A stretch of 64,000 nt of DNA from Proteromonas lacertae (taxonomy: Eukaryota): the NCBI GenBank assembly GCA_002245135.1, contig NGBS01000003.1, positions 248,001 to 312,000 on the forward strand, given 5' to 3'. The position numbers were made by a program, and so were the translations under genes. The notes under the pieces are model-generated. The model worked only from the letters and a program-made list of their open reading frames with translations, was not told where the DNA came from and ran no database searches. Each line of letters opens with the position of its first letter. The stretch's first letter is position 1. Shown here piece by piece: positions 1 to 64,000 of this stretch.

Positions 1-1254
1 ATATATAAAGTTATAAAAAATATATGATATACGTTTCAATTGAGCATAAGATATATTATGTTTCAATGGTGTAATAGCTTCATCAATCTCACGACTGGAT
101 AAACAAATAACTGGAGCTCTATGCTCTACAAATGGCGAACAATTGAGTGGAGGATTTAAAAATTCACATTTCTTTAAATCATCTATTTTCCATCTTTTAT
201 TAGGATCTTTCTCCAATAATCCTTTGATTAATTCTTTCAAATTGTTATCAATTGGTTCAGGGAATTGAACTTCATCATTCATTATTGAATTAAATAAAGT
301 AGTCACATTCAAAGAAAAGAAAGGTAAAACACTGTAATGTAATATATAAATAGTAACACCAAAAGCCCAAAGATCAGTATAATAACCTGTATAACCATTA
401 CCACTCAACATTTCTGGTGCATAAAAGTATAAAGTCCCTTCACTGTCTGTTAATGAATTGTGTGAATCTTCATTGGATTTGAACAAATGTGCTACACCAT
501 AATCAGCCAATAGGAATTGATTGGATTGTGATTGGAGAATATTTTCTGGTTTTATGTCTCTATGAACGATTCTGTTTTTGTGTAAGTATTCTAATGCACT
601 TGTGATGTCTTTTACTATTCGGTATATTGCTGTGTCGGTTAAACCACTTTGGTCTGATAGTAATATTGGATCATGAGCTTCATATTTGAGTATATTGCCA
701 TTCCAAGTCATTATTGCACCTTTTTCTATATATTGTATTACCATATATCTATATATGATTAATATAATATAATAAAACAATACAAATGAGAAGAATCATC
801 TGAATCTATTATTTTTATCAATCTAGCGATATGAGGATGTGATAGTCGTTTCATTATTGCTATTTCTTCTTGTATCTATCGGAAAATAATGAATAATTTG
901 ATAATATACTTTATTCATAGCTGTTTCCATAACCATCTTGCCATTTACTTTTTTGAATTGTCTTGCACGTTTTAATTTAGATTTATCAATAGCCTAAAAT
1001 ATGTATTTATAGGAATTAATACTTTTATCGCATATTGTTCGTTATTAGCGTCATGTGATATATAGACTGTAGAATAAGCACCTTCGCCTAAAATTCCTGT
1101 GATTGTGTACCTATTTAAATATTCAGAACTGATAATACTCATTGACAGTTATGATATCCCCATCATCACCCTCTTCTTCATCGCATACAGATGATTTTGG
1201 AATACTATATTCTGAGGAAAGCTTATGCTGAGATGGACTTATTTCCTCATTCAT
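1..1254 (-). CDS. Ser/Thr protein kinase, CaMKK-like; multi-exon, 3' end runs off the window
   Basis: Spliced minus-strand translation gives GILGEGAYSTV, IVHRDIKPENIL, LADYGVAH, EGTLYFYAPE and TDLWAFGVTIY; ATG at 1254. Confidence 0.85.
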
Positions 1255-1397
1255 TCAGTCCGCTTAAATTCGAAAAAAACAGAAAACGACAAATTTTTGC
1301 TTGATGAATAAATTACTCAACTACATTATGTGAAAGAAAAAACAATACAAAAAATATAACAAACAATAGTATTTCGATAAGGAAAAATATTAAACAA

Positions 1398-4300
1398 TCA
1401 AAATCTATGGCCACAATTATCACAAAATTTCGCAAGGAATCGATTGGGACCTGAACATTCTGGACATATTTTTGATCTGTTTGCTACACTTTTACTATTT
1501 TCATCCACAATTGCCTTGAGTGGAGTAGAATCAGGTATAAAACTGGGAGTAGTCTTTAAAAGCTTAGTAACAACAGAAGTTTCTTCAACAACTGGCGAAT
1601 TCTTCCTTTTTACCTTCATTTCTTCTTTCACTTGTTTTATAATACTTATCTTTTGATTATCTTCATCATCATCACTTGAATGTTCATCTTCAATATCCAC
1701 TATATCTTCATGTTTTGATTTTTTCTTCTTTTCTTCCTTTGGAGGCATAATTGAAGGTCTAGTCTGTCTAGGTTGTGATGAAAATCCATAATTATTTTCA
1801 CTTTTCAATTTATTTTCAATATTCATTTCCTTTGAAAAATTAGATATATTCATCTGTTTATTTGTTTCATTCTTAATTGGTACATAATCACTGAGTGGAG
1901 TGACACTAGAACTATCATTTCCACTTTCATTACTTTCACTGATTGTATATTTCAATTCTTTCAATGATTTCATTTCATCTGTTTCATCACCTTCATCAGA
2001 TTTGGCTGATAACAATAAACCTTCATTATTCATATTCTTATTCTTCTTTTCTTCTTCACCATCCTGACCATTATCATCTTTTTCTTGTTTTTTCTTTAAA
2101 GTTTCTAATATTTCATCAATTGCTAAGGAAGATACTCTTAAACCATATATTTTACTATCATCTGTTGTAATTCTTACAATTTTCAACCTTTGATCAGATT
2201 TTGCTAATTTCTGTTGTCTTCTATTTCCCATATCATCTAATTTCTTTGATACAGTTTCCCAAATTGGTAAGATATTTCCTGCTAACACATGAATTGATCT
2301 GATTCTCTTTCCTTTTTGGCATTTATCACCTAATAAACACTTTCCATTGTGTAAACACACTCTACCAGATTTTTCATAGTTTGATTTCCAAGCTTTTTCT
2401 ACTATAGAAACTGCTGATAATTGATATTTGTCTAACAAATCCTCTTCACTCATTGGTTTTGCACCATAACCACTGTTTGATCGATAGACTTTGTAGATAT
2501 TACCTTTTAAATGGAATTTCTGTTTTAACAGTATAACTTCATCACTCTTTTGATCTGGATAAGGTTCTGCATAAATGTAATGATCATAACCAAACCAACT
2601 CTTTTTAGATTTATAAAAACTATACATTATGATATAATAATGATTTATACCTTCCATTTTTATTCTTTTCTTTTAATGCTTCTGCTTCATCCCAAGGCAT
2701 CCCAGTGTTTATTTCATACACATAATGATATGTTATACTGTTGGTTCTTTTATCATTGAAAACAATATTCTTATCTTTTAAAGTGATATTTTTACCTTGA
2801 ATATCTGATATACCATCATCAAAAGTTCCACTTTTCTTTTTCTGATCTGTATAATATTCTAATAACTATTCATATAAATATAAATATAAATATATACATC
2901 AGTGAAAAAATTGACAATAACATTCTGTTTTTCAACTTCTAAACACAGTAATCTATTCAAAAACTTATCCATAGCATTTGTTCTTGAAGTTCTCTTCTTA
3001 TGTGATTTAGGGAATATATCAGGAACTCCATCTTTAAACAGTGTAATATCCTCTAGCCATTCTTCCATTTGAGAGATTGTTGAACCATACGAACTATCAG
3101 GTAAATAAGTACTTTCAGTTATTCGAATTTTGATTGGACAATCAATTTTTCGAGCTTTGTCTTTTAGTTTTATGATTCTTGTTAATTCTAATAAAGCTTC
3201 ATTTCCTAATGAATAATCAACTGTAAAAGCATCTAACTGAAATGCATTATTAGCTAATCTATCGCCTTGAGTAATTGCACCTAGTACTTTTAATCGATTT
3301 CCTACTGCTGCAGCAAATCGTTTTTCACCACCAATATCAGTTAATACGAATTTATATTCAGGAGCTGTTGATTGATTTGATCGATGAGTTCTACCTAACT
3401 GTTGTATAGCTTTTTCTGCACTCCAAGGTAATTCTAAAGTAATATGAACTCTTCTTCTTTGATTTCGAACTCTTTTATCAGCTTGTAATGATATTCCACT
3501 TGAAGCAGCTTCAGATATTATCGCAACCTATTATAAGGATATATATAATTCAAAAAATACAAGTTTTTTACCGCTTAAAAATAGGTCCTTTTCAGCTAAA
3601 TTAACTTCATCCAATGAACATTCTTTATCACTTTCACTTCCACTTCTTCGAAGATCTTTATTCCTTTTCTGCATAGTTATTGCTTCACTTATACTACCAT
3701 CACTATTTATCACTTTCGTTCGAACTAAATGAATTGCTCTTCCTGTCATTTCAGCTACTTTTGATGGACCTCCCAATTTATCGATTAATTCATCTAAAGG
3801 ATTTGGAGGTAATTTCATTTGTTCTACCATCTTCTTTAGTTCATTCTAATTCAATTATATTATAATATATTATATAATACCTTTTTAGCTATTAATTTAT
3901 CATATACTTCTCTCAATTCTTCATCATATTTCTTTCGCTTTTCTTCTTCTTCTTTTCGTTTTCTCTCAGCTTCTTCAGCTTCAGCTTTCTGAATTGGATC
4001 ACAAATATTACAATACCATTTACTATTAGGAATACTACTTAATGGAGGATTTAAACAATAGATATGACAACCTCGTTTCAAACATCTATCACATATCAAC
4101 AATTGAGCATCATTTTCATCTATATTACATTCATAACATAATATCTCACTCAATTCATCAGAGGATAATCCAGAATCTTTATCATTATCTTCATCACTTC
4201 CACCATCAAATACATGATCAAAATCATCATCAGAATTCGTATCTTCATCTGTATCAGCTTCAATGAAATTTGCTAATTTTATATTCTTATTTCGTTTTAC

Positions 4301-6077
4301 TGTTGGTCTTGGATTTTCAGCTCTTTCTTTTTCAATTCTTTCGATTATTTGTTGTCTTCTTTCTTCTTTCACTGATTCTGGTGTTGGTGGTAATGGAAAA
4401 GCTTTATCTATCAATTCAGTTAAGATACCTTGAGGAGCAGATATAAATTCAGTTACTGTCGCTTGTTCACTCATTGCAGCTTTGGTTCTAGCTTCACCTG
4501 TGCTTTGTAAGCCAATTACTACACTTTTACCATTCTTTAATTCTTTCATCGCTAAATCAATCACAGTTGGTACTTTTAAAGCAATACACATAAATCGAAA
4601 GAATCTTTGACAACAACCCCAAAAGTAACACCAAACTCGATTTAATTCAATTGAACTCTCTTCTTCAAATTCACCTATACTAAATGCAACATCATCATCA
4701 TCATCATGAGGAGAAGATGTATTATTGTCAGTATTTTGAGAATATTTCATTGATATCTATTTAAAATTATAAATAAATAATATATTAATAAATATACATC
4801 ATATGCTTGAGAAAATTCTCTTCTCAATTTTCGCCAAAATCGTACAGATTCATCATAAATTTCTCTCAGTTCTTTTGTATCAGCTAATACGCATTCAAAT
4901 GAAGCACCTTCATAACTTAACTGTCTTGAAACATATAATCCTAAATGTTTCAATTCCATTGCAAAGAATTCTAAAGCTCCAATTCCTCGTTGTTCTACTG
5001 TCTTTAAAAATGTTGGGAAATTAGTAAATGGAGTATTTGAACCCCATAACCCTAACCGACTCATATAACATAAGTTCTTTAATTCAGATACACCTGTTGC
5101 TGAACAATATACTACTTTTGCATGAGGTAATTTCATTTGTAAATCAATCACAGCTTTTGCTGTTTTAGAGGATTGACCTTTGCTATTTATTGATAAATTC
5201 TTAGCTCTATGACATTCATCAAACACTATTACACCTTCGAATTTATCACCTCCACCACACCAATTCAAGATTTGATAAAATCGAGATTCATTATAGTTAT
5301 TTCGACCATTTTGACGAGTAGAGATTAAGTTGTTATAAGTACAATATAATACTCCATCTCCATAATTATTATCTTTCTCTAAACTTCCATATTTCGCTTT
5401 TGCCAATGAATAGATATTTATTTCATTAAAATGAATATCTTTCAAATCTCGAGTTGAATCATACAATAAATCATTACTCACTGAAAACCAAATATGACGA
5501 TTATTACCTCGTAAATATTGTTCTGCAATGATGGCTGAGACTTGTCTTCCTTTACCAACACCTGCACCATCACCAATAAAGAAACCACGACGATATTTAC
5601 CATCAATCGTTTCTTCATGACATTGAGTAGCATAATATACACTTTCCAATTGCAAATTTGATAAAAGGCCAGTTTCGATTATTTCTGGTCGTTTTTCAAT
5701 AAGTTTTAGTTTTATATTAATCTCTGGAGGATCAACTTGAGATAAGGAATAACTTTCTATTATTGGATCTGGATGACAATAACCTTCACTTACTCTTTTG
5801 GGTGTGTAATTATTAAAGGTTTTCGGCTGAGGCATTTCACCATAATCACTCTCTCCTAATTCCATCATTCCTTCATCTTCATCTTTTTGATACAATAACA
5901 ACTATTTATTATTATTATTATTATATACATTATCTTCATTATTTAGATATTCTAGATTTTCTTTGGGCCTTATAGATCGAGATTGGATTGGTCTTAGATT
6001 AGCATAATTATTTGGATAGATTGTCAATCCAGAGTTTATTATTGGATATGCTACATTAATATTATATATCTATTAAA

Positions 6078-6115
<38 letters not shown>

Positions 6116-6680
6116 TTCACCTGTATAATTATAAACATAATTATTTACTTCAATATTCGTTGGACAGTTTATGCAAAGTGTTACTTTTTGACCAAATAAC
6201 TTCCAGTCGATTTTTAGTTTTTCTATTCCATTTGGATGTGGACGAAATAACAACATGTCATTTGGAGGGACATTTTGATAACAGAAATTAGACATCCAAT
6301 GTAAACATAACTCATTACTACTACAATTACAACCAAAACCAATTAAACTACGACCAAAGGTTGACACTACGATATCATTACTGTAAATTGCTTTACCTCC
6401 ACTATTTGTTATATTGTTTCGAACTTTCACTAGATTGTTCCTTATATCACTACCTAAAACAAATTAACCAAAACAACATACTTAAAAAACCCAATGTTGT
6501 TACCAAATTAGCTTTATACATCTCCGATACATTATTCATGTCTTTAGCAAAAGAAGACTTTAAAACAGTAAAAACGTCATAAGGCTTTGTCCTTTTCAAA
6601 GAAATTTGAACAAATATATTTCGAACATCGGCTACATAGAAATAGCCATTGATTGAATTATTCAATGACATATTATTCAA
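1398..6680 (-). CDS. SBNO: Strawberry notch (SBNO/FORGETTER1-like) helicase-like protein with PHD finger and C-terminal zinc ribbon; multi-exon
   Basis: [66 protein letters not shown]...CDRC...HIYC...WYCNIC, terminal CPEC..FCDNCG. ORF pieces join through ~30-nt introns; the two 5'-most exons (5.9-6.7 kb) are less certain. Confidence 0.9.
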
Positions 6681-6837
6681 TCAAAAGAAAAAGAGGGAAT
6701 GGCGGCAAACATGTTTGTTGTGTATATTAATTTTAATTCTCATTTAAATTAAGCCTCATAAAATGTTTGACAGAATCAAACTTATTCTATTCACAAAAAA
6801 CATTCACTAATTAATGATTATTTATTATTTACAGTTA

Positions 6838-7404
6838 TTAAACATTTGGAAGAGGAGGATAAAGTGGAATTCTACCTATTTCATATTTATTTACATTATA
6901 TTCAGCTTTATTTATTCCTTCTTCTTTAAAATAACTATTTTCTATATTCACTATTGCATTATCTTCATAATCATCTTCACTAAATATCTGAGGAATGTTC
7001 ATATCATTTGAATTAAATTGATTCGAATTACTGGATTGAGAAAAAGTAGGAAATGCCGATATGCTATTGTTTGATGTAGGAAATGCACTAGTAGGAAATA
7101 CCGATGTATTAGACACATTATTAGTTGGAAAAGCAGTACTATTGGATGTTGGAAAGGGATTTGTAGAATTAGAAGTACCAAAGGGATTAGAAAAATTGTT
7201 AGAGGATTGATTAAACATAGAATTGGATGTTGTTGGAATATTTGAATTTGTATTTTGATTTATTGTAGGAAAAGATGAAAATGTGGATGGGTTTGTATTT
7301 AATGTTCCAAATCCTGAAGAATTAAATAAAGAGTTACCGCTATTTGATTGTTGTGGGAATATGCTCTGTTGTGAATTTGATTGTTGAGAAAAAAAATTAT
7401 TCAT
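6838..7404 (-). CDS. Low-complexity F/S/N-rich nucleoporin-like protein (NUP42/CG1-like C-terminus)
   Basis: Repeated NPFG/FPT/SLF motifs; C-terminal YEIGRIPLYPP resembles the Nup42 Gle1-binding tail. Confidence 0.55.
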   Translation of the reverse strand: MNNFFSQQSNSQQSIFPQQSNSGNSLFNSSGFGTLNTNPSTFSSFPTINQNTNSNIPTTSNSMFNQSSNNFSNPFGTSNSTNPFPTSNSTAFPTNNVSNTSVFPTSAFPTSNNSISAFPTFSQSSNSNQFNSNDMNIPQIFSEDDYEDNAIVNIENSYFKEEGINKAEYNVNKYEIGRIPLYPPLPNV

Positions 7405-7532
7405 TTTGTCCCAAATGCATTTGAAATATATTCGTTTCTTATTACTTTATTGATTAAAATACACAACAGAACTTCAGAAATTAATGAAACCAATCAATGT
7501 TCTTGAATTATGCTCTTGTTTAAACCTGTAAT

Positions 7533-7777
7533 TCAAGATAAATTCTATAAACAAGTATAATAATGATGTGATATATTTACAATAGAAAGTGTTAGATAAT
7601 CCATTAGAAAATAGTGATATATATGGTATAAAAGACAGTGAAAAGAGTTATCATGCTCCTCCTGACTTAAATCCTCAAAGTTTCGGATACAGACCAGGTG
7701 AAGGAGGTCATCACTTTGATGCACTTATATTATCCGTTAAAAAGCCAAAACAGAAGAAATTGCCTGCTGAACCAGAT
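7533..7777 (+). repeat. 245-bp direct repeat, copy 1 (duplicated internal fragment of the gene at 23583-24712, intron included)
   Basis: Matches 23804-24048 with 2 substitutions found; retains intron GTATAATAATGATGTGATATATTTACAATAG. Confidence 0.95.
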
Positions 7778-7911
7778 AAAAATATAACATTATTTTTGAA
7801 ACTGAACATTGTTGTGAATTGAGAAAATACAAGTATATAAATCAAGAAAACTTGATGTTTTACTAGAAAATACAAATATAATGTATTAAATTGTTTATAT
7901 CCTTCACCTGA

Positions 7912-8767
7912 ATGAATTTTTCAAATAGTATATAAATCAAAATAAACCTTGTCAGTCTATATTTATTTACTTTTTATTTCTGTTTCTGTTTTATTTATAT
8001 ATTACTTATGTTATTGTAGAAAAACAGATAGTATTTTGTATAATAGAATTAATTTATTAACTGTATTATTTGCTTGTGATAGAAGTGAATTATTAAATAG
8101 AACAATAATTTCGTTTTATTCACATATTAATAAATTTGAAAGAAACATTAATATTGATTTTCACTTTGTTGATTCTGGAACACCAGATAGATTGGACTAT
8201 ATTGAAAAATATGGTATAAAGAATGTATTTTATATGAATCCTAATAATCCAGAGTATTCTTATGGTATGTTTTGGAGTTATTTGCATGGGAAATATGTTC
8301 TATTTTTAGAGGATGATAGGCCTTTTATTAAAAACATTGAAAAGCAGATTTTCTATCCAAATTATATAGAAGAAGCAATTCTAATACTCAGCAAAACTGA
8401 TGAAGTAAAAGGAATAATATTGAAACAAGATAGAGAAGGTAAATCAATAAAAAGAAATATAAAAACATATATTGGAAATCATACATTATGTATTGTTACT
8501 GAACCACCTATAGGTTTCTTTTATACAAATGGTCCTGCAGTATATAGAATTGATCATTTACTGAAAGCTGGATTATTTATATCCGAGGCAGAAATGGCTG
8601 TACAGTTTGGTAAGATGAAATGGTATACTGGATTTACTTACAAAGGATTGTATTGTAATAATAGTGGTATATATACAACAACATGTCAAGGTGTATCATG
8701 TGATCTTGGTGCTTTAAATTCTTCTCAAGATAGAAATAGAAAAATATGTAGAAATTCTTTGTATTAG
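7912..8767 (+). CDS. GT-A fold (GT2-like) glycosyltransferase with N-terminal signal anchor
   Basis: ATG 7912 joins the ORF through a 28-nt intron (7928-7955); LFACDRSELLNRTI, FHFVDSG and YVLFLEDD motifs. Confidence 0.7.
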
Positions 8768-8784
8768 TAAAATGTATTTTATTT

Positions 8785-9669
8785 ATGATGATATATTTTA
8801 TTTTACTCATTATACTTCCAAGTTTAATTTTAATAATATATAAGTTTAAATTATATTCAGATTATCATCAATACTTGTTTGTTACTTCATATTTTCAAAT
8901 TGAGAATTATGGAAAACATAGTATGAGACATTATAAAAGATGGATTAATAATTTTTTCAGTTATATAAATGATTCTTTAGTTATATTTACAGATAATAAC
9001 AGATCTTCTAAATCGTTTGTTCCTTCATTTGTAAAAGCCTATAAATATGAATATAAGTCAATATGGGATGTTCCATGTATTAAAAAATACAAAGGAGACT
9101 ATAAAAAACAACATCAAATTGATCCAGTAGGTTATCTTCATAATCCTGATGTTTATGCAATATGGAATTGTAAAATATGCTTTTTGAAAATTGCAACTAA
9201 TGATATACCAAGTAAACTATATATATGGATTGATATTGGAACGTTTAGAGATCCAACTCCATTTAATTCTCTCCCATCCTTAAAAGCTATGAATATTTTC
9301 TACAATTTCAATTCATTGTTCTTTTTTATTGTGATAAATCAAACATTTGAATTGAAGAATAAAACAGTGTTGGAAGAAAAAGATTGGATTGAAGGAGGTA
9401 CTTTCGGTGGTAATAAACAATCAATTCATCGCTATTATAATGAATATTGGAAATGGCATGATTATTTTATGTCTAGAAACAAATTTGTAGGTAAAGATCA
9501 AGTATTATACAACACAATAGCTTTACATGTATTAAATGTAACATTGATAAGAGTTCATGATTTAAATATGTGTATGGGAAATGATTGGTGGAAATATCAA
9601 TGCTTTTATGCTGGAATTAATTTAGAGTTGTTGAAAAGAGCAGATATTAATAATTACTTAGTTAAATAG
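8785..9669 (+). CDS. HtrL/YibB (WlaTC-like) family putative glycosyltransferase, paralog A
   Basis: Intronless; signal anchor; FVTSYF, LVIFTD, IWNCKICF, YIWIDIG, IEGGTFGG, FVGKDQ. Confidence 0.75.
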   Translation: MMIYFILLIILPSLILIIYKFKLYSDYHQYLFVTSYFQIENYGKHSMRHYKRWINNFFSYINDSLVIFTDNNRSSKSFVPSFVKAYKYEYKSIWDVPCIKKYKGDYKKQHQIDPVGYLHNPDVYAIWNCKICFLKIATNDIPSKLYIWIDIGTFRDPTPFNSLPSLKAMNIFYNFNSLFFFIVINQTFELKNKTVLEEKDWIEGGTFGGNKQSIHRYYNEYWKWHDYFMSRNKFVGKDQVLYNTIALHVLNVTLIRVHDLNMCMGNDWWKYQCFYAGINLELLKRADINNYLVK

Positions 9670-9689
9670 TAATACTTATTATAGTGTTA

Positions 9690-11057
9690 ATGAGTGTGTA
9701 TATTATATATAATAGAAGATTCTATATATTATTATTATCAATATTTATTTTATTATGCTGTACAATGTATTATAAAAATAGTAATATTTCTTCTGTAAAA
9801 TGTGTTGGTAGCAAATATAATAGAACATGTATATATAATAATATATATTATAACAAGGGCGAATGGATACTAATAGATGTGTCAAAAAATAAGATTAAGT
9901 GTGTTGGAGTAAGGAGTAGAAGTAGTCATGTTTGTTTCAAACCTAAAGTTAGACAAAAACCCATGAAATATAATCAAATAATTGAAGGATTATCAACATA
10001 TGTTAGTTTTTTCTATACTGGAAATATTGGTCATATATTATGGGATGACTTATATTCAATGTATTTATCACTTTTAAAATTCAATTATAAAATGGATCCT
10101 TTTAACATTATTGTGTCAAAATTAGATTCAGAATGGAGAAATAACAATAATACAAGAATTCTTGAAATTTTCTCAATGAATAAACTAATATATGAGAATG
10201 ATTTTAAAAATGATGTACTTCTTATTAAAAAGCTAATTGTTGGATTAGCTCATCACTGCCAAAGATGTGTTAATAAAGAGTATTCAATTGCAGGAGGAAA
10301 AGAACATAAAGCAACATGGTGGATGAGAAAGAGGATGTATTATACATATAACATAACAAAATGTGAAAATAGATATGGTATTATAATAGATAATAAAAGA
10401 TATACAAATGATGAAAAAATAGTTTTAAAAAATGTTGCAAAAGAATATAAAAATAGATTAAGAATTGAATATATCGATTGGAGAAATTACACTGATTTTC
10501 ACCAGCAATTGAAAATATTAAGTTGTACTAGTATTTATGTTTCTGAACCTGGAACTGGTTTGTTAAATTTTCCATTTATATCAGATCCAGGCGTTATAAT
10601 TAATTTAGGTACATTGTTTAGAGGATGCCCTTCTTTTATGGAACAGTATATCGAAGAAGGTTCTATGCATTTTATTTCACTCTATTATCCATCAAATAAA
10701 AGAAAATATGGATTAAATAATAGTGAAATCAAGTTATTAATTGATAAAGCAACTAATATTTTAAATAATTGGAAGTTGCACAAATCACTTCACACAAGTA
10801 ATTTGAATGTAGAAGGCGAAATATTTAGAAGTATCTCAAAGAAGCATCCTATTTTAATGGATAAGTTTCTGTATAACACAGATTGGGCAAGGGATATTGG
10901 ATTTGGTGTATGGGCTGAAAAACTAATCTATTATCCCAATTGTTATAATCAACATTATATTGTAGATGTAGTTGTAAATGAAACTGCTTATTATAAAAAT
11001 GAACTAGGATGCGAAATTAACTTTTCGAATGATTCATGTTTGATGAAGGAAAGCTGA
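9690..11057 (+). CDS. GT61-like glycosyltransferase
   Basis: Intronless; signal anchor; GNIGHILWDD and QQLKILSCTSIYVSEPGTGLLNFPF resemble GT61 motifs. Confidence 0.65.
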   Translation: MSVYIIYNRRFYILLLSIFILLCCTMYYKNSNISSVKCVGSKYNRTCIYNNIYYNKGEWILIDVSKNKIKCVGVRSRSSHVCFKPKVRQKPMKYNQIIEGLSTYVSFFYTGNIGHILWDDLYSMYLSLLKFNYKMDPFNIIVSKLDSEWRNNNNTRILEIFSMNKLIYENDFKNDVLLIKKLIVGLAHHCQRCVNKEYSIAGGKEHKATWWMRKRMYYTYNITKCENRYGIIIDNKRYTNDEKIVLKNVAKEYKNRLRIEYIDWRNYTDFHQQLKILSCTSIYVSEPGTGLLNFPFISDPGVIINLGTLFRGCPSFMEQYIEEGSMHFISLYYPSNKRKYGLNNSEIKLLIDKATNILNNWKLHKSLHTSNLNVEGEIFRSISKKHPILMDKFLYNTDWARDIGFGVWAEKLIYYPNCYNQHYIVDVVVNETAYYKNELGCEINFSNDSCLMKES

Positions 11058-11101
11058 TTCTTTAATAAAATACTAAAATTTCATTCAATAAAATACTATA
11101 G

Positions 11102-11962
11102 TTATTCGTTTAATGATGCAATTATATCAAAGAATGAAGTTGATTCATTACACTTCATTTTTTCTTTTATCTTATAATCATACTTTTCTAATATGTTGTA
11201 TACATCTACTTCTGAAATATTTATTTTTCTGTATGCTAGACACCATATTTCCATGTAAAAGTGTCTTATTATTTTTCTCTTTAATACTTCAATTGCTCCT
11301 TCTAACATGAATAATTCATAACCTTGAATATCTACTGATGCAAAATGAATTTTATGATTAAAATTCTTTAACACATTATCTAATGTAACAATACTAATTA
11401 TTTTTTTTTGATAATTTTGCTGTAAATTAATTAAAGAAGATCCGCCCCAATTTCCTTTTTCTACGTTGATTAATTGAGTATCATCTTTTTTTCCTAAACC
11501 AACTTTAAATAAAGTTTCATTTTTTATCCATTTTTTATTGTATAGTAATGATTTTGTTAATATATGCAGATTATTAGGAATAGGCTCAATTGATATAGTC
11601 TTTATTCCCATATTTAACATACCGAATGAACATATTCCTATATTAGCGCCAGCATCCATATAATAATCTCCATCTTTTAATCCTGGTAATAAATACCACA
11701 ATTTTTTCATTTCTTCACAATCACCCCAATCTCCTTTTTTCTTTATTTCATTAGATATATAGTCATTTTCTTTCCTAACATAGATTGAAAAATCCGGTTT
11801 ATTTTTAATTTTAACTAGTTCTAAATCTTCTATACAATCTAGACATTCAATTGACATTCCATTCCATATATGTTTATTGTTTATGTTATTGACTTTTTTG
11901 AATATGAAATAGAATAAAGTAATACAAGTAGTAATAATAACAAGAATATGATGTAATATCAT
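11102..11962 (-). CDS. FkbM-family SAM-dependent methyltransferase with signal anchor
   Basis: YMDAGANIG, SIEPIPNN, GNWGGSS, VDIQGYE; intronless. Confidence 0.85.
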   Translation of the reverse strand: MILHHILVIITTCITLFYFIFKKVNNINNKHIWNGMSIECLDCIEDLELVKIKNKPDFSIYVRKENDYISNEIKKKGDWGDCEEMKKLWYLLPGLKDGDYYMDAGANIGICSFGMLNMGIKTISIEPIPNNLHILTKSLLYNKKWIKNETLFKVGLGKKDDTQLINVEKGNWGGSSLINLQQNYQKKIISIVTLDNVLKNFNHKIHFASVDIQGYELFMLEGAIEVLKRKIIRHFYMEIWCLAYRKINISEVDVYNILEKYDYKIKEKMKCNESTSFFDIIASLNE

Positions 11963-11969
11963 AATTATA

Positions 11970-12887
11970 ATGAATTTTAATTATTATATTTTAATCCTTG
12001 TGTTTCTTATAATATTTCTTTATACAATTATTCCTCGTTCCACAAATGTGACAATCATCAAAAACGAAAAATGTGATCCTTATATTATATTTAACTCGTC
12101 ATTATATTCTACATCGGCTGGCAAAGGATTTGATGATGTATTTATTAGAAAATATTTCTTTACTTCGCTTAAGAAAGCATATGACTCTAGCGTTGATATG
12201 AAATCAATCATTATAGATGTAGGATCAAACAAAGGTGATGTAACAAGTCAATTTCATGAAATGTTTCCAAACAAAACAATTCTTTCTATTGAGCCTTTAA
12301 TTAATAACTATAATTATCAATTGAAATTGTTGAAAAATTATTCTAATATAAAGATTTATAATTATGGAATATCATACACAAATGAGATTGTAAAAATATT
12401 CACAGGTAAAGAGATAGGTTATATGTATGTGAAAGGAGAAAGTAATTCATCAGAAAAGATGGAACAGAATGTTCAGTTTATTACTATAGACTACTTCCTT
12501 AAGAATATCTGTATATAATTGTAAATATAATTAATAGATCAGTCAAATGATAATATTTATTTCTTAAAAATAGATGTAGAAGGATATGAAGATGATGTAT
12601 TGTATGGTAGTTTAAATATATTAAAAGAAAGGAAAATAAAATATATCTTTTTTGAGTACCATGATAAATGGTGCAAAACCAAACTGCTATACATTAATAA
12701 ATATCTTGAAAGATATGGATTTAATTTATATTTAATTGGCTTAAATAAATCAGTTAGAATAGTAGATGATTGTTATGAGAGTTTATCAAAAGTATTTCCT
12801 TTACACATTTTTGGATGTAATTCTTTTTATCCTAAATCAGATATTTTACATGAAGTTTATAATAATCAATTTGATAAACTATCATAA
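11970..12887 (+). CDS. FkbM-family methyltransferase with signal anchor (2 exons)
   Basis: IIDVGSNKG, SIEP; removing the 27-nt intron 12511-12537 restores LKIDVEGYE. Confidence 0.85.
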
Positions 12888-12953
12888 AACTAATAATTAC
12901 AAATTTTAATCATTTAACCCCTACTTTATTATAATTAGCATGTTCTGCTAAGG

Positions 12954-13935
12954 TTATATTATCATTTTCATAGTAAATATAATTGCATTTACTTTTTTTT
13001 GATTTATTACAATTTCTTTTCTACCTTTACACTGATGGACAATATGTAATTTTTTATCATTTCTTTCACAATACCCAATTTGTTTATAGAAGCTATCATA
13101 ATCAATTGACCAAATATAAAATGGATTTTTATTACTTGCATGATTCATTAAGCAATTGTCAATATTTTCTAATAATATATAATAATGAACAAATTTCTTC
13201 CAATAGAAGAAAGAATAATACTCTTTTACCCACAATTTATTGAAAAATGTATCTGGAATTTCATAGAAATATTTATCTTTAATCCTTTCTTTTACTATTT
13301 CTATAGGCATAAGCCAAAATGAACTAAAACCATCTTGCATTTCTATATAACATTTATCCTTGTGCTTCTTAAACACTACAAAATCCAGTATAATCTGGAG
13401 TTCTTTTAAATAATACTCCATTTTTATCTCTGTATATAACATATCTTAAAAATCCAGGTATATAGTATTTTCCTAGACTTTTAATTATTTTATAACAATT
13501 TAGATAATAATTTAAATGTTTTAACTCTAATATAACATCGCTTTCAATATATCCTATATAGTTATACCTTTTTATTGAATTTCCTAAATTTCCTATATGA
13601 TATCTGTGTTGTGCAGTAAGATATGTTCCTATACTTGCATTGCACTTAATAAATTCAACAGGAACATATGTATTTAATTTTTGACAATATAAAGGATTTA
13701 ATATTAATGAATTGTTAGGTATTTCTGTGTAATGGACAATTAATTTTATATATATCCCACCTTCACATATGTTTAAAACACTATTCTGTAGTGTATAGAA
13801 GTAGTCAAATTGGGATGTTCCATAGAGAGCTGTATATATTAATATTGATGTAATATACTGTTGGTATTTTATGTAAATATAAACAACAACAACAGATAAA
13901 AATATAAACATGAACAAGGAGAATCGTATTTTCAT
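12954..13935 (-). CDS. Putative glycosyltransferase-like type II membrane protein, split over two overlapping ORFs
   Basis: Signal anchor, YNYIGYIESD acidic motif, IPGFLRY; frames joinable by a 22-nt GT-AG intron or a 1-nt indel. Confidence 0.5.
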
Positions 13936-13968
13936 TTTAAGAAGTGTTTTAAGCTACTTTTTAATGTG

Positions 13969-15649
13969 TTATATAAATAGTTTATCCACTTTATACTCTC
14001 CATCACCAAATTCTAATATTAATTCTCCTTTATTATGTATTTTATTTCTGAAATATTCTTCATAGTTGGTAGAATATTCTATTCCTTTATTATTCACTAT
14101 CAAATTATTCATTTTCAATATTCCTCTACTTTTTACTTTTATAGTCAGTGATCCATTTACATTTATATTGTTTATATATACATTTCCTTTTATTACCAAT
14201 TTTGAATTATTCTTTACTACAATTATCCCTTTAAAGTGTCTTTTAATATTTTGTGTGGTTGAAGAAATTAGAGGATCAATATGTATTTTAGTATTATCTC
14301 CTATTTTCCATCCAAATTTTGTAAGTTTCTTTTTATTCCTGATATACATTTTTTGTTCTCCATCATCAGGAGTATAAAAATCATTATCATTTGATATTTC
14401 CTTTACAGGATTAAAACATAACCATCTCGGCATATATGTACTACTTATATTGTCAAATTCTTTAGTGAAAATTATATAATCTTGTAATACTGTTTCTAAC
14501 CTAAATGACCTTGCTTTTCTATTAGAAAGAATATATTCTGGTAGAACTTTGTCTGTATTTACAAGAGTATTTAAATAGTAATGTAAATTGAAACAAATAA
14601 TGTTAGTTACTGCAGGATAATAAGATTGATTATCACTAATGTTATTTATATCTTCACCTAGTAATCCTTGTAAACATGAATAATCTATAGCTCTTACTTT
14701 GTATTTTCTTCCATCTTCTTCACATGAACATAATATAGAAGCTTTTTCTCCTTCATATCTCTTAACAATTAAGTAATTAACATCTATGTTGTTACGAATA
14801 GAACAACCTATCAAAACTGGTATTGATTCAAAAGCAAGTGAGTTTGTATCTTGAAAAATAATAAAATACTTAACACCTTTATCTTTCCATTTTTTTAATA
14901 TTTTGTTCTATATATATATATAATATTATATATACTTTTATTAATAAGTGATGTACATCTCCATGACCATGAGGTTTATCAATTAATTTACCATCTACAT
15001 AACATAAATTACAATTTATATCAATGAAAGATGGAACATTACTTTGTTTAACAAAATAGAACTGTTCATATGATAAACCAAAATAACTATTTTCTTCTAA
15101 GAAGTGTTTAGTGATAATGTCAGTTGCTTCAGAAGTCATTATACATACAAATATCAATTTACCTGATATATTTTGATAAGACTTTATATATCTTATATAG
15201 AACTCTAAATAACTATATCCACTTATTTGATCTATTGGTAAAGATACTTTTATATCATTATTGTTTAACCTTTCGCCTAATCCACCAGCAACCAATACAA
15301 ATCCACAATAATGAATATTTGTTATACCTACTGATTCATAATTTAAAAACAGCTTATCCAAGTATTTTACTTCTACTCCTTCTGGTTTTGAAATGTTATT
15401 TATATTGTAATGATACTTTTTTTCTTCATATAGATTAATCAATTTCTTTCCTTTGATTATATAGTCTTTTAATCCATGTTGTAAAGTTTTATCATATTTT
15501 AATGCTTGAAAGCATAAATCCATTAATTCTAAGATGTTAGTAATTAATATACTATTATCATTTTTTGCCTTTTCTATTACATCATGTTGGTTAGATTTTA
15601 TTAAAATATGATAACCATAATAATACAGTATTAGTTCTGAAAATAACAT
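13969..15649 (-). CDS. USP: UDP-sugar pyrophosphorylase (USP), 2 exons
   Basis: GFVLVAGGLGERL and KPHGHGDVHHLL; after the intron at ~14908-14935, FQDTNSLAF, then RLETVLQDY and FNPVK. Confidence 0.85.
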
Positions 15650-15683
15650 TACAAAAGTGATATATAATAACAGAAATATAAAA

Positions 15684-16682
15684 CTATTTTAAATTTAGCA
15701 AATGTTTATGATAATGATTATATTTTGTTTCTATTGTGTAGGTATTCTTTTTAAATTTCTTCTCATCAAAACTTTTACATTTCTTTCTATTTTCAGCGCA
15801 TATTCCTTGTTCAATTAAATAATTAATTACTTTATTCATCATAACTGAATCTCCATGTTTATCAACATTAATTCCCTCAATCTTCTTAAAATTGACATAA
15901 ACATATGAATAAGGTAAATGAATAGTACATCTGGTTGGAAATGGATTTTCTTCTATGTTAATTAACGAATATTGGTTTTCATACTTCATTATGTGTATAT
16001 ACTCCAAAAATGTGCCGAATTGCCCAAATACATATTCTTCCATTAATTTCACTAAAGTTGAATTATGAACTTTTTCAATGTAATTCCATGTCTCTTCTAC
16101 ATGCTTAGTTTTAACGATAATAGGATAAGTAAACATAACATCTCCCCAATTTGAATTATTAGACTTAAGTATTTGTGTTGGATCCCACCTTGAGTCTCTA
16201 AACTTTAAAGTATAAAGAATAAATGGTCTTCTGTTTGTATCAAATAATATATCATATTTTGCATATGACATAAAAGGTGAATCAGAATCTATCATTGCAA
16301 TAAATTCATCTGGTATGCAATACTTATACGAAACATAAGAATTGTATTGTTGTTTCATAACTTGAGCTTTTATATCTGGTGTTGATGTTCTAATAATTGT
16401 CCAATCATTTGAGTAATTAAACGGTAATGCTCCATTGAAGTTGTCTATCCAATGTATTTTTTTACCTATCCCTTTAGGCCAAAATGTATCAATACTATTA
16501 ATTATGCTTTGAACAAATGGAAAATCCTCAACTGCACTAGGCAAAAACAAACATACACTTACATTATTTGATTTAAACTTCCAACTAAAATCTATTTTTT
16601 GATCTGATTGGATATATAACACATAATACAATGCACAAGATATGCTGCATATTAAAGTAATGAAAATAATTAAAACAATCAT
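15684..16682 (-). CDS. Putative GT-A glycosyltransferase with signal anchor
   Basis: MIVLIIFITLICSISCALYY anchor; FIAMIDSD (DxD) motif; intronless. Confidence 0.55.
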   Translation of the reverse strand: MIVLIIFITLICSISCALYYVLYIQSDQKIDFSWKFKSNNVSVCLFLPSAVEDFPFVQSIINSIDTFWPKGIGKKIHWIDNFNGALPFNYSNDWTIIRTSTPDIKAQVMKQQYNSYVSYKYCIPDEFIAMIDSDSPFMSYAKYDILFDTNRRPFILYTLKFRDSRWDPTQILKSNNSNWGDVMFTYPIIVKTKHVEETWNYIEKVHNSTLVKLMEEYVFGQFGTFLEYIHIMKYENQYSLINIEENPFPTRCTIHLPYSYVYVNFKKIEGINVDKHGDSVMMNKVINYLIEQGICAENRKKCKSFDEKKFKKNTYTIETKYNHYHKHLLNLK

Positions 16683-16704
16683 TCTATATAAACAAATATA
16701 AGAA

Positions 16705-16943
16705 ATATTGACTAAACCAATTTTCAATGCTGGACAGATGTATTGGACCAAACAATACATCTAATAACAACAGATGAAGGTATTTTAAATAACTTTGTAT
16801 ATTCTAATAAATTTAAGTATAATGTATATCTAAAACATCATGGTTATGGATATGCACTATTTCTACATTATCCTATCCCATTTACAAAAGACAATTTTAC
16901 TCCACATAATAATTACCTTTATTGTGGCAAGGCAGTGAAATGA
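16705..16943 (+). pseudogene. Possible decayed glycosyltransferase fragment
   Basis: KPIFNAGQMY in one frame and TDEGILNNFVYSNKF in another recall NxG and DQG-x2-N motifs of GT-A enzymes; no start or anchor. Confidence 0.3.
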
Positions 16944-17024
16944 GAAAGAAAAATTATAAAAAATATATAAAGTATCATAAAAGTGTAAAATCATATAATG
17001 TTAAATAAATAAATAAAGCATTTA

Positions 17025-17939
17025 TCATTTATTAATAATATAATCATTTATATCTACTTCTTTTAATAAATCCAAATTTAAACCACCCAAAAAGCATTGA
17101 AACCTCCACCAATTATTTCCCATACACATATTAAGATTGTGAACTCTTATCAAAGTCACTTTTAGAATATACAATGCTATTGTGTTGTATAGCGTTTGAT
17201 CTTTACCTACAAACTGATTCTTGTTCAAAAAATAATCATGTAATTTCCAAAATTCTTCATAATATCTATTAATTGATTTTTTATTTCCTCCAAAACTAGT
17301 TCCTTCAATCCAATCTCTAACAACTAATTCTGTTTTATTTTTTAGTTTAAATGTTTGATTATAAACTGTAAAAAAGAACATTGATTGAAATGTATATAAG
17401 ATGTTGATTGCTTTTAATGATGGAATTGAATCAAAAGGAGTAGGATCTCTAAATGTTCCTATATCAATCCATATATATAGTTTACTAGCTATATCATTAG
17501 CTGCTGTTTCTAGAAAACATATTTTGCAATTCCATATTGCATAAACATCAGGACTGTGTAGAAAACTCTCTCTGTCAATTTGATGTTGTTTTACATAATC
17601 TTCTTTGTATTTCTTAATACATGGAACATCCCATATTGACTTATATTCATATTTATATGCTTTAACGAACGAAGGAACGAAAGATGTAGAAGATTTGTTA
17701 TTATCTGTAAATATTACCAAAGATTCATTTATAAAACTGAAGAATCTATTTATCCATAACCGATATTCTTGAAGTTTGTGTTTCCCATTATTATCAACAT
17801 GAAAATATGAAGTAACAAACAGATATTGGTAAATATGTTTATTATCTTCAAAATTAAAATACAATAAACCATAATATACTCTATAAAAGATAGAAAATAA
17901 AAGAATAAATGACAGGTAATTAATACTTTTATGAATCAT
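17025..17939 (-). CDS. HtrL/YibB (WlaTC-like) family putative glycosyltransferase, paralog B
   Basis: Close paralog of 8785-9669, sharing SFVPSFVKAYKYEYKSIWDVPCIKKYK and LYIWIDIGTFRDPTPF. Confidence 0.75.
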   Translation of the reverse strand: MIHKSINYLSFILLFSIFYRVYYGLLYFNFEDNKHIYQYLFVTSYFHVDNNGKHKLQEYRLWINRFFSFINESLVIFTDNNKSSTSFVPSFVKAYKYEYKSIWDVPCIKKYKEDYVKQHQIDRESFLHSPDVYAIWNCKICFLETAANDIASKLYIWIDIGTFRDPTPFDSIPSLKAINILYTFQSMFFFTVYNQTFKLKNKTELVVRDWIEGTSFGGNKKSINRYYEEFWKLHDYFLNKNQFVGKDQTLYNTIALYILKVTLIRVHNLNMCMGNNWWRFQCFLGGLNLDLLKEVDINDYIINK

Positions 17940-18794
17940 GTCTATTTATTCTATTTTCTGTTGCTGATATTAAGCTGTGTTGTGTATAAATATTTTATTT
18001 ATTTAAAATCATATAAAGATTATGAAATCGGAGTTGTTGTGAGAGTTTCAAAACCTTCATTATCTCAGCAAAAAAGATATATGAAATGGATGAAATCACT
18101 ATCATATAAATATTCATTTTGGATTATAACAAATTATAATACATCACTTCTTCCCAATTTTTCAAATGTGATAAGAATTTCATCTGAGTTGATTATGAAA
18201 AGATATCCGCATATAAAAGAATTGAAAGATCCAGGTCATTGTAATCAGCGGTACATGGAAGATGATATTTTTTATCCTTTCATTTCTCATACAGAATCAG
18301 TAATTGAGTTAATAAGTAAATACAATTTAAAATTCAAATATATATGGGTTATTGAACAAGATTTTGGTTGTACAGGTGAGTTGTTTGATTTTTTACAGAT
18401 ATATGAACCAACAAAATGTGATTTTATAACAGCTGAAATCAATCTTAATTTTGCTTCACAATGGCCGCATGTAAAATGCTGTAGTAATAATTATGCAAAG
18501 TGGAGAAATATATACTCAAACAGTTCTGTTGGATATTCATCAAAGGAATTTATTCAAAGATGGAGTTATAAACTTGTAATGAAAATAAAAAAGAATCTAG
18601 AGAATGGAATTCATTCGATTTCAGAAGCTAGTGTTCCAGAAACTGTCATTTTTAATAATTTAACTTACAAAATCATTGATAATAAATATATAAGTGATTC
18701 TTTCATGTGGAATTCAAGAGTATCTGAAGAAAAATGGAATGAAATTATAAATAAAACTAACGATATAAAACTCTATCATGGTCTTAAGTTTTAA
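17931..18794 (+). CDS. Putative glycosyltransferase (DUF3405-like), paralog A
   Basis: Signal anchor; FKYIWVIEQDFGCTG; C-terminal LYHGLKF. Confidence 0.55.
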   Translation: MNHVYLFYFLLLILSCVVYKYFIYLKSYKDYEIGVVVRVSKPSLSQQKRYMKWMKSLSYKYSFWIITNYNTSLLPNFSNVIRISSELIMKRYPHIKELKDPGHCNQRYMEDDIFYPFISHTESVIELISKYNLKFKYIWVIEQDFGCTGELFDFLQIYEPTKCDFITAEINLNFASQWPHVKCCSNNYAKWRNIYSNSSVGYSSKEFIQRWSYKLVMKIKKNLENGIHSISEASVPETVIFNNLTYKIIDNKYISDSFMWNSRVSEEKWNEIINKTNDIKLYHGLKF

Positions 18795-18795
18795 T

Positions 18796-19883
18796 TTACA
18801 TATCTGGAAATTTCAAACATGAATTTGATTTAAAATTATCTACTAAATCTGTGTATGTCTCATAATCATATACATCTCCTTCAAATGTAATAAACTTGAA
18901 TTTGTTTTTCATATCATCATATATTTTATTCTCATAAAACATATATAACACAACTTTTGAATATGTACTTTTATGAGAAACAATCAAATAATCTGTTAAA
19001 CTTGCAAATACCAAATCTCCAATCGTTTTTATAAATGTTAAATTATTATATATTTTGGAGGTATGTCTTGGTATTTCATTAGGCATAAACAGAATAGTTT
19101 TATTATACAATTGAGAAAACTGTTTTGAAAAAATATGATTTGCAGAACTTAGAAAAATATAACAATCTTTACCATTCGTCAAGTTGTGTGAGAGAGATAA
19201 TACTTTCTTAGCAACATTTTCATTCACATCACAATTACTAGATACAACACATCCATCATGAGATCTGTATTGTATTCCTAACTTGCATTGATTTTTAAAT
19301 TGTTCAGTAAATTTTAACACCAACTTCTTTATTCTCTTCTTTACTACAACAATTTCAGTATAAAGTTTGCTGTTTGTTTGTAGAATTCTTTCAAGAATTT
19401 CACTATCTCTTCTTTTTATATAACCATTCTTAATAAACCATGATAATAATTTTTCACATTTAACTAAAGTTGGAATTAAATCTAATACATCTATTATTAC
19501 ATAAACATCTCTATTTGATAAAACAAACTTATAATAGAATTCACACATACTTTGACAATATCCTTCCCATCTAATATCAATTTTTGTATAATTTGGGCTT
19601 ATATACTTTATAGGTGAGTAGTATATACTACTTTCTATGTAATCACTAACGAATTCATAATTATATACTATCATCAATAGAAAAATATTATACAATATAA
19701 ATCTCTATTTGATAGTTGTGAAAGAATAAAACAGCCAGCTATTCCCATCAATCTATTACATAAACCACTAAATGATATTTCATTTATAAGTATATTCTTT
19801 TTTAACTTAATATTTCCACATACAATTATCAGAAAAAATATAAGAAAAATTGAACAGAAGAAGAAAATCCAATTTCTATTCAT
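18796..19883 (-). CDS. Fucosyltransferase-like protein (GT-B; GT11/GT23/GT37 clan), 2 exons
   Basis: SGLCNRLMG, LGIQYRSHD, YIFLSSAN, DLVFASLTDYLIVSHKSTYS; a 26-nt intron at ~19668-19693 joins the two ORFs. Confidence 0.7.
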
Positions 19884-19912
19884 ATTAAATTAACAATTAC
19901 TTCCATATATTT

Positions 19913-20788
19913 TTAAAATTTTAAAGCATGATATAACTTATTCTTTTTTGAAGGATTAGTTGTAATTATATTCCATTCTTCCATACCTATTCTAGTTCCA
20001 TATGAACATTTATAACCAATATCATCCTTTTCAATTACTCTAATTGATAAATCATTAAATGATGCAACTTCAGCCAATAATCCTTCATTTTGTGTATGTC
20101 TTTTTAACTTCATATTTTTATTCATGAAATATATGAATTTTCTAGACCATCTTGCAATATTTATTGGAGCAACAACTCTACTTTTTACAGGTAGAATTGA
20201 TTCTTTCCATTTTCTATATTCTTCAGTGAAACAATCCAACCACATCCACCCACTATCATTTCTATGAATTACGTATGGCAATACAATTAAATCATCATAT
20301 TTTCTATCATATTTTTGAAAGAAATTGAAGAAATTACCAGAATATGCAATGTCTTGTTCTATAATCCACAAATACTTATATTTTAAATTGTTTGTATTTA
20401 CCCAAATCATTACATGTTCAAATGGCATTGTCCACATATAAAAATTGTCAGGTTTATTATTACAATATCCTGACATATTCTTCATTGCTGGATATGTCTT
20501 CATCATCTTTTTAGAATCCACACATGTTATAAAGACACTCTTTATTTTTAAGTCACATCTATCAGTTAATATTGCGACAAAATAATCTGAAGGACAGTTA
20601 TCTCCCCATTCTTTATATCTTTCTTTTTGAAACTGAGTAGGATTAGAAGCATGAATCAAAATCACAGATTTATATACTTTTTCAGTTTGAATTAGATTAT
20701 TGGTTTTTATTTGATTTAATGAAATATATATAATAATTATAGAAAACATAAAAAATAAAATTATTACATATAGAGAATATATATTCAT
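19913..20788 (-). CDS. Putative glycosyltransferase (DUF3405-like), paralog B
   Basis: YKYLWIIEQDIAYSG and C-terminal LYHALKF; colinear with 17931-18794. Confidence 0.55.
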   Translation of the reverse strand: MNIYSLYVIILFFMFSIIIIYISLNQIKTNNLIQTEKVYKSVILIHASNPTQFQKERYKEWGDNCPSDYFVAILTDRCDLKIKSVFITCVDSKKMMKTYPAMKNMSGYCNNKPDNFYMWTMPFEHVMIWVNTNNLKYKYLWIIEQDIAYSGNFFNFFQKYDRKYDDLIVLPYVIHRNDSGWMWLDCFTEEYRKWKESILPVKSRVVAPINIARWSRKFIYFMNKNMKLKRHTQNEGLLAEVASFNDLSIRVIEKDDIGYKCSYGTRIGMEEWNIITTNPSKKNKLYHALKF

Positions 20789-21225
20789 AATCCTTCATAT
20801 TAAACATTATAAATATACCGGATACTATCATAATTATCTATTCTCCTAATAATTGAAATAAAATCTGAGTTTTCGCAGCAATTAATATAAATTAGTATCA
20901 TCACTTCCTACATTTCTTCAAATTTTATATTTGTTACGCAATTAATCATATTTCTCATTAAATAAACTTAGTAAGACACAAAAAATAAAACACTTCATTA
21001 TCTTCATATTCCACATTATTACAACATATATGTGTGTAATATTTTCTACCAATATTTCTGGAATTAAAATTCATTTCTATCTGTCCTTTTAAACAGATCT
21101 TCTTAATAATACAACTTTTTCTATCACAAATCGGTTAAACATAACAATGATACATTCAAAATTACATATAAAAGCAAAGTGATATTGAATAACTCATTAA
21201 TAACATAAATAACAAAAATTAAAAA

Positions 21226-22368
21226 TTAAATTAGGCTTGACTTGATTCTTTTTGATTTTTGATTTATTCTTATTGACATTTCATCCATTTCATTTTTTAT
21301 GAATGTAGGACAAAGCTTATTTAGTTCAGGATTGAGATGTCTGGTATGTCTATTATACGCATATTTTGATTCTATAGTAGTTTGTGTTATATCTGAATGA
21401 CATGGAATATTGTGTATTTCCAAACATGATACTTTTAATGGATTAGCTATAACATACTTTCTAGCATGTCCATTTTGAGTTTGACAAGATATATTAATTT
21501 TAAACATATCAATATCAGTTAATTTCATATCTTTGTCATGTTTATACTCAACAACAGTGTTAGAAGGTGGGAACACTCTTCCATGCAAAAAATATACATC
21601 AAATAAAGGAAGTTTTGAGAATAATTCATCATAATTCTTTCCAACAACTGGCCAAAGAATCTCATCAAAATCCAACTCCATTATATAATTAGATACTTCT
21701 TGATATTTATGAAAACAATGATTTAATTTCCACACTTCACCATAATATCTTCTTTTCCATATTTCTTCCATCGTTTCATTATACCTATTCGTTTCTAATA
21801 TTCCATCATTTACATAATACTCTAATACTTTCATTACTTCTGGAGTGGAACTTACATAATATGTTACTATTTTTGACACTCCAAAAGCCTTCATTGATTC
21901 AATATGTTGAATTAAATAAGTCACTCTATTAAAATTTACTAAAACCGGCGAACAAACAACATATTTATATTTTTCTTTAACAGGATTTGGAATATCAATT
22001 TTAACATCATCTAAAACAACATAACTAGGTTTTATTTTAGATGATAGGTTGATTCTTACATTAAAGTAAAAAGAATCAATATTGTTAGATTTTATAAACT
22101 CAGCAAAACACTTTATTTGTTTATTTTCATATATATAATAACAACTATTAAAAGTTATGTTCCGCAGAGGAGAATATCCATGTAGTAATATATGCGAAGC
22201 TTCTTTTTTATAAAACACTCCATTTATATATGAATTTTGATTTATTTTGTAAAATGGAATATCAATGAAGTTAGTTATGATATTTCCTCTTACATATTCT
22301 TCATTCATAAAATATATAATTAATATAATAAGTATGATATATATAAGAAGATATCTCTTCATATACAT
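21226..22368 (-). CDS. GT92 (DUF23) family glycosyltransferase
   Basis: KYVVCSPVL, FGVSKIVTY, LNHCFHKY, ELDFDEILWP; signal anchor; intronless. Confidence 0.8.
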   Translation of the reverse strand: MYMKRYLLIYIILIILIIYFMNEEYVRGNIITNFIDIPFYKINQNSYINGVFYKKEASHILLHGYSPLRNITFNSCYYIYENKQIKCFAEFIKSNNIDSFYFNVRINLSSKIKPSYVVLDDVKIDIPNPVKEKYKYVVCSPVLVNFNRVTYLIQHIESMKAFGVSKIVTYYVSSTPEVMKVLEYYVNDGILETNRYNETMEEIWKRRYYGEVWKLNHCFHKYQEVSNYIMELDFDEILWPVVGKNYDELFSKLPLFDVYFLHGRVFPPSNTVVEYKHDKDMKLTDIDMFKINISCQTQNGHARKYVIANPLKVSCLEIHNIPCHSDITQTTIESKYAYNRHTRHLNPELNKLCPTFIKNEMDEMSIRINQKSKRIKSSLI

Positions 22369-23582
22369 ATTTCATTTAATATCCAATATTTATCTTATCA
22401 CGATTATTATTTTTCTTATTATAAAATAGTACTAATAAAGTCTTCTTACCTTATATTATAAAAAATACCTTCACTCTCTTATAACCTTCATAACCTTAAG
22501 TATTAGTAAAAATTAAAGCTTATGAGTATCTGGTTTATTTTTATATCCATTAACTATAAATTGATAAATATCAGTAGTATGAAAAAATAAAATTGGATAA
22601 TTTTGAATTAATTAATAATTTTTGTTAATTATTCTCATTATTTTATCTACACTTCATAATAAATATAAATATTGACAAATGGATTATTCTCCCCTTTCAT
22701 TTAGACACTATTCAGTTTTGAAAGAAATCTAGTTAAAAATTTGATTATATCTTCATCTTAATCCTCCTATCGCTTACAATAATTTTTTGTGATTTATTAA
22801 ATCGATTACAAAATCATATGCTGCTGTAGTAATTTGATAAAATGAAAAGATAAATCAAATAGAAACGGTTATACATTTTTTTTATTAATTTGATATCTAA
22901 TGATATGAAAGATAGTCAAATATAATAACCCAACAAAAATAATTGTTAGATAAATATCTATTATTATCCTAATAATACATTTTTTGTGTAGAAAAAGTAG
23001 ATTTAGATGAAATTAAAAGGAGCAATTAAAGTAATTGCAAAATAATATTGTACAAAAATAATTACTCTCCGTATATAAGCAATATAATCGGTTGTACAAG
23101 TAAAGAGAAAATAAATTAGCTAATCTTTTTTAACTGTTAATTAAAATTAAAAATATAATATCAACAGTATTAATTATAATATATGTTTGCATTTTTAATA
23201 GAATTATATGGAGTATTTCTAATCTGTTGAGATATATTCTTACCAATCATTCTGCATATGAATTTATTTTTTAAAACGACATATTTCAATCATTTATTAG
23301 CTTATACCCTTTAATTAACAAGTAGTATGTATAATCTATCCTCACTTTTAATTTTTGATTATTTCTCATTTAAATGTCATTTAGATTATCTATTGTAAAA
23401 CCTTCCTCAATAACAAGCTTACCCATTTTTAAGATTAATCCTAACATATTTGTATAAATTGATTCTGTTACTTATAAATTCAATGATTTTATTTAACGAA
23501 ATACAACATCAATTAGATATATAGAGATGTTTTATAATTGTTCCAAAATATTAATTCGTTTCAATTTCGTTATTTTATAAAA

Positions 23583-24712
23583 ATGTCTCTTAAAATCTTA
23601 GAGAAAGAAGAAAATGCTTGGAGAAGAATAGAACAGAAATCTTAGTATTGTAATACTTATAATGTGGTTAGTTTTTTTAGGAAAAGATATTACATTCCCA
23701 ATATTGAGTTAGATCATGAACCATATTGTCCAGAAAGAACATTATTGAGTAAAATTGAAATGAATCGATATTATCGAAATCCATTACTACATGAACCAAC
23801 AGCTCAAGATAAATTCTATAAACAAGTATAATAATGATGTGATATATTTACAATAGAAAGTGTTAGATAATCCATTAGAAAATAGTGATATATATGGTAT
23901 AAAAGACAGTGAAAAGAGTTATCATGCTCCTCCTGACTTAAATCCTCAAAGTTTCGGATACAGACCAGGTGAAGGAGGTCATCACTTTGATGCACTTACA
24001 TTATCCGTTAAAAAGCCAAAACAGAAGAAATTACCTGCTGAACCAGATGGATTATTATCAGCTGCAAGATTAAACACATTACTTCACTCCAAAGTAAAAA
24101 CAAATCAATATACAGGTGATCCTCATGAATTAGAATTATTATTACGTGCTCCAAGTGCTAAAGCAATGTCTGATATAACTTGTAAACCACATAAACCAGT
24201 ATAAGAAATATTGTTATTATTATTAGACATATGAAGAATCTTTAGAAGATCCAATAGTTCAAAAAGAATTTGAAGATACAGTAATACCTCCAAAGATAAT
24301 CAAAAATGGAACATTAACTCCAATTGAAAAATCCAAGAAGAAAAACAAGAAAGAGTTGTATTTAAAAGAATTAGAATCTGGTTTTGATAATACAATGTAT
24401 ATCAATAGTTATATATATATATATAGATGTCATACACATCAAATTCGTCAAAATAGTGCTCCAATATTAACTAGACAAAAGCAAATCAATAACAAAGAGA
24501 AATATGCGAAATTGGCGGCTAATAAATTAACCACAACTTTATGCACAGAGAAGATAATGACAGATGATATATTAAAGACAATGTTTCCTGATACTATTGA
24601 TAGATATAAGAGAGAAGATGAGGGCAATCATAGAGAATATTTGTGTAGAAGTGTTGTACATACTACTACTCCAAGACCAATGAGAAAGAAACTGTTTGGA
24701 TCAAAAGAGTAA
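23583..24712 (+). CDS. Hypothetical protein, multi-exon
   Basis: ATG 23583; open frame after removing short introns (23645-23671, 23826-23856 and later ones). Confidence 0.7.
23804..24048 (+). repeat. 245-bp direct repeat, copy 2 (donor copy inside the intact gene)
   Basis: Matches 7533-7777. Confidence 0.95.
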
Positions 24713-24886
24713 ATTAATGTAATGTATAATTTATATTTATTTATGTTGCGTATTTTTTTTTCATTGTTGTTATTAATAATTCGTTGATAAAATACAATTA
24801 TAATTAGGGATTAATGAGATAATTAGTTTTTCTTTTAATCATCTCAAACCAAGCAGTCAAACCTTTTTTGCATTTTTGTTTTTTAT

Positions 24887-26252
24887 ATGGAATCAGAAGA
24901 TGAACAAGTATATATTTTATTTGATTACATTAGGTTCGTGTACGCTTTGTTACAGATATTGAAAAATACCAAATTAGTGAAGGTGAATTATCAATTCCTC
25001 TTAGTTTAACAAGAAAAGGATTATCAGAAATTATAAACCAATTGAAGGAATTAGATCCTCCAGTTCCTTTTGATTTTTTGCTTGAAGACCAATTAATTCG
25101 ATCTTCTCTTCAAAAATTCATAACAAAGAATAATATATCTACAGAAAATGTATTGAATATAAAATATTTCCCATTAATTCAAAGACCTGAAGAAAACAAG
25201 ACCAAAAATGAACCAGAGTGGGTAAGTTGCGTTTCTGCATCTCAGTCCTGGTTTTGTACTGGATGTTATGATAATATATTGAGATTATATAATGAAAATT
25301 TTGAAGGTATAATTGAATTGAACGATCATTCTTTACCAATCAAATCGACTGAAATGAGTGTAGAAGATGATGATAATACAATCTTATTATTCAGTGGTTC
25401 ACAAGATCAAACAATATATGTATATCAATACAGTAAAGAGACTAAGTCAATAACAGCAAAGAGTAATTGTAAAGGACATAAAAGTAGTGTAGAAAGCTTG
25501 TCATATTCAAACACTTGTAAATTATTAAGTGGTGGATTTAATGGTTCAGTATGTATTTGGGATATTAATAAAACCAATTCAAATCAAATGGAAGAAGAAG
25601 ATGATGATGATGAAGAAGAAAAGAAAATTAAAAAACAAAAATTGAATGATAATACAGATTCTTCAACATTAAATGAAATAATAGTATATATATATATATA
25701 TTTATTTATTTATTTAAAAAATAGTCTCCAATTTGTACTCTAAATGGTCATACAGACAATATAAGTAGTTGTGAATGGTATGATAATGATAAAGTAATAA
25801 CAGGAAGTTGGGATCATACACTCTCAACTTGGGATATAGAAACAACTGGAACAATTAATACATTTCGATGTAACAAACCAATATTAAGTTTAACATATAA
25901 TAAAGAGAATAATATTATACTTACTGGACATAATGATAATGAAATAAGAATGTGGGATATTAGAAATAAAGAAGATTATACTAAAAGACATTTTAAAAGT
26001 CATAATGGTTGGATTTCTAGTGTGAAATTTAATGATGTTAATAGTAATTATTTCTTTTCTTGTAGTTATGATGGAAGTATTAAAATATGGGATGTTAGAG
26101 GAAATACTCCATTATACACAATAAATGTTGGTGGAAACGATGAAGATGTGAAATTATTGTGTGGATATTGGAAAGATGATAAAACTATATTGAGTGGTGG
26201 TAGTGATTGTAAAATAAGTAGTTATCATATTGATTTTTCATTGAATATGTAA
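24887..26252 (+). CDS. WDR12: Ribosome biogenesis protein WDR12/Ytm1
   Basis: NLE domain (LSEIINQL, PVPFDFL, LIRSSL, ISTENVLNIKY) followed by WD40 repeats. Confidence 0.9.
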
Positions 26253-26333
26253 TAATTTGTTTTGTTTCTGTTATTTTTGTAAAGATATTTTCTTTTACTG
26301 TAATTGACATGTAATAAAATGGTAATTTAAAAA

Positions 26334-27233
26334 ATGAGTTGTTTTTTACCAATTACTGAGACTTTTGAGAGTTGGTGGGTATTCTGTAAATCTGCATATT
26401 TAGAACGTATGAATATTAAGATATAATTGATAGCTTCCTTACTTTGTCATTCAAGGCAACCAAACTATAATAGAGCTCATATAAGACTTTTACTAAGAAC
26501 CAATGATGTGAAAATACTAAAATATTCCTTATCATATCTACATTCACAAATATTTTGTATTCTATATTTATATATACATTAGCAAGTTTAAATCAAGGTC
26601 AATTTGTGGAAATGGGAATAATACCCCCATTAATATCATTAATATCAAATACAAATCCAGATATTTACACTGCTGCTTCTAAGTTACTTTCAAACTTAGT
26701 TCTTTGTATAAATGAATATATTTATATATGATATAGTTCGTGATGGCAATAAAAATATTGTTAGAGAAAATGGAGGAGTGGATATATTAATCAATTGTTT
26801 GAACAATACCAATACAGAAATAATAGTACAATCCCTCCAAACTTTGTACAATATTTGTAATGAATCTAATATTGCTTATTTATTCTCAAAAGGATATATT
26901 AATATAATTCAATCATTAATCATCCATATAAATCCTCATATTTCCTTCGCATCTTTACAAGTTCTTTACACTGCATTTATTGATTCACCAAATAGATTGT
27001 ATTCAGTAATTGATCCAACATTTTTTGATAGTATCGCTACATTGATTATGATACATCATAATGATGAAAAAATATCAACATTATTAAGGAAATTAATTAT
27101 ATTTTTAAACAGAGATCCTTTGATGAGGAGGTTAATATATGAATCTAGGATAATTGACACTGTTCATGTAATTTACTCGGAAATGAATAATACAAGTAAT
27201 TGTTTATTCGTTTCAATAAATCGTTTGTTTTAA
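26334..27233 (+). CDS. Armadillo-repeat protein, multi-exon
   Basis: NKNIVRENGGVDILINCL...LQTLYNIC ARM consensus; start approximate. Confidence 0.65.
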
Positions 27234-27345
27234 ATGAAATTTTTTTTTTTTTTGAAAGATTCTTTATTTTGGTGAGTGTAAAAACACGAAATAATTTTTA
27301 AAAACGTATATATTAGTTTATATTAATAATTATATTATTTATTTA

Positions 27346-28960
27346 TTAAATTAATTGAGATAATCTCTTATTAATATCACCTTCATCAATACCAAACAAT
27401 TCTCCAATGTATCTAAACATCTTTCCAATAAATGGATCACTTAATGCTTCACTAGACAATTTACTTATTATATTAAATATAATCTCTTCATTAATTTCAA
27501 CTCCATCTTGTAAACATCTTTTAATATACTCAGCAACAAACGCAACATTAATTGGCCATAAAGTATTACGTTTAGGAAATGAGAGTATAATAAATAACAA
27601 TAATCTTTTATACATAATAATCTGTTTGAAAGATGATTGAATTAATAACAATCTTCTTCTCTCAACATCATTTCTTATTACTTTAATTGATTCCATTGGA
27701 TCTTTGATTGGTGGAAGATTATCTAATTCCATATACTTATATTGATTCACTAAATTTCTATTGTGTTTTATATATTCTAATTTCTTTGTCATTACATCAT
27801 TTATTTTGGATTGTAAATGCGGTAAATCTTCTCTCATTCTTAAGAGCTTTTTATCTGCAGATTGAATTGGACTATACATTAAATTATTATTATTATTATT
27901 ATTATTTCTCTTTCTTCTTCCTTGTTTTATTGTCTCTAAGTTTTTTCTTCTTCTTTCTTCTTTACCTTCTCCTTCTCTCACTTTATCTTTATCTTTTTTC
28001 TCTTTATCATTCTTCTTATTATCTTCTTCTTTATTATTATCATCTTCATCATCTTCACTATCATCTACATCTTTCTTCTTCTTTTTGTCTTTATCATCAA
28101 ACTTAGGAATTCTATAAAACTCATTCTCTCTTCTAATAATATTATTTTCTTCATATAATTCAACCACTCTTGAATCAATATTATCATATAACCACTTACT
28201 ACATATTCCTACATATGGTGTAATATCATATAAAATATCTTCTATTATTGAAATATCAGGATATCTTATATTTTCTTCATCTTCTTCATCATCATAGTAA
28301 TAATTCTCAAATATTTTTTTATCGTTTATTATTTGTGCATAATTTGTAAGTGATAATAGAAATAAAGGACAACTGTTTTCTTTCATATTTCCATAGGATA
28401 AATATATTGGAACTGGAGCTTCGTAATCATTACAAACCGATTTAATTTCTTTGGATTTATTAACTTCAGGTAGAAATTCTTCAATATGTGGAGGGATTAA
28501 TGGTTCTATTTCAGGTGGATGATGCAAATCAGGTAATACAGCACCAGATTTTGTAGCTTTTACTCTTCTATTTGATTCGTTAATTGCTAAATTCAAATAT
28601 CTATGTCCACTGTTACTAATAAAAAAAATATATAAATCATGTGATATACAAGTTGTAACGCTTTTGCCTTTGATATAGATTTGCTGTAGATTTTACAATT
28701 TTTATTGGTGTTTGATTTAGTTCAGCTTCTTTAGCTTTCAATTCTTGTTTCCTTTTTTCATCAAGTCTCATTTTTCTCTTTTGAACAGCCTTTTGTTTTA
28801 CAAGCATTTCCACATGGCTAATATCCTCTACTCTACCAACTGGTTCATATGGTGTTTTAACTCTATTGCCAAGTAATAAATCAGGATCTCCTAGACACAC
28901 ATAAGGCGTGAGAAGATCGCAACTTCTTCCACCTACCTTATTTTTGTTTAAAAGTGACAT
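27346..28960 (-). CDS. Hypothetical protein with charged low-complexity region
   Basis: 107-aa and 416-aa ORFs separated by an intron-sized gap. Confidence 0.65.
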
Positions 28961-29117
28961 ATAAAAATAAAATTCGTTATTAATTTGAAAGAGTTTGAGA
29001 TAATCAAACCTACATAATTTCTTTTCTCTCTTTATTTTCTTACTAATTTTGTTTTATCATCCAAAAACAACATAGTTTAATATTTTATTATCTATTAATT
29101 CTTGTAACAACTTTTAT

Positions 29118-30537
29118 TTAATATGGTTCACAAGGATGACGGAAATCTTCACCAGCGTATTTAACACCTCCACTTTCCATTAACATCTCTTCAATTCTCA
29201 ATAATTGGTTATATTTAGCTAATCTTTCACTTCTGCAAGGAGCTCCAGTCTTAATTTGTCCTGTAGCTAAACCAACAGCTAAATCAGCAATAAAACAATC
29301 TTCAGTTTCTCCAGATCTGTGACTAGCCATAACACCCCAACCAGCTTGTTTAGCCATCTTTACAGCTTCAATAGCTTCAGTTACACTACCAATTTGATTC
29401 ACCTTTAATAATAAAGCATTGCATGATTTCTTCTCAATACAGTCTTTAACACGTACTGGGTTGGTAACTAATAAGTCATCACCTACAATTTGTACATTTT
29501 CTCCCATATCTTCAGTAATTGTGTGCCAACTGTCATAATCATCTTGATCATAAGGATCTTCGATTGAAACGAAGGGATATTTCTCTACAAACTCTTTATA
29601 CATTTCTAATAACTCTTCTCTTGTTTTTTGTTGACTTCCATCATTATCCTTTGTTTTGAAGTCTAAATCGTATTTTTCTAATTCTTTCATCCAGAATTCT
29701 GATGCTGCTACATCCATAGCTAACTTCACTTTACCTGTATAACCAGCTTTTTCAATTGCTTCAACAATCATATCTAAACCTTCAAATGGACTTTCAATTG
29801 GAGGGGCAAAACCACCTTCATCACCTACATTAATAGCATCTTGACCATGCTTGGCTTTAATTACATTCTTTAAATGATGATATGTTTCACTGGCCATTTT
29901 CATAGCTTCTTTAAAGCTACTAGCACCTACTGGCATAATCATGAATTCTTGCATAGCACACTTGTTACCAGCATGTGATCCTCCGTTGATGATATTGAAT
30001 GAAGGTACTGGCATGACGAATGTCTTGTTACCAGCTAATTGAGCGATGTGTTGGAATAATGGAACACGTTTTGCAGCAGCCCCAGCACGACATACAGCTA
30101 ATGATACACCTAAAATGGCATTGGCTCCTAATTTTGATTTGCACCAACCATAATCGTTTTGAGTACCATCAATTTCTTGTACCATAAAGTTATCAATCTT
30201 TTCTTGTTCGATTGGGTTCATTCCAAGGATCTTTGGTCCAATGATGTCGTTTACATTTGCAACGGCTTGGGCTACACCTTTTCCCATGTAATCATCACCA
30301 CCATCTCTTAATTCTAAAGCTTCATAAATACCAGTTGAAGCACCACTAGGTACTGATGCTCTGAAGTATCCTAATTCAGTCTTTACATCGACCTAATATA
30401 TTAAATAATAGATTAATGCAAATATACTTCAACAGTTGGATTACCTCTGCTATCAAAGATTTGACGAGCCTATTGGAAGTATAAAGAAAGTGGCACTATA
30501 CACGAACAGCTAATATTGTAGTGTCTTGAGCAGGCAT
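29118..30537 (-). CDS. ENO: Enolase
   Basis: [45 protein letters not shown]; two short 5' introns. Confidence 0.99.
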
Positions 30538-30670
30538 GATTAAATGCAAAAGAATAAAATATGAAACGAATCGTTACAAGAATGTTCTATGAAAAACTAT
30601 TCGTTTCAACTCCCCAAAAATAACAACTAGTTTTTTATTTTTGAATAAATATATATAATTATAACTACGA

Positions 30671-31501
30671 TTACAAATCAACTAGACTTTTCACCTTCTT
30701 CCTCTTCTTATCACCCTTTTTATGAACTTTTATTGTTGTTTTAAATGTATCATCTGTTAAATCTTTATCTAAACTAGTTTTCTTCTTCTCTTCCTTTCCT
30801 TCTTCATCATTATTATTTTTATCTTTATCTTTATTGAATAAATTATCTACATTAGCAAAGAAATCATCATCACTTTCTTCACCATCTTGTTTTTCACTTT
30901 CTCTTTTAAATAACTTATCCAATTCAGCTTGTTCTTCTTCTGTCAAACTTAATTCACTCTTCTTATTTTCATTTTCCATATATGCATCAAATACATTGTC
31001 TTTACCTTGATCCCTTTTTGCGTTTATCGCTTTCATTTCGTCTATTCGATCATGTTGATCCATTTCTATTCTTGATTGTAATGTCCTGTTCTCTAATGCA
31101 ACCATTGTATCTGTGTCTGCTTCATCTAATTTTTTCACTTCTTCTTCTTCTGCTTTTATTCTTTCTCTCCATAATTCAAAATTCCTTGTTGCACCAAATT
31201 CTACTGTATAATCACCATGCTCTGGATCTGTTCGAATTGCAAATATTGCTCTACAGTTTTCACATTTAAAATAAAAACGGTAGAGCTTAATTCCCTTATA
31301 ATCATACCCTTCTATTTGTTCCATTTTTGTATTAAATTTCGTACCTTTGTACATGAATTCACCACATGTAGAACACTGTACGTTCATAGGAAGCATATTA
31401 GTCACAGTAACAAGTCTTGTTCTTTCTCTTTTTATTTTTACTATTTTTCTATAATCAAAATCCCAAGGAATATATTTATTTAAGACTTTTCTTTCACCCA
31501 T
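30671..31501 (-). CDS. YJU2: Splicing factor YJU2/CCDC94
   Basis: MGERKVLNKY, CSTCGEFMYKGTKFN, FYFKCENC, GATRNF. Confidence 0.95.
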   Translation of the reverse strand: MGERKVLNKYIPWDFDYRKIVKIKRERTRLVTVTNMLPMNVQCSTCGEFMYKGTKFNTKMEQIEGYDYKGIKLYRFYFKCENCRAIFAIRTDPEHGDYTVEFGATRNFELWRERIKAEEEEVKKLDEADTDTMVALENRTLQSRIEMDQHDRIDEMKAINAKRDQGKDNVFDAYMENENKKSELSLTEEEQAELDKLFKRESEKQDGEESDDDFFANVDNLFNKDKDKNNNDEEGKEEKKKTSLDKDLTDDTFKTTIKVHKKGDKKRKKVKSLVDL

Positions 31502-31605
31502 AATGAATTAAAATGCAAAAAAGAATATAAAAAAGAATTTGGCTCGGTAAATTACATATTTATTGACAAAAAATTACTGCCCGTTTTTTTTAAGTTTTCA
31601 AAATA

Positions 31606-33045
31606 ATGAGTGTTCGTTATATGTGTGATCGAGCCATTGTTCCACAATCGGAATATGAAAGAATTAGGAAAAGTGTCAGCTTTGTACCAGATACAACAAA
31701 CCCTGAAAAAGAAAGGTTGAGAGAATTATCAAAAACTAGAAGTGCTCAATGGACAAATACATTAATTGGAAATAGACAATTAAAATTAGTATATTAATAT
31801 GCATTTATTTTTTAGAAACAAAAAGCAGAACGTGAAAAGGCATTAGAGCTTGAAAGACAAGAAATAGATAGAGCAGAAGATAAAGCTAGAGAGGAATATA
31901 GATTAGAAACAATAGATAGAGCTAACCGTCTACTAGAAGAAGAAACTGACAGAATGAAGATGTTGAAAAGCAAAACTTTGTTAGTAGATACATTAATAGA
32001 AAGAGAACATCAAGTAGTATGGAAAGAACGAAAAGCTGAAATGGAAAAGAAAAGAGAAGCTGTTCATTATCAACAAATGTTGGATAGAATGAGAGCTGAG
32101 AAAGAACGAGAAGATAGAGAAAGAGCAGAAAAAATAGAAAAATGTCGTCAAACCGCCAAAATCAATGCAGAACAAATGAAAGCTTGGGAAGACAAATACA
32201 CAACAGAAATATTAAATGATAGAGCAGAAGGTAAAAAAATAGCTGACAAAGCCAAAGCAGAATTAGAAGAAGAACGTCAAGAAAGAATTAATCGAAGATT
32301 AAGGTATATCGCAGATTCAAAGGCTATGCAACAAGCCAATGCTGAAGTAGAAGAATTTAAAAGAACACAAGAAGAGCATTTCAATAATTTAGATAGGAAG
32401 AACGCTGAATGGGCAAAAAAGAAAGATGAGCAAGAAGAAAGAAGAAAAAGACAATGGGAGAAGAGACAACAAGATCGTTTAAGAACCACTAATTTCCTAA
32501 TTAGCAGAGCAACTGAAGCATTGAAATACCAAACTGATAATAGTGAAAGAATATTACAAAAACAAATAAAAGAACAAAATGCTAAAGAAGATGAAGCTGA
32601 AAGATTGAAAGAACAGAAGGCTCAGGAGGAGTGGAATGCTATAGTCAAGAGCAGAACTTATCAATTAGAAGAAAAAGCAAGATTAGAACGAGAACAAAAG
32701 CAAAGAGATCAGGAATTCGCTATTGCATGGAAGAAACAGAATGAACAGTTCCAGAAGGAAGAATATGCTGAAAGAATGAGGATATTGAAGAGAAATAAAG
32801 AAAATGCGGAAGAAATACATAAACAAGCAATAGAAAGAGAAGAAAGGAAGAGAAAAGTGAGAGAAGAAGAGATTTTGAATGAAGAAGCTGATTTAAAGAG
32901 AGTTGATGATGAAGATGCTAGAGTATATAGAAGAGCTATGGCTTTGTTGGAAAAATATGAGAAAGCTGGTAAGAATACACTGCCTTTGAGAAGAGCCATG
33001 CTTCCAATTGATGAATTACACAATGCTATGCAATTCAATCAATAA
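31606..33045 (+). CDS. Trichohyalin-plectin-homology coiled-coil protein, CFAP210/CCDC173-like
   Basis: SEYERIRKSV...LRELSKTRSAQWTNTLIGNRQLKL N-terminus, TLIEREHQV, long E/K/R coiled coil; 1 intron. Confidence 0.6.
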
Positions 33046-33329
33046 ATTAATTTTTATATGTAAATTTTTTATATTCGAATATAATGATATTGTTTTTTGA
33101 AGTGTATTCAAGAGGTTTTTCTTATATCTGTTTGATATTTAGCTTATCTTGATAATATATTTAGGAGCAGTTATGTATGAGCATTATCAATTACAAGTAA
33201 TGATTTTTTAATGTGTATACTGCTATTATTGTTTAATAAATAATTTTTAAAAGTCAAACTATGTTTGTGATTCAATAATCTTTATTTTTTTGAAATTATA
33301 GAAATAGTATTGTATAAAGTAAATTAAAA

Positions 33330-35630
33330 ATGCCAAAATGTCCATGGTGCTCACAGATGAAATGTATGCATTGTAGATGTCCTGGTTACGTGGGTTGTCA
33401 ACATAATCCTGTATTTCTACTTAGATTTATTGTTAGGGAGAGAAATGTCCAAATGAAAAATATAAGAGACGTTTAAAATGTAATCCTTGTGCCAGAAGAA
33501 AGTTTGAAATGTATTACACAAATATTTCACTTTTATATAGGGATCAAAAGAAAGGTGAAAATACCACTAAATCATTTGAAGAAGAAGGTGGTGATAGTGA
33601 CAATGAAACTGAAGAATTACCACCACAACCACCTCCTTTTCTTCCAAGTCTTCCATATTCAGAAGCTATTAAGAGAGTATAATAAACACATATTATTAAT
33701 TGTAATATAGCCATTCTCAGAACTCCAATTAAATACTCACTTTCAAACCTTTGCAAACATTGATAATGTATATTAGATATATATATACATATATATATTA
33801 TTATTATTTTATAGATTGCTAATTCCTCAACAGGTAAACGTACATTAGAACCATTAGAAGAAGGAATGGATTATGGAATTAACGATTCTGAGAATGACGA
33901 TTTTAATTTCTACAAATCATTACCACCAGTGAGTTACAATCGTAATATATCAGAGGATAGCTTACTAGGAGATTCCAATTCACAGAATGCTAGTTATTCA
34001 TCCTTATTGAGTGGTGGAGGTGGAGATAGTACTCAATTTATATTGCCTCCTCCTGATTTCTATCCAGCTCCCAATATTGTTTCTTCTACTACATCTTATT
34101 ATCCTAATTCTAATAATCCTGGTAGTGATTTAGATCCATTAAGTGAAAATAATAGTTCATCTTTACAATTCCAACAATTACCACCTTTAAAAGATAGTTT
34201 TTTCTCAACTTCAGGTTTTCCAAAGAATGTGATGATATTTAGGAATAAATTTATTCATGTGAATGTAAAATATAATCATACACCTTTAGCAATTATTCCA
34301 GTATATATATATATTTATTATTATTAATAGATTGATCCTGCAAGAGATACACTAAGTTATGTTCGTAGTTATATAACTAAAAGACTATGGCAAACTTATC
34401 CCTACGAGTTTGTGTTTTTATCCAATACAGGATGTGAAGTAAATCAATCACAAGAATCAGATATATTCGTACTATCACAATGTACAGAAGTAGAATTCTA
34501 TGAACCTTATAATAAGATTACAATACTAAGAAGTCATCTATTTATATCATTGAAAGATATGTTTAGTAAAGAAGATGATGAGTTTGAAGATTATCAAGCT
34601 AGTTTAAATGAAGAGAATAATGAAGAAGAGGAAGATAAAGCAATAGAGCCTACACCTAAAAGAATAAAGAGAATGATATCTAATAGAAATAATCAACCTG
34701 AATTAGATTCACAGATATCAGAATTAACTACATTATTTTCACAAGCTCCAATGGAATATCAAGAATTGTTAGCACTGTATATTATATTATTATTATTATT
34801 ATTATATATTGTTATGTTTTTTTTTTCTTATTTTTATATTATTATCTATTAATTTATATATTAGTAAAGTTTTTTCTCAATGTCACTACAACCTTTCTGA
34901 CGATAGACATGATCGTTCATTACTATTAACAGCAGCAGATAATAATCGAATTTCAGCCTTTTTAGAAATGTTAATATCAGGTGCAGACATTAATCAAAGA
35001 GATGCTAGAGGTAATACTGCTTTACATATATGTGCAGCTAAAGGATATACTGAGATGTTAACTTATATAGCACAAATTATGATTGATGATAGAGCTTATA
35101 TGTGTGGAAAACCTGATTTCTTAAGTCATAATAGTGAAGGGAAAACTCCAATAGAATTAGTGACGGATGATAGAACAAAGAAGTTTTTAAGATGTTGCTG
35201 TGATCGATATAGAAGGATTAATCACAATGATCAGAATTCAGGTACAACTTTAAAACATATTAAAGATAAAATTAGGAGAGATACAGGTGATGATGAATCA
35301 ATAAAGAAGTTGTTTTTTATAGTAGAAGGTGTTCCAATATTAACTTCACAAGAGGAGGATTTCTTTGCTGAATGTGTGTACCATGAGAGAGGATATGTTG
35401 TATGGGTACCTCCACTGTCACTGACCTTAGATGATATACAGAATGAATCTAATAAACACATTGTTACTACTCAGACAGATATTAATCATCAGGAGTGGTG
35501 TGGTAGTGATTCGTTTAGACAATTGTTGAATAACAATGTACTTGGTTCTGAGACTTTATCGAAGAAAATTAATGAGAATAGGAATGCTCAACAACTAGAT
35601 AATAGTGCTGATTCATGTGTTGTTTTTTAA
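33330..35630 (+). CDS. Multi-exon protein with Cys-rich N-terminus and ankyrin repeats
   Basis: MPKCPWCSQMKCMHCRCPG; GADINQRDARGNTALHICAAKGY. Confidence 0.7.
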
Positions 35631-35736
35631 AGAATTTAAATCTTAATTTTTTAACTAATTTTACTAATTATTTGTTTTGAATTTACATTTTCATTCAATA
35701 AGCTTGAATTACTGTTTGTGTTGTGTATTTTTAAAA

Positions 35737-37760
35737 ATGAATGATAAGAAGCTAATGAGGTATATTATTATGTTTTAATATAATAATAGAAGAAAAATAA
35801 TTGAAGAAGGTATGCCAAGACCAATAACAACTGATGCTCCTACTCCTGAAGAAATTAAAAATTCAGAAGGCTTAGTGAATTTTTTAAAGTATTTATATTG
35901 CATATTGCATATAGAAAAAAAGAATTGTATGAAACCATTGAAGAATTGCAAAATAGAGAAGATGTTTTAGAAAATCTATCTCGTTTGTTGAATGAATTTG
36001 TAACAGGAATTGCAAAAGCAAAAGTATTATGAATTTATAATAATATACTCTATTTAGAATAAACCAGAATATATTCTTGAAAATGCAAGAGGGAAATTAT
36101 TTTCGTTTGGATCGTATAGATTAGGAGTACAAGCTCCAGGTGCAGATATCGATTTACTATGTGCGACTCCAAATTATGTTAAAAGAGAAGATTTTTTCAA
36201 TATATTTACGTTTCTATTAAAGAGTGATAAAGGGACTGAAGAGATTAATCCAGTTGAAGGAGCTTATGTTCCTTGTATTAAAATAAAATATGAAGGTGTA
36301 GAATGTGATTTACTGTTTGCAGCATTACCATTTGAAATTATTGAAACAGATTTAAGTGTATTAGATGAAAATATTCTTAATAATGCTGATGAAGCAGTAA
36401 TTAGAAGTTTAAATGGATGTAGAACAACTGATATGATTTTAGAATTAGTGACAGATCCTGCAGAATATAAAGTAGCATTAAAATTTATAAAGAAATGGGC
36501 TGAAGAGAGAGGTGTATATTCAAATAAAATGGGTTATTTTGGAGGTGTTAATTTAGCTATTTTGATGTGTTATATATATGAATTATATCCAAATGCATGT
36601 TCATTGTATTATTAATATTGATATTTACTATTTTAGTATATTATTAAAAAAATTCTTTTATGTTTATCAACAATATAAATATGAAAAACCAATTCAATTA
36701 AGAACTCATAAAAAGAATAACACAGATATGGATAAATATGTATATCTAATTATCATTTTTTCCTATATTTAATAGGTTTGGGATCCTACTGTTAATAGGA
36801 GAGATCAAGGTCATAAAATGATATTGCTAACTCCAGCATATCCAGGACAAAATTCTACTCCAAGTGTAAATGAATATTCACTAAAAGTACTAGTTGATGA
36901 ATTTGCTAGAGGATATAATATAATAAAAGAGATTGAAAAAGGAGAACCTGTATATTAGGAATATATCATTTTCGTATAGAATTGGGATAAATTATTAGAA
37001 CCATCAGATGTCTTTTATAAATATTATGATTATTTGGCTATTAAATTGTCAGCTACTGAAGAACATATGCTTCAATGGCTAGGTTATTGTGAATCAAAAC
37101 TTCGTAAATTGGTTGAATTATTAGGTGAAACAAGTTTATTTGAAAAAATACATTTACATCCAGCTGAATATCATAATCCCAAAATATTGTATTATGAAGA
37201 TAAAGACAAAGATATCAACATTCCATTGTTAAACTCTGAATTTTTCATTGGTTTAAAATTAAAAAGTGGAGAAGAAAATATAGACATTGCAATTCCAATT
37301 GAGAAATTTTACAGTTTATATATCAACAGTTTTAGAAATAAAACACAAGATATGATAATAGAAGTGGAGTATTATGAATCTAAAAATTTACCATCATTTT
37401 TGGAATTGGATTTTGATAAAGTAAATATAAGAAAAAGTGTAAAGAAAGATACTTCTCATAAAAGTAGAGATAGTATTAACACAATCATTCCGATATAAAA
37501 CTAGAAATGAAATTTTTGGAAAAAAGAGTGATGTAAATCAAGAAGAAATTAAATCAGATAGTATTAAGTTAGTTGAAGGTGATAAAGAAAATTCAGATAG
37601 TAAACCTGTTTCTCAGACAAAAATAACACCAATATTTAAGAATGAAATTGATGGTGAAAATAGAAAAGATCTTACAGCATCATCTGTTAAAAGAAAGTCA
37701 ATAAGTCAAATGAAGAAAAAGAAAAAAGATGACGTATGGAAGAAAATGAAGAGTGAATAA
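35737..37760 (+). CDS. PAP: Canonical poly(A) polymerase, multi-exon
   Basis: FGSYRLGVQAPGADIDLLC, RSLNGCRTTD, WAEERGVYSNKMGYFGGV, TPAYPGQNST; last exon junction uncertain. Confidence 0.95.
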
Positions 37761-37805
37761 GTAAAAATTATAACTATAGTTTGTATTTTATTTGTTTTAT
37801 TTATA

Positions 37806-39319
37806 AAACACCAAATAAACAATATCAATAAATATTATGTTAAACAAATTATCATATAATATTTAAAACACTTTATTTATATACTCTCAAATGATTTCAA
37901 ATGACTTTCATATTCTTTCTTCTTATTAAAACATTTTAAACAGTATTTACAGATTCGAGTAGTTTTCTTTATATTTAAATCAACATTGTATAAATTCATT
38001 ATTGGTTTTAAGTATTCGAGATAATAATAACGAATTATTCGTTTTTCACTTCGATGAAACAACAAATTGATTATTTCTATTTGTGGTTTATGATTCGTAT
38101 ATTGAGTTGTTCTTAATATTTCAATCTTCTTTTCATCATACATATAGAATATGTTTATTCCTATATTGTTATATTTCTCGAAAGTTCTTAAACCAATTTC
38201 ATCACATGGATCTACTGGATATTTTAATTCATATTTTATCTTATCTTTATGTTGTAATAGATTTTCTATTCGATAGTTTTCTAAATAGTTTCGCTCCTTT
38301 GAATAATGGAATAGAATTGAATATAAGAAACTCTTGTTATCATTACATGGAATTTTATCAGTGTAAACAAGTACATCTTTTGAAGATATTTGGTCGAATT
38401 GTATACTTACTTTCATAAAAACCATTATTATTATTGTGTAATCCTTGTTCATGTCGGATATCGGAATATATTGGAATAACCACTTGAAACAATTGGAATT
38501 GACTCGATTCTACCTTTGAAATTACAGTTATCAAATATCATCTTTGCATTACATTCAGATGATGAATTTAGAAGAAATTCATTACAAAAACTATTGGATA
38601 TTGCAAAATTCTTATTAGAAGCACTTGATTCATAATCACACTCAGTTTTTATCATTAATGGAGATTTGCTTGTTGAATCTGATATAATATCATTACCTGA
38701 ATATGGAACATCTGGAACATATTCATTATAATCACATATATCTGGAGAATAAGAATCTACTTTTTCACAGATGAATTCTTTCCAACTATTGTATGTTGAT
38801 TTTTCATCTTCATAACACATTTTTTTGTTTGGTACACCATATACTTCGCGATCTACTTCTGGATTTTCGACATTATATAAATCTAGATAATATGATCTTC
38901 TTTTGTTGATATTCAGTCTATCCAGTTCATTGTAAATCGAATTATCATCGTTATCTAAGGTTCATACACTCCTCATTACTCATTATTGTTTTGCTTTTAA
39001 ACCCAAAAGAAAAAATCAAATGAAAATCAAATATATATCAAACCATGTTAATTCTTTTTGAAAACAGCCAATCAAATTCCATCAGAAACTCTATTTCATT
39101 GGTTTATATATTGTAATGCCTCACTTGTGAGAAGGCTAGATTATCGTTTTGGTATAACCGCCTTGATGTATATATGTATGTATAGGTATTTGTGGATGTT
39201 CAGTAATCACATGTGAGGCTTAAACTATATCTAGAAGATTAAAGAATTATTCGTTTTATTCTTCTATCATCCTTCACTCATTATTATCCCATTCATCCTT
39301 CATTCAATCCTTATTCCTT
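37806..39319 (-). repeat. Left arm of large inverted repeat
   Basis: Reverse complement of 39590-41100. Confidence 0.97.
37877..38983 (-). pseudogene. Frameshifted copy of the 39926-41029 ORF
   Basis: Three +1 insertions relative to the right copy (~38360, ~38457, ~38961) break the frame. Confidence 0.75.
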
Positions 39320-39589
39320 AATAATATCATCATCCTCATTTATTACAGTTTTTTCATCCTTCAAAAAGTCACTCAGTCAAAAGTAGGATGAAAATTGATG
39401 ATAGAGGATAATTTCCTCAAATAGTAGAAAAAGGATTATAAAAAGAGGATTTTTAGTTAAGTCTTCTTTTTATAATCCTATTCTCTATATGATCCATCTG
39501 TGAGGAATATTATCCCTTTTTTTCAATCCTCCTAATAATCCTCTATTATCACTTTTTATGAGTTTGTAGGTGTGTAAAATCCTTCTGTG

Positions 39590-41100
39590 AAGGAATGAGG
39601 ATTGAATGAAGGATGAATGGGATAATAATGAGTGAAGGATGATAGAAGAATAAAACGAATAATTCTTTAATCTTCTAGATATAGTTTAAGCCTCACATGT
39701 GATTACTGAACATCCACAAATACCTATACATACATATATACATCAAGGCGGTTATACCAAAACGATAATCTAGCCTTCTCACAAGTGAGGCATTACAATA
39801 TATAAACCAATGAAATAGAGTTTCTGATGGAATTTGATTGGCTGTTTTCAAAAAGAATTAACATGGTTTGATATATATTTGATTTTCATTTGATTTTTTC
39901 TTTTGGGTTTAAAAGCAAAACAATAATGAGTAATGAGGAGTGTATGACCTTAGATAACGATGATAATTCGATTTACGATGAACTGGATAGACTGAATATC
40001 AACAAAAGAAGATCATATTATCTAGATTTATATAATGTCGAAAATCCAGAAGTAGATCGCGAAGTATATGGTATACCAAACAAAAGAATGTGTTATGAAG
40101 ATGAAAAATCAACATACAATAGTTGGAAAGAATTCATCTGTGAAAAAGTAGATTCTTATTCTCCAGATATATGTGATTATAATGAATATGTTCCAGATAT
40201 TCCATATTCAGGTAATGATATTATATCAGATTCAACAAGCAAATCTCCATTAATGATAAAAACTGAGTGTGATTATGAATCCAGTGCTTCTAATAAGAAT
40301 TTTGCAATATCCAATAGTTTTTGTAATGAATTTCTTCTAAATTCATCATCTGAATGTAATGCAAAGATGATATTTGATAACTGTAATTTCAAAGGTAGAA
40401 TCGAGTCAATTCCAATTGTTTCAAGTGGTTATTCCAATATATTCCGATATCGACATGAACAAGGATTACACAATAATAATAATGGTTTTTATGAAAGTAA
40501 GTATACAATTCGACCAAATATCTTCAAAAGATGTACTTGTTTACACGATAAAATTCCATGTAATGATAACAAGAGTTTCTTATATTCAATTCTATTCCAT
40601 TATTCAAAGGAGCGAAACTATTTAGAAAACTATCGAATAGAAAATCTATTACAACATAAAGATAAGATAAAATATGAATTAAAATATCCAGTAGATCCAT
40701 GTGATGAAATTGGTTTAAGAACTTTCGAGAAATATAACAATATAGGAATAAACATATTCTATATGTATGATGAAAAGAAGATTGAAATATTAAGAACAAC
40801 TCAATATACGAATCATAAACCACAAATAGAAATAATCAATTTGTTGTTTCATCGAAGTGAAAAACGAATAATTCGTTATTATTATCTCGAATACTTAAAA
40901 CCAATAATGAATTTATACAATGTTGATTTAAATATAAAGAAAACTACTCGAATCTGTAAATACTGTTTAAAATGTTTTAATAAGAAGAAAGAGTATGAAA
41001 GTCATTTGAAATCATTTGAGAGTATATAAATAAAGTGTTTTAAATATTATATGATAATTTGTTTAACATAATATTTATTGATATTGTTTATTTGGTGTTT
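39590..41100 (+). repeat. Right arm of large inverted repeat
   Basis: Reverse complement of 37806-39319. Confidence 0.97.
39926..41029 (+). CDS. Intronless protein resembling the N-terminal (pre-exonuclease) region of Polinton/Maverick-type pPolB, ending in a CxxC..H zinc finger
   Basis: NDNKSFLYSIL, LKYPV...FEKYNNIGINIF, INLLF, YYYLEYL, ICKYCLKCF...ESH; no polymerase catalytic motifs. Confidence 0.65.
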   Translation: MSNEECMTLDNDDNSIYDELDRLNINKRRSYYLDLYNVENPEVDREVYGIPNKRMCYEDEKSTYNSWKEFICEKVDSYSPDICDYNEYVPDIPYSGNDIISDSTSKSPLMIKTECDYESSASNKNFAISNSFCNEFLLNSSSECNAKMIFDNCNFKGRIESIPIVSSGYSNIFRYRHEQGLHNNNNGFYESKYTIRPNIFKRCTCLHDKIPCNDNKSFLYSILFHYSKERNYLENYRIENLLQHKDKIKYELKYPVDPCDEIGLRTFEKYNNIGINIFYMYDEKKIEILRTTQYTNHKPQIEIINLLFHRSEKRIIRYYYLEYLKPIMNLYNVDLNIKKTTRICKYCLKCFNKKKEYESHLKSFESI

Positions 41101-41248
41101 AAAATAGAAATGAAAATATTGAAACGATTATATTATCAGAATAAATATGTAATATAGTCGTTTCATTTTTTGATTTTTCAAAATTCTCAATTAACAGAGT
41201 ATAAAACTAATATGAGATTAAAACATATAAAATCAACATTTATAAATA

Positions 41249-41751
41249 TTATATATTTTCTCCTTTTTTCTTCATAAATCCAACATTTCTTAATTTATAT
41301 AGACGATAAGCATCAAGCATTGTTTCAATACTCTTAATATGCTCTGGGAAATATCTTTTGTCATTGCGAGATATATTCTTAAATGGTCGAAATCTATTGA
41401 ATTATAGAGACATTATACTTCTTATTCCATGCATGAGCAGCTCGATGATCTTTCGGTAAGTCTATTACATGTCTATGCTTCTTAGCCAACTTCAATTTAT
41501 GATGAACTGTTCTTTTTGAGCAAATGAGTAACAGATCACTGAAAAACACTCTTGGTGGATCATTATCATGCTTATATCTATAAACAATAACACATAACAA
41601 TACATAGTTAGCTTCATTTCTATTATTTCATCCCAAATATTCTGTTTCTTTTTAGATATTCCTAATGGAGGAGGTAAAGCATGAAAGAAAGCAGGTAAAC
41701 TTGTATAAGGGATAAAACACAAACCATTTGGATCAAAACCTATAACAAATA

Positions 41752-41789
<38 letters not shown>

Positions 41790-44700
41790 TCCAAACTCTA
41801 ATAAACTCTTCAAAATAATGTTGTGGTAATTCAGGCCTTCTAGTAAGACTATCAAAACTATCTAAAACAACACCAATGAACAAATTAATCAATATGAAAT
41901 TAATGATTATCATAAATGAATAGAAATAAGGATAAGCAAAGTTATTACCACATCCAGTAAATGGAATACAATTGGTTGTATTAAAATCATGAATGCAGTA
42001 ACTACTATTGTAAGTTGGATTTACTCTACAGTTATCTTGATCTAAACAATCATACATTATTTGATTCCAATTCTCACCTGTCAAACACCGAATTAATGTT
42101 AAAAAAGCTGAGAAAAAATCTCTAAAATTCACTCTATCATTCAATATTACACCATCTTTTACTTTAGCAAACAATTGAACTCCAATTATGGAATAAATTA
42201 AGAACATTAATGCTAATATAGCTGATATATTTCCTATTGCAGGTAATGTCAAGAGTAAAGTATTGAACAACATTCTGAGTGATGTAGCAAAATGTAATAA
42301 TCGTAAGATTCTACCTATTCTAAAAGCTCTAACAACTAATAATATTCCATAATGTTGATGATAAATATCCATTAAGATATAAGCCAACATCAGCACCAAT
42401 TGTGACAATAAAATCAAATACATTCCAACTCTCTCTAAAATACTGTTTTAATCCCAAGCCAAACATTTTTATCAACATTTCTATTGTAAATATCCATGCT
42501 AATGTTTCACTTATATAATCCAATGTTCTAGAATAAGCTAATGGAGCTGAGTAATAATAAGCACCCATTATGATTGTATTAATCAATATTAATATTGTTA
42601 TAAATATATCAAAACCTTCTTTTCTTACTAAGTCAAAACACATTTTTCTCCATTTATCTAAACACAACTATAAAACATCAATAAATATACTTTGAGGATG
42701 AATTAAAGGTCTATGTATTTTCAATGATAATAAAGTCTCTTTTATTGCAACCCACTCTCTTTGTTCAGAAGTGAGAAACATGTTGGCTTTTGTATTATTC
42801 TTACGAAATTCTGTAAACTTGTCAATTACAACTCCAACGAACAAATTGATCAAGAAGAAAGATCCAAGAAATATGAATATAACAAAATAGATACACCATG
42901 CTAAACTATTATCTTTAATAGGTTGCATTTCAATTCTATAAGATTAAAATAACAACTAAATATATACCCATTATTGTCTGTAGCAATATGCATTATTTTC
43001 AACCATCCTTCTCTTGAAACAAGTTGTAATAAAGTTGAAACACTTTGAAATATATTATTAAAATTCTGTGGGCAATGATAACCAGATTTCCATTGACATT
43101 TCATCCATAAACAAACATTTTTTGATGTTTCTCCACTATATTCTCCACTAAACCAACTCTTTTGTAATGCATTGAGTTTATCATATGCTATTGGATAAGT
43201 AATCAAATTAAATTGATCTGTAGTAATTGTATTTGGACAAATACAACCATAATTCAAACCTTTGAAGTAATACAGAGCAAATAAACCAAATATAATGAAA
43301 AATAAAAATGAAATTAAAGCGACATTTATCAAACCAGGTATTGACGATACTAATACATGAACTGCTCTTTTCAATGCTATTATAAAAAGTGATATAAAAT
43401 GAATAAAAAATACTTTTGAATTTGCTAATCATTGATAATGGTCTTAATGCACTCAAAGCATGTAATGATTTCATCGCTGTTAAATGTTCACCAATATCAA
43501 TAGGAGATAACACTAAAAAGATAATTATTACTACAAATAACTCTAATATATTCCAACCATTGTGTAGAAATGCACCATGAGTGAATAACACTCCCATTCT
43601 AATCAAATTATATAAGAAATATATATATCATACGATATTGTTTGTAAAAGTATCTCGACAGTAAAGAATATATTCACTATTAATTCACCATAATGAATAA
43701 CTTCATAGATTGTACTATGCGGAATGTGTAGTGGATTATCAATAGCTAATAGAGTTGAAGCAACTACAATCATAAACACGTTGAAATATTCCCAATATTT
43801 ATTACAAATTAACTTTGTTATAGCGATTCTGATTCTGTTGCTTGGACTGAATATAAACCATGAATAACCATATAATAATGAATATTCTTCTTCTGATTCT
43901 TCAGAATCTATACTGGCAAATGTCATTGGCTCTAAATGACTCTATTATGATATAAATATAACAACATGTATAATACAGCAATAGTGTATGATTCAAATCT
44001 TTTATGCCTTCTTTTAGTAGGTGTATAATTGTTATTTGAATAATCAGAATGATGAAAATGAGGTGGAGTGATAATAGTAAAGAATTCTTCATCATTTGTA
44101 TCAACCTTCCTATGTGATGTAGGTTCAATAACTGGTTCTAAATCTTCTGGAATTGGTTCTTCATCTCTCAACTCAAAGTCAACATCAGTTGTATTAATTG
44201 TTGGTGGATGTGCTTTTAATGGTAAGATAGTTGGATTAAATGTAGTTAATTCAACTTCTCTTGGACTTGTTGGCATTGCATTTTTGGTTTTCTTCCTTCC
44301 CAAACTTTGATGAATTTCTGAATAAAACGCAGATACTGTTCTTGATCTTGTTGTGTAAGAATGTGTATCAGATTGACTAGAAACAGATCCACTATCAACT
44401 TCTGGTGTTGATTCTGAATAATTATCTTCCAATAGTTCAATTTTCCTTAAATACTTTTTGATTTTATTCCATATATGTCTACATATAAATTAAGAAATAA
44501 ATATACAATAAATAAACATGAGTTCTAGTTGGTGGTGGAAAATGAATCAATTTCTTATGTCTAAAATTTCCAATCAAAATTGCTAAGAACAAATTCAATA
44601 TAATCATATTACCAAACAATATCAAATTCAATCCATAAACAGTACCCCAAAAGTCCTCTTGTCCTGATTTGATCATATCAAAATAATATGAAATCCATCA

Positions 44701-47000
44701 ATGTCTAAGTATTGAAAAACACATAACAATGAGTGAATGAATGTATCATAATTATTTCTTGGTACTACTGTAAAGACATTATATCTTGGATCTCCAATTT
44801 CTACAGCTTCTCTTGTGATTGGATCAAAATGAAATCGATCAGCAAACATAAACATACCAATTAAAGATTCAATAAATAAATATAATAACAAAATAAGACA
44901 AAAATTGATAAAATCAAAAGTGGAATAAGCAATAATTGACATAAGTTCATGTAAAGAATCCCACGATTTTATTACTTTAAATAAACGCAATATTCTCAAC
45001 GCTCTGAATATAAGAAATGAAGATCCTTGATATAATAGTAGTGAATTATCATGTATAAGAATAATCATGAATTCTGCAATACTAAACAACACAATAATCA
45101 CATCTAATATATCATATCCATCTCTAAAGTATAAAACTGGTCCAACAGCAATAATCCTTAATACCAACTCAAGTATAAATAATATTGAAAGGATAATGTG
45201 GATATATTCGCACGTTTTAGCAACTGAATTACCTATATTAATATTGTAAATATAATAAACAAAGTTATATATATATATATATATATATATATACTTGGAA
45301 GTGGATATTTATCAATCATCAATACAATAACATTAACAATGACTAAAAAGAGTATAAATAAATCAAATAATGGATGAATAACGATTTTAAATGCAAATTG
45401 TGATATTCTGTTACTTTGCATATAATGCTCTTCCAGTTTTTCTTCTCTTGTTTTATATGTAGAAACCATTATTTCATGTCTTGGTTTTTCTAACTTTTTA
45501 AATGTTCTATCTTCTTTCTATAAAACAATTAAGAATAATATATATATATATATATATACCAAAACTTCACTATGTTTCAAATATATAATAGCCAATATAA
45601 AATTCGACAAGAAATAATTACCTAACAAAACAATCAAAATAAACCATATAGGTATAAACCAAACACTAAAACTATCCATATACATATACATAATATCACT
45701 CCATCCATCCATAGTTAAAGTATTCACAATAACAATAAAAGCATCCCATAAACTATCAAAAGAAGCGTAATTATAACCAAATATTAAGTGGAAATCTGGA
45801 TCTCTCATATTCATTTCATTAATAAACCGGGGATTACCATATTCATCATAATTTGAACCACATACTTCAGGATAAGGACAAATTGCTTCAGTTGCATTAT
45901 GAATTGAACATAATCGCTTTATTGTAGTATCTTCAGGCCAAATACAATTTCTTGGTGTTTTCCAAGGTGATGTATTTTTGTTCCATTTACTACTCTCTAA
46001 AGGAATTATCGAGCCAAGCTCTTTATCATTAAATTCGTCATCATCACCATGACAGTATGGAAATTTTTCTCTATTATATAATATATCATGAAATATATGA
46101 TCTTTCGGTCTATTTAAATCATAATATTCATATTTATATTCCAAATAATGTGTTAATATTGTTGAATTATCTATTTGAATTGGATATTGTGTTAATCTAC
46201 AATGATTATGACTAAATCCCATCATTAATTGTATTCCAACAATTCCAAAAAGTACAAATACACAAAATAACAATATCACCACATTTAATAACCCTGGTAA
46301 TGAATATACTAATGTTGATAATAACATTTTCATTCTTGGAACTAGTTTAAATTAACATAGATATTATAACAATTATACTATGATTGACAGTTCTTAATGG
46401 TCTTAATAAACGTAATAAACGGAAAAATGAGATAGATGAACCTGAATCTAAAGTAAAGAATCCTGCAATAGTAACAACAAAGTCTATCAAATTCCAAAAA
46501 TCTCGAAGATAAGTTCCTCTATTATTGATATATATCATCATTTTATACTTATCAAATAAAAAACCCATTCCTATGATTCTTAATATCATTTCAATCGTAA
46601 ATATAACTTGGAACGGTATTTCTGAATAATGTATTACCTTGTTAGCTAATGATGTTGTAGCTATACCTGTGGATGGATCAAATCCTTCAGATGCTGGATG
46701 CTAGCATAAAAATAAATATATATTGCACATACATGAGTTATTGGATCAATACATTTATAATCAGTAAAGGCCAGCATAATGGAATTTGTGAAAATGAACA
46801 CAGATATGACAATATCAAACCATTTATTCATTGTAACTTTTAAAATAAATTTTCTAAATTTGTTGTCAACATCAAATAGAAATAGAGACCTATTACCAAA
46901 TCTATAGTGTTTTTCGTGGAAAAAAAAGTTGGGGTACATCGGGTCATCTTCAGAAATGGCTCTATTATTCATATAATACTCATATGATACAACATTTAAA
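41249..47000 (-). CDS. Four-domain voltage-gated Ca2+ channel alpha subunit, many introns
   Basis: S4 segments (RLLRLLRPLR, RALRILRLFK, RAFRIGRILRLL), pore loops TMDGW/DIDGF/SREGW/TGENW, INLFVGVVIDKF; start approximate. Confidence 0.92.
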
Positions 47001-47111
47001 ACATTCACTTTCAAAAAAAATATTCGTTTCAGGATCACTTCAAATCAAACCTTTTAGACAAAAAAATGAAAATAATTAATTACTAAATGCAAAACTAATT
47101 ATCAACAATTC

Positions 47112-48043
47112 TCACAGCTCTTGTACTGAATATTCTTCAGGTATATATCCTTGAATTTCATATATATTTGTGTAATGTTGTTTAATTGGCAAAATCCAAT
47201 CAAAAGAAAACCTTCCATCTCCTCCAAACACTTCTCTCAAGCTTTCTCTGGTTGATTTTATATACGAATAATCTTTTTTCAAAGCATCAATGCCAGAAAC
47301 TGAGGTGGTAATTGAATCAAATTGATCAAATAACATACAGAAGGTAAATAATCCAAAAAATATAGAAAGAAAGATCATTCCTATAATATTTAAGATCATT
47401 GTTGGGTCTGAATGACATCTAGCACATCTTGCTATCCTTATAAGCCTATATAACATTATAATAATAAATGAAAATATAAAAATAAAAAAATACGTTAAAA
47501 ATATATTATTTGTTGCTATTACTGTTAAATAGAATAGAAATAAAATGAAATATTTTTGATTCTTTAAACCTATGCAGTTATTTACCCATGGACAATGATG
47601 ATCCATTTTAACTATACATCTTTCACATATACTGCAATGATGAGCTCTATTTGGTTTATATGCTAAAGGACACTTTTTACATTGACGAATAAGATCGTCT
47701 TGATTATAATAATAAGGTTGTGCTGTTTGTGGAACACTCCCAGGATCTGTAAATGCAGCTAATAATAAAAGAATATATTATATCCGTTTATACCTCTGAA
47801 ATATGATATAATAGAAAAAGTATATAGAATACCACAGTATAGAGTTACAAAGTAATATGTTTCATCTCTGAATGCATAAGGTATCACATATGACTATCAT
47901 TGAATAAATTCAAAAACATATACTTGCAACACAAACCATGCATATAATTGAGCTCCTGTCGAAAATGGTACAAAAAAGAATCCAATCGGTTCTAAACTAC
48001 ACCAATACTTTGAATCAAACGACGTTCCTATTAAATGTCCCAT
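47112..48043 (-). CDS. DHHC palmitoyltransferase
   Basis: [30 protein letters not shown]. Confidence 0.95.
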
Positions 48044-48124
48044 TTAATCTACCTTCTATTCAGTATTCAGCGATATAAATGAAAAAAAGAATGAAGTAGG
48101 TGAACGAAAATTTTCGTTAAAGAA

Positions 48125-49707
48125 ATGAATAAAAATTATATTTTTGAGCCAGAGTCGCACTATAATGATATTGAAATAGGTGGATATATATTGGGATGTA
48201 GAATATCAAGGAATATTGCATTTTCGTTGTCAGTTGTACCAAACAATCAGTTGATGAAAGAAGATATAAAATATGAATTAACAAGATTGAAGAATGATGA
48301 GTTTGTTAAAAGAATTATTGATTTTGATGTTGAGTTTGAAATCATTGGAATTATCGATAAGGGTGTGGTTAAATATGATATATTCAAATCAGAAGAGACA
48401 ACTGTAGTATTTTATCCAAAATTATTAGAAAATTATGAATATAATGCTGATCATTCGAAAGAATTAACAGTAAATCAAAAACTACTTCAAATGGTATGAA
48501 AATAATAGGTTAATCCCTTTTTAGATTGTATTACAGAAGTATTTTAAATCAGCTTCAACTAATTTCTTCAATGAAATGCCTTCTTTCACAACTGCTATTT
48601 TTCAATCTGGTTTTGGCATATTTAGTATAATAAATAAATATATTGTTTTTTTAAAATAGTGATACTATATAGTTATATCTATAAACTGTTGTATAATCTA
48701 AGTAAAGCTCATATAATTCAAAATCATTATTATGATTCAATATACAATAAAATCACATCTGAAGATTATATAGAGAGTATATTAAATGTTGTTATATTAT
48801 TATTATCTGCATAGAACGAGATAAATACCAATACTCATTGAAATATAATGTTATGCTTGATATGATATTTGGTCAATTATTATTGTTGATATTATTCTAT
48901 TTCAACCCATCAATTTTAATAATAATGAGTAATACAGAGTTGTTATTTCAATCATTATCAACATATTCTAATCAGTATAATTTGGAGATAATTATTTCAA
49001 AGTTAGGAGAATATAAATATGTATTAAATCTCATTAATATTACACTTATAATTTATAAATGGTATTATTCAATGTTGTTGTCATATCTTCTACCATTGAT
49101 GAAGTATATGCTGTTATTTGTAATGATGTTTGGTTTGTCAATTCCTTTACAGATTATACTTGATTGGATATTCATATTTTTTCCTCCTATTTTTATCATA
49201 AGAAAAGTTTACTCTTTCATATATAGATTATATGTATAAATATATTTGATTTATAAAATGTTTACATAGTTAAATGAGTTTTACAACTTGTCACTTATTG
49301 CTAGAGGAAAAATATACAATGAAAAACAAAACAGAATTGAATCATGGAATTATAGACCTATTAAAGTATATCATTAGTTGAATATTTATTGTATGTTATA
49401 GAAATTTATTGGAATATTTTTGTGTTGTGAGTGCATAATTGTTTTCCCCATTTTGTTTGTATTAGAGCTTACTATCAAATTAATATATGGTATTGTGATG
49501 TTGTTAAGCTTTTTATTAGAAGAAATAGTGGTTCTAACATACTCATTTCCATTATATGAGATAATCCATTATTTGGTTACAGGATTGACTATTCTGGATG
49601 ATTTATATTATCAGATAAAAGAATCTACAAAAGATATTCACCTCTATATCAAAAAGAAGAGCTTTTTTGCTTTTTTAATTAATCATTTTAAAGATAAGAG
49701 ATATTAA
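48125..49707 (+). CDS. Divergent PIG-Q/GPI1-like GPI-GlcNAc transferase subunit
   Basis: Multi-[23 protein letters not shown] resembles the GPI1 motif FRGKKxNxLRxRxDSxxY..LFIG. Confidence 0.6.
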
Positions 49708-49791
49708 TTTAACTTTTGAATTTTATTTTCCTTATATGTATTCAAAAAGAAATATTTACAATTATAATAGAAATATAGACATATTAATAAT

Positions 49792-50944
49792 TTAAAAAAA
49801 TGTTTTAAATACGTTATTTGGAGGTCCTTTTTGCTTATCTGGATCCTATATACATATACAGTTATAGTTATAATTAATACTTCCCTAAATATCTTAAATT
49901 CTCTTTCCAATTGATCATTTAAACACAATACACTCGCTAAATTACCGCATCTGTAACAATAATTAGGTGCTGACCATACAGTACATACACTCTTCTCTGG
50001 GAACATATAACAAAAACCTTCTTGAACTAATTGATGAGCTCTTGCTATTAACTCCAAATGATTTATTCTGTTAAACTATTTACATATGAATAAATAGTTA
50101 TATATATATATATATTATACTTGTGCAGCTACTTTATGACCATATACATAACCTGCACCTCTTGCTGAGCTTCCCCAAGTTCCTACTTCTTCAGGGTCTG
50201 ACCACAATAAATCGCAAAATGCTCCATCTTGTGGGATTTCCTGAATACGATCTAATACACGAATTTGATCAATTGTTTTAACCAATGGAGATAACCCTGC
50301 ATGGATACAGAATATTCTATCGTTTACCAACTATTTATTATTATATATTACGATATTTATATATATATACAGCAGCAATTCCCATATAATCAAATAAATC
50401 AGTACACATAACCCAAGGATCAGCACTTCCATATTTTGTGTAACATTCTTGATAAAATCCATATACATGTGATATTTGTCTACTTTCATGATTTCCTCTC
50501 AACAAAATAATTCTATCTGGATATCTGTTGAAGATTATAATAAAATGAATATTTATACTTTACTTTAAAACATAGAAGCAATTGTATAGTTTCGACACTG
50601 TTATAACCACGATCAACATAATCTCCCTAAATATTAGTCACAAAACACAGAATACCATGAATATAAATTTTGTATCTGGTGGCCATCCAGCTATATCAAA
50701 CAGCTGTAGCAAATCATAAAACTGTCCATGTATATCACCACAGATCTATGTACAAATTATAAAACAGTTAATAATCATACTACGACTGGAGCTGGTACTG
50801 GCTGAACATTATTTTCTTCAAGAAATATTTCTTTTGACTAAATCGTTAATCAACAAATAGTTATACTGTCTCAACAAGTTGTTTCAGTTCATCTAGTTTT
50901 AAGTGCTTGCCTGCTTTAAGTTTTTCGATCCATTGGTCAATCAT
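49792..50944 (-). CDS. PPP-family Ser/Thr phosphatase, PP6/Sit4-like
   Basis: [50 protein letters not shown]. Confidence 0.92.
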
Positions 50945-51375
50945 TATCAATTTTATAAACTTTAACTAAAAGATATCTTTCAGAAAAACTTGGCTTGACA
51001 TCAAAAAGAAATGAATTTCTTAATCCTAACATAAGAATTGGTTATACTACTATCATCAATAACATAAATGGTATATATAATATATACTGAAATAATATGA
51101 TAAATTGTTGATTTTTTCTGGATTCTCTTTGTATAAGAACACTTTATAGTTTTCATGTTGATTATTAGTTAGAAATATATAGATTGGTAGTAAATATATC
51201 ATCTGGTGATACTCAATTAAGAATCATTACACAGAAGGAAGAAATGACTGTAATAGCAGAGTATTAGTATTATTGTATTTGTAATTATTTTAAAGTTAAA
51301 TGTTATATAGAATGAGTAGTGGGTATAAAATTAGAATATAAGCAAGAAAAATAATATATATCCAATAATAGTGAA

Positions 51376-54300
51376 TTAATAAACATTGAAAAAATCGTTT
51401 GAAATGTCTTTTTTAACTTTTTCTGAAATTCCATTTATTTTGATTCTTTTTATTAATGAAAATGTGTTTAAGAATGATTGTAATTCTGATTTATCTATAT
51501 TTTCATTTAATGTAATTGATAGTTCATCTAAATAATCAAACACTTCTTTTTTTTCTATTATTAATTTCAATCCTTTTTCATCAATTACATTTCCTGATAG
51601 ATATAGATATCTTAAAGGTTTATAATCCTTCAATCTATCTATTAATACTTTTAATCCCTTTTCACTCATTCCAATGTCTATTTACATTATGATTATATTA
51701 ATTTTATAATATACTTGAAAGATTTAATGTGTAATTATCATTTCTTACAACAAATTTATCTACATATTTGCATATTATCTCAACTCCTTCATCTCCTATT
51801 GGATTATCACTTATTAGTATATATATTGATATATATCCATCATCTTTTGGTAAATATTCTATTAGTTTTTTTAATCCTTTATAACTAATTTTATTATTTA
51901 ATAAATCAAGATATTCATAATTAATCTGTTTTATTAATGAAATATGAGAATCATTAATATTCATTTCTATTTCATTATAAACTATATCTTATACTTGAAA
52001 AATCATCTTTTCCGTGATTATAACATCTTTTCTTTTTAACACAATAATCCAAATAATATTCCATTTCTTCATTTGTCCATAAAAAGTTCTTCATTTCTAT
52101 AAATGTATATTTTTGATTTTCTAATGATTTTGAACAAATTGATTTTAATCCATCCATTCTGATATTATTCCCATTTAGATTTATTTTTTCACATCTTCTG
52201 ATAGATTTTATTCCATCTGCTAATAATATTATACTCTCATTATCTATTGAGATATTGCTCAAATTCATATAACCATATCTGTCAATTAATTTTGAATTAT
52301 TTAATAATAGTTTAAATCCATTATTACCAATTGGATTATCTATTTACAAATAATAAATGATATTTCATATACCATTAATCCATAGTTTTTCTATATTATT
52401 TTTATCTTTTATATAATTCATTATATACTCTATTCCATTTGAATCTATAATATTACCACTTAAATCTAGTATTACCTTTCCATTTATACTCTTTAAACCA
52501 TCCAACAAATATTTCAATCCATCTGAAGATAATCCCATTTCTATTTAATATAAGATAATAACTACTATACTTGAACAATTAATCTCTAAATAATCATTTA
52601 ATAAATGTAAATGTGGAGATAATATTTTCATTCCTTCATCTCCTATCTCATTTCCATATAACTTCAGTTGTTTAAGATTTGGAAATGAAGATAGATTGCT
52701 AATCAGTATTTGTATACTTTTATATGTTAGTTTATTATCTATATATTAGAGAATTATCAAATAATACAATTCAAGTAAAATCTATTTATTACTTTTAATT
52801 CATTTAATCTTAATGAAATGAATGATTTGAAATAATCGTCATCAATTTCACAATTACTCAAAATTAATCTATAAATACAATCTATACAGTATTTTATCAA
52901 TACTGGAATATCTTTGTCTATCAGTAATTCTTTGCATCCATTAAAATCAAAGGAGATTTTTGAAATAGGAAATTTGGAGAATAAAACTTTTAATCCTTTG
53001 GAATGGATATTATTCAGCGTTATATCTATTCTACTAATATTTGGATATTTATATAATTCTGATGATAATAGCATCATTGATTCATCATTCAAATACATCT
53101 CTCTAAGATTTAATTCATTATTTTCGTTGATTAATAAACGTAAATATGGAAGTAACAGTTTGAATCCTTTTGGACCAATTGGATTCCCTATTTCATTATT
53201 ATATGATTAAACTTATAAATACGTTGAAGATCTAAATAATTCAATTTCATGAATGGAATTGATTTAATAAAAGATTCAACAAGTGAAGAGTTAATATTAC
53301 AATCTAATAAATATAACCGTTGCAAATTGGATAATTGAGAAAAAAATGACATGAATAATGGCTGGGTTGGTATTTTCACACCTTCTTTAAATATTGTAGC
53401 ATTGTCTAATAAATATAATGATCAGAATTATACTAAAAGAGATTTGTGTTGGATTTATTAATTTCAATATTCTAAATAAATAATTTATTCCTTCTTCACA
53501 GAAACAAAAAGATTGTGAATTAATTTTGATGATTTCTTTGTTACGATAAGGAGTGTCAATACTAAATATCATCTCATCTAACTTTTCATAATAATATTTA
53601 CATCTGTGAAGATTTTTAAATCTCAATTTGCCTATAATTGAATAAGGTTCTTTGTATAATTTCATCATTAATAGAATTGATAATATTCTTTCATTTGGCT
53701 TATTATTGTATGATTTTATTAAACAATCTAGAATTCTTTTCCATTTGTCATTATTGATATAATACTTTGATAGATGTATTATTGGAAGTGCAACAGCTGA
53801 ATAATCATCATTATATAATATCTCTTTTCTTTCTCTACATATCAATATATTATTATTTCTATCTTTCAATAATTCACTCATTTTCATTATTTCTTTTTTC
53901 AACTCTTTCAAACTCATTCTATCTTCATTTCTCACTTTTAACATTCTAAATATCATCACTTTCATCTCATAATCACATTCTACATCTAAACTGTATTTAC
54001 ATCTCACAATATTATTTATTGTTTTATTCATATTATCATTTTCATTAAATGGTAATTTCTTACAAATCATTTCATATAATATACAGCCAATTGACCAAAC
54101 CACACTTCTTTCATTACATTCTAATCCATTTAACTCTTCTGGGCTTTTAAAACAAACATCATACACTCTCATTTCTTCTTCTTTTCTTATTTCATTCAAA
54201 CATAAATCACATAACTTTAAAACATCATTCTCTTCATATATCACATTACTGCTCTTCAAATTATCAACCACTATATCATATTCACTCAACACTATGACAT

Positions 54301-54696
54301 TAGCACATATTGAACATATAACACTACCAATATCACTAATTGAAAAGGATTTACTTTCAATTATCTCTTCAAGATCTTTTGAATAATATTCTCTCTCATA
54401 TATCATATATTCACCACAATTATTCAATTGAAGCATTTTTGAAGGATAAGAACAGCTTAAACAACTATCACTCAATAAGGAGCTATTTTCACAGAATTTC
54501 AATATCCTATTTTCTTTTATTCTACTAACATTAAGCATTTTCACTATTTTAATATCTTGTTCACACAGTAAAACAAAATCTACTTCATATTTACTCTTTT
54601 CTACTCTCTCTTTTATCTATATAATTAAATTAATTATAATACTTTTGAACCAGATAGTAATATGGAAGATATTATTCTATCTAAGTAAATATTCAT
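51376..54696 (-). CDS. Degenerate protein kinase domain fused to RI-like leucine-rich repeats
   Basis: FKSPEEL, VWSIGCILYEMICKKLPF; catalytic loop VVDNLKSSNV; repeated NPIGxxG LRRs. Confidence 0.8.
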
Positions 54697-54763
54697 TTAT
54701 CACAAATTGTATCGTTTCATAAATGGTATTTTTTTTGATTATTTTGAATAACCATAAAGAAGA

Positions 54764-56017
54764 ATGAGTGAAAAACATCATCATCACCACCATCATAAAG
54801 ATGAAGAGAAAGATGAAAGTAAAGGTGAAGAGAAAAAAGATGATTTTATAGTTCCAAAGGATCGTTTTATTACCCCTTGGGATGTTGTTAATAAAGATAC
54901 TGTTACTGATGTATATTTTGAATGTAATATACTAGGAATATTATTATGTTGGTACGACAGGTCAAAAAGTAACCCAAATGGAGGGATTAGAAGAAAAGCC
55001 AGAATTGAAAGTATATTAATTAATGATATCATGTATTATATATAGAGTCTAGTATTAAGATCAAATTTACTCCAAAAAATATCTCATTTAGAAACTTTGC
55101 TAAATCTCACTTATTTAGAATTATATGACAATATATTAGACTCAATGGAAGGAATTGAAATGTTATATAATTTAGAGTATCAATATATTGTAATAATAAT
55201 AGAACACTTGATATATCTTACAACAAAATCAAAATTCTTCCTCCATTACCTAAATTAACGAAAGTAAGAGATTGTTATATAGCATCCAATAAAATCGAAG
55301 ATATGGGAAATATATCCTGTTTAGTGAATGTAAAGAAATTAGATTTAGGAGCAAATAAAATTCGAAAATTATGTGGTGTAGAAAATTTAACGAATTTGAC
55401 TGAATTATATTTAGGTAAAAATAAGATTACTCAAATCGAAGGATTGAATAATATGAGTCAATTAGAGAAATTAGATTTACAATGTAATCGATTAACGAAA
55501 TTAGAAAATTTGAATAGTTTGATAAATTTAGAAGAATTATATTTAAATCATAATGGTTTAACAAAAATCGAAAATTTAGATAATCTTGTATAATTCTATT
55601 TATATATATATAATATTATATAAATTATAGGTAAATTTGAATACTTTAGATGTTGCAAACAATAAATTGACGAAATTAGAGAATGTTTCACATATGAAGA
55701 AATTAACTGATATTTGGGCTAATAACAATGATATAAAATCATTTGATGATATAGCAACGATAGTTCCACTAGGAGATGTAGCGAAAGGAGGACATATAGA
55801 TACGTTATACTTAGAACATAATCCAATAGCAAGTGAATTTGAATATCGAATAATGATAGCGAAAATGTTGCCTACTTTACATCAACTAGATGCAACTTAT
55901 TGTTATACTCCTACATCTGAAACAGTAGAACACAACCGTGAGCCTATTAGTGAAGCAGCGAAAGCAGCGTTGAGAAGAATTCAAGAAATGCAATCACCTG
56001 CTCCAGCATCTAAATAG
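54764..56017 (+). CDS. SDS22: PP1 regulatory subunit SDS22/PPP1R7
   Basis: LDLGANKIR, LTELYLGKNKITQIEGL, LEELYLNHNGL, TLYLEHNP...LHQLDAT. Confidence 0.92.
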
Positions 56018-56154
56018 TTGGTATTTGCTATATTGATGATTGATATATTCTTATTTTATTATTTTTGAAATGTAAATTATGTTTTTGCGTGATAAATATA
56101 TAAATACATAAAATACAAAAGAAAAAGTGTATTATACATTTTTATTTGTTTTTG

Positions 56155-57349
56155 ATGGAAACACCAAATTTCAGATGTGAAATATATGGTATATAGATTG
56201 TATTATATGAGATAGTTGGAAATATACCACATAATAAACCAGAATCTGAGCTGATCGATCTTTTAAGCAAAGTTGGCAAAGTTGTTGGATTTCAGTATTT
56301 ATAAAATAACTTATAAATAGAATGAAGAAGAATAAAGATGGGAGCCCAGCAGGTTTTGGCTTTTGTGAGTATGAAAGTCATGAAGTTGCAGAAAGGGCTG
56401 TTAAAGAATTAAAAGGGCTAAAATTCTATGATAGAATTCTACGAATTAGTTTTCCTGATAAACAAAAATCAAAAATAGTAGAATCTGCAGTTGGAGGTAA
56501 CGGAGGAGTATAAACAACACATTTATAAAATCTAATAGGGCAGTAATAATATCAAATCATTAAAGACATTAATTAAAGAAACAATAGATTTAATACCAAA
56601 TCGTGAATTAAACATATTATTAGAACGATGGGAAGTATATAATATCATTTATGTTTATATATAAATAGTATTACAGAGATCATGAACCTCGTATATATAA
56701 TGAATTCCTAGAACCATATCCAAGTATCAAAAAAGGATTGAATGTCTTTAATGAACAATATTTAGCAGCATTAAGTAAACCAGAAGGTGAAAGAAATGTA
56801 CCAAAAAGACCAATGGATGGAAATATTTCCAGCAGACCATTGAAAATAGCCAAAACAAATAATAATAATAATATAAAAGATTATGATAGTAATTATTATC
56901 AACCACCACCACCACCACAACAACAACAACCACTTCCTTCATCATCGTATATGCCATATAATGATAATAATAATGGATATTATTATAACAATAATAACAA
57001 TAACAATAGTAATAGATATGATCCGTATAATTATATTCCTCCTCCACAACCCAATGATCCATATTTATATCAACCACCTCCATCTCAAATACCACCTATT
57101 CCACCACAACAACCAATATCTCAACCATCTCCATATTCACAAGGACAAATTGATCCATATAGTGCTCCACCGATGTATTCAAATCCAATTTATAATAATA
57201 ATGATCCATATAATGCTCCAACTACTTATAGTGTTAATGACTTAGTGAATAATGATAATAGACAATATGTTAATGATAAAGAAGATAATAGAAGTAAGTA
57301 TCCAATAGCTAAACCATTTGTACCTTCAACTTATAGACCATCAGAATAG
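56155..57349 (+). CDS. RRM protein, CstF64/RNA15-like, with Pro/Tyr/Asn-rich tail
   Basis: VGNIPH (RNP2) and GFGFCEY (RNP1). Confidence 0.65.
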
Positions 57350-57446
57350 AATTTAATGTTTTGAAAAATATAAATTTATTAATCATTTTTTTTATTTATA
57401 AAATACAAAAACAGTAACAACTATCATATATACACAAAATATTATA

Positions 57447-60400
57447 TTAATCAGAAACAAGATTCTTTAAAAAAGGTAAATCATCTGGTAACTCAACACT
57501 ACATTGTGATCTTGATAAATAATCAGTAATATAATCAGGAACAACATTCTCACTAGATGAAAGATCATTACATATAGAAGAAACAACTTCACCTTTATTA
57601 TGTCCTTTCATTTTACCTTCTTCAACGACAGAACTAAACTCTGAAGTTAATATCTTGTCAAGATTTCGAAATGGATTTAAATAATTATAGAAACTTCTAC
57701 TATTATTCTCACAATTTGTCTTATAAGCTGTTGCTTCTATTACATATAATATAAACGAATATATATTTATACTATTTGCTCTTAATATAGTCAAATAATC
57801 AACATATTCATCAAACACTTGACGATTTAATGGCAATATGATTGAACTATGTTGAATTTCCATTAGTTTTTCTATTATAATATATAAAGATATATTCATA
57901 CTTTCACATTCTTCTGTTAATTCAACATTCAAATGACTATGAAGTGGTCTTAATTGAGATAATGGAACTTCTTTAGTATCTTGTTTAGCATAAGAAAGAA
58001 ACAAATCATTTCTCATTCCTTCAAATTCTTTGCTAAATTTTGACATTTTATCAATGAATGAATCATCATAGTTCTTTAATGGACATGGATTAACACAGTA
58101 AGATTCATAAAGTCTATTAATAATAATTATATAATATTATATATATATATATATATATACTTCGATGAATATGAATCTAAATTATTATCTTTCAATTCTT
58201 CTGCTACTGAGATGTTTAAACCTGGTGGTTTTAATGAATAATCTAATTGAAAACCTAACATACCTATATCTGTTTTGGTTATTATTTTTGGAGTGGCTGT
58301 TTATAGAATATTAAAGAAAATAACAACATAAAGTATATTTTATAGAAAAAAGATATTGGCGGTTCAATAAACTTTATATAATATCTATCAAAGAATTCAT
58401 CGAATAAAACCAACTTATCATTTTCTGTTAAATATTCATATTGATCACTTTTACTTGTATAAATTTGACTTGGTAAAATGGCAGGTTGTAAAGGTAAAAT
58501 AATACAAAAACATTCTGGACAAAACAAATTACCATTAGATTCCGTTGAACAGTATGGACACTTTGGCACAATTTCTGAATTACTTTTTAACAACAAAATA
58601 TCTTGTGGAATTGATCCTAATAATGAGTTTTCAACAGTATATAACTTAGTCAAATCCCTAGAACAAAGGTAATTAGATGGAAACTGTGATAATTCAAACT
58701 GTTGAAGTGGATAACAATACCAATTACCAACTGGATTTACTATTGAAACACCTTCACTTACATTCTTATGATGTAAATAATAGTCAGTATCTATATCCCA
58801 TAATGGACAATTACTGTGTTGATATTCTGGAATAAATTTACCTAAGAAGAGATTCATTGCATCTTGTTTTAAACGATCAGTAAATGAATTACTAATATAA
58901 TAACAAATAGTTTATATAAATATATTATACTTATAATATCTTTTAATGGATGTTATTATTTCACTACTTGTATCAGCTGATTGACTTACTTCTCTCACTT
59001 TCTTATGTGCTTCTGATCCACCATATTGTAAGGCAATACTATCACCTATTGTATTATACATATTACGAAATATTTTGGCAATATTACTATCATATGGCTA
59101 TATAAATAAATAACTGATAAACAATTATACTAATATTTCATTATGTGATAAACCTAAAGCGAATAGCATTTCAGATAAAGCTCTCATTCCAATAAAATAC
59201 TATTTAAAAACATAAGTAATATATATACTTGAGCAACATTTGTTCTATCCAAACAATCTATACAATTCGATCTTACAACACCTCTTTGTTCAATACGATA
59301 AGCATTTATATTATGATGATTATCAACAACTTGAGGAGGAATTACAACAAATGAATTTACTCTCGTTCTTTCATTAAATAAATGAGGAACTAAAAGGAAA
59401 ACATATATATATATATAACATATATACCATCATTATCAACAGAAGTAACCTCACTCCAATCATCCGATAAACAACTAAATGTACCTTCATTACCAATTGG
59501 AGATATTAAATTACTAGTTAAACTCTGGCTAAAATCCATTGAACTAGTTATATTGTTATTTGTATTGTTATTAGTGTAATTATCACCAACAGGAAATTGT
59601 AATTTCTGTGTAACTCTCATTGCAAATATTCCTGTGTTTCTAAGAGCTTCAATTGCTATTGAATCTAAACCATTATACACTATTTTTGGATCTTTTAATC
59701 TTTTCATTTGTGCAGCATAATCATATTTCTTATAAATCACCTGTAAACCTGGTGGTAAGAATTTATTATGATATTTTACTGCTTCTTCAAATTCAGGACC
59801 TAAAATACTTTCACGAGGTTTCTTTTCTTGTTCTTTTATTAAATTCAATACAATTACTGGAGAAGAATATCGTTTAAATAAATCATTCAAATGTAATCTA
59901 TATTGATCATATGATGGATCAAATTTGGTTAATTGAATTGCTGGTTTTGGATGTGCAGCACTTGTGATTTGTTTCCAATATACTGGAATACTACCACGAT
60001 ACTAATTTAAATATTATAAAATAATAGTAATAATATATTTTAATACTTGAACATAAGATGCTACATATCCATCACAATCTTCGATGATTTGTTCTATTTC
60101 AATATCATTTGCTACATGTCCTTTATCATCAATTCCTCTTTTCAAATACCTTGTACCTGCATAACGTCGAGATCTTCTTGCTATTAATGTCAAGTCAAAT
60201 ATATTTCCATAGATTGAACACTTATGATGTAATATTGAACCATGAACTAATGTTACTAACCAAAAGTTATTTATATAATTGGATATTTCTTTACATAAGT
60301 ATTTATTCCATTTATAAAATACATTTTCTACTGGATTTGCATGTTTACCATAATGATGATGAGATACACTAATTATATTGGCTTGAGCTGTTCGAGTCAA

Positions 60401-61465
60401 ATTATAGGTATAACTATAGTAGAACCCTTTTGTCAAACCTACTGTCATAAATATTTCTTTATATCTCTTTTCTGCTAAATCACTATCAGGTTTAACTTTC
60501 AATTTCTGCCAAAAAGAAGGAGGTAATTCAGTAAATAATGGAATCAACATATAATCATCAATTGCGTAGATATTATGACCCATCAACGTTACTATTAATG
60601 AAGATTTCGTTACTAATATCAGATAATACCCTTTGAGAAATTTCACTGTTCCTAATATCGATGAACCTGTTGCTATCATCGTTAACCCTCCATTGCTATA
60701 ATAAATAATAATAATAAATAAAAATACCATAAAAATTTAGTGTGTATATCTCTAAGTTTACTTTGAATCTCTGATTTCGTATAAGTATCAGGATCTTCAC
60801 ATATAATTGCATTTAAATCTGTTACTTCAGTTGAAGAGGCTCTTTTTATAGTTATAAGATGAAAATTATTCTCCCATCTATCACAACCTATTAAATACAT
60901 CATCTATTTAGAAATATTATTATAATAAAAGTAATAATTATATATTTACATTATTTGTAGCATATAACATAAAACTAGATAATTTTTCTCTATCACATGG
61001 AAGAGCATTCAATAGAGTTGAAACTCGAGGTAAACTTGTTTTTGGTTTTGATGGGATAACAACTGGTGATATTGGTACACAGATACTAGGTCGATTTCGA
61101 GGAGTATAAGGAATATAACTCTGAGAATCAATAAATTCTTTAATTGTTTGGTACCATGATTCAATTTCATCATTTTCTGCTGTAAATGACGCTTCTTCTT
61201 TTCCCTTACTTGAAAATACTAGCAATATTCTATAAACTCAACAAATAAATAAATACTTTCCAAAACCGTTCTTTTTACTCATATCACACTCTAATACATT
61301 TATTTTAGCTTTAAATTTTTCCAAAGGATCGTTACTGTTGGTATTGTATTCTACTAACATTCCTGTTATTGAATCCAAATAGTAATATTTTTTCTTGAAT
61401 GTTCCAGGGATCGTTCCTGATCTTTGTAAATACCCTTCCTTAACACTAAAAAGAGAAGTTGACAT
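57447..61465 (-). CDS. FIG4: FIG4/SAC3-type phosphoinositide phosphatase with N-terminal PH domain
   Basis: ARRSRRYAGTRYLKRG, RGSIPVYW, RSNCIDCLDRTNVAQ, LQYGGSEAH, FTDRLKQDAMNLFLG; PH-like KEGYLQR...FKKKYYYL. Confidence 0.9.
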
Positions 61466-61569
61466 AAAATTAAAAAATATGTTTGATGATGGTTTGATTT
61501 TCTAAAGATTTTTATGTCAATTATTTCAATAAATACAAATAAATATGAATAAATATAGTTTTATTATTA

Positions 61570-63858
61570 TTATTGATTCCATAATGCATCTGATGCTGGT
61601 GATAAAGAAGGTCTTTTAGGGTTTTCTCCAATTTGTGATTCTAAAGCTTCACAATATGCAATTAATCGATTAATATCTGTTTTCAATTCACTCTAATAGA
61701 AGATATTATAACAAATATAATATACAACACTGGCAGCGAGTGAAACATTATCATAATTATCTTGTTTAGCTTCAGATAGATTAAAAGCCATTTTGTATTT
61801 CTTTTGATAAGTTTGTATTTCTTTTTTCAGATTATCATTTTCATCTTCTATCATTCTTAATTCTTCTTTTTGTTCTAATTCAATAGAATAATGACATTAT
61901 ATATATATATATATATACGTTCACAACTATCACTTAACATTTGAATGTGTCCATTCAACTGTTCAATTTCAAGTTCATTTTGTTGTCTCATTTCCTCCAT
62001 TTTCAAATTCATTTCTTCCACTTCAGCATTCTTTTCATTTAATGTGTTAGAAATATCCTCATGTTGTTGAACATAATTATTATATTGCGCACTTAGTTCA
62101 TCTCTTTCTATTCGCACTTGCTCATATTTTGTTTCAAATATTTTGTTCTTTTCTTCATTTACCTATTATTTTATAATAATAACAATATAAATATAATACT
62201 TTTAGAGCATTTACTTCTTGTTCAATAGCTTTATAATCAACTTGCATTTTTTCATACTGAGCTTTCATTTGATTGTATATGATTTGAGTATCATTATACT
62301 GTTGATCTTTCACTTTATATTCTTCAATAGTTTCATTTAATTCTCTCATTTTATTCACTCTTTTTTCTCTTTCATATTCATATGATTTTATTTGAGCAAC
62401 TAATTCTCCATTTTCTTTTTCTAATTTTTGAATTTTATCTGTGAATTTTCTTCTTGATTCTTCATGTGTTTTTAAAGCAGAATCAAGTTGATTTTCAAGC
62501 TAAAAAGAAAAGTAAAATAATAATAATATATACATCAGCATTTTGAGATTGTAAATCCTGTTGCATTCTATCATTTTCTTGTTGTAATTGCTGTATTTGA
62601 GTATGTAATGAATTCTATAGAAATGATTAATTCATAAAATTATACTATATTTTTACTCTTTGTAGAATCACTATTTTGTTTATCAGAGTTTAATAATTCA
62701 ATCTAAAATAATAAATACATTCATAAATAATATAATATTATACATCATTTTGAAGTATAGCACACTGTTTCTTCAATTCTCTTACTTGATTCTCTAAATC
62801 TCCATTTCTACTGTTAAGATCTTCAATTTCATCATCTTTTTCTTCTAATTGGCTTTGAAATGCAGTTGAACTATTTAAAAAATATATATAAATATAAATA
62901 AAAATACCTTTGTGAAATATTTTTTAACTTTTCAATCATATCTCTTGCACTTTTTAATTGATATTTTAATTCTCTATTTTCTAATTCTATTTTCTGCATT
63001 TGGTTATTCAATCTTTGTTTTTCTAAAGGATCATCACCATTATTATTACTAGATGATGCTGCCGTTCTTGTTGATCTAGATGTCTTCTTTGGTGAATCAA
63101 AATCATCTTCCATTTCATCTAATTCGTTGTTTATTTCTTCTTTACTTTCGCTCAATTTTGATTCACTTCTTAAACTATATATAAATGACTAGAAATATAT
63201 ATACGCTTCACTTATTTTTGATTCTCTTTTACTTGATGAAGATTTTCCTCCACTTCTTCCACCTAATTCTTTTGCTGAATTCAATTTCCTTTGTAATACG
63301 ATTTTTTCACTTTCTAATGTTTTCACTTTCTCTTCAAGTTCTTCTCGAGTTAGAGGACGAAATCTAATTGGACCACCAGTTGTAGCTTTAATGATTTCTT
63401 TGTTTAATTCTTCTGTTGTTGAATAAACCTTCTTTGATAATAGTATGCTTTTTAAAACATCTATTTTTAATTCCAACTGTATACAAATACTAATAATATT
63501 TAGAATATACGTTTCTTCTAAGCATAATAGCTTGTTTTATTCTTGGAGCACTTTCTAATCCTTGTTCTTTTTCTTTTTCCAATGCATCTATTTTTTCTTG
63601 AAGTTTTGTTCTTTCAACACTATATTTCTTTCTTAGATTTATTATATCTTCTTGTGAAGTTGTTGAACTTGGTGCTTTTATTTTTAAATTCTCTACAGTA
63701 AGTTGTCTATTTTGTTCCTAGTGAGTATTAGATTGTCTTTAATACTTCTAACTTTGATATTTTGTCTTGAAGCATTTTAATTTTATCATCAGTGTCTTTT
63801 CCTCTACTAACAAAATAAAATTTTATATATACGATGATTTAGCTCTTGCACTCTTCAT
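61570..63858 (-). CDS. Long coiled-coil protein, multi-exon
   Basis: E/K/Q-rich heptad exons separated by ~30-nt introns; ATG 63858, TAA 61572-61570. Confidence 0.75.
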
Positions 63859-64000
63859 AATTCATAAAAACAGAAAACAGAAAGCTTGAAATAGGTTTGA
63901 TTTTTAAAAATGTTATAGACAGTGAATGGTTTAAAAATTATAGAATACAAAATTGCGGTTATGAAATAATCATTTAGATATTATGTAGTGTAATAAATAG

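What the first reader, a model, noticed from the sequence alone, without database searches (positions are those of the whole stretch)
7912..22368. Eukaryotic glycan biosynthetic gene cluster resembling a bacterial capsule/O-antigen locus
Seen: about 13 consecutive genes with no housekeeping gene between them. They are GT2-like, 2 HtrL/YibB, GT61-like, 2 FkbM methyltransferases, 2 unclassified GT-like, USP, 2 DUF3405-like, fucosyltransferase-like and GT92. All but USP have an N-terminal signal anchor. They carry 0-1 intron each, against many in most flanking genes. Established: HtrL/YibB and FkbM occur in bacterial surface-polysaccharide loci and giant viruses, and type II anchors mark Golgi enzymes. 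Inference: different families, not one tandem array, are co-located to build and methylate one surface-coat or cyst glycan. They may have been acquired laterally and adapted to the secretory pathway.
Basis: partly seen in the sequence, partly recalled or inferred. Interest (0 to 1): 0.88.

Follow-up and report, generated by a model that had tools for sequence, protein, structure and literature searches.

The report
Insertable sugar-coat gene cassette in protist
A single-celled eukaryote carries 13 tightly packed genes, most of them for sugar-adding or methylating enzymes, in one 14.5-kb block bracketed by two copies of a piece of the neighbouring gene, so the block likely builds one surface sugar coat and likely arrived at this spot as a unit, much as bacterial surface-antigen islands do.

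Summary
The cluster is real: 13 ORFs, 92% coding, 10 of 12 gaps of 66 nt or less, 4-5 introns against about 22 expected. Profiles or folds support two FkbM methyltransferases, GT92, a eukaryote-type USP, two GT-A enzymes linked to HtrL and two GT31-fold enzymes (the 'DUF3405-like' pair); the other five are weaker calls.

A 245-bp, 99%-identical direct repeat (7533-7777 = 23804-24048) brackets the block. The right copy lies inside an intact host gene; the left copy is an orphan preceded by a decayed trace of the same exon. This is the layout of an island that replaced its target gene's 5' end.

Recent lateral transfer is not supported: synonymous GC matches the host, and no close bacterial or viral relative was found. 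The host is likely Proteromonas-like, and P. lacertae has large expansions of these same families, so this may be one of many cassettes. Co-expression, product and excision are untested. Closest precedent: the Ostreococcus small outlier chromosome.

The parts
7473..7532 (+). Decayed, in-register homolog of exon 2 of host gene X, directly upstream of the left repeat (likely the displaced old 5' part)
   Evidence: 29 of 60 nt identical in register, empirical p=0.002; 19 of 31 differences are transitions vs 28.5% expected, p=1.4e-4; in-frame stop
7533..7777 (+). Left 245-bp direct repeat: orphan copy of exon end + 31-nt intron + exon part of gene X
   Evidence: 2 differences in 245 nt
7912..8767 (+). 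g1, 275 aa, signal anchor, GT2-like by recalled motifs only; 28-nt intron 7928-7955
   Evidence: no Pfam/NCBIfam/PDB hit; PHROG unknown family E=4e-4 (14)
8785..9669 (+). g2, 294 aa, GT-A fold, HtrL/WlaTC-related
   Evidence: model pLDDT 77.5; Z 11.0 LARGE1, 10.5 BoGT6a; hhalign 97.6% to an ORF that passes the HtrL_YibB cut-off
9690..11057 (+). g3, 455 aa, GT61-like
   Evidence: PF04577 E=9e-6, 26.4 bits vs cut-off 27
11102..11962 (-). g4, 286 aa, FkbM methyltransferase with signal anchor
   Evidence: PF05050 47 bits, TIGR01444 60 bits
11970..12887 (+). g5, 296 aa, FkbM methyltransferase with signal anchor; 27-nt intron 12511-12537; start codon 7 nt from that of g4
12954..13935 (-). g6, about 319 aa, unclassified GT-like (ESD motif); atypical intron or frameshift near 13400
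   Evidence: no homologs; weak feature lead to GT2-bearing clusters
13969..15649 (-). g7, 550 aa, eukaryote-type UDP-sugar pyrophosphorylase, no anchor; 28-nt intron 14908-14935
   Evidence: PDB USPs E=1.6e-24 and 5e-20, ahead of UDP-GlcNAc pyrophosphorylases; Pfam UDPGP
15684..16682 (-). g8, 332 aa, DUF6492-like with DSD motif, likely GT
   Evidence: Atlas features 0.95-0.96 to two unnamed eukaryote clusters and a DUF6492 cluster (85)
16690..16943 (+). Broken fragment resembling the end of a further GT gene (recalled motif; no start, frameshifted)
   Evidence: six-frame view; no database support (10; 14, E=0.047)
17025..17939 (-). g9, 304 aa, paralog of g2 (68% over the alignment)
   Evidence: dN/dS 0.17, dS 0.91 (92)
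17931..18794 (+). g10, 287 aa, GT31-fold family (paralog of g12, 29%); start overlaps that of g9 by 9 nt
18796..19883 (-). g11, 353 aa, fucosyltransferase-like by recalled motifs only; 26-nt intron 19668-19693
   Evidence: no Pfam, PDB or phage hit
19913..20788 (-). g12, 291 aa, DUF3405-like, GT31-type fold
   Evidence: pLDDT 96 (70); Z 14.9 CHSY3, 13.7 B3GalT5, 13.3 B3GalT6 (103); PF11885 26.7 bits
21226..22368 (-). g13, 380 aa, GT92
   Evidence: PF01697 91.9 bits
22369..23582 (.). 1.2-kb non-coding spacer, 20.5% GC; likely holds the promoters of g13 and gene X
23583..24712 (+). Host gene X, intact, at least 3 introns, no family assigned
23804..24048 (+). Right 245-bp direct repeat, internal to gene X

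Best explanation
The 13 genes likely form a Golgi glycan-building cassette of a gut-flagellate-like protist, and the block likely entered this site as a unit by recombination in the 5' part of host gene X, which is intact on the right and survives as a scrap on the left. How it would work: the cytosolic USP activates sugar-1-phosphates to UDP-sugars; ten type II membrane enzymes of at least six families (two GT31-fold, two HtrL-related GT-A, GT92, GT61-like, and the weaker calls) would extend and cap a chain on surface proteins or lipids in the Golgi; two anchored FkbM enzymes would O-methylate it. Shown: gene content, packing, intron poverty, folds of two families, purifying selection between g2 and g9, the repeat and the decayed exon. 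Inferred: Golgi location, one shared product, block insertion. The insertion is likely old (host-like synonymous GC, internal paralogs at dS 0.9, upstream scrap about half decayed), while the 245-bp tract was copied recently (0.8% different), so the two ends likely still recombine; one crossover would release a 16,271-bp circle.
For: Packing and chance; folds; profiles; dN/dS 0.17; sharp limits, with ordinary housekeeping genes on both sides; direct repeat; decayed exon in register; g10 groups with an outside sequence (P0127, 97% support) rather than with g12, so that pair is not a recent local duplicate. PMC4482086 (passages) describes the same layout for dusA islands: the island supplies a new 5' end and the old one forms the outer boundary. 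PMC12129017 Table S5 (rows, 117-121): P. lacertae has FkbM 70, GT31 59, GT92 48, GT61 29, UDPGP 20 against 4, 0, 0, 7, 3 in Cafeteria, which fits repeated cassettes if the host is its kin.
Against: No expression, glycan or strain data. No integrase or transposase in the block. No nucleotide-sugar transporter, epimerase or GDP-fucose gene, so the pathway is not self-contained. Five genes (g1, g3, g6, g8, g11) lack a firm assignment and g6 may be broken. No homology to gene X is detectable downstream of the left repeat (21 of 60, p=0.36), and the upstream trace is only about 50-60 nt and is not significant in an unanchored local alignment (p=0.30). The host is not identified: enolase is unresolved. 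If these families run to hundreds of copies in the host, a region that simply collects them is plausible.
Confidence: 0.6

Rival explanations
1. A birth-and-death zone: a permissive region that collected fast-evolving glycan genes one or two at a time, with no single product; the gene X scrap is a by-product of one local repair event.
For: Inverted internal paralogs g2/g9 (7), a broken GT-like fragment and a possibly frameshifted g6, mixed strands, large family sizes in P. lacertae (117-121), similar enrichment on the Ostreococcus outlier chromosome (PMC5082852 passages).
Against: Gaps of 66 nt or less in 10 of 12 joints and abutting or overlapping divergent starts suggest long co-adaptation; a USP among the transferases; sharp ends framed by one duplicated host gene (11, 98).
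Confidence: 0.25
2. A recent lateral insert from a bacterium or giant virus (capsule-type or virion-glycan locus) that gained anchors and introns.
For: Total GC 24.5% vs 28-29% in the near flanks; few introns; nearest folds in the viral library are giant-virus GTs; the one metagenome hit lies on a contig whose genes look giant-virus-like (my reading); CpG lower in the block (0.29 vs 0.43).
Against: The GC drop is at codon positions 1-2 (amino-acid bias); GC3 0.178 vs 0.166 (p=0.35), fourfold GC 0.107 vs 0.119 (p=0.32). Best plasmid hits for g4 are 27-31%; 12 other plasmid, phage, viral, prokaryote-genome or homolog searches gave nothing. Closest homologs are unnamed assembly proteins at 43-74%, and one farther one is a marine-protist transcript. 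USP is eukaryote-type. Ancient gene-by-gene transfer is not excluded.
Confidence: 0.07
3. Assembly effect: the block is an extrachromosomal circle or another haplotype that shares 245 bp with gene X and was threaded into this contig, or the repeat was homogenised by read polishing.
For: The repeat is about one short-read length and its edges are abrupt; no reads could be laid.
Against: The copies differ at 2 positions; the decayed exon next to the left copy needs a long-standing second copy; gene X's own 5' exons lie inside the framed segment.
Confidence: 0.08

Closest known systems
Small outlier chromosome of Ostreococcus tauri and other Mamiellales (PMC5082852, passages read)
   Same: Eukaryotic region of lower GC rich in GTs and methyltransferases, with GT92 and FkbM; proposed to change surface glycans
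   Different: There a whole 102-290-kb chromosome with transporters, epimerases, transposons and about half unknown genes; here a 14.5-kb interstitial block of glycan genes only, with host-like synonymous GC, framed by a duplicated host gene
Bacterial genomic islands integrated in the 5' end of dusA (PMC4482086, passages read)
   Same: Target gene intact on one side, its displaced 5' part left at the far boundary, direct repeats at both ends
   Different: Those carry a tyrosine integrase and 21-bp att sites and are shown to excise; here no recombinase, a 245-bp repeat that includes an intron, excision untested
Bacterial O-antigen/capsule loci (general knowledge)
   Same: Many unrelated GTs plus modifying and sugar-activating enzymes in one compact slot between housekeeping genes
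   Different: Both strands, spliceosomal introns, Golgi-type anchors, no Wzx/Wzy/ABC export or initiating transferase
Fungal galactosaminogalactan five-gene cluster (PMC8224951, search listing and start of abstract only)
   Same: Eukaryotic gene cluster for one extracellular glycan
   Different: Five conserved genes around one synthase; here about ten separate Golgi-type transferases and two methyltransferases
Giant-virus glycosylation clusters and islands (PMC10117803 listing; PMC13620141 passages)
   Same: GTs and methyltransferases in variable islands; overlapping fold families
   Different: No viral core gene here; relatives in viruses are remote (14-27% identity)

Membership tests
Bacterial O-antigen/capsule locus | Wzx/Wzy or ABC export genes and an initiating transferase | tested here: not met
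   No such Pfam/NCBIfam hit; no second membrane segment in the 10 of 13 proteins scanned along their length
Bacterial O-antigen/capsule locus | Co-oriented, intron-free operon | tested here: not met
   5 genes on +, 8 on -, 4 clear introns
Mamiellales small outlier chromosome | Enrichment in GTs and methyltransferases | tested here: met
Mamiellales small outlier chromosome | A whole small chromosome of lower GC | tested here: not met
   Interstitial block between housekeeping genes; synonymous GC equals host
Mamiellales small outlier chromosome | Strain-to-strain variation and link to virus resistance | not testable with these tools
   No genome held
dusA-type integrative island | Target gene restored, old 5' end at the outer boundary | tested here: inconclusive
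   Decayed in-register exon upstream of the left repeat (98, 122) fits, but no empty allele is known to show which 5' end is the original
dusA-type integrative island | Encoded site-specific recombinase | tested here: not met
   No recombinase ORF; the XerA hit on g2 (E=0.044, 13 vs 220 bits) is noise, g2 folds as GT-A
dusA-type integrative island | Excision as a circle | not testable with these tools
   No reads available
Endogenous giant-virus element | Viral core genes (capsid, polB, packaging ATPase) | tested here: not met
   None among the 13 ORFs
GT31-type transferase (g10, g12) | GT-A fold closest to GT31 structures, DxD-like motif | tested here: met
   Top seven rows Z 14.9-11.4: CHSY3, B3GalT5, B3GalT6, GfsA, B3GNT2, C1GalT1, Fringe (that these are GT31 is recalled); EQD with invariant or near-invariant E144/D146
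GT31-type transferase (g10, g12) | Sequence membership of CAZy GT31 and activity | not tested
   No Pfam galactosyltransferase hit; no CAZy library here
HtrL/YibB (g2, g9) | Match to PF09612 | tested here: inconclusive
   0 of 8 family members hit directly; linked through the L001 ORF (41, 46)
UDP-sugar pyrophosphorylase (g7) | Best match to USP structures, nucleotide-binding motifs kept | tested here: met
FkbM methyltransferase (g4, g5) | PF05050/TIGR01444 above cut-off | tested here: met

The most novel reading that the evidence does not exclude
A eukaryotic serotype cassette: a 16.3-kb glycan island that enters and leaves a host gene by homologous recombination at 245-bp repeats, one of perhaps ten to twenty such USP- and FkbM-bearing cassettes in the genome, letting a gut flagellate switch or swap its sugar coat as bacteria swap O-antigen loci. 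Excision would leave gene X in frame from an ATG at 7510, so the empty site could be viable.
Probability: 0.2. Interest if true: 0.9.

Novelty: new variant of a known kind. Interest (0 to 1): 0.68.

Why it matters
Golgi glycosylation genes are normally scattered in eukaryotes (general knowledge). A compact multi-family cassette hands over a whole candidate pathway at once, including enzyme families with no assigned chemistry (DUF3405 now with a GT31-type fold, HtrL-related, DUF6492-like) and lumenal FkbM methyltransferases. If the framed block excises or differs between strains, it gives a simple testable mechanism for surface variation in gut protists, and may explain the large FkbM, GT92, GT31 and UDPGP counts tabulated for Proteromonas lacertae.

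Tried and rejected
tRNA att sites: none in the window. Whole genome: not held. Sequencing runs: none was listed, so no reads were laid. Exact look-up of 10 candidate proteins: 0 of 10 in the collection. Poly(A)-made stop codons of human Blastocystis: all 13 genes end in genomic stops; the TGTTTGTT motif occurs 10 times vs 5.6 expected, 7 of 100 shuffles as high. Host placement by enolase: 96% to one unnamed protein, 71% to tortoise Blastocystis, unresolved in a quick tree of 48 rows (47 of the 120 listed hits). Blastocystis as host is disfavoured: TPH-domain and FkbM genes are present here and absent from 8 of 8 Blastocystis genomes in Table S5. Synteny in relatives: the one metagenome scan gave a single 27% hit. 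PDB sequence searches for g1, g11, g13 and both alignments gave nothing useful. The CpG deficit is weak: several 3-kb windows outside are as low. The P. lacertae supplement held as text is a cut GFF without proteins, so family motifs could not be counted there. Paper searches listed no report of such a cluster in Opalinata or of DUF3405 as a glycosyltransferase; the P. lacertae genome paper is not held, three supplements of PMC12129017 were too large to read, and version 1 of its preprint, which mentions glycosyltransferases, could not be read. Earlier scan notes held nothing for this genome or sequence.
Full report
Setting. The window is eukaryotic, AT-rich, read with the standard code, with 25-49-nt GT..AG introns. 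Flanking genes include a strawberry-notch-type helicase, a WD40/NLE protein, enolase, a TPH-domain protein, kinases and a multi-domain ion channel (some names are my reading of the ORFs). No genome is held. Enolase does not place the host. In Table S5 of PMC12129017 (rows read in 117, 118, 120, 121) TPH domains number 8 and FkbM 70 in Proteromonas lacertae and 0 in all eight Blastocystis genomes, and the introns in the first part of its annotation file are mostly of the same short size. I infer a Proteromonas-like flagellate; this is not shown.

Observation. Thirteen ORFs cover 92% of 7912-22368, with 10 of 12 gaps of 66 nt or less. Two divergent pairs almost share their start: g4/g5 are 7 nt apart and g9/g10 overlap by 9 nt. 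Eleven proteins have a strong N-terminal hydrophobic segment, g9 a weak one, USP none. Four introns are clear and g6 has a doubtful one or a frameshift, against about 22 expected from the flanks. A run like this is not expected by chance under any plausible share of glycan genes, and none of the 13 has a relative elsewhere in the window.

What the genes are. g4 and g5 are FkbM methyltransferases, g13 is GT92, g3 is just under the GT61 cut-off. g7 matches USP structures far better than other pyrophosphorylases. g2/g9 have no Pfam hit, but their model is GT-A (best Z 11.0, rmsd 4.8, 212 aligned) and their profile aligns at 97.6% to an ORF that passes the HtrL_YibB cut-off. g10/g12 belong to a family of 232 representatives; the g12 model (pLDDT 96) is closest to chondroitin synthase, B3GalT5, B3GalT6, GfsA, B3GNT2, C1GalT1 and Fringe (Z 14.9-11.4), so the DUF3405-like pair are likely GT31-type enzymes. 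g8 resembles DUF6492 and two unnamed eukaryote clusters by language-model features. g1, g6 and g11 remain motif-level calls. g2 and g9 differ with dN/dS 0.17 at dS 0.91: both have been kept functional for a long time.

Origin. The block's low GC (24.5% vs 29.2% and 28.4% in the near flanks) comes from amino-acid bias; third and fourfold positions match the host. The nearest homologs are unnamed assembly proteins (6 of 436 candidates for g2, 43-74%; top ten clusters for g10/g12); among ten farther clusters two carry names, one a marine-protist transcript. Prokaryotic and viral searches gave only 27-31% FkbM hits, one 27% metagenome hit and remote folds in giant viruses. The genes draw on an old pool shared by protists, giant viruses and bacteria, but nothing points to a recent transfer.

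The frame. A 245-bp repeat with two differences lies at 7533-7777 and 23804-24048. The right copy is an inner part of intact gene X (23583-24712); the left copy stands alone. The 60 nt upstream of the left copy match gene X's exon in register at 29 of 60 (p=0.002 against all window positions), with 19 transitions among 31 differences (p=1.4e-4) and an in-frame stop. Downstream there is no such trace (21 of 60), and an unanchored alignment does not detect the upstream one. The order is therefore: decayed piece of X, repeat, cluster, spacer, 5' part of X, repeat, 3' part of X. Bacterial dusA islands have this order (PMC4482086, passages). With no integrase here, homologous recombination is the likely route; PMC5608401 (passages) reports that Blastocystis apparently lacks non-homologous end joining, which is untested for this host. 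The contrast between a half-decayed flank and a 99% tract means an old duplication with a recent copying event. One crossover would excise 16,271 bp, and the resulting allele of X stays in frame from an ATG at 7510 over the 130 codons checked.

Mechanism. Most likely the cassette encodes a Golgi assembly line for a methylated surface glycan, with USP raising UDP-sugar supply and host genes supplying transport. Content, folds and frame are shown; location, shared product, insertion and excision are inferred. P. lacertae's counts (UDPGP 20, FkbM 70, GT31 59, GT92 48, GT61 29) would fit many such cassettes, but equally make a collecting zone plausible.

Comparison and verdict. It works like a bacterial surface-antigen locus but fails membership (no export genes, both strands, introns). 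The closest eukaryotic precedent is the Mamiellales outlier chromosome (PMC5082852, passages), which is larger, mixed and not framed. PMC13620141 (passages) and PMC10117803 and PMC8224951 (listings only) give viral and fungal precedents. PMC10690189 and its bioRxiv copy were searched by passage. My searches found no report of such a cluster in this lineage. Verdict: real, a new variant of a known kind, interest 0.68; 0.9 if the cassette proves exchangeable (probability about 0.2).

Noticed in passing
window 37791-41115: A 3.3-kb near-perfect palindrome (arms 99-100% complementary) around a central imperfect hairpin (DNA fold z=-12). Each arm holds the same ORF, which by recalled motifs resembles the N-terminal part of Polinton-type proteins; no Pfam, PHROG or viral-contig support. 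May be a fold-back end of a linear element.
   Followed up: partly
window 17931-17939 and 11960-11972: Divergent gene pairs whose start codons overlap or lie 7 nt apart, so each promoter must sit in the partner's coding sequence.
   Followed up: partly
window 6838-7406 (-): FG-rich protein ending like Nup42/NUPL2 (recalled); its 5' end abuts the decayed gene X scrap and might be shortened.
   Followed up: no
window 13365-13445: g6 changes frame here; no candidate intron has the usual AT-rich GTA..TAG form, so this may be a frameshift or a sequencing error.
   Followed up: partly
L001 9977-10894: HtrL_YibB gene on a metagenome contig with a NADAR gene and paralogous unknown ORFs, giant-virus-like in my reading.
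   Followed up: partly
window 51379-54616 (-): AT-rich kinase plus leucine-rich-repeat gene region (20-24% GC), possibly a member of an expanded family.
   Followed up: no

Follow-up and report, generated by a model that had tools for sequence, protein, structure and literature searches.

A palindrome with an intact and a broken copy of a predicted inactive vOTU–zinc-finger gene in Proteromonas lacertae, probably produced by an ordinary duplication

The stretch of DNA analysed (the window; 64,000 nt of Proteromonas lacertae contig NGBS01000003.1) is AT-rich, with introns of about 30–38 nt (by eye) and short intergenic gaps. Self-alignment showed one gene to be duplicated in inverted orientation over 3.3 kb, with a left arm (37806–39319, minus strand) and a right arm (39590–41100, plus strand); this palindromic structure is real in the assembly. 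Global alignment of the right arm with the reverse-complemented left arm gave 99.3% identity, with 10 mismatched or gapped columns out of 1514. Seven were substitutions, six of them A/G on the sense strand. In each arm the ATG is preceded by 336 bp of upstream sequence, and the arm extends 71 bp beyond the stop codon of the coding region. The palindrome is flanked by two convergent host genes: one for a poly(A) polymerase on the plus strand (35739–37760; Pfam PAP_RNA-bind and translation, limits set by eye), the stop codon of which is 45 bp from the left arm, and one for an ion channel on the minus strand (3′ exons at 41249–42423; Pfam Ion_trans and translation, by eye), whose stop codon, as judged by eye, is separated from the right arm by about 148 bp. 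An earlier note on this DNA had described arms of about 1.5 kb and about 99% identity, each with a whole ORF and an upstream region and ending some 70 bp past the stop, in a short gap between convergent host genes and with no clear target-site duplication. This description was borne out except in one respect, since only the right arm contains an open ORF, the left copy having three frameshifts.

In silico excision of the palindrome left about 193 bp between the convergent stop codons, an ordinary gap (by eye); this fits duplication in place and the insertion of an entire unit equally well. Comparison of the two junctions gave a direct match of at most 5 bp (TAAAA), a length reached by 19% of 5000 random AT-rich junction pairs. 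A blastn search found no further copy of the palindrome in the 64-kb window. The palindrome has a single ORF, genes for an integrase, an ATPase, a capsid or a full polymerase being absent from it, and neither a mobility gene nor element ends were found there. It does have long terminal inverted repeats, as in foldback/TIR elements, namely the 1.5-kb arms. Polinton or PLV genes were not recognised among the other ORFs of the window (by eye; 23 ORFs compared with Pfam). Two small structures lie close by. An imperfect hairpin spans the left junction (37790–37816) and is perhaps merely two facing TGTTT-type 3′ motifs. An 18-bp stem-loop (41120–41165), 20 bp beyond the right arm and outside the palindrome, falls in the gap on the 3′ side of the channel gene.

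The intact gene (39926–41029, plus strand) is intron-less and codes for 367 aa. The left copy (37877–38983, minus strand) was delimited by aligning the arms, and contains single-base insertions at 38962, 38457 and 38360 (codons 8, 176 and 208). Six further coding differences, four of them non-synonymous and two synonymous, distinguish the two copies. At each of the four amino-acid differences the residue of the right copy was the commonest among 21 relatives (16, 15, 21 and 21 of 21), and the residue of the left copy was found in none of the 21. All seven differences that could be polarised, the three frameshifts included, therefore fall on the left arm (two-sided chance 0.016, by hand arithmetic). 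This pattern fits a functional right copy with a decaying duplicate, and also fits uncorrected read errors on one arm, palindromes being reported to degrade nanopore accuracy (available text of PMC7229812).

Two CCAAT-box-like motifs in opposite orientation were found upstream of the intact ORF (39805–39843; motif scan), mirrored in the left arm at 39066 and 39097. They would be putative promoter elements. The 3′ region of the intact gene (41030–41100, plus strand) contains TGTTT motifs of the host type, and the right arm terminates at the last of them. Both arms stop exactly at this 3′ signal, which is neater than expected for a random break. Among 12 core host genes, 10 had a TGTTT motif in the 80 nt that follow the stop; the motif was present in none of the eight genes of a 16-kb island located elsewhere in the window, and in 18% of background windows. 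It resembles a downstream element described in Blastocystis (in the available text of PMC12129017). The GC3 value of the intact ORF (0.196) is within the range of six other ORFs of the window (0.156–0.236).

The arms are separated by a 270-bp centre (39320–39589), an imperfect palindrome rich in ATCC/GGAT. Its folding energy was −37.1 kcal/mol, compared with −18.9 ± 3.4 for 100 shuffled sequences, and the two strongest-folding of 473 windows overlap it. A stem scan located a core hairpin at 39432–39479, with a 21-bp stem containing two mismatches and a 6-nt loop; AT microsatellites aside, it is the longest such stem in the window. The axis of this inner palindrome (about 39455) lies no more than about 2 bp from the axis of the arms. 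From the axis outwards, self-identity was high in the core, about 70% over the next 40 bp and nil over about 60 bp, then rose abruptly to the 99% of the arms; the innermost 21 bp thus match better than the following 100 bp. The density of ATCC/GGAT peaks at the centre, with 17 per 400 bp against a window mean of 2.8. The centre was similar to neither flank when compared with both. Rfam gave four weak matches, every one far under the gathering score, and the core hairpin had no exact match in viral contigs.

The predicted protein starts with an acidic N-terminus (residues 1–155), modelled with low confidence, followed by a region with pLDDT values mostly of 70–93 (residues 161–360). In a structure search of 48,161 PDB chains, ranks 1–10 were all OTU domains with modest Z values (5.3–6.3), the best being OTUD1 (Z 6.3, rmsd 3.7, 112 aligned), and the structural matches of the C-terminus were zinc fingers. 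Foldseek against the PDB gave nothing at E ≤ 0.001, although the entries listed are OTU domains. The top fold matches among viral models were an adintovirus protein (E 1.5e-5) and a MELD-virus polymerase (E 4.4e-4). With hhalign, the family profile matched pPolB fragments at 97% (E 8.4e-11, 156 columns), and a search with this profile also picked up the pPolB of a PLV-like contig; identity to four pPolB sequences is about 20–28%. A sequence search of the PDB gave a best E of 0.27, Pfam returned nothing for the protein beyond sub-threshold zinc-finger matches, and the Atlas matches were unnamed clusters, with Endonuclease_7 and DNA_pol_B_2 clusters just as leads (<0.9). The profile and fold matches suggest that the protein derives from the vOTU and zinc-finger region of a Polinton or PLV pPolB, in agreement with the earlier description of the gene as virus-like.

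The pPolB of Polintons, adintoviruses and PLVs shares with this protein an OTU fold followed by a zinc finger. However, the protein studied here stands alone and, according to the alignment, has Ser217 in place of the catalytic Cys and Arg317 in place of the catalytic His; its OTU domain is therefore predicted to be dead. The zinc finger (CxxC-x12-H, residues 344–360) has no obvious fourth ligand. The ORF stops seven codons past the zinc-finger His, with exonuclease and palm domains absent and no terminal-protein domain seen. A longer (fused) form was not found among 5692 candidates, which is a weak test. The vOTU protease of Polinton pPolB is thought to release the terminal protein, and is described as inactivated in adenovirids and bidnavirids (10.1101/2024.03.18.585575; PMC8502044; available portions of both). 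As portrayed there, those inactive vOTUs are parts of polymerases, whereas here the domain belongs to a separate protein.

Eleven clusters of stand-alone relatives, 24–64% identical, were identified, all in Logan assemblies. A Ser occupies the catalytic Cys position in all 12 stand-alone rows of the alignment, the catalytic His is retained in two (P0001 and P0002), and every row terminates 3–16 residues past the zinc-finger His. Phylogenetic analysis separated these 12 rows from the four pPolB rows with support 100/99 in a first tree and 99/99 in a second; both trees have long branches, and in the second tree row P0002, taken from a wrong region, is to be disregarded. Judged by their sequences, the 11 clusters appear to be conserved full-length orthologues in divergent lineages. 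No prior description of a stand-alone family of dead vOTU–zinc-finger proteins was found in the open literature searched. Because of the depth of the family, the GC3 value and the TGTTT motif, the gene can be considered long established and host-like rather than a newly truncated viral gene. A recent truncation of a Polinton was also rejected as a candidate, the end point and the Ser being common to the deep group.

Of the 27 members of one cluster, the 15 that were listed were 97–99.7% identical, and four gametes were observed at 12 of 36 site pairs, variation of the kind that recombining alleles would show. The 54 listed relatives are all found on contigs no longer than 5.4 kb, many of them of 1.4–2.4 kb, near the length of one arm. 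Such short contigs are expected alike for repeats, small replicons, transcripts and low coverage. The four most-seen variants of one cluster (P0024 and P0039–P0041; 2–24 contigs each) have longest contigs of 3.95–4.33 kb, a ceiling suggestive of a unit bounded by repeats or of a small replicon. Scans for the DNA context of the relatives revealed no family member among metagenome contigs, viral contigs (IMG/VR), prokaryote genomes and plasmids. The two loci returned, L001 and L002, encode pPolB-type proteins. L001 (1–9785) is a contig of Polinton-like-virus type, with a packaging-ATPase-like ORF and capsid-like ORFs (by eye), and the vOTU of its pPolB retains the Cys and the His. L002 (193–1638) contains a pPolB-type gene that appears to be interrupted by a stop, which separates its terminal-protein-like part from its vOTU part.

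How the palindrome arose can be viewed in several ways. The anatomy of the locus fits a head-to-head junction, as the earlier note had envisaged in proposing a foldback element or an integrated head-to-head intermediate, but no sign of mobility was seen. Foldback and MITE-like non-autonomous DNA transposons have long inverted arms, lack a transposase and contain modular repeats. Compared with this general description, the arms here consist of a whole gene with its putative promoter and 3′ signal, and neither a convincing target-site duplication nor a family of copies was seen. A mobile palindromic element primed by its hairpin, or a satellite of a Polinton-like virus or virophage, with the hairpin as origin or turnaround end, would have the dead vOTU–zinc-finger gene as sole cargo, and its opened dimer would have been integrated in the convergent gap via helper enzymes. 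We consider this unlikely. It would account for the two-tier symmetry of near-identical arms around an imperfect hairpin, the window's densest ATCC/GGAT cluster, the normal size of the gap once the palindrome is removed, the intron-less gene of viral origin, and the confinement of the relatives to short contigs, including the ceiling of the four most-seen variants. The endogenous virophages and PLVs of Halocafeteria seosinensis offer a parallel, a Polinton-type gene in a protist with a palindrome of about 50 nt beside inverted repeats; their terminal palindromes (52 nt in one subtype) are proposed to be replication primers (10.64898/2026.07.28.741278, available text). Those palindromes, however, are described there as lying beside a target-site duplication at the ends of elements that measure about 24 kb and carry genes for a capsid and an integrase, whereas the palindrome here is central and without such genes. 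A mobile origin also sits poorly with the lack of a convincing target-site duplication and of a second copy in the window, the allele-like variation of the relatives, the IMG/VR scans (the sole match being a full pPolB), the lack of an exact match for the core hairpin in viral contigs, and the location of all polarisable differences on one arm. Distinctly unlikely is the more elaborate proposal of a one-gene, hairpin-primed selfish element of gut protists, a new kind of satellite of Polinton-like viruses, in which the protein would hijack or block the protein-primed polymerase of the helper and the opened dimer would integrate into host chromosomes.

An artefact is improbable; here the palindrome would be a chimera formed by fold-back or during amplification, or one segment that the assembler had joined in both orientations, and the left-arm differences would be uncorrected read errors. 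The reduced nanopore accuracy in long palindromes and the confinement of the three single-base insertions to the left arm would suit it, and the central hairpin could seed fold-back in vitro; but the flanks are two different unique host genes, so two switches would be required, the 270-bp centre is an imperfect mirror unlike either flank, and the arms differ by seven substitutions. The poorest chance is given to an old maintained palindrome, a long head-to-head pair whose arms were kept alike by gene conversion while the centre drifted. The common axis of the inner palindrome and the arms, and the many contigs of relatives near the length of one arm, are in line with it. The abrupt drop in identity at the arm edges and the best-matching core are, however, the opposite of what gradual decay would leave, and the left copy is broken.

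We give about an even chance to the view that a virus-derived gene, domesticated by the host, was duplicated once by fold-back and that its extra copy is decaying. The old, conserved stand-alone group, the host-like composition and the seven differences on the left arm are the reasons for preferring it. The earlier note had stated that its reading would be overturned if a conserved host gene had undergone a single inverted duplication, and the polarity of the differences and the conserved host-like family favour that case. An ancestor of these protists would have retained the polymerase fragment as a gene of its own. Its product is predicted to be a non-catalytic binder, and we infer that its partner would most likely be ubiquitin or a viral replication protein (the polymerase or terminal protein); action as a decoy is a tentative suggestion. 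The hairpin upstream of the gene, the strongest in the window and co-axial with the arms, is the candidate seed. There, single-stranded DNA could have folded back, priming synthesis through the promoter, the ORF and the 3′ signal, and a second template switch or end-joining could have fixed the copy, in place or at the present site from elsewhere. The redundant left copy would then decay, the right one remaining under selection. A retrocopy made via self-primed cDNA was rejected, since the arms lack a poly(A) tail and include 336 bp of promoter-like sequence.

According to the available text of the sources, single-stranded DNA in yeast is driven to fold back by divergent inverted repeats (PMC10164571), and ODIRA junctions are characterised by short interrupted repeats (PMC10766186). 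The inverted duplications reported there resemble the present one in their near-identical arms and in a spacer with an imperfect inverted repeat; the small hairpin across the left junction is a further point of resemblance. However, a standard ODIRA event yields a triplication (PMC10766186), whereas here there are two copies, with no inverted triplication, confined to one transcription unit; by analogy, this difference in outcome would count against the one-off duplication. So does the ending of the arms exactly at the 3′ signal, neater than a random break would leave. A further objection is that errors left over from sequencing could account for the differences on the left arm.

The palindrome thus probably originated by duplication, an ordinary event by itself, and the gene family is of more importance. 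If the interpretation is correct, a replication domain of a DNA virus was domesticated in protists and kept across lineages 24–64% apart; the family would then qualify as a candidate for dominant-negative defence against Polinton-like viruses, and would offer a handle on the binding partners of inactive vOTU domains. Were the palindrome mobile, it would represent a new class of minimal virus satellite.

Other features of the window were also recorded. One gene contains a TPH domain (Pfam), a domain with a ciliary role. Blastocystis is reported to have lost nearly all cilia genes (PMC10690189, available text), so the TPH gene suggests a flagellated relative of it as the host. The 16-kb island mentioned above is flanked by a 245-bp direct repeat (7533–7777 and 23804–24048; 99% identical), the right copy of which lies inside a host ORF. 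Its nearly intron-less genes are of glycan-modifying types (GT61, GT92, FkbM and UDPGP; Pfam) and lack the TGTTT 3′ motif of the host. The island looks like a recent insertion or rearrangement. Within it, an older inverted pair (8869–9656 and 17041–17828; 80% identical) corresponds to paralogous genes.

Follow-up and report, generated by a model that had tools for sequence, protein, structure and literature searches.

The gene at positions 39926..41029 (+ strand) of the 64-kb stretch of DNA analysed here (the window) encodes a protein of 367 amino acids that originates from the vOTU and zinc-finger segment of a Polinton/Maverick/adintovirus-type polymerase (pPolB), has lost the terminal protein (TP), the polymerase and the catalytic Cys of its source, and belongs to a conserved free-standing family. 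We put at roughly 55% the probability that it is now a domesticated host gene whose product serves as a non-cutting binding adaptor. Domestication itself, judged from one locus together with conservation, appears likely, and the non-catalytic adaptor role is read from the domain anatomy, i.e. an acidic disordered arm, an OTU-fold domain without catalytic Cys and a zinc finger. Such a protein would work like a pseudo-OTU protein; it is neither a terminal protein nor an active vOTU, nor is it a Polinton.

Architecture of the gene

The open reading frame is single and intact and begins with ATG; an alternative TTG start is possible upstream, but relatives of the protein start at the Met of this ATG. 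Two CCAAT-box-like words ahead of it (39807..39841, +) may have a promoter role. All of the motifs cited in a preliminary description of this DNA are genuine and occur in the order given there: DNKSFLYSIL (aa 214-223), YPV (aa 254-256), FEKYNNIGINIF (aa 267-278), INLL (between FEKYNNIGINIF and RYYY), RYYY (aa 317-320) and CKYCLKCF..H (aa 344-360). The N-terminal region (aa 1-153; 39926..40384, +), predicted to be disordered and fast-evolving, is acidic as had been remarked, with 20% D+E and 9% K+R over the first 150 residues, and this arm is an addition unrelated to pPolB. There follows a short ordered helical add-on (aa 154-187; 40385..40486, +), which occupies the place where a TP domain would be and is not TP-like, then the vOTU-derived domain (aa 188-330; 40487..40915, +) and a zinc-finger remnant (C344, C347 and H360; 40955..41005, +). 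At this finger the frame stops, again in agreement with the preliminary description, and neither exonuclease nor palm is present.

Origin from a Polinton-type polymerase

The layout of pPolB is described as TP-vOTU-EXO-PALM (PMC11071308; PMC8502044), in which the vOTU cysteine protease sits after the TP domain and probably cuts the TP off (PMC11071308); an OTU domain in such polymerases was also noted by Starrett et al. (PMC8502044). The proposed likeness of our protein to the part of pPolB that precedes the exonuclease is confirmed by profile-profile and reciprocal profile matches. The profile comparison that had been suggested as a check aligned residues 183-364 with the vOTU and zinc-finger part of pPolB over 171 columns (hhalign probability 99.1%, E 1.2e-18), a resemblance that exceeds chance. 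A profile of the family described below, searched against 5.8 billion sequences, found a full-length pPolB of 1265 aa (P0055, E 1.9e-6) and a partial polymerase of 740 aa; these two were the only classic pPolB-like proteins it gave and no fused family member was among the matches, which is weak evidence of absence, and a single-sequence search likewise gave no longer proteins with the family domain.

P0055 was used to fetch nine viral (polinton) loci, eight of which carry a full-length polymerase; the ninth, a partial polymerase (L011) without the N-terminal region, was excluded from the pPolB set. The family profile matches the N-terminal region of all eight full-length polymerases (31-85 bits in seven, 15 in one), which are not a wholly independent set because they were reached through P0055, and the reciprocal pPolB N-terminal profile matches 10/10 family representatives at 39-58 bits. 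A 1257-state pPolB profile matched the window in states 271-412 only. Among six of the P0055-fetched polymerases run against Pfam, DNA_pol_B_2 was passed by one and Endonuclease_7 matched by four. Single-sequence searches with the 367-aa protein were uninformative by comparison, Pfam and PHROGs giving only finger matches that scored under the cut-off and PDB sequence searches giving nothing useful. A motif scan for further pPolBs yielded six loci, which were dropped, as 0/6 matched the family profile. All eight viral-contig polymerases (L007-L010, L012-L015) retain both catalytic vOTU residues, Cys and His, as well as a C2HC finger ahead of the exonuclease, and three of them have a weak N-terminal Rho_N match.

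Fold, and the question of a terminal protein

The predicted model of aa 151-367 (mean pLDDT 88) has an OTU fold. In a search against viral folds the top four matches were adintovirus, MELD and bidna-like PolB entries (E 1e-5 to 1e-3). Comparison with 48,161 PDB representatives gave 32 chains with Z of at least 2 (best Z 5.8, rmsd 3.5, 111 residues aligned; a second run was similar), which we take to be OTU-type, either by title or by family. These Z values are middling, and it is the consistency of the list that carries the weight for the predicted fold; Foldseek against the PDB gave no match reaching E 0.001.

A terminal-protein-like role, one of the possibilities raised in the preliminary description, fails on three counts: aa 22-153 are disordered, no sheet precedes the OTU domain and the pPolB match begins after the TP. 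A PRD1-like TP (the D1 domain) is described as a four-stranded sheet with two helices and a Ser/Tyr linking loop (PMC11071308). No sheet of this type was found ahead of the OTU domain in the full-length model, in which aa 22-153 have pLDDT < 50 and no sheet occurs before aa 273. In 10/10 family representatives, moreover, significant matches to the pPolB profile begin at states 123-189, past the linking loop, taken as the Gly-Ser loop at state ~114 and placed from the description in PMC11071308 rather than from a model.

Active site and zinc finger

S217 (40574..40576, +) aligns with the catalytic Cys and R317 (40874..40876, +) with the catalytic His, both of which are present in 10/10 pPolBs. 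The earlier observation that a CF position here reads SF extends to the whole family, in which all 53 sequences have Ser in place of Cys; the accompanying His-to-Arg change is correct for this protein but not family-wide, since the residues at the His site are R in 22 sequences, H in 16, K in 10, V in three and M in two. Three residues ahead of the Cys, 10/10 pPolBs have Asp, whose position varies in the family, and the spacing between the Cys and His positions is 90-107 residues, against 91-125 in pPolBs. With Ser for Cys throughout and a variable His site, the suspected loss of protease-like catalytic residues is borne out, and the best reading of these alignments is that the protein is a catalytically dead OTU-zinc-finger protein.

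Against a purely binding role, the invariance of Ser down to 24% identity and the presence of both Ser and His in 2/10 lineages (two clusters) could reflect residual chemistry. The protein might then be a Ser-based or water-mediated hydrolase, e.g. a ubiquitin esterase, an activity that a preprint reports in the absence of a catalytic Cys, weakly also for the pseudo-DUB OTULINL (10.64898/2026.10.20.760496). We give this a low probability: whilst Ser is found in 53/53 and His in 16/53 sequences, the His is missing in 8/10 lineages, including this one, the Asp of the Cys loop varies, and Drosophila Otu and CG3251, OTU proteins with the same Cys-to-Ser change, are reported not to cleave ubiquitin chains (PMC4654579). 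Ser217 also stands at the start of a predicted helix, so that a structural role may explain its conservation.

In the finger, C344, C347 and H360 are each invariant (53/53). A later Cys supplies the fourth ligand in pPolB; our protein lacks it, and within the family it occurs in 16/53 sequences, all from the P0024, P0025 and P0026 clusters.

A conserved family of stand-alone relatives

The 53 family sequences are this protein and 52 of the 64 members of nine clusters, the 52 relatives having lengths of 205-368 aa and about 24-64% identity (three close clusters at 57-64%, six distant ones at 24-33%). All come from Logan only, on contigs of which the longest are 1-5 kb, and within each cluster they resemble sets of near-identical alleles. 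All 52 frames are open and end 3-16 residues past the finger His, which rules out a one-off fragment. In a tree of ten family and ten pPolB rows (one of the latter, P0058, trimmed ~30 residues too early) the family forms one side of a branch with support 100/99, and may thus have a single origin, although the tree is not truly rooted and samples few pPolBs. A fish zinc-finger protein (P0028) was dropped as a candidate member, having matched in the finger only. No family loci were found in the viral contigs, metagenome contigs, prokaryote genomes and plasmids searched, and two more viral scans returned the query contigs only.

Compared with the three closest clusters, the core (aa 188-330) is 73-81% identical and the arm (aa 61-150) 34-37%, and 5/15 variable sites in cluster 1 fall after aa 151. 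Selection for a function is favoured because 52/52 frames are open with a fixed end and the core is conserved above the arm. These observations also bear on the possibility that the gene is a decayed Polinton fragment without function, for which one might cite the second copy of the gene, frameshifted as assembled (see below), and ESM Atlas clusters of 204-280 aa, mostly eukaryotic and with similar features (0.93-0.95), which may be such fragments. Decay is, however, highly improbable given a layout that stays fixed in 52/52 open relatives over about 24-64% identity, a folded core that is the most conserved part, and the addition of an arm foreign to pPolB. Four positions (E190, R/K196, P258 and K339) are invariant in the family and not in pPolB, which suggests that new constraints have arisen.

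A probable domesticated binding adaptor

The alternative of a domesticated fragment, which the preliminary description had also offered, is accordingly supported as the leading reading by an intact and conserved frame, a dead site and host-gene neighbours. Under the domesticated-adaptor reading, an old Polinton insertion would have left behind the vOTU-finger segment, now expressed from a host promoter. Since there was no longer a TP to release, the Cys could have become Ser whilst the His and the Cys-loop Asp drifted, and the new invariant residues E190, R/K196, P258 and K339 would mark a new binding surface. A protein partner, perhaps carrying ubiquitin, might then bind to the OTU surface, with the basic finger region contacting nucleic acid or protein in addition and the acidic arm bringing in other factors; the most likely site of this would be the nucleus.

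Domesticated viral pieces are in other cases used against their donors, and the dead vOTU-finger could similarly be a host defence decoy. It would bind either the TP-vOTU junction of an invading Polinton polymerase before this is cut or the partners of that polymerase, and so block its replication. The fold and the post-TP linker residues of pPolB are indeed kept whilst the catalytic Cys is gone, and MELD/polinton-like viruses are described from gut protists (PMC8502044). We nevertheless regard a decoy as rather improbable: the core is the slowest-evolving part (5/15 variable sites of cluster 1, as above), unlike what an arms race would produce, the new invariant residues differ from those of pPolB, and this genome is not known to contain a polinton.

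The closest known system is the vOTU (D2) of Polinton/Maverick/adintovirus pPolB, with which the family shares the domain from post-TP linker to finger, the spacing of the Cys and His positions and the OTU fold. It differs in standing alone, without TP, exonuclease or palm, in having Ser for Cys and mostly no His, in the usual loss of the fourth finger ligand and in its new acidic arm; the gene studied here, furthermore, lies among host genes. The vOTU of adenovirus and bidnavirus polymerases is likewise described as having lost its catalytic residues once TP release was unneeded, with reuse for protein interactions proposed (PMC11071308); in contrast to the present case, a separate gene, it stays fused to an active polymerase in a virus genome. 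Drosophila Otu and CG3251 (PMC4654579) combine the same Cys-to-Ser change with an OTU fold kept for a non-canonical role. Cellular pseudo-OTUs descend from cellular OTU genes, unlike this family, which descends from a mobile-element polymerase, carries the polymerase finger and has mostly lost the His too. Human FAM105A/OTULINL is such a cellular pseudo-OTU, with an OTU fold, no catalytic Cys and a non-canonical role. Exapted Polinton relics of vertebrates are similarly described as Polinton-derived sequence under host selection, but as no longer intact (PMC9004415), whereas here there is an intact protein family.

No stand-alone family of dead polinton vOTUs is described in the texts searched (including PMC9004415, PMC12721341 and PMC13215967), which covered few subscription journals and no supplements, nor did that literature yield an intact protein-coding gene derived from a Polinton polymerase. 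Should synteny confirm domestication, the family would represent such a gene and would also give cellular pseudo-OTU proteins a further origin, and the adaptor, if real, would be an undescribed way of recycling a virus-like transposon. That the pPolB vOTU cuts off the TP is so far a prediction; a relative that is small, free-standing and, by prediction, well folded lends itself to structural and binding studies, and the family shows which vOTU surfaces persist once catalysis is gone.

Palindrome, central hairpin and motif array

The gene is duplicated head to head in a 3.3-kb palindrome (37806-41100), the second copy being absent from the preliminary description. The right arm (39590..41100) comprises the upstream region, the gene and about 70 nt downstream, and the left arm (37806..39319), about 99% identical, holds the second copy (37877..38983, -), which as assembled is frameshifted with a stop after 10 codons. 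The arms differ by seven substitutions, six of them transitions, and three single-base insertions, the first of which makes the stop; four amino-acid changes result in the left copy, all within the variable arm of the protein. Relatives agree with the right-hand frame at all three insertion places, and the presence of three insertions and no deletion in the left arm could reflect uncorrected long-read errors. The palindrome itself is probably a real duplication, favoured by unique genes on both flanks and by the transition-biased differences.

An imperfect hairpin (39426..39485) lies at the exact centre (z 4.8, 0/500 shuffles), and the remainder of the 270-nt spacer has no significant symmetry (z 1.6). 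An old palindrome with a diverged centre was also considered, and is weakened by the restriction of significant symmetry to the central 60 nt. Fold-back at short inverted repeats is described as able to prime inverted duplications (PMC10622511), and the palindrome likely arose recently, by local inverted duplication starting from the central hairpin, and would then have no part in protein function. Around the centre, 20 ATCC(T) motifs are arrayed as four blocks of alternating orientation (39269..39640), 16 of the motifs being independent of the duplication; ATCCT occurs 13 times in 340 nt and at most four times in any other 340-nt window, for a motif chosen after it had been seen.

Against the adaptor, a gene lying within a palindrome that has a motif array also fits a mobile unit. 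The 3.3-kb palindrome would then itself be a small mobile or satellite element, the hairpin and array its origin or binding sites and the protein its binding factor, and both arms carry the gene, the hairpin is central, the ATCCT density is high and TAA can be read at the ends. We consider this unlikely. The ATCC(T) motif was picked post hoc; the TAA direct repeat is at chance level, a repeat of at least 3 nt occurring in 18% of random flank pairs; arms and centre have no second copy in the 64 kb; no transposase, integrase or polymerase was found in the window; and the relatives look like near-identical allele sets in each cluster. Polinton/Maverick target-site duplications are 6 bp long. No terminal inverted repeats with a target-site duplication were found, the only candidates being the 3-nt TAA and inverted arms that hold the gene itself.

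More tentatively still than the domesticated adaptor, we may imagine a one-time capture of a Polinton protease-finger by a protist lineage, the active site being killed and the gene retained as a cellular family, to give a pseudo-deubiquitinase of viral-polymerase origin that binds its own upstream ATCC(T) array or acts as an anti-Polinton decoy; this we regard as possible but doubtful, and in its boldest form the protein would operate the palindrome as a hairpin element with a single gene.

Genomic neighbourhood

Two housekeeping genes flank the locus, each with its 3' end towards it: a poly(A) polymerase gene, whose stop is near 37760, and an ion-channel gene, whose stop is near 41250. A six-frame scan of the window (1199 segments) with the full pPolB profile matched only the two copies of this gene. 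The suggested search for full-length pPolB, capsid and integrase genes found none within the 64 kb; tblastn with 190 ORFs/proteins of the nine polinton loci gave no pPolB core, integrase, capsid, ATPase or other gene of those loci, and Pfam, run on 34 of the 66 ORFs of the window, no Polinton/Maverick element genes. Neither an Rfam match nor a tRNA was found.

The window is eukaryotic and AT-rich (GC 21-33% per 2 kb), uses the standard code and has short introns (32 and 35 nt in an enolase gene, read by eye). It contains a CFAP210-like trichohyalin-plectin-homology gene (31954-33045, +), which makes cilia or flagella probable in the host; human Blastocystis, in contrast, is described as having 39-55% GC and as having lost nearly all cilia genes (PMC12129017). 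The neighbouring channel gene (about 41250-47600, -), identified by eye from ORF translations, encodes a four-domain voltage-gated cation channel in multiple exons, and long (AT)n runs are found at the 5' ends of several of its introns. A 245-nt direct repeat (7533-7777 and 23804-24048, 99% identity) resembles a recently copied piece of coding exon set between two genes. A cluster of long single ORFs (7949-22368) matches glycosyltransferases (GT61, GT92) and FkbM methyltransferase and includes an inverted paralog pair (8869-9656 and 17041-17828, 80% identical). Finally, a strawberry-notch-type gene (1398-5901, -) has a PHD finger between its AAA_34 and SBNO domains, a layout found in plants and some protists.
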